Of a stretch of DNA of 64,000 bases, positions 1 to 64,000 are shown one piece after another. This DNA comes from Chiloscyllium plagiosum. Its lineage: Eukaryota. Every line of letters begins with the position of its first letter. Positions within the stretch are counted from its first letter, which is position 1. The translations under genes and the position numbers were made by a program. The DNA lies in NCBI RefSeq assembly GCF_004010195.1, contig NC_057717.1, forward strand, positions 106,881,945 through 106,945,944, written 5' to 3'. The notes under the pieces are model-generated. The model saw nothing but the letters and a program-made list of their open reading frames with translations. It searched no databases and had not been told where the DNA came from.

Positions 1-220
1 GAGAGTGAGAGACTTAGAGAGTGAGAGAGAGAGAGTGAGAGAGTGAGAGAGAGTGAGAGAGAGAGAGTGAGAGAGTGAGAGACACACACACACACACACA
101 CAGACACATACACAGAGAGAGAGAGACAGAGAGAGAGAGAGACATAGAGAGAGAAGGCAAGAGAGAGAGACAGACAGACAGACAAACACAGAGAAAGATA
201 CAGAGAGTAAGAGAGAGAGA
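1..220. repeat. (GA)n/(CA)n microsatellite complex
   Basis: Seen directly. Confidence 0.95.
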
Positions 221-454
221 TCTTTTGACCTGGAAGCAGTTACAGAGTTGAGGGGTGCATTGATGTGAATGGAGGTCATACAAGCATTTGCAAACCTGTG
301 ACAGTTTTTATATCACAGCTTTCCTCAGGAAAGTGTGCTCAGGTACGGGTGGTATTTTGACCAGGAGAGGGGAAGAACGTTGTTACTGTGATGAAACTCT
401 GTGGGACAGGGTTAGTATCGTGACAGTGATTAAACTCTGTCTGGATGGAGGTAC

Positions 455-603
455 CTGAAGCTTTTGGAGAATGTGATTTGTTCGTCGATCAACCACGACT
501 AATGTCCGATCCTCACTGCCTGAAAGGACAAAGTGGTCATTGGCAGCGAGACACAGCACAGCGCTGGAGTGGAGCTTCCAACTGGACAACATTGGGTAAC
601 CAG
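455..603 (-). CDS. FBXW9: FBXW9 coding exon 6
   Basis: [50 protein letters not shown], 149 bp. Confidence 0.9.
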
Positions 604-3600
604 CTGCAAAACACAGGAACAAAGAACATTACAGCACAGGAACAAGCCCTTTGGCCCTCCAAACCTGCACTGATCCATATCCTTTATCTAAACCTGTTGT
701 CTATTTTCTAAGGGTCTGTATCCCTCTGCCCCCTGCCCATTCATGTATCTGCCTCGATGCATCTTAAATGACACTATCGTTCCTGCCTCTACCACCTCCA
801 TTGGTAAAGCATTCCAGGCACCCACCACCCTCTGCGTAAAGTACTTTCCACACATATCTCCCCTAAATGTTATCCCCTCTCACTTTGAACTCCTGACCCC
901 GAGTAATTGAGTCCCCCACTCTGGGAAAAAGCTTCTTGCTATCCACCCTGTCTATACCTCTCATGATTCCATCGACCTCAATCAGGTCTCCCCTCAACCT
1001 CCGTCTTTCTAATGAAAATAAACTTAATCTACTCAACCTCTCTTCATCGCTAGCACCTTCCATACCAGGCAACATCCTGGTGAACCACCTCTGCACCCTC
1101 TCCAAAGCATCCACACCCTTTTGGTAATGTGGCGACCAGAACTGTATGCTGTATTCCAAATGTGGCCAAACCAAAGTCCTGTACACCTGTAACATGACCT
1201 GCCAACTCTTGTACTCAATACCCCATCCGATGACGGAAAGCATGCCATATGCTTTCTTGACCACTCCACTGACCTGCGTCACCACCTTCAGGGGACAACG
1301 GACCTGAACACCCAGATCTCTCTGCACATCAACTTTCCCCAGGACTTTTCCATTTACTGCATAGTTTGCTCTCGAATTGCATCACATTTGCCCGAATTGA
1401 ACTCCATTTGCCATTTCTCCGCCCAACTCTCCAATCTATCCATATTCTGCTGCATTCTCTGACAGTCCCCTTCACTATCTGCTACTCCACCAATCTTAGT
1501 GTCATCTGCAGACTTGCTAATCAGACCAACTATACCTTCCTCCAGATCATTTATGTATATCACAAACGACAGTTTGATCCCAGCACAGATCCCTGTTGGA
1601 CACCACTGGTCACAGGTCTCCATTTTGAGAAACACCCTTCCACTACTACTCTCTGTCTCTTGTTGCCCAGTCAATTCTCTATCCATCTAGCTAGTACACC
1701 CTGGACCCCATATGACCTCACTTTCTCCATCAGCCTACCATAGGGAACCTTTTCACATGCCTTACTAAAGTCCACATATATGACATCTACATCCCTTCCT
1801 TCAACCAACGTTGTCACTTCCTCAAAGAATTCTATTAAGTTGGTAAGACATGACCTTCCCCACATAAACCCATGTTACTTATCACTGATAAGCCCATTTT
1901 CTTCCAAATGAGTATACATCCTATCCCTCAGTATCCTCTCCAGTAGCTTCCCCACCACTGACGTCAGGCTTACTGGTCTATAATTACCTAAATTATTCCT
2001 GTTACCCTTCTCAAACAAGGGGACAACATTAGCAATTCTCCAGTCCTCTGGGACCTCACTTGTGTTCAAGGAAGCTGCAAAGATATCTGTTAAGGCCCCA
2101 GCTATTTCCTCTCTCACTTCCTTCAATAACCTGGGATAAATCCCATCCAGACCTGGGGACTTGTCCACCTTAATGCCTTTTAGAATACCCAACACTTCCT
2201 CCCTCCTTATGCTGACTTGACCTACAGTAATCAAACATCTATCCCTCACCTCAACATCCATCATGTCCCTCTCCTTGGTGAATACCGATGCAAAGTACTT
2301 GTTAAGAATCTCACCCATTTTCTATGACTCCAGGCATATTTTTCCTCTTTTGTCCTTGAGTGGGCCAACCCTTTCTCTAGTTACCCTCTTGCTCCTTATA
2401 TATGAATAAAAGGCTTTGGGGTTTTCCTTAACCCTGTTTGCTAAAGATATCTCATGCCTCTTTTTAGCCCTCTTAATTTCTCATTTCAGATTGTTCCTAC
2501 ATTCCTGATATTCTCCCAAAGCTTCACCTTCAGTCACCGAGACCTTCTGTATACTCCCTTCTTCCTCTTAGCTAGTCTCTCAATTTCACCTGCCATCCAT
2601 GGTTCCATAATCTTGCCATTTCTATCCTTCATTCTCACAGGGCCATGTCTCTCCTGCACTCTAAGCAACCTCTCTTTAAAAGCTTATCAAATCTGGACTT
2701 ACCGTCAAACTGTTGCTCCCAATCCACATTCCCCAGCTCCTGCCAAATTTTGCTATAGTTGGCCTTCCCCAAATTTAGCACACTTTCTTTAGGACCACCC
2801 TCGCCTTTGTCAATGAGTATTCTAAAACTTATGCAAGTGTGATCACTATTACCAAAATAATCCCCTACTGAAACTTCAACCACCAGGCCAGGCTCATTCC
2901 CCAATCCCAGGTCCAGGGTGGCCCCTTCCCCTGAACTATTCCCATACTGCTCTAGAAAACCCTCCTGCTGCTCCTCACAAATTCTGCTCCATCCGGAACT
3001 CTAACACAAAGTGAATCCCAGTCAATGTTGGGAAAATTAAAATCTCCCATCACCACCACCCTGCTGCTCTGACATCTTTCCATATTTATACCTCTATCTC
3101 ACGCTCGCTGCTGGGACGCCTGTAGTACAGCCCCAACATTATTACCACATTCGATTTCTAAGCTCTGCCCAAATTGCCTCACTGCACGAGTCCTCCACAG
3201 CTGTGATATCCTCTCTGACCAGTCCTCCACCTCTTTTACGTCGCTCTCTATCCTGTCTGAAGCATCGATATCCTGGGATATTTAGTTGCCAATCATGCCC
3301 TTCCCTCAACCAAGTCTCAGTAATAGCAATAATATCATACTCACAGGTACTAATCCAAGCCCCAAATCCATCTGCCTTACCTGCTACACTTCTTGCATTA
3401 AAACAAATGCACCTCAGACCACCTGTCCCTTTGCGTTCATCATCATTGTTAAGAAAGCATATGGTGTTTTGGTTTTCATTAACAGGGGGATTCAGTTTAA
3501 GAGCCGCGAGGTTTTGCTATAGCTCTACAAGTCCCTGGTGAGACCACACTTGGAATATTGCATCTAGTTCTGGTCACTCTACTATAGGAAAGATACAGAG

Positions 3601-6600
3601 GTTTTGGAGAGGGTGCAAAGAAGGTTTCCCAGGATGCTGCCTGGACTGGAGGGTTTGCCGTATGAAGAAAGGTTGAATAAGTTCGGACTTTTCTCTCTGG
3701 AGAGGAGGAGGAAGAGAGGAGGAGGAAGAGAGGAGACCTTATTGAGGTGTACAAGATAATGAGAGGAATAGATAGAGTCAATAGCCAGAGATCTTTCCCC
3801 AGGGCAGGATGATTGGTACGAGGAGTCATAGTTTTAAGATATTAGGAGGAAGGTATAGAGGAGAGTTGTGAATGCATGCAATGTGTTGCCAGCGGTGGTG
3901 GTGGAAGCAGAGTCATTAGGGACATTTAAGCGACTGCTGGACATGCACATGGACAGCAGTGAATTGAGGGGTGTGTAGGTTAAGTGATTATATTCTACAT
4001 TAGGATTAAACCTCAGCACAACATCGTGGGCCTAAGGGCCTGTTCTGTGTTGTACTTTACTATGTTCTAGGTTATACCTGCTCCCAGCCTCCTCTTCCCC
4101 TTAGTCACACAGACTTCATTATCTAGTTCCTTACAGGCTTTAGTTAGTACCTCCTCCCTGTCCACTAACCACCTCATTTGGTTCCCATCCCCCTGCTACA
4201 TTAGTTTAAACCCTTCCCAATTACAATAGCAAAAACATCCCCAAGGACATTGATTCCAGTCCAGCCCAGGTGTAGACCATCCAATCTGTAATAGTCCCAC
4301 CTCCCCCAGAACCTGTCCCAATGTCCCAAAACTCTGAACCCCTCCCTCCTGCACCATCTCTCAGGAGGTAAACAGTCAAGAGGTGGAATTAAACAACACA
4401 GGAACCAACCTCAATCCACACTGTTCACAATGAATATGAGACTCCCTCTCTCTCGCTCTGAGGCAGAGCCAAGGAGGGAAAGTCACTGCACAGAGTCTGT
4501 GGGAGATGAAAAGGTCAAAGCTCTATCAGTGGGAATGGAACAGCAAGAGAAAGTGATTGGACTCAACATCATTCCCTCCCCCGAGGTACAGCTCCCCCCT
4601 CTCCTGGTGGATGTGACTCTCCCCAGGGTAAAGCTCCCCCCTCTCCTGGTGGATCTGACTCTCCCCAGGGTATAGCTCCCTCTCTCCTGATCCCTGTTCT
4701 ATGATGATCAGGCCCCCACTGTTCACACTTGGCCTGAATCTGAAGATCCCCATATCAAACAGAACGTGCTCGAGTCGGTGGTCTCACCTCGTGGGTCATA
4801 CAAGGTGACAGTCTTGTCATATGTTCCAGTAACCAGTACATCAGGCCGGTAAACCAGACAAAGCACAGCTGCCTTCCCCCTGTGGGAATAAAACTTCAGT
4901 CAATCACTGTACTGCTCCCGCTGTAACTGGGCAGCACTGTCCACCTCCTCCCCACGTACCAAGGACACCCCCCCACTCTCCTCCTCCCCCACCCCATATT
5001 GAGAGCAGCCCAGACTCAGTCACCCCTCTGCCCCCTCCCTGCAGATCCACAGTGTCAGACTGGAGGGCACCACAACTGGCATTTCCAATGCAGCCTCCGT
5101 AGAGGCACCGTGCAGCAAAGGGAGGGGGCCCTCAGGACGGTGGGGTTTCTCAGACCCCCATTCCACAGGTGCTGAGGGCACACAATAACCACCCCTGAGA
5201 GTCGGCAAAGATATCTGACATTTGGAAAGGATAAGCAGAAAAGGAACAGGAGGTGGGGCAGCTCAGATAGACAAAAATGAAACCAGAACAGCAACAAGAA
5301 ATAATTTTGGTTTGGAGAATTGAAATGTCGAATCAATTGGGTGGAGATGGGAAATATCAGAGGAAGTAGACACTAGTCAGAAGCAGCTTGTAGCCCCAAC
5401 TCCCCAACAGTGGCTCCACTCCACAACAGTTCAAACAGGAGACGCGCTCAGAATACATTCGGGAGTTTCTTAGAATAACACATTTGGGAACCAACCCAAG
5501 AATGGGATCATTTTTGTACTCAACAATTTGTAATGCTGCAAGATTAATTAACAATTTCGTAGGAAGAGTGATCATAACTTAATAAATTACACATTTACTT
5601 TCTGGGTGAGAAATCTGAGTCTAAAACGAGTGCTTTAAACTTAATTAAAAACTTTGTAAAGGTGTGAAGTTGGAGTTTGTTAAAGTGGACTGGGGAAATA
5701 GGTTACAGGTTAAGACAGTAGAGAAGCAGTGACAGACACTGAAGGAGATATGTCATAGCTCAACAAAAACATATTCTATTCAGAAGGAAAACCTCAATGA
5801 GGAGTGTGAACCATCCATGGTTGACTAAGGAAGCTGGCATCATGTCAGGCTTACAGAATACAGATACATGATGCAGAAATGAGTGTTTGGCAGAGGATTG
5901 GTAAAATTTTATAAAACAGCAAAGGATGGGTAAAAGAATAATAAAGAGGGAGAAATTGGAATATGAGAAATAATAAGCAGTATATAAAGAGACAGTAAAA
6001 CATTCTCCAGTACTCAAACGGTATTGGTTTATTTTGGCTTTCCCAACACATTAAGTAACTTTGAAAGGTTACTGAGAGAGATAAGGGCTCGTGGTGTCAG
6101 TGGTGGTTTATTAACATGGTTGAGAATTGATAAACTGACAGGAAACCAAGGGCTCGGTTAAAGGAATAACTGGTAAACTGTAACCAGGGGAGTGCTGCTG
6201 TGCCTTAACTATACACAATCTGTATTAATGACCTGCAGGTAAGGTCATAGAACACGGTCACTGTTGGTTAGTGATTCAAGTCAGACAGGAAAGCAAGTTG
6301 TGAGGCAGAACCAAAGTCTGTAAAGAGACACGGCCCGGTTGAGTGAGTGACAGGAGGTGTGTAACATGAGAATTTAGGAGGTTGTCCACTTTGGCAGGAA
6401 GAAGAGAAAAGCAGTATATTATTTAACTGGAGAGGGGTTGCAGAACTCTGAGCTACGGGGGAGCTGGGAGCCTGGGACAACAAGTCATTAAGACGGCACA
6501 TCGAAGTTTGGCCTTTATCACAGAAAGGATGGAAATGTAAAAGGCACATGACAGCAGCTTTAGGCCTTTTGAGCCCACCCCATCAGACAACTGATGGGCC

Positions 6601-9600
6601 GAATAGCCTACTCCTTCTCTGACCTGAACTCAGGGAACAACCTGCTCACCAACTGAGCGGGCCCAGTTTACTTCCAGCTGCCTTTGCAGGGCGACAAGAA
6701 TCATCACAAGAACACCTTCAGTTCGCGGGAGCAAATTACTGCAGCTGCTGGAATCTGTACCGACATCACAGCGTAGCATCCATGGAGAGACAGCAAGCTA
6801 ACATTTCACAGCTCTGACAAACAGTCATCTAGACTCGAAACAGGAGCTTGCTCGCTCTCCACACTTTCTGCCTGACCGGCTGTGATCTCCAGTATTTGTT
6901 GTTTTCATCACTTTCAGTTCTCCCTACTGGGTTGTGACAGAGGGGTCAGGGATGGAGACACGGTCAGCTTCCTGGTCAGACTGTGTTGATGCAGCAACTG
7001 TAAACCTGACTGACAGCACAGCTTCAGCCTCTCCCCCTTCAATGGAGGATGCTGGAGCGGTGCCCAGTGGGATCCTCAGCTGCCCTCGGGGAACAGCACG
7101 AAGGACAAGTCCCGTCAGGGCCATACAGCATCACCAGAGGGTGTCTGGGTCAATCCTCACACAATCCGCACCCCACCCCCTCCTGAAACTCATCACTGGG
7201 GCAAATGACTGAGGCACAGACGTTACCTGATCTCTCGCACTCCTGCCCCCTCTGAAGCCATGTCCCAGAGCTTGACGCTACTGTCCCAGGATCCAGAGCA
7301 GAGTATGTGGTCCTGTGCTGCAAGAGCCCAAACCCAACCCTGTAACAAGAGCAGAGGATCACACTGGTCAAGAACAGGCAGAGAACTTCACAACAGAATC
7401 TAGAACACACCTTTCCAGAGCATCCTTCATGACCTCCAAATGTCCCAAAGTGCTCAACAGCAGAAAGTGGTGCCCTGAAGTGTAGTCAAGGTTTGCACAG
7501 CAAGATCCCATTAACCAGAAGACATGCTTGGGAAATAGTTATGGGGCAGGACCGAGATGTCCCAATCGAGGTGACAGACATCACCTGTCTAATGCCTAGC
7601 AGCAACAGCAGCTTTTCTCTCACTAGCTGCAGGCCTGCTGTTCAGACGATGAACTAGCCCTGTGCCACCACCACCCTCAGCAGCTCACCCCGACACTGCT
7701 CTCCTCACCCTGTGTGTCCCCCGTGGTTGGTCTCCGAGAGTTTTCACCAGCACCTTTTCCCCATCCTGTCCTAAACGTCGCAGGTCCCAGATATTCACAT
7801 TCCGATCCCTGGATCCAGAAACACACAGCGAAGCATTCTGTACGACAGGAAGTAACAAAACGGTTACAATCTCAGCCATCAGCAGTTAGTCTGCCCCGGG
7901 ACGGCAAGGATTGGTACAGGCACCTTTATCATTTGTCATATACATAAATATTAAGTAGGTTTGGTAGAGTGGTTAATAGTGAAGAAGATGGTTGTAGGTT
8001 ACAGGAAGATACAGATGGGTTGGTCAGATGGACAGACCAATGACAGATAATATTTAACCTGATAACTACGAGGTGATACGCTTTGGAAGAAGAAACAAGA
8101 TGAGGGAGTATTTGATGAATAAGGACACTGGGTAACTTAGAGGAGCAGAGGGATCTCAGGGTAATTATTCATAGATCCCTGAAGTCAGCAGAGCACATGA
8201 ACAGGAGGGTTAAGGCGGCATATGGGACACTTGCTTTCATTTAGTCGTGGCGGAGAGTACTAAGAACAAGGATGTAATGCTGGAGTTGTACAGAGTGTTG
8301 GTCAGGCCACAGCTCAGTTAGTGTGTGTGTTTCTGGTCACCTCACTATAGGAAGGATGTGCTAGCATTAGAAGGGCTACAGGCAGACAGACAGGCAACCG
8401 GGGGGGGGGCACAGGGACAGGGACAGACAGCAGCCCGGGAGGCACAGGGACAGACAGACAGCCAGCCCGGGAGGCACAGGGACAGACGGACAGACAGCAG
8501 CCCGGGAGGCACAGGGACAGACAGACAGACAGCCCGGGAGGCACAGGGACAGACAGACAGACAGCAGCCCGGGAGGCACAGGGACAAACAGACAGACCGA
8601 TGCCGAGGCAAAGGGACAGACAGACCGGGAGGCAAAGGGACAGACAGACAGACAGCCCGGGAGGCACAGGGACAGACAGACAGCCCGGGAGACACAGGGA
8701 CAGACAGACAGACAGCAGCCCGGGAGGCACAGGGACAGACAGACAGACAGCCCGGGAGGCACAGGGACAGACAGACAGATAGCCCGGGAGGCACAGGGAC
8801 AGACAGACAGACAGCCCAGGAGGCACAGGGACAGACAGACAGACAGCAGCCCGGGAGACACAGGGACAGACAGACAAACCGCTCGAGAGGCACATGGACA
8901 GACAGACAGACAGCCCGGGAGGCACAGGGACAGACAGACAGACAGCAGCCCGGGAGGCACAGGAACAGACAGACAGACAGCCCGGGAGGCACAGGGACAG
9001 ACAGACAGACAGCCCGGGAGGCACAGGGACAGACAGGCAGCAGCCCGGGAGGCACAGGGACAGACAGACAGACCGCTGGCGAGGCACAGGGACAGACAGA
9101 CAGACAGACCGGGAGGCACAGGGACAGACAGACAGACAGCCCGGGAGGCACAGGGACAGACAGACAGCCCGGGAGACACAGGGACAGACAGACAGACAGA
9201 CAGACAGCAGCCCGGGAGGCACAGGGACAGACAGACAGGCAGGCACAGGGACAGACAGACAGGGAGGCACAGGGACAGGCAGACAGACAGCAGCCCGGGA
9301 GGCACAGGGACAGACAGCCAGCCCGGGAGGCACAGGGACAGATAGATAGACAGCCAGCCCGGGAGGCACAGGGACAGACAGCCAGCCCAGGAGGCACAGG
9401 GACCGACAGACAGACGGACCGACCGTGAGGCACGGGGGCAGACAGACAGACGGACTGACTGGGAGGCACGCGGGCAGACAGACAGACAGACCGAACGGGA
9501 GGCACGGGGGCAGACAGACAGACAGACCATGAGTCACGGGGCAGACAGACAGATGGGGAGGCACAGGGCGGGCAGACTGACACAAAGACCCTGCCCTGTG

Positions 9601-10433
9601 GACCCTGCAGTACTAATACAGTAGATTTGTCGGGATCACTTGCTACCAATTTACCTGAATCAACAAGACGGTGTCGACTGAGGCAAAATGTCCATCATTC
9701 AATGAGAAATGTTGAACCTTTGGATTACTAGTGGACCAAAGAGACAGATGCTCCTCAAGCTCAATACAAGCTGATGGCCAATCAAATTCCTTTCCTTTTA
9801 AAACAGAAACAGAATTAGAAAGAGACAGGTCTGACCAGAATCCAAACCACAGATCCAGCCTAAAACTCAACCACCCATTCACCCACTCTCTAACCGCAAC
9901 ACACATCTTGCCCTCATCCCCACCCAATCCCCCACAACAGTCGTGTCTCAGACAGGGACAGACCCAGACAGACAGAGACACAAACCTTCCAATACTGGGT
10001 AGCTCATCCCCAAGATCTTCTGGGCCCGGATTCTCCAAGTCACCTCATCAGTCAGGACGTACTGGAACGCTCGACAAACCAACGGCAACACTCCGAGCAC
10101 AAACCTGGCATCCAGGTAGGAGCAGATCTCCAGCACCAGCTCCCAGGGGAGGGACAACAGACCTGACTGATCAGTGTCCCCAGCCAGCACCTGGCTGGAA
10201 CGCAGTTTCACGTTCAAGTCTGATGCACTTGATTTGCTGATGCGAGTCTGGGTCTCGCTGCTTGGCTCTGGGGGACAGCTTTGGGGTCTGGGGCCAGACA
10301 TTTCAGGGTTCCACACCCGGTCCACATACTCCTGGGCCTGGAGTTCCAGCTCATCCTCCTGTTCTAGGTCAGACTCACCCTCCAGGGTATGATGGGGCTG
10401 GGTGCTCAGTCTATCATGAGACTCACTCGTCAT
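455..10433 (-). CDS. FBXW9: F-box/WD40 protein FBXW9, 5' part (3' exons lie beyond the left edge)
   Basis: Exons 10433-9986, 9794-9655, 7837-7709, 7339-7227, 4879-4788, 603-455 splice in frame. F-box [19 protein letters not shown]40 repeats [48 protein letters not shown]. Immediately downstream of TNPO2. Confidence 0.92.
617..4365 (-). mobile_element. CR1-type LINE (endonuclease plus RT, frameshifted), interrupted by a second CR1
   Basis: ORF fragments [52 protein letters not shown]. Confidence 0.9.
3446..4070 (+). mobile_element. CR1 LINE 3' fragment nested in the minus-strand CR1
   Basis: KKAYGVL..., cacttggaatattg, CR1-type 3' tail. Confidence 0.85.
4576..4690. repeat. Tandem repeat of 39 bp, about 3 copies
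   Basis: Repeated ctccccagggtanagctccccnctctcctggtggatntgact. Confidence 0.8.
4788..4879 (-). CDS. FBXW9: FBXW9 coding exon 5
   Basis: [30 protein letters not shown], 92 bp. Confidence 0.9.
5630..6620 (+). mobile_element. Degraded CR1-like LINE fragments
   Basis: Residual CR1-like segments (ccatggttgactaagga, gatgggccgaatagcct). Confidence 0.55.
7227..7339 (-). CDS. FBXW9: FBXW9 coding exon 4
   Basis: [37 protein letters not shown], 113 bp. Confidence 0.9.
7709..7837 (-). CDS. FBXW9: FBXW9 coding exon 3
   Basis: [19 protein letters not shown]...GTHR, 129 bp. Confidence 0.9.
7950..8378 (+). mobile_element. CR1 LINE RT fragment
   Basis: [15 protein letters not shown]; ggtcaggccacagct. Confidence 0.75.
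8379..9585. repeat. Minisatellite, unit about 28-40 bp [gcccgggaggcacagg(gaca)n]
   Basis: About 35 visible tandem units; gives long low-complexity ORFs. Confidence 0.95.
9655..9794 (-). CDS. FBXW9: FBXW9 coding exon 2
   Basis: [16 protein letters not shown]...[13 protein letters not shown], 140 bp. Confidence 0.9.
9986..10433 (-). CDS. FBXW9: FBXW9 first coding exon (acidic N-terminus plus F-box)
   Basis: ATG at 10433; exon acceptor at 10469; donor GAAG|GTTTGT. Confidence 0.88.
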
Positions 10434-11545
10434 AATTTCTTCACTGCTCCAGTCTCAGTGGAACACAAGCTACAAAAACAAACCGAACATTAATTCACTC
10501 GGTGAATCCTGGAAAGAAGCCACAGGTTAAAGTAACTCAGGCTGTAGAAAGAATCTTTCCGCTTTCTGGGGAATCTGCAAATAGGGAACACAGTGTCAAA
10601 ATAATTTAACAGGAACTCAGCAACAAGGAATTCCTTTTCTCAGAGGATGGATAGTCTTTGGAAATTTCAACCAACACGCAGCCGAGCCTTTTCCATTCAA
10701 CTGGAATGGAAACAGGTTTATGATTGTCAAAGAAGTCAATGGTTATGAGGGAGTAGGCGGGAGAATGGAGCGGAGGCCAGTGATGACCATATTGATTGAT
10801 GGAGCAGGCATGGGGGGTTTAATTGGTTCTTCCTGACTCCTCAGTGTGCGGTGTTATGGGAAATTGTTGAAACACTTGTTCACAAGTCATGTCATGGCAC
10901 ACTACATTTCATCAGCTTGACAAATCACAGCATGACAGCTTATCCTGGACGCTGAGAATTACCTGTCCTGCACAAAGTGAGGATATTTTCTAAGATCCAG
11001 ACTCAGGTACCTAGATTAAAAGCATTTTACCCACATTTTAAAAAGCAAATAGATATTTTGCTGCTTCATTGCATGCAAGATTGTGTGCGAATCAATGCAC
11101 AAAACATATTTAATGGAACATCCTACAAACCCATTGATGGGAGGAGAACGGGCAAGTCTTCACTTTTTAGACATCAGTTTCTTCTCTGCTCTCAGGGGAG
11201 AGATGTTTGATATTACGAATAAGTAAAGGTAGAATTAATTCAGAGTATGTGAATGGGTGGCTCAGCAACACACATTTAAACTAAATGATAAAATAATGAG
11301 AAACAACATGGAGAAAATAACAATCGACATAGTAGTGGGTTGTGATCCTGAACACACTGCCTAAAGGGGCTGTGAAAGCAGACACCATCAGAACTTTCAA
11401 AAAGGAACCAGATAAATGCAGAAAGGGAAAAATTTGTACGGCCTGGGGAAGAGAAACTGGACTCATTTCAGAATCAAAACAGGACAGTGACCTCTCCATG
11501 TCAGAAGCTACTTGCAGAGAAACTCAGTCCAATATAAATTAATTA

Positions 11546-11856
11546 GGGTGGCACAGTGGTTAGCACTGCTGCCTCGCAGCGCCAGAGACCCGGGTTCAAT
11601 TCCCGCCTCAGGTGACTGACTGTGTGGAGTTTGCTCATTCTCCCCGTGTCTGCGTGGGTTTCCTCCGGGTGCTCCAGTTTCCTCCCACAGTCCAAAGATG
11701 TGCAGATCAGGTGAATTGGCCATGCTAAATTGCCCTTAGTGTTAGGTGAAGGAGTAAATGTAGGGGTATGGGGTGGGTTGCGCTTCAGCGGGTCGGTGTG
11801 AACTTGTTGGGCCGAAGGGCCTGTTTCCACACTGTAATCTAATCTAATCTAATCTA
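11546..11856 (+). mobile_element. tRNA-derived SINE (HE1-like) with (aatct)n tail
   Basis: A box cagtggttagca, B box gggttcaattccc, CR1-like 3' end ttgggccgaagggcctgttt. Confidence 0.88.
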
Positions 11857-12109
11857 ACCCTCTCCAGTGACTGTCAGATCCCTACATCAGGAACACACTG
11901 CACCCCCTCCCATACCCCGACACTCAAGAATCTCCCCCCGCTCTTGGGAATCCCCACCGCCTCCTCCCCACTGCCCCTGCCCCTGGGAATCCCCTCTCCC
12001 CCCCCCCCAGGAACATTCCTCTGAGGACATCACTTTCCTGAAGCCATCCCCCGATCCCGATCCCGATCCCGATCCCGATCCCACACCTACTCTCTCTCCT
12101 TCCCCACCC

Positions 12110-12640
12110 TCAGGTTGCGGCCTGTGCTGTTAGGCCGGGCCTGCCGTGCGGCTGAGGCCGGGGATTTTCCGCTACCTCAGCTTCCGCATCCCCTCCGCCT
12201 ACCGGCGGCGCAGTCAATATACGTCACTGATCCAGGTCACATGACAACAGGAGCGCAAGATTATGACGTCATATCAGTGACGCCATGGCGGAGCGCCGCA
12301 GCACTTGATTGGAGGATCGACACACTGGGCGTGGCGTCACGGCACGTCACTCGCCTGCTGACTGGAGTACAGGCATTCAGCGGGTGGATCGCCAGACCCA
12401 CTGCGTGATTGGCGGAGCGGCCCTCACTGGGCGGGGCACTAGACCTCCCGCCGGACTGGTGCAGAGGACCGCAGTAGGCGTGGCACCAGACCACCCGCCT
12501 GATTGGCGGAGCGGCCCTCACTGGGCGGGGCCGAGTTGAGGATTTGCGGCTGTAGGGCCGTCAGTGCGCGGTTTGGGATTGCAGGGCGGGACACGGGGTG
12601 AGCTGCAGTCCCGGTCAGCACCGTCGCTGTACTGTCGTGT
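12110..12640. promoter_or_regulatory. CpG island / FBXW9 promoter
   Basis: CpG-rich; CRE palindrome TGACGTCA at 12264-12271; GTCACATGAC at 12236-12245; three GATTGG (CCAAT) sites; GGGCGG boxes. Confidence 0.8.
12176..12240 (-). other. FBXW9: Probable non-coding first exon of FBXW9
   Basis: Donor GAG|GTAGCG at 12176/12175 within the CpG island; TSS is approximate. Confidence 0.5.
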
Positions 12641-13236
12641 ATCAAAGCCTATGCTCCCTCACGTCCCCAGTAACAACTCAGGCCAAAGGAGCTGAGGCCC
12701 AGGCCTTTCCATTGTAGCCAGTGACGCTGTGAACTAGCCCCTATGCCAGTGTATAGGTCATGGAAAAAATACACTCAGCCCCTTGCAGCTTGATCTAAAC
12801 TGTGAACTTTATAATAATACTTAGCACTTTATGTGAAAGCCTCTACTATTTAAACACGGGTTGTTGGTTGTCTACCTTTGCACTATTGCTAACTTTATAA
12901 AGCAAACCTCACGTCATGCAGCATTGAGGAACAACCACTCTCTCCAGTCACAGCAGCTGATCATTTAAGGTGCCAGCTCTTGGTTTACTTTGCTAATCTT
13001 ATTGGAAATGCTATGTCACACATCCTAAAACATAGCAAAATCACAGACACGGCCAGCTGTGGTCTATACCCTGCAACACACAAGGTGCCTGAACTCAGTT
13101 ACATTGTGAGACAAAAGAACGGCAGATATTGGAAACCAAGCAGCATCACGCGATATATCCCTTCTTCAGATCTCGGGGGGTGGGTATAAGGCGAGCTGCA
13201 GATAAAGGGAGTGGGGCAGGGTGGCGAGATTCAGAT

Positions 13237-13411
13237 AAAGTTAAAAATCACACACCAGGTTATAGTCCAACAGGTTTAATTGGAAGCACTAGCTTTCGGA
13301 GCGACGCTCCTTCATCAGGTGATTGTCAGGTGAAGGAGCGTCGCTCCGAAAGCTAGTGCTTCCAATTAAACCTGTTGGACTATAACCTGGTGTTGTGTGA
13401 TTTTTAACTTT
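13237..13411. mobile_element. Palindromic non-autonomous element with a minimal hammerhead core
   Basis: Near-perfect arms of about 78 bp; a diverged half copy lies at about 13972-14045. Confidence 0.75.
13287..13321 (-). ncRNA. Minimal hammerhead ribozyme motif
   Basis: cac-CTGATGA-aggagcgtcgctcc-GAAA-gcta-gtg. Confidence 0.65.
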
Positions 13412-16400
13412 GTACACCGGCATCTCCGAATCGAATTTGGTGAAGACAGACGGTACGACCTGGTTGGTTAATAGGAGGAATGACTCCGGTTGGTGGCTGA
13501 GAGGAATGGTAGGGAGGGAGAGGAGGGTTACTTAAAATTGGAAAACTCAATGCTGTAAAATTCCGAGCCACTCCAACCATTACAAAAACCTCATTTAACA
13601 TTAAAGTTTCTCTCAACCAGTGTACTTTAATCACTCACTTGTGCACTATAAGCAGTACCTATTACAGAAGGTCCTGCACTCTGGAAAAAGCAATGGTATG
13701 GGATAAGGGAACTGCATAGCTACGGTGCAGGGTTAATAGTTTGTATCCAAATGACGAATCTTTAGCCTCAAAATGACTGCACTCTTGTTTAGTGTTGGGT
13801 GCAAGAGGAAATGGTCAGCAATCAGCTGCCTAGCATCTTAACATTCTTTTGCAGCCCAGTCCGTCTCTGCTGCAAATTTAGTAGCAAGCTAGGTTTATTC
13901 AAAATATCGTTTCATTTACATGACAGATGTTTTGCAATAAATTGTATCTTTGATCCTGTCCCACAGCTACGTGATGAAGGAGCAGTGCTCCGAAAGCTAC
14001 TATTCCAAATAAACCTGTTGGACTATAACCTGATTTTTAAACTTTATTCACCCCAGTCAAACATCAACACCTCCACAACGCTGCAGGACTGAACAATCAA
14101 GTATACAGAAAGCCTAGACCCCGTCTCCACTACAAAACCAAGACTTAAATCACAACCCCAGGCACTTAACTTCGATAGCAAAAAAAAACAGAAGTGTCAA
14201 ACAATTTAACTGCATACACAATTTCCTGCACAGAACACTGATTTCTATTACAGACCAACCCACTGTATGCTAAGCATCTCTCAGAGCGTATCAGTTTCAG
14301 TTAAACTATGTTCACTCCCACCCTTCATTACCGAAAGCATAAGATCATTCAGAATGCTATTCCAGTTTGACTCAGCACTTACTGTATTCAAAGCGAGAAG
14401 GCTGTGCTGCCAGCTCTTTAGCATCTCATCTGAAAGACAACTTAATGTGAAACTACATCCATCTGGCCCAGTGGGATACAGGCAGTTACTGGTCCACTAA
14501 AGCCATTTGAAGCAACAGCAGCAATTCAGCATGATATTGGGTGTTGTTTTGAAACAAAAAAGTGAAGTTGCTCATTTACCCATATCACTGGCTATGACTG
14601 CTTCCATTACCCAATATTAGGAGTGTCTTCCCACATCAATGTCGTTCCACGATTTAGATACAGCATCACTGCAGTAACAGCAATAGGTCTACAAAATCGA
14701 CAGGGTGGGTAATCGGAGACTTCTTCCACAGACGGCAAGGTTAACTCCAAGAGGACCCAGGTGAGAGAAGGAAAATTTGGGGAGAATTGCAGGGAACATT
14801 TTTCAGAGGGTGGTGGGTGCCTGGAATGCACTGCCAGGTGGAGCTGGTAGAAGCAGGCTCATTCGCGATGTTTAACGTATACCTTGATAGACACATGAAC
14901 GGGAGGTGAATAGAGGGATAGAGACTGCACATGGTAATAAGCAGCGGATCAAAATAAGGATAAGGAATCCGTGCAGGCGTGGTGAGCTCCTGTGCTGTAT
15001 TGCATATTCCAAGGCTGGATGGTTTGTAAGTTAGAGGGGAACTTGCACGTGACGGTACTTCCATGAATCTGCTGTAGAAGTTGTGGGTTTGGAAGGTCGT
15101 ATCGAGGGAGCAAATGGAGTGGAAAGATTCAGAAGTTTTCAGCCTGGTAACTAGGAATCTGCAGCTGTTGCTTTCACACACATCACAGCAGATTGAAATC
15201 AAGCACTTGAGGATAGAATGTAGGTTTAATAATGATGAACACCAATACCAATTGGCTATAACAGCACATGACATAGAGGTGGTCAGAGTTAACACAATTC
15301 CGCATTCTGCTTCCCAATGTTTTCAAATTAATTAGACCTGCTTCCAGCTCCTGAGCTATTCCTCAGATGAAAAACAGAAATTGCTGGAAATACTCAAGTC
15401 AGGCAGTGTCTGTGGACAGAGAGAAAGAGTTAATGTTTCAAGTTAATGACCTTTATAGGCTTCAGCTTGCCAGTACGAAACATGACCTTCCAGGTACAAA
15501 CTAGAGTCGCTCCTTATTTGTGCTCAGACCAAATCTTGGAGAGGCCACAGTAAGATCATTAATTTCCATAATACAAGAACAACAAGACTGATACAAACTG
15601 CAGTCGTGACAAAACAAATCTTAGTCCTTAAAAAAAATACATAAAAATCAAAAAATCTTAGTTAAGGAAAGGTGCAAGCAGCTGGCATTACAACAAACAT
15701 GCTGCACCTTTACAATGCAACACTGCTGCAAAAGGGCAGGAAAGGGACAGGTCAGAGTTGAAAGTTCAGCAAGAGAATCGGAGAAATTCATGACGGAACC
15801 AGACATCCCTTAGCACCCACTGTCCCCACCCCTTGGCTGCATACCTCATTCAGTTAAGTCACCCATTAGTGTACAGACTTTCCCTCTTAAAATGACATCT
15901 TTGCATTACTGCCCACACACAGGCTGGACAGGGGCTGCTGTGTTCAGGTCAGGTCAGATTTCTCTCTGGTTTCTCCCTCTCCCTGGGCAGAAAAGGAATT
16001 AAACGTGGAATGACCTCCATTTCGGTGCTGTAACAAAATGGCAATTGCACGCTCCCAGGATCAGACCGACTGCTTTAATAAAGGAGTGGGGTGTTTAAAC
16101 AGATTGTTCTTGGATTTTCCACTCAAATCCAGACTGCTGATGGTGACAGGAACACAAACAGGGAATGGCAAAAGGCATGCTAGGCAACTGCAGCCTGTTC
16201 GAGAATATCCCTTTACTGAAACCAACGTCCAGTTTAAAAGACAGCCCTGCTCAATCCCTACTCATTTTGTAAACACAACACCACAAAATAAACATGGTTA
16301 GTTTTCTCAGTCTGGCAAAATGACAACCTCAATTTACAACGGACAGAAAATAAACAATTGTAAGTCACTATAAAAAGGGTTACTAAAACCAGTGTCAGGG

Positions 16401-16669
16401 CACTCCATCTCCAGCAGGACTTGTGATCCTCAAATGAGGAATATTCCTGAGCTGCAGAAGACCATGACAATCGGGTCGCCATTACACAGCCAGTCAGGTC
16501 AATACAAACTCTCCACTCAGTGGCAGGGCCCCATTTGGGAAGTGTACAGAAACTCCAGACCTCACTTATCAGCTTATCTCCAGCCCACCACCCCCAGTTA
16601 CAGATACAACTAGATTTGCTGCTGTAACTAGGACCACAGACAGGAGGCCTAGAATTCAAATTCACAAAA

Positions 16670-19600
16670 TGTGCTTCAAATGATTTATTGAAAAAAAAAA
16701 CTGGAATTGTTACAAGTAAACACAGGAGTCCCATGGAAAGCTGCCATTCCTCAGTTAGCTTCCACCAACAGGGAGAGTCAGACAGATAGATATATCTTTA
16801 ACCCTGCTACAAAACATCTGCAGCAGCAACATTCAGCAGAAAAATCTGAAAGGATCTTTCAGACAATAAGTTTGATAAATGTTTTCAATTCTTCCCCTTT
16901 TCAATAGAAATGATAGAGTGCATAGAAACCTGTGATTCCATTAAAACAACGCAGCCGGATTGGTCTCTTGTAATGTTTCTTTGCTTCCCGCCCCATCTCA
17001 CCTCCCCCCTCTGTTATAAACAGGTTACATCTTGATTACACCAGCATGACATAAATACAATGCTGTTTATTTCTACGAATGATATTTAGGAAGATACACT
17101 GTATTGCGCATGCAACATTCACAGCCCACAAATAGCTAATCAGACAGCCCCAATTCACAGCCAGATAAATCCAATCATTTGGGTCCAGTGGACAGGCAGA
17201 GGAACATTATTAACAGATTTACCCATCTCTCATGCTCATTCTCACTTGTGCTGTTGCTGAGGCCACAGCTATCAATTAAACAAATATTAATAAATTAACA
17301 GACACAGAATCGACTGGCAGGAAGATCAAGCCCAGAATTAAATCAGAATAAAAGCAAAATACTGCTGATTCTGAAACTCTGAAATAAAAACCATGTAGCA
17401 CTGGAGAAACTCAGGCTTGATGACTCTCTTTCTCCACCCACAGATGCGAACATTAAGTCCAATAGGTCTTCTACTTGTGCCTTTGAAGAGTCACAACTCC
17501 AATTGGACTTCAAATGTTAACTCTCTCTCTCTCTCTCTACAGATGATTCCAAACTGCTGAATTGCTCCAGGACTATGTAGCTAGTACTGAATTCATCATG
17601 GTTGATTGGAGCCACAAGGATACTTCCCCACTTGAAGATTTTGGGTCACAGAGAGATCAGGGGAATCAGCTTAATCATTTTTCCCGCAGGGTATTCCATA
17701 CTAAATCACTGCCTGAAAAATCCCAGTCACCCCCTGGTGCTGCCTGTTCCTCTAGCTTTATGGCCACAGTGCACTCTTCCTTCAGGGTCGTTCTAGGGTT
17801 TGTTCTGACAGCCAGCTACAAATGTACCAGACACGGGTCCAAACACTTACACACCTGTGCGGTAAGAATCTATACTTGTAGGAAGTTCAAACACTGACAT
17901 CAACCAATTATAACGAGTAGAGATTCTTCAAGTTTAGAACAATGAAAAGGAACATTTAAGGGCAGATGGGCAACAGAGAACTTTGTCAGCATGGTGCAGT
18001 GAGGATAGAGGCTGGATGGTAAACATGAGAGTTGCCAATAGCATAGGATGAGGATCAAACCTCATGCTATTACCAGACCCTTCTCCACCCTGAAGGGTCA
18101 ACACCATCTGTAACCTCCCCCAACATTCATGCACCATGAATATGGTCCACACAGCTCATGTGCCCTAAATCTGACATACACATCTCAAACACCCCACTGG
18201 AAGAGCAAGGACTCACACGATCATCTGAGAAGCCACAGGAATGACAGACAGAACATTTCAACCTGAAAAGGAACTACATTTTTCCCACCCAAACCCAGGC
18301 TACTGCCCCCAGACGATTGACAGAGCTCCACTGCATATGGGGAGGTTTTCCCAGTCAAGGACAGGGTTTGGGTGAAGGCTCTTTCATTGAGCACCACAGA
18401 CTTAGAGACAAGACTGGGAGACTGTAGGCCTCCCAACTGACCAATGGTGACCAACATTTGGGGGGGGGGGGGGGGGAGGAGAAGCCAAGTTCAAAGACCT
18501 GTGGAGAGTCAGGAAGCAAAATAACTTTCAGGATATTGCTCCAGGATTTACACAGGTGCAGTTGAATTTCCACACATCATCCCTCCAGCTGGTTCTCAGG
18601 TTGTGTCTAGCCTACCTTCAGACAACAAATTCTGCCTTAGGGAAAGTTGCCACAGGAGCATTAAAACCACAGAAAGCTATTTATTTTTATTTTGAGAGAA
18701 AGAAAGTGACAGGCAGGCACATCTACAAGTGTGTTCGACATCAACTTTTGCTTAAGATTGGAAATAAATTACATAAAACGTCCAAGAGGAAGGGCTCAAT
18801 CTGGCAACATGAAATGCCAGCCAACCAAATTAAATATCCCCTTGCCAGCCTTCAAACAAGAGCATTCAGTCCCCCGCAGTTCCCACCAGCTAATTCACAC
18901 TGGTGCTTTACCTGCCTATCCCAATACAGGAACAACTGACTCGACTGACTTAGGATAAGGTCAACACTCCAGCATCTGATGACACGCGCTGGTCAAGTTG
19001 TTCTGTTACATGGAGCTAACTAAACATCTTAAAAAAAGGCCACAGAAGCAACTAAGTCTTTTTATAAAAAGTTTGCGTTTTTTTCTCTTTGAACACTTGC
19101 CATTTAGTTTACACATTTGCATTAAGGACATGGAGACGGGAGGATGCAGCAGCACATTATCACAAAACAAACCCAACAGTTCATAGTTCACCAGGGCATT
19201 GCCACAGAATGACAGTACAGACTTGCTTCATTACAGTATCAAGGTTACAGGCTTTCAGACCGGCCTCTCCTGTCCACTTCCGGCCTCGAGGGGAGCGCAG
19301 GGCTGAGTGTCTCTCCACATTATGACTCATTGGAAATGGTAGTGAAGCCTTGATCTACACACACATTACGACTTATTATGTTCTAATCAGAGATCACTAG
19401 ACTATTATAGCTCACCTCCATGCAGTCTGATTTTAAACAGTGACTCTCTTGGATGACTGCTGGGGTATCTATGCGACAATACAAAGCTTGGTACACTCTC
19501 TAGTTTTAATGTGTTAAAAAAGATTTGTTTTCCTTTTAATTTTAAAAACATCTACTCTTAAACCACAGCACAAGCATCAGACTTGCAACTTTCCAAATTT

Positions 19601-19976
19601 AGATGTGGACAAGGCCGCTTGAATCTAGCTGATTGTTAATCTCGTGGAATTCTTCACTAAGCTTGCCTATGTTTAATGTTTTTTCCCTAAAATCCCCACA
19701 CTTTGACCCCTCCCGAGTTGTCCAACTGAGAGATTTGACCCTCGAGAACTTTGGAATGTCCGTGTGTAGTGGAAGATTCTCTTCAGAGAGAAGGCGTGCA
19801 AGATCCCTCCGCTAATTAATCCAGTTTGCTCTGGTTTAGAGGCTCTATCCCCCCAGTATTTTCAGAGAAAGGGAGCTTGTTTTTGTCCCACCAACTCCAC
19901 CCTAACCCCCCAGTGACAGGGCAGTGCAACTCCAAGATGTGGATGATTTCCCATTAGCCCGCCCAGCGACAGAAAC
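16670..19976 (-). other. TNPO2: Probable terminal non-coding (3'UTR) exon of TNPO2
   Basis: Pyrimidine-rich acceptor (ctctctttcttttcag) before 19976; repeat-poor sequence; minus-strand AATAAA at 18680-18685, 17066-17071 and 16684-16689. The true 3' end is uncertain. Confidence 0.6.
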
Positions 19977-20406
19977 CTGAAAAGAAAGAGAGAGAGAGAG
20001 AGAGAGACACAGAGAATTTAGTATCAATCCAGTGTATAAACTAGCCAACAAATAACATTAAAATAATCACAATGACCCCAAACAATTATCAAATCAGTTT
20101 GTAACTGCCACAGTTACACTCCTAAATGCCTTCAAACAGATCAGAGCCAGGCACAGAGATTTCTTTCAGCACTGGGGTAAAAACAAGAAGGAGTGGGAAA
20201 ACAAAACAATCTTCCTAACCCTCTTTCTGTTTCACATCTCTATCCAAAAAAAAAAATAACCTCACTCAGGCCACAGGAATCAAACACCAGGGGTTGGCTG
20301 AGGGAGATACTACATATTGGAAAGGGGATGGATCAGTAATGTCTAGCCCTAACCGATGCCATCTGATCGCAAAAGGCCCACCTGACATGGTATCCATTAA
20401 TCTCAG

Positions 20407-48614
<28,208 letters not shown>

Positions 48615-49319
48615 TCACAAGAAATGAGGATGGGCTAATTCACCTGACCAGTCAGTCACAACGCAGACACCTCACCAACACTTTCACCTTTTGCAAAAAT
48701 CACATCACTATCCCTGCATCATGCCACACTGCCCACATTCCCCTTTCTCCTCCCTCTGAACACCTCATTCCAATCTCTGAAACAGAGACACTAGCAGCAC
48801 AACAGATCTTTACAAAAGGATGAGTGTTTCCTGTTGCACTGAGTGGGATTAGATCGAGCAGCCTCAGCCAATATTGAGAAACTGCAGCCATTTGACCCCA
48901 AGAGCCCTCAGCAACCCCTTCCATAACATTGCATTCAGACCCATGGGGCATCACAAAGGCTGTACTGCCCTTTACCAAGCACCAGAATATCTGCTCGTTA
49001 AGCAAGGTTTGGTTAACACCAGCATCACGATCAGAAAATGCTGACCGTGAGCTCTCAAAGCCAAGAATCTGGTCATTTGAAGCACAGCCATAATTGCCCA
49101 GATCAACAGCACAGTATTCAGCAGGAGATACCAATCATTACAGCACACTCCTGAGAAGTGGAAGGGTCACACAGAGATTTCCTGTCTCATGTAACTGGGT
49201 TTTATACAGAAGGGTTTATCCCCACGAGGTAAACTCCTCATCCCAGAGAGAGAGGGGGAGGGGGAGAGGGAGAGGCCCCGGGGACATGGTTTAAAACAGT
49301 GTGGGTGGTAATTATAACA

Positions 49320-50150
49320 CAACACCGTCCCCAATACCCCCCACCCCCGCGGGGCAGCCGCTCTGGGAGCAGGCCCCGCTCCGGGAATGGAGCCCGGGGC
49401 CTAAGGCCTGCACTCGGGCCCCATCAGCGCGGCTGGAAGTGGAGGAGAGCGCAGGCCGCAGCCTCGGGCTGGCGGAGGATCGGGATGCACCACCACCACC
49501 ACCACCACCACCCCCGGGGACTCGGGCCCTCCTCCATCCAGGCCCGGCGCCGCTCACTCACCGGCCGCAGGCCAAAGCCCCGGCGTCCTCTGATGGTCCC
49601 TCCCCACAATGGGCTGCTCACTGCCGCCGCCGCCGCCGCCGCCTTGACTCCGCCCCCTCCCGCTGACTCCGCCCCCTTCCCCGCGCGCACGCGCACAGAC
49701 AGCGACCGATCGGTGCCAACCTTCACGTCACCCGGTGCCGGGTGTCGTGGTCCCGCTCTATTCCCGTTACTCGTGTCCCGCTTTGTCCGCTCTCCCGCCC
49801 CCCCCGGTGTCGGGGTCCCACTCTATCCGTCCCCCTGTCTGATATCGCGGTTCGGCTCTGTCCCCGGTGCCCGGTATCACGGTCCCGCTCTACCCCCCCC
49901 CGTACCCGGTGTCAGGTCCCGCGGTGCCCGGCTCCGGGTTTAAATTCTCTCTGACCTATCGGAGTTGCTGCCCTGCTCACGTGATCAGGGCCCGCTTTTA
50001 CCCGGCGGGCTCTGCGCCCTGGACCATCGTGCCACGCGGAAGGTAAGTCGTCTCTCTTGGCCAGTGGTTACCATGGAGACGGGGCCTACTCTTGGGCCCC
50101 TAATTGAGAGAGAGTGTCTCAGAGTGAGCAGCAGGTAGGTAGGCGGTGGG
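49320..50150. promoter_or_regulatory. CpG island / TNPO2 promoter
   Basis: High GC and CpG density; GC boxes; TCACGTGA E-box at 49977-49984; X-box-like GTTACCATGGAGAC at 50067-50080. Confidence 0.8.
49562..49700 (-). other. TNPO2: Probable non-coding first exon of TNPO2
   Basis: Donor CCG|GTGAGT at 49562/49561 inside the CpG island; GGC repeat; TSS is approximate. Confidence 0.6.
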
Positions 50151-50379
50151 CTCACACTGATAACCGCTGCAGATCGGGGTGAGGTGGAGATGATTAAAGT
50201 CAATACCCACCTTTCATCATGCACTGGGACAATGTGTTTAAAATAACAACAATTACTTAGTCCATCAATGGGACTAACCTTTCCAATGGACAGGCTCAGG
50301 ACTGATTCCAGCCCTAGTCTACATCCACCAGTTGTGTTGTGTTTTCCCTGAATTTGTCATAGCTTCATATTCTGTCCCA

Positions 50380-51806
50380 GATGGTTGAGTATGGTTGCCA
50401 TTACAAAAGAGAAAGTGCTAGAAAAGCTAAAAGGTCTTAAAATTGATAAATCTCCTGGCCCTGATGGGTTACATCCTAGAGTTCTCAGGGAGGTGGCTGA
50501 GGAAATAGCGGAGGTGTTGGTTGACATCTTTCAAGAGTCACTGGAGTCAGGGAAAGTCCCGGATGATTGGAAGATCGCTGTTGTAACCCCCTTGTTCAAG
50601 AAAGGATCAAGACAAAAGATGGAAAATTATAGGCCAATTAGCCTAACCTCAGTTGTTGGTAAAATTCTAGAATCCATCATTAAGGATGAGGTTTCTAAAT
50701 TCTTGGAAGAGCAGGGTCGGATTAGAACAAGTCAACATGGATGTAGTAAGGGGAGGTCGTGCCTGACAAACCTGTTAGAATTCTTTGAAGAGGTGACAAG
50801 TAGATTAGACCGGAGAAACCCAGTGGATGTGGTCTACTTACACTTCCAAAAGGCCTTTGAAAAGGTGCCACACGGGAGGCTGCTGAGCAAGATGAGGGCC
50901 CATGGTGTTTAAGGTGAGCTACTGGTATGGATAGAGGATTGGCTGTCTGACAGGAGGCAGAGAGTTGGGATAAAAGGTTCTTTTTCAGAATGGCAGCCGG
51001 TGANNNNNNNNNNNNNNNNNNNNNNNNNNNNNNNNNNNNNNNNNNNNNNNNNNNNNNNNNNNNNNNNNNNNNNNNNNNNNNNNNNNNNNNNNNNNNNNNN
51101 NNNNNNNNNNNNNNNNNNNNNNNNNNNNNNNNNNNNNNNNNNNNNNNNNNNNNNNNNNNNNNNNNNNNNNNNNNNNNNNNNNNNNNNNNNNNNNNNNNNN
51201 NNNNNNNNNNNNNNNNNNNNNNNNNNNNNNNNNNNNNNNNNNNNNNNNNNNNNNNNNNNNNNNNNNNNNNNNNNNNNNNNNNNNNNNNNNNNNNNNNNNN
51301 NNNNNNNNNNNNNNNNNNNNNNNNNNNNNNNNNNNNNNNNNNNNNNNNNNNNNNNNNNNNNNNNNNNNNNNNNNNNNNNNNNNNNNNNNNNNNNNNNNNN
51401 NNNNNNNNNNNNNNNNNNNNNNNNNNNNNNNNNNNNNNNNNNNNNNNNNNNNNNNNNNNNNACACTAGGAAATTGTTTCCATTAGGCGAGGAGACTAGGA
51501 CCCCGTGGACACAGCCTTAGAATTAGAGGGGGTAAATTCAGAACAGAAATGCGGAGACATTTCTTCAGCCAGAGAGTGGTGGGCCTGTGGAATTCATTGC
51601 CACAGAGTGCAGGTGGAGTCTGGGATGCTAAATGTCTTGAAGGCAGAAATTAATAAATTCTTGATGTCACAAGGAATTAAGGGCTACGGGGAGAATGCGG
51701 GTAAGTGGAGTTGAAATGCCCATCAGCCATGATTGAATGGCGGAGTGGACTCAATAGGCCGAATGGCCTTACTTCCGCTTCTATGTCTTATGGTCTTATG
51801 GTCTTA
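50380..51806 (+). mobile_element. Young CR1 LINE spanning an assembly gap
   Basis: [30 protein letters not shown], (tatggtct)n-like tail. Confidence 0.9.
51004..51461. other. Assembly gap
   Basis: N run. Confidence 1.
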
Positions 51807-52364
51807 AATTTAAACCCATCTCACAAATGATGAAGAGTCTGGAGGAAGTAAATGATAACCCATTAATCCATTGTCAATTGTTGGAAAATCCCATCTGGTT
51901 CACTAATGACCATCAGTGAAAAAAAAGCCATCCTTACCTGGTCTTGGACAATATGTGAGTCCAGACCCACAGCTAATGTGGTTGACTCTTAACTGCCCTC
52001 TGGGCAATTAGGGACAGGCAATAAATTCACACCTAGCCAGTGATGCCCTTGTCCTGTGAATTACTAGAAGCTGAACACCTTGGTGAATAAATCAAGAATC
52101 CAAGTACACAAACTGAACAACAAAAGAAAAAGGGCAACATAAGAGAAATATCCTTTATAGTATAAGTGATTATGATTTGGAATACAGCCTGAAATTATAG
52201 CAGAAGTAAATTCAATCACAGCTTCCAGAACAGAATTGGATAGAAGAGAAAATGATTTGCAGGGCTCCAGGTCAAAGCAGGGCTGTAGGATTATTAGTGT
52301 TGGTCTTTAGACAGCCATCATGGTCAGGAGTGGCTGAATGGTTTCTTGTGCTGTAATGCAAGTT

Positions 52365-54527
52365 TTGAGAAGATTGAGCAGGTTGAGGTTCTAGATGTAG
52401 GTTTGCTCGCTGAGCTGGAAGGTTCATTTTCAAACATTTTGTCACCATACTAGGTAGCGTCATCAGTGAGCCTCTGGATGAAGCACTGGTGGCATAGCCC
52501 ACTTTCTATTTATGAGTTTAGGTTTCCTTGTGTTGGTGATGTAATTTCCTGTTCTTTTTCTCAGGGGGCCGTAGATGGAATCCAAGTCAATTTGTTTGTT
52601 GAAGGAGTTCCAGTTGGATTGCCATGCTTCTAGGGATTCCTGTGCGTGTCTCTATTTTGCTTGTCCTAGGATGGATGTGGTGTCCCAGTCAAAGTGGTGT
52701 CCTTCCTCATCTCTATGTGAGGATACTAATGAGAGTGGGTCATGTCTTTTGGTGGCTAGTTGATGTTCATGGATCCTGGTGGCTAGTTTTCTGCCTAAGT
52801 CATTTCATAGGTGGCATTCTGTTGGATGGCATTGGTTTCTCATTTTCAGGCCAGTTTTAGCGTATTGCCCCCATTGGTCCTGTTTTGAGAAGATTTGTAG
52901 CTCAAGTTGAGCTTCTGGATATAGGTTTGCTCGCTGAGCTGGAAGGTTCATTTTCAAAAAAAAACTTCAGAAATCTGGAGAAATAAATAAGACTGACTTC
53001 CAAAAATTGAAAACAGATGGATCCAACACACCACCACCTATGGATTACCCAAAATTCACAAACCAGGAGCCCTCTTCAGACCCATAGTCTCACTACCTGG
53101 AATATCAATTTACAGATTGGCCAAGGAACTACACCAAAGACTAAAACACTTAGTAGAAGGCTCACATCACTCCATCCAAGAGTTCCTGAAGACCAAAGAC
53201 ACCAAGCTAGAAGAGGATGAAATAATGGTCTCCTTTGATGTAACAGCCCTGGTCACATCCGTCAACATCAACCTGGCCAAGGAAACGCTGACAACATTGT
53301 TAGAAGAACCAAAGACACATACACCAAACACCACTAACTTCATCAGCAAGGACAATATCGTCATGCTAGTGTACCTATGCCTTACCACCCACTTCACCTT
53401 CAACAACAAAACCTACAAACAAATCAACGGAACATCCATGGGGTCTCCGTTATCAGGGTTCTTAGCAGAGGCAGTAATGCAGAGACTTGAACAAACAGCT
53501 CTGCCAACCATCCAACCCAAATTTGGGTCCGCTACGTAGATGACACCTTCGTCATCACGAAACAAAACAAATTAGAGGAAACCTTCAAGACCATCAATAA
53601 TACCCTTACTGGCATAAAATTCACCAAAGAGGAAAATCACAACAAACTGCCATTCCTAGATGTTACAGTACAGTGAACAGCCAATGGGAAACTTCAAACC
53701 AGTGTCTACAGGAAAACAACACAGATGGACCAAATATTAAACTACAGAAGCTATCTTCCCAACACCCACAAATGAAGCTGCATTAGAACATTATTTCAAT
53801 AAGCGACTACACAGAGCAGAGGAAAATCACCTATACAGCCTGTTCAAAAAGAACAATACCCAATGAACATAGTCTGCCAATATCTCAGCAACAAATCCTA
53901 ACAAGCAAACAATACCCGTCCAGAAACCCTAGCTACTCACCCCTATATCAAAGACATCTTGGAAATGACTGCCAGACTACTCAGACCTCTTGGCATCATG
54001 GTAGCCCACAAACCCAGCAACACATTAAAACAGAAGCTAATGAACTTGAAAGACCCAATACAGACAACAAGCAAAACTAATGTCATTTACAAGAACTGTA
54101 ACAAACACTACATTGGACAAATAGGCAGAAAACTAGCCACCAGGATACATGAACGTCAACTGGCTACAAAAAGACATGACTCACTCTCACTAGTTTCCTT
54201 ACATACAGATGAGGAAGGACACCACTTCAACTGGGACAACACATTCATCCTAGGACAAGCGAGACAGAAACACGCTCGGGAATCCCTAGAAGCATGGCAT
54301 TCCAACCGGAACTCTTATTAACAAACACATTGACTTGGTTCCCATTTACCACCCCCTGAGAAAAGAAACAGGAAATGACATCACCAACCCAAGGAAGCCT
54401 AAACACATAAATAGAAAGTGGGCTATGCCATCAGTGCTTCATCCAGAGACTCACTGATGATGTGAACTAGTATGGTGACAAAACATTTGAAAACAAACCT
54501 TCCAGCACAGCAAGCAAACCTACATCC
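52365..54527 (+). mobile_element. Penelope-like retroelement (RT plus GIY-YIG), degraded, with an inverted copy of its 3' end upstream
   Basis: MVSFDVTAL, FTFNNKTYKQINGTSMGSPLS, (F)WVRYVDDTF, NVIYK..HYIGQ; 52365-52795 is the reverse complement of about 54130-54527. Confidence 0.88.
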
Positions 54528-55029
54528 TGTGCTGTAATGATTCTGCAATTCTATTTCTTGGCTGCCTTACTATCCCAAATTATTAGTCGTAATGGAACCT
54601 GGAAGCAAAAGATTGCCTGTTGCTTCTCATGTTGAGGCATGTTGGTGGTAAGGTAGGTGATCGTAGTGTCACCATGGCTTTACACAATCAGAATTTCATC
54701 TCGTTTAAAAGTATGATTTTCAAGGTTACAAAAAATCTAGTTTATCCTCAACTACTTGCCTTGGCAAAGGATGGCATGGATGATAATGGAATGCATTTGT
54801 GATAAGGACCAAGAAAATTACATTTTTTCTCATTGTTGCCTCTTTGGGTCATTTAGAGCCTTGAATTCATACAGCATGGGTCTCTCCTGATAATATCTGG
54901 TGTCTCTCAGTCTCAGGGTGACATTCAGTAATATCTGTCAGTCGCAGTGAGTTATCTGCTGTATCTCACTCACTGGATAATGTCTGGTGTCTCTTGATCT
55001 CTCTCAAGATGATATCTTATAATCCATAG

Positions 55030-55360
55030 AATAGAATTGAATTTCTACAGTGTGGAAACAGGCTATTTAGCCCAACCAGTCCACACCAAGCCTTTGAAGA
55101 CCATCCCTCCAGGATCCATCACCCTGCATTTCCAATGGCTATCACACCTAACGTACACATCCCTGAACATTATGGATAATTTAGCATGGTCAATCTACGT
55201 GCACATCTTTGGACTGTAGGAGGAAATCAGAGCACCCAGCAGGAACCCTCACAAACTTGGGGAGAATGTGCAAACTCCACACAGATAGTTGCCTGAGGGT
55301 GGAATTGAACCCGGGTCCCTGGTGCTGTTAGGCAGCAGTGCTGACCACTGTGCCACCCCA
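55030..55360 (-). mobile_element. HE1-like SINE
   Basis: Reverse copy. Confidence 0.8.
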
Positions 55361-55614
55361 TGACTGCTGGTGCTTGGTCCTACTGAGGGATGGGTTGCAG
55401 TCCCTAGTCATTTTATGGTGGACTTAAAATCTTTTAAGTGTATTGCATTCATTCCTAAAGTTTTTGAGAAAAGTAAATGAACATCATCCCTCCAGGTATG
55501 ACCACCTGGAAACAAGCTGTAATGAAGGAGCACTAGGATGGAGGGCAGGATGAATTAATTTCTACCAAGAGATGAAGGCTTCAGTGGATGGCTGCAATGG
55601 CAATTGAAACCAAG

Positions 55615-55835
55615 AGATAACGTTTGCATTTCTATAGCACCTTTCACAGGACTGTCCCAGGTGTTTTACAGATGGTGAAGTACCTTTTGAAGTCTAGTCA
55701 CTGCTGTAAGGTAGGAAACACAGCAGTTCATTTTCACACAGTAAACTTCCACAAATAGCAATGATGATATTTTATGTCAGTTGAGGGATGAATATTAGCT
55801 ATGATTTCAGGGGGAACTCACCTGCTCTTCTTCAA
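55615..55835 (-). mobile_element. Ancient Deu-domain-like SINE fragment
   Basis: ttgcatttctatagcacctttc...gaagtctagtcactgctgtaag resembles the DeuSINE core (recalled). Confidence 0.45.
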
Positions 55836-56211
55836 AATAGACATTAAAGTTCTATGACACTGTTTGAGAGAGCAGACAGGATACCATTTCTGTGTGTGTG
55901 TGTGTGTGTGTGCACATAGTTTTGCTTTTGTGTGTGCATAGCATTGTTTTTGTTTGTGTGCATATTCTGTTTGTGTATCTGTGTGAGTAATTCAATTTGT
56001 GTCTGCATGTGTAGCTTTGTTTGCAAGTGCATGCCTAATGTGTGTAGCACTTTTTATTATGTGTAGCATTGTTTTTGTCTAACTTTTTAAAAAAGTAAAC
56101 AAAATGGTAGATTCAGAGGACTTCTAAGAGAATAAAGCCTGCAGTTTTGAACAAGCAACAACAGACTTGATACAAAGTTAGCACAATAATACATCAACAA
56201 TAAATGTACAG

Positions 56212-56217
56212 TTTATT
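56212..56217 (-). terminator. Candidate polyadenylation signal of the IL27RA-like gene
   Basis: Minus-strand AATAAA followed by a GT/T-rich tract (tgtacatttattgttgatgt), about 2 kb after the stop. Confidence 0.4.
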
Positions 56218-57704
56218 AACCCAGATTAACACTCAATAAACATGGACAATAGAGTGATTAAACACCCCCCCCCCTCCCCCACACACACATCAAATTGCAA
56301 GTTTGATCAAGACAGACCTGATAGATTGCTCAGTTATGGCAGACATTGGTATATGTCAATCTCATTAAATGTCACAAGGGGTGACAATTCTTCACTTTTT
56401 GCTGATCTATCTTTGAAATTTCCTCTTGAGAACTGCTCCATCATGGACTGCCTCATTAATTGAATGAGTTTTAGTTAATTGCCCTCCTTTCTTGGACATT
56501 CACTCCCCACTGAACTCTGAAACTGCTTTCCTGTACTTGTTCACATGCATAATTCCAGCTCTTTACAGTCACCTGGCCTAGCCTAGCTTAGCCGGAGCCC
56601 CCCCACAGCTCTTAGGACATCCCTCTGCCCTCACGTGACAAAATTTTTGTACAGGAAAGAGATGAATATGTTATCTCTGACAGTCCCCCTCCCATCCTCT
56701 GACTCAACTGTAACTTTTGAACTCCCCTTTTTAATCCCAAATTATCCTGAGTGATCTTTTGAAAACCTCACAATAGGCCCCTCCATTATTGTTGGGTAGA
56801 ATTGAAAATTGCTACCTATTAACTCTTGGAACTGTTCCATGAACATTACCAATTATAGATTGCTGGCGTGCTCAGCACAAATAGAGGATTTAATGGCATT
56901 GTGCAACGGCAGCTCATGTACAGACTGTTGTGTGCACAAATAGCCCATATAAGTCCAGCGCCTGTGCCTGAAATAAGAGCCTACCACCAGGAAGCTTCCC
57001 GTTATTTGATTATGAAATATTTGATTATGAAATAGACACTGCCAAATGTTTCTTGAAACCTCAGCGTCTGCATTAACCTGTTGTTGTCAGAGTACCAGTT
57101 TAAGAAAATTATTTCATCATCTTTTTATAATTTCATTTTAAGATCTTTACTATTGGGTATTATGCAGTTCTTTAAAAATATTGAAACTGATGTTCATAAG
57201 ACATTCAGGGCCTTGGGAATATTGGATAGCTACCAATCCCAGTGTTGGAAAACAGAACGGGCAATGGAGAATAGAGAGCTACAGGCTTCCAGCATGAACA
57301 GGAGACAGCTCCTGATGACTTCACCAAAGTAAGGAAAGTGCATGGAACGGGACAATAATTTTGCAACACTTTCTTTGAAGTATTCGATGAGTAAAACCAA
57401 GAGATGGAGGTTTAGCTTCAGAATGTTCTGTGTCAAAATGACCAGATAAGATTTCTCAGTCAGGTCCTAAACCTGAAATTATGTAAGAAAAGTTTCAATG
57501 CTGCAGGAGGACAACATGGATTTCATAGAACCCTGAGTTTAATCACAAAATTGTGATAGCACATTTGGTCTATTGATGAGTCCATTGGTTTCCTTTGTTG
57601 CCTTTCTCATCAGACTTGCTACACTTGTGACTTCAGAGGGCTGAGGTCAGCTGCAATGCAGGTTACTTTGAATAACATTCGAGATTGTCTGGTGTTCCAT
57701 CCTC

Positions 57705-58180
57705 AGAGTAGGAGAATCAACGTTTCAAACATAAGCTGAGCACAGGGGCTGAGAGATAAATGGGAGGGGGTGGGGCCTCGGGGGAAGGTAGCTAGGAATG
57801 CGATAGATAGAAGAAGGTGAGAGGGTGATGGTCATAGGTCGGAGTTCGGGGTGGAGCAGATAAGTGGGAAGGAAGATAGACAAGTGGGAAGGAAGATAGA
57901 CAGGTGGGACAGCTTCCTCATCTCCCCTCCCCCACCTCATCCCAGATCCAACCCTCCAACTTGCACCGCCCTCTTGAACAGTCCTACCTGTCCATTTTCC
58001 TTCCAACCTATCTGCTCCACCCTCCACTCCAACCTATTATCATTATCCCTTCACCTTCATCTAACTATCACAAACCTAGCTACCTCCTCCCAGCCCCAGC
58101 CCCATCCCATTTATCTGACCGGCTGTGCTTTTCCAGCAGCATACATTTTGACAGATATCCAGCATCTGCAGTCCTCACTT
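57705..58180. mobile_element. Same short repeat family inserted in the IL27RA-like 3'UTR
   Basis: ggagaatcaacgtttc...ccagcatctgcagtcctcactt ends; internal inverted purine/pyrimidine arms. Confidence 0.6.
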
Positions 58181-58194
58181 TATCCTGCTGAAGT

Positions 58195-58584
58195 TTAATG
58201 ATCGTCCTCAGTTCCCATCCACACCTTCCTGTCTGCTAACTGCCATTCATTATTAAGCACATCTGCTTCTGATGGCAAGAAGTGTTTCTCGTAACCAATT
58301 GAGGTGAGGGGTTTCACCATTAATGTTGTGCTGGTTTCTGGCTCTTCCACAAGTTTCTTTTCCAAACAAGTGGAGGCCTCTGGAGGTGCAGAATGACAAC
58401 TCATCCAGTAAGTATCTTCTGAGCTGCTGGGTCTGATGTCTTCTGCCAGAGTGGAATTGTTGTTTGTTGTGAATGGAACTTCAACCTTGATGTCAGTTTC
58501 AATCTGTAAGTCAGTTTCAATCTCTTCCAACTCATCAATTACTGGCTCCACTGGTACCTCACGATAGCTCGGAGGGTAATCATA
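58195..58584 (-). CDS. IL27RA: IL27RA-like type I cytokine receptor, last coding exon (cytoplasmic tail)
   Basis: Acceptor ttcgcag|TAT; YDYPPSYREVPVEPVIDELEEIE...SIGYEKHFLPSEAD...*. GYEKHFLP is the IL27RA/WSX-1 tyrosine motif (recalled). Confidence 0.78.
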   Translation of the reverse strand, partial: YDYPPSYREVPVEPVIDELEEIETDLQIETDIKVEVPFTTNNNSTLAEDIRPSSSEDTYWMSCHSAPPEASTCLEKKLVEEPETSTTLMVKPLTSIGYEKHFLPSEADVLNNEWQLADRKVWMGTEDDH

Positions 58585-59651
58585 CTGCGAATAGATAATC
58601 AATAATGATCAGTACTTCAAGTCAATGTTAGTTTCTCTTCTATGTCAAAAAATATAACTTATTCCATATATTTCGCAAAACTGCATTTTGAAGCTGTTTA
58701 AGTTTCAGTGTGGGGTTCAGGGATGGGGTTTAGTCTTGGGAATCCAAGTTGAGAGTCCAGGGTGGGGCTGTAGCATGAGGGTACAGGGGTGTAGGAAAGA
58801 TTCTATAAGGATAGTAAATATGTTGTAGATTTCAAATCCTTAGAATCAAAAGTGTTTTGGCGTCACAATATCAGAAATAATAGTTGATGCTTTCTCAGTT
58901 TGTGCTTCCCTATTATCAAGCGTGTGTTTTCTTGAAAGTGCTCTATATTCATCTCCTGAAGGTGGAGGCTCCCACTGAAACACAGGCTGTAAGTGTACAT
59001 GTCACACTACACGTTACCCATTCTCCCATAGAACCAAACATTACGCCATGTTCTGTTTGCAGTCTAAGTTGGTTCTACATAGTGTCAAACAAGCGAAAAT
59101 CAGGCCTGATTGACTAACAGCAGTTGATACACTTGATTCTCCAATCGAAGTTCAATTACTCATCACATCAGGTATACAGCTGGATTGATCTACAACAAGA
59201 ACATCAAAAACTTATATTTCTATAGCACTTTAAATGTCAATGCTGGAGCGTTATCAAGAGATAATCTGAGAGTGAGCCACAAAAGGCCATATTAGTGCAG
59301 CTAACCAAAAACTTAATTCAACAGATCGGATTTAAGAAATATTTTATAAGGGTAGTAAAGGAGAGTTGGAGAGGATTGTGGATAAAACTCTGGAGCTCAG
59401 GACTGAAATGCGCTCACCAGTTGTGGACTAATTAGAATCAGAAATCTGCAAGAGAAATTTAAAAAGTGCTGAGATGTGGGGAGGGTTATAAAGCTGCAGG
59501 AGGTAATGGGCACTGGGAGAAGGATGGCCATGGCAGAATTTGCACATGTGGATGAGAATTTTAAAATCACTGCATTGCCTGACTGGAAGTCAGTGTAGAT
59601 CAACAGGCTTGGGGTAAATGGAATGGTGTGTTAGGATACAACTGTCATTTT

Positions 59652-59956
59652 TAGATTAGATTACTTACAGTGTGGAAACAGGCCCTTCGGCCCAACAAGT
59701 CCACACCGACCCGCCGAAGTGTAACCCATCCAGACCCATTCTCCTACATTTACCCCTTCACCTATCACTACGGGCAATTTAGCATGGCCAATTCACCTAA
59801 CCTGCACATTTTTGGATTGTGGGAGGAAACCCACGCACCCGGAGGAAACCCACGCAGACACTGGGAGAATGCAAACTCCACACAGTCAGACGCCTGAGGC
59901 GGGAATTGAACCCAGGTCTCTGGCGCTGTGAGGCAGCAGTGCTAACCACTGCACCA
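59652..59956 (-). mobile_element. HE1-like SINE
   Basis: Reverse copy with (tagat)n tail. Confidence 0.85.
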
Positions 59957-61327
59957 TTTGGTGCAGATGCATCAAAATTGCTGTTGGGAAGCTCCAGGAT
60001 CTTGACCCAGTGTCAGTGTCAGACTGGTCAGATGTTTCCAAGTCAGGATGATGAGAGGCTTAGTGATGAACTTTCAGGTGGTGGGGTTCCCCATGTATCT
60101 GCTGCCCTTGTCATTTAGATTGTTAGAGATTGTGGGTTTAGAAGAAGCTGCTGAAGGAGCCTTGGTGAATTTCTGGAGTGCATTTGTAAATAGTACACAC
60201 TGTGCATTGGTCGTGAGGGAGTGAATGTTTGTGGATGTGGTGCCAATCAAGTTTGCTGCTTTGTCTGGGATGATGTCAGGCATCTTGAGTGTTGTTGGAG
60301 CTGCATTCATCCATCACTCTCCTGGTTTGTGTTTTTATCGATGGTGGACAGGCTTTGTGGAAACATAAGGTGAGGCAGTGTAAGGGTCCTCGACTCTGAC
60401 ATACTCTTGTAGCCACAGTTTTAATATGGCTTGCTATGCATCTAGTAATGGGGGGGGGGGGAGGGAGGAGGTGGATGTGCGTGCGTGTGTGTAAGTTCTG
60501 TGCATGTCAATCAGTATGCTGATCATGGCATCCAGAAATCATTGCCGCACATGGACTCTGGTGGTCCATGCAGCCAGAAGATTAGAGAGATCGCTGATAG
60601 CTAGTACAGTTCAGTTTCTGAACAATGAAAACTTCCAGAACATTGATTCCAGGGTAATGCCAATGATGGTAATGCCATTGAGTGTCAAGATGTAATGATT
60701 AGATTCTCTTTTGTTGGAAAGCTTATTCCAGTCAAAAAGAAGGACTCGATGGAAATGATGAGCTCTTCTTATTTAACAAAGGTGGTCAGGAGAGTATCCA
60801 ATCAAAATTAGGTGTAAAAAGTGGTGAAACCTCGTGGTATGTCAGAGGCTTAGAAAGTTTTAGGAACCAGCAGCGATGAGTATGAAGCAAATAAAGAAGG
60901 ACAAATTGATTACGAAAATAAATCGGCCAGAACTGTGAAAGCAAACAGCAAGTGCATCTACGGGCAAATAAAAAGAAAGCGAATAGCTAAATAAGTGTGG
61001 GACCCTTGGAGGATGCAACTGGGAAATCCATAACAAAAAATAGAGATAATTTAAACCAATAGTTTGCATTGGTCTTCACATCCTAAATGTAAGTAATATG
61101 CTAATGGGGTGGGGAAGATATCGTAACAGTCTCTTATCATGAGGGACAAGTATTTAATAAGTAATAAGTGTAAAGGCAGACAGGTTGCCAGACCTGATGA
61201 TCTGTTGTCAAGGAGAGGTAGTAAAGATACAGAGAATGTGATGCATTGTGTTCAGTTCTGGGCTTTTCATTGTCTTTACTTCTTACACTGTTAGAAAAAG
61301 TTTGATTAAAGGCATGAACATCCTTAC

Positions 61328-61381
61328 CTGCTCGTGCCCAACATTGCTGTTCCTTGGATCCGGAACTTTTTGGCAACACCA
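61328..61381 (-). CDS. IL27RA: IL27RA-like box1 exon (54 bp)
   Basis: cctcag|TGG...CAG|gtaagg encodes WCCQKVPDPRNSNVGHEQ (box1 VPDP-NS) and joins in phase 0 to the exon at 58584. Confidence 0.75.
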
Positions 61382-61969
61382 CTGAGGTAAGTAGAATGAG
61401 CTGCAGCTTTGTATTCTGAAAGGCATGCAGAAGGAAGAGATATTCAGAACCTTGAGTCTGTTCCATCATTTATCTGCCTTGGTTCCATAATCCTTTGTAT
61501 TTTTGAATCTCTACATTCTACTGATGTCAGTCTTAAAATGTTTATTTGACCCACAGCCTTTACAGTCTTTTACAGATTTCCACTCCCTCTTGTATGAAGA
61601 AATGCTTCCTGATGTTTCCTTGAAGGATCCAGTTCAAATATTAAAATTATGCACTCCCTTGTTCTAACTTCTTCTGATAGGGAAATGGACCACTTAGAAT
61701 TATCAGGAATATGCAGCATTGAAATAGACCATTCAGCCCAGCCAGTCCCTGCCAGTGTTTATGCTTCACATGATCTCCTCTCGCCCAATCAGAATGTTCT
61801 CTCCTCTTTTATCCTGCATGCCTTTCCCTAGCTCACCTATTCACTTTGGTGACTCCCTGTGGTAATTATTCCCACATTCTCACCATTCTGGCTGAAGAGA
61901 ATGTGTTTAAAATCTCCTCTTGTATACAATCTACTGAGCATCATTTAATATAGCAAATCGCAAAGTCGT

Positions 61970-63597
61970 AAAGAACATAGAACAATACAGCACAGAGCAG
62001 CCCCTTTGGCCATCGATGTTGCACCGACCTGTGAACTATTCTCGGCTCATCCCCCTACACTATCCCAAAATCATCCATGTGCTTTTCTAAGGATTGTTTA
62101 AATCTCCCTAATGTGGCTGAGTTGACTACATTAGCAGATAGGGCATTCCATGCCCTTAGCACTGTCTGTATAAAGAACCTGCCTCTGACATCTGTCTTAA
62201 ATCTATCACCCCTCAAATTGTAGTTATGCCCTCTCATACATGTTGATGTCATCATCCTAGGAAAAAAGACTCTAACTGTCTACCCTATCTAATCTTCTGA
62301 TCATCTTGTATGCCTCTATCAAATCCCCTCTTCGCCCTCTTCTTGCCAATGAGAACAGGCTCAAGTCTCTCAGCCTTTCTTATAAGACCTTCCCTCCAGT
62401 CCAGGCAACATCTTGGTAAATCTCCTCTGCACCTTTTCCAATGCTTCCACATCCTTCCTGAAATATGGGGACCAGAACTGTACACAATATTCAAAGTGTG
62501 GCCGCACCAGCGTTTTGTATAGTTGCAACATTATATTGCGGTTCCGGAACTCAATCCCTCTACCAATGAATCCTAACACACCGTATGCCTTCTTAACAGC
62601 ACTATCCACCTGGGTGGAAACCTTCAGGGATCTATGTACTTGGATTCCAAGATCCCTCTGCACATCCATCCTACCAAGAATCTTTACATCGACCCAGTAC
62701 TCTGCCTTCCTGTTATTCTTCCCAAAGTGTATCACCTCACATTTAGCTGCATTGAACTACATGTACAGCATAGAGATGTGCAGCACGGAAACAGACCCTT
62801 CGGTCCAACCCGTCCATGCTGACCAGATATCCCAACCCAATCTAGTCCCACCTGCCAGGACTCGGCCCATATCCCTCCAAACCCTTCCTATTCATTATAC
62901 CCATCCAGATGCCTTTTAAGTGTTGCAATTGTACCAGCCTCCACCACTTCCTCTGGCAGCCCATTCCACACACATACCACTCTCTGTGTGAAAAAGTTGC
63001 CCCTTAGTTCTCTTTTATATCTTTCCCCTCTCACCCTAAACCTATGCCCTCTAGTTCTGGACTCCCCCATCCTAGGCAAAAGACCTTGTTTATTTACCTT
63101 ATCCATGCCCTTCATGATTTTATAAACTTCTATAAGATCACCCCTTAGCCTTCGACGCTCCAGGGAAAACAGCCTCTCCCTATCAACATCTCCCTATAGC
63201 TCAAATCCTCCATCCCTGGCAATATCTTTGTAAATCTTTTCTGAAACCTTTCAAGTTTCACAACATCATCCCAATAGGAAGGAGACCAGAATTGCATGCA
63301 ATATTCCAACAGTAGCCTAACCACTATCCTGTACAGCCGCAACATGACCTCCCAACTCCTGTACTCAATACTCTGACAAATAAAGGAAAGCATACCAAGC
63401 GCCATCTTCACTATCCTATCTACCTGTGACTCCACTTTCAAGGAGCTATGAACCTGCACTCCAAGGTCTCTTTGTTCAGCAACACTCCCCAGGACCTTAC
63501 CATTTAGTGTATAAGTCCTGCTCTGATTTGCCTTCCCAAAATGCAGCACCTCGCATTTATCTGAATTAAACTCCATCTGCCACTCCTTAGCCCAACT
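61970..63597 (-). mobile_element. Two adjacent CR1 3' fragments (61970-62760, 62765-63597)
   Basis: LVRPHFEYCVQFWSPY; WAKEWQMEFNSDKCEVLHFG. Confidence 0.88.
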
Positions 63598-64000
63598 CCT
63601 TAAAAGTTTCACACAGTCAGTGACATGGGTGGTTGGAAAATATATTGTCATTTTTGGTGATGTAGTACACCACATTTTACTGGGCCAGAGATCATTTACT
63701 TAAGATTATGAAACTGATGAGCTAACCTGGCAAATTTAAACCTTCTCTACAATGTCTCCTCAGAAACTCAGTGCAGTACCTGTGCAATATCATCTGCAAA
63801 TTAGCAAGATGTTGATGGAGATTGCTGTACTACAAGACAGCAGTGAACCCTCTTGCTAATTAAACCAAACACTCAGAAAAGCTCACCTCGCCTCATAATC
63901 TGTTAAAGTATGAGTGACAGAGAACTCCCAAATTCCACTATTCAAAGAATATAATATCAGTTTATTCTTTAACTCCTAAAAGTGAACACTAAACAGCAAC

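What the first reader, a model, noticed from the sequence alone, without database searches (positions are those of the whole stretch)
58195..61381. Hidden 3' end of an IL27RA-like cytokine receptor next to TNPO2
Seen: a 54-bp exon (61381-61328) that the ORF track does not show in the correct frame encodes WCCQKVPDPRNSNVGHEQ. It splices in phase 0 to a 129-aa terminal exon containing GYEKHFLP. Established (recalled): VPDP-NS is the JAK-binding box1 of gp130-family receptors, and GYEKHFLP is the STAT-docking tyrosine motif of IL27RA/WSX-1, which sits on human 19p13 like TNPO2 and FBXW9. Inference: this is a fast-evolving cartilaginous-fish IL27RA, a gene that annotation can easily miss or mislabel (for example as IL12RB2-like).
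Basis: partly seen in the sequence, partly recalled or inferred. Interest (0 to 1): 0.72.

Follow-up and report, generated by a model that had tools for sequence, protein, structure and literature searches.

The report
Bamboo shark IL-27 receptor alpha end
These two exons are the end of the bamboo shark gene for the IL-27 receptor alpha chain, an immune signalling gene that databases mislabel but that published work has already identified correctly, so the finding is real but ordinary.

Summary
Real, correctly interpreted, already known. The two minus-strand exons encode, letter for letter, the C-terminus of RefSeq XP_043551077.1 (Chiloscyllium plagiosum, labelled 'IL12RB2-like'). A 2025 paper already lists that accession as bamboo shark IL27RA and gives a separate IL12RB2 on chr11; cartilaginous-fish IL27RA was reported in 2018. 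One correction: the box1 exon is most likely 88 bp (61415-61328), not 54 bp. My ectodomain-only tree puts the shark/ray clade with bony-vertebrate IL27RA (100/98); AU tests reject grouping with IL12RB2 (p=0.009) or IL23R (p=0.0001). The YE[KR]H[FY] motif is in 21 of 21 elasmobranch orthologues, 6 of 6 named bony IL27RA, 0 of 37 named IL12RB2. Junction support from reads is indirect (one contig). Likely role: site-2 IL-27 receptor pairing with gp130, JAK on box1, STAT1 on the tail tyrosine (inferred from human). Side result: an N-terminal Ig-like domain is present in chimaera and several ray-finned IL27RAs but absent from shark/ray and tetrapod models, suggesting repeated loss.

The parts
61328..61415 (-).
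   Evidence: identical stretch in XP_043551077.1; conserved in relatives
61346..61366 (-). Box1 motif VPDPRNS (PxP JAK-FERM site)
   Evidence: sequence; human IL-27R has KVPDPANS and box1 PxP binds JAK FERM per PMC7444064 passages
58585..61327 (-). Last intron, 2743 bp, GT-AG, phase 0; contains a high-copy SINE-like repeat at about 59650-59950
   Evidence: repeat pile-up; spliced contig inferred
58195..58584 (-). Coding part of terminal exon, 129 aa plus stop; acidic box2-like stretch near its start, low-complexity Ser/Thr/Pro/Glu tail
   Evidence: a contig of run X2 ends exactly at 58584
58273..58296 (-). GYEKHFLP, equivalent of human IL-27Ralpha Y613 STAT1-docking motif
   Evidence: human ICD sequence in PMC7444064 places Y613 in SGYEKHFLP; Y613F cuts pSTAT1 to 20% (PMC8099432)
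20482..50000 (-). Neighbour: transportin gene (TNPO2 by recalled synteny; TNPO1/2 not resolved by a call), CpG island at about 49500-50000
   Evidence: exon 29649-29428 is 68 of 74 identical to transportin-1; exon list and CpG profile
383..10454 (-). Neighbour: FBXW9
   Evidence: ORF 10454-9951 is 100% identical over 89% to C. plagiosum FBXW9 on a contig of the same length (107,641,581) as XP_043551077.1

Best explanation
The exons encode the cytoplasmic tail of the elasmobranch IL27RA (WSX-1/TCCR) orthologue, a type I membrane receptor of about 690-720 aa: signal peptide, cytokine-binding module with WSxWS, three FNIII domains, TM helix, box1, tail with one conserved tyrosine. Shown: exon structure, identity with the RefSeq model, clade, motif conservation. 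Inferred from the human receptor: it binds p28:EBI3 at site 2 through its first two FNIII domains while gp130 binds site 3 through its Ig domain; JAK sits on box1; phosphorylation of the GYEKHF tyrosine recruits STAT1 and gives sustained STAT1 signalling (T-bet, IL-10/Tr1 programmes).
For: Identity with XP_043551077.1, named IL27RA in PMC12284397 supplement. Ectodomain-only ML tree of 61 hand-picked proteins: 10 elasmobranch rows + Callorhinchus (100/99) sit in one clade with 6 of 6 named bony IL27RA (100/98), apart from IL12RB2 (100/100) and IL23R (100/98). AU rejects the IL12RB2 grouping (p=0.0087) and IL23R grouping (p=9.5e-5, simpler model). Tail motif 21/21, 6/6, 0/37; it is the only tail tyrosine shared by sharks and rays. 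No N-terminal Ig domain in elasmobranch models, which an IL12RB2/IL23R-type site-3 receptor needs. Ligand subunit p28 exists in cartilaginous fish (PMC6238376). TYK2, ATG4D, S1PR5, S1PR2, PDE4A lie within about 1.3 Mb on the same chromosome.
Against: Best single-sequence hits are IL12RB2 and gp130, not IL27RA. The ectodomain is outside the window; the same-species RefSeq model lacks signal peptide and WSxWS module, so architecture comes from congeners 88-94% identical. My tree holds no shark IL12RB2 and no human IL27RA. The splice joint itself was not among the rows shown, and 3 of 4 runs gave no sign of it. No ligand binding or signalling was tested.
Confidence: 0.96

Rival explanations
1. 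It is an IL12RB2 (or second IL12RB2 copy), as NCBI names it, signalling for IL-12 with IL12RB1 through STAT4.
For: NCBI names; top PDB hit IL12RB2; box1 context resembles IL12RB2 box1.
Against: AU p=0.0087; tail motif absent from 37 of 37 named IL12RB2 (some of these are partial); no Ig D1; tail about 155-165 aa against 214-217 in three IL12RB2; a separate IL12RB2 lies beside IL23R on chr11.
Confidence: 0.015
2. It is an IL27RA orthologue by descent but serves another or additional ligand in sharks (for example p35:EBI3 or a p28 complex with a different beta chain) or pairs with one of the extra shark gp130-like chains.
For: Cartilaginous fish have three gp130 copies (PMC6238376); the ectodomain is only about 30-34% identical to bony IL27RA; extra tail tyrosines exist in carpet sharks.
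Against: p28 and EBI3 orthologues are reported in cartilaginous fish; domain layout matches the mammalian site-2 receptor; extra tyrosines are not conserved in rays.
Confidence: 0.15
3. The locus in this species is a truncated or non-functional copy, since the RefSeq model is only 502 aa and lacks the ligand-binding module.
For: XP_043551077.1 starts with about 60 residues that do not align with relatives and has no WSxWS.
Against: Intact frames and splice sites in the window; full-length 691-718 aa models in C. punctatum and Hemiscyllium at 93-94% identity; the model's coordinates overlap the PDE4A model, which points to a mis-built 5' end.
Confidence: 0.03

Closest known systems
XP_043551077.1, Chiloscyllium plagiosum 'IL12RB2-like' = Chi.pla_IL27RA of PMC12284397
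   Different: Nothing in the window; the RefSeq model's N-terminus looks mis-predicted.
Human IL27RA (WSX-1, Q6UWB1)
   Same: Box1 (KVPDPANS vs KVPDPRNS), GYEKHFLP, no N-terminal Ig domain, three membrane-proximal FNIII domains.
   Different: Shark tail about 155-165 aa against 98; carpet sharks carry 4 extra tail tyrosines after box1 that rays lack.
Callorhinchus milii IL27RA (XP_007909110.1) and ray-finned 'il12rb2l'
   Same: Same clade and tail motif.
   Different: They carry an N-terminal Ig-like D1 domain that elasmobranch models lack.
IL12RB2 / IL23R
   Same: Sister subfamily; WSxWS, FNIII array, similar box1.
   Different: Have Ig D1 for site 3, longer tails without the YEKHF motif, tandem locus on another chromosome.

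Membership tests
IL27RA | Groups with bony-vertebrate IL27RA in a tree | tested here: met
   100/98 on ectodomain columns only, tail motif excluded
IL27RA | C-terminal [GD]YE[KR]HF STAT1 tyrosine motif | tested here: met
   58296-58273; 21/21 elasmobranch, 6/6 named IL27RA, 0/37 named IL12RB2
IL27RA | Box1 PxP after the TM helix | tested here: met
   VPDP at 61366-61355, about 20 residues after the TM of XP_043551077.1
IL27RA | Cytokine-binding module with WSxWS plus three FNIII domains | tested here: inconclusive
   Outside the window; present in the congener P0001 (LWSDWS at 205, 4 fn3 Pfam stretches), missing from the same-species RefSeq model
IL27RA | No N-terminal Ig-like D1 (true of the mammalian protein) | tested here: met
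   26-65 residues before the first module cysteine in all full-length elasmobranch models; no D1 HMM hit under E 0.3. Not a family-wide feature: chimaera and some ray-finned members have D1
IL27RA | Lies in the paralogon segment of human 19p13 (TYK2, PDE4A, S1PR2/5, ATG4D, FBXW9) | tested here: met
   Paper table S3.5; FBXW9 in window; human map positions are recalled
IL27RA | Binds p28:EBI3 at site 2 and signals with gp130 to STAT1 | not testable with these tools
   No shark p28/EBI3 sequence in session; needs binding and signalling assays
IL12RB2 | Groups with IL12RB2 | tested here: not met
   AU p=0.0087
IL12RB2 | N-terminal Ig-like D1 for site 3 | tested here: not met
   (orthologues)
IL12RB2 | Tandem with IL23R | tested here: not met
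   Neighbours are a transportin gene and FBXW9 here; the IL23R-IL12RB2 pair is on chr11
IL23R | Groups with IL23R | tested here: not met
   AU p=9.5e-5 under LG+G4 quick tree; the mixture-model test did not finish

The most novel reading that the evidence does not exclude
The ancestral jawed-vertebrate IL27RA carried an N-terminal Ig-like D1 like its sisters IL12RB2, IL23R and gp130; it survives in chimaera, bichir, several teleost-like proteins and (as a partial model) coelacanth, and was lost independently in sharks/rays and in tetrapods (probably again in some teleosts). Sharks and mammals thus converged on a 'site-2-only' IL-27 receptor, while the D1-bearing forms may still engage site 3 and signal without gp130.
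Probability: 0.6. Interest if true: 0.4.

Novelty: already known. Interest (0 to 1): 0.15.

Why it matters
As found, little: it confirms a published assignment and shows that NCBI's 'IL12RB2-like' / 'IL6RB-like' / 'il12rb2l' labels in some 20 sharks and rays hide IL27RA, which matters for anyone counting T-helper pathway genes in cartilaginous fish. It also shows the STAT1 tyrosine motif has been kept since the shark-human split. The side observation on repeated loss of the Ig domain, if confirmed in genomes, would give a natural test of why site-2 receptors shed D1 and whether D1-bearing IL27RA can bind site 3.

Tried and rejected
No genome is held for this window, so upstream exons could not be read. 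Pfam found nothing useful on the two exons alone. Run search listed no holder on record as RNA. Of 4 runs laid, X14 (about 2% read) had no depth on either coding exon, X1 gave only unspliced pieces, X5 only a terminal-exon piece; repeats crowded the joint table (15 rows shown, 207 hidden). A first transportin check used a wrong frame and found nothing. The mixture-model AU test for IL23R did not finish. A single-sequence fold of the Callorhinchus protein was unusable (mean pLDDT 36.5) and is not used. The YREV tyrosine as a SOCS3/SHP2 site was considered and dropped: not conserved beyond carpet sharks. Earlier scan notes: nothing found.

Full report
Observation. 61381-61328 on the minus strand reads WCCQKVPDPRNSNVGHEQ and ends at CAG|GTAAGG; the next exon begins at 58584 in phase 0 and reads 129 residues to a stop at 58197-58195, with GYEKHFLP at 58296-58273. 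Of 7 AG sites examined upstream of the donor, two have good pyrimidine tracts: 61381 (13 of 17) and 61415 (14 of 17). The 61415 site gives an 88-bp exon that adds IQSCSSFYLPQ. These residues are in the RefSeq protein of the same sequence and a like stretch precedes the WCC motif in 21 of 21 elasmobranch orthologues, one per species, so 88 bp is the better call. An alternative acceptor at 61381 is not excluded but would change the phase of the upstream intron.

Identity. The terminal exon found 2 proteins among 392 candidates; their clusters hold 7 members from Chiloscyllium, Hemiscyllium, Rhincodon and Stegostoma, named 'IL12RB2-like', 'il12rb 2a, like' or hypothetical. One, XP_043551077.1 of C. 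plagiosum, ends in the two window translations joined, letter for letter. The window's FBXW9 exon is 100% identical to C. plagiosum FBXW9 on a contig of the same length. So the gene is annotated, under a wrong name. That model is only 502 aa, lacks signal peptide and WSxWS module and starts with about 60 residues unlike relatives; its coordinates overlap the PDE4A model. The congener P0001 (691 aa) shows the whole layout: signal peptide, cytokine-binding module with LWSDWS, three FNIII domains, TM helix at about 515-533, box1, tail.

Prior literature. [quoted passage not shown] PMC6238376 (2018; passages and section 19 read) reports a cartilaginous-fish IL27Ralpha orthologue (BPP 1.00, UB 97%) and a p28 orthologue; its figures and supplements were not seen. 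PMC12162339 (passages) names a Callorhinchus transcript as the oldest WSX-1 homologue. The finding is therefore known.

Independent test of orthology. Single-sequence scores favour IL12RB2 (156 bits) and gp130 (145) over IL27RA (107) in the PDB, which explains the label. I picked by hand 61 of the roughly 250 proteins then held (isoforms, fragments and non-receptor FNIII proteins left out) and built a tree on ectodomain columns only (P0001 residues 26-508; 481 of 819 columns), so the tail motif could not drive it. The 10 elasmobranch rows and Callorhinchus form a clade (100/99) inside a clade (100/98) with all 6 named bony IL27RA (coelacanth, frog, turtle, alligator, two marsupials) and Polypterus 'il12rb2l'; IL12RB2 (100/100) and IL23R-like rows (100/98) form the sister group. 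Forcing the 11 chondrichthyan rows with the 13 IL12RB2 rows is rejected (p-AU 0.0087), with the 6 IL23R rows likewise (9.5e-5, LG+G4 quick tree); unnamed rows were assigned to these groups after seeing the tree. Limits: no shark IL12RB2 and no human IL27RA were in the set; one Narcine 'IL12RB2-like' fell with IL23R. The motif YE[KR]H[FY] occurs in 21 of 21 elasmobranch orthologues, 6 of 6 named bony IL27RA and 0 of 37 named bony IL12RB2, a few of them partial. Shark branches are not unusually long within the family (about 1.5 from the IL27RA node, against 1.9 marsupial, 1.1 turtle).

Neighbourhood. On the minus strand the order is receptor, transportin gene (exons about 47300-20500, CpG island 49500-50000), FBXW9. 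Whether the transportin is TNPO2 rather than TNPO1 was not settled by a call (68 of 74 identical to TNPO1 in one exon; TNPO2 beside FBXW9 on human 19p13 is recalled). Receptor and FBXW9 share the same longest-contig length in 6 of the 7 elasmobranchs for which both values were listed (Mustelus differs, its FBXW9 being on a 48-kb contig). TYK2, ATG4D, S1PR5, S1PR2 and PDE4A lie at 105.7-107.4 Mb of the same chromosome; that their human orthologues are on 19p13 is recalled.

Expression. Evidence is thin. In run X2 (RNA status a guess, different species label from the best DNA holders) a 559-nt contig of depth 3.3 lies on 58089-58584 with 1 mismatch and stops exactly at the acceptor, leaving 62 letters; mean depth in the bin 61326-61476 is 1.35, equal to 3.3 x 62/151 (54 letters would give 1.18), with zero in both flanking bins. 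The joint row itself was not displayed. The other 3 runs gave no junction evidence.

Mechanism. Shown: tail anatomy and conservation. From human work: IL-27Ralpha D1-D2 FNIII binds p28 and EBI3 at site 2 and the gp130 Ig domain binds site 3 (PMC9142143, PMC9597551; passages); box1 PxP binds the JAK FERM domain (PMC7444064, passages); Y613F leaves 80% of pSTAT3 but 20% of pSTAT1 (PMC8099432, passages), and counting in the printed human tail puts Y613 in SGYEKHFLP. Inferred: the shark chain does the same with shark p28:EBI3 and a gp130. The GYEKH tyrosine is the only tail tyrosine common to sharks and rays; the extra ones in carpet sharks are lineage-specific.

Side result. Before the first module cysteine, full-length elasmobranch models have 26-65 residues, a signal peptide only, including two proteins from sequencing-run contigs that cluster with skate (of 49 cluster members examined, 12 had no hit to the first module domain and 4 start within it). 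Callorhinchus has 110 residues, Polypterus 117 and five unnamed motif-bearing proteins 92-131. A profile of these 7 N-termini matches the D1 profile of 28 IL12RB2/IL23R/gp130/CSF3R-type proteins (HHalign 94%, E 9e-8), against 1.7% for elasmobranch N-termini; the 32-residue start of the coelacanth model matches the end of that domain (E 1e-4 among 20 rows). Tetrapod rows and five other fish-like rows lack it. Four of the 7 D1 rows were in the tree; three were assigned by tail motif only. The simplest reading is an ancestral D1 lost at least twice. It rests on gene models, not genomes. Searches showed no paper on it, but the library lacks most subscription journals; PMC9597551 notes a parallel loss in EBI3.

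Verdict. Real, rightly named, already in print; exon boundary corrected; interest low, with a modest evolutionary lead.

Noticed in passing
P0073, P0087, P0101, P0165, P0074 N-termini vs elasmobranch orthologues: Ig-like D1 present in chimaera, bichir, some unnamed fish-like IL27RA and partly in the coelacanth model; absent from shark/ray and tetrapod models: likely repeated loss.
   Followed up: partly
XP_043551077.1 (P0004) residues 1-60: RefSeq model of this gene has an aberrant N-terminus, lacks the WSxWS module, and its coordinates overlap the PDE4A model; needs re-annotation.
   Followed up: partly
P0242/P0083 (Narcine bancroftii 'IL12RB2-like', about 800-890 aa): Groups with IL23R (100/98) and has FNIII extensions; probably another mislabel, a long-form IL23R.
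   Followed up: partly
NCBI names: The same orthologue is named IL12RB2-like, IL6RB-like, il12rb 2a-like or (great white shark only) IL27RA-like across about 20 species.
   Followed up: yes
window 8314-9694: Long low-complexity tandem array (GACAGACA-rich units) inside an FBXW9 intron giving long spurious ORFs on both strands.
   Followed up: no
window 33887-34359 and 51004-51461: Two assembly gaps (runs of N), the second inside a LINE-like reverse transcriptase fragment.
   Followed up: no
window 52997-54321 (+): Fragments of a Penelope-like retroelement (RT and GIY-YIG-like ORF pieces, by recall) between the receptor's 3' end and the transportin promoter; CR1/L2-like fragments at 61950-63700.
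   Followed up: no
window 58154-58186: A short high-copy repeat begins about 10 bases after the stop codon; 3' UTR end not determined (nearest ATTAAA at 57543, AATAAA at 56217).
   Followed up: no
window 58513-58530: A 6-residue duplication (IETDLQ/IETDIK) in the tail, shared by this species and Hemiscyllium but not C. punctatum.
   Followed up: no
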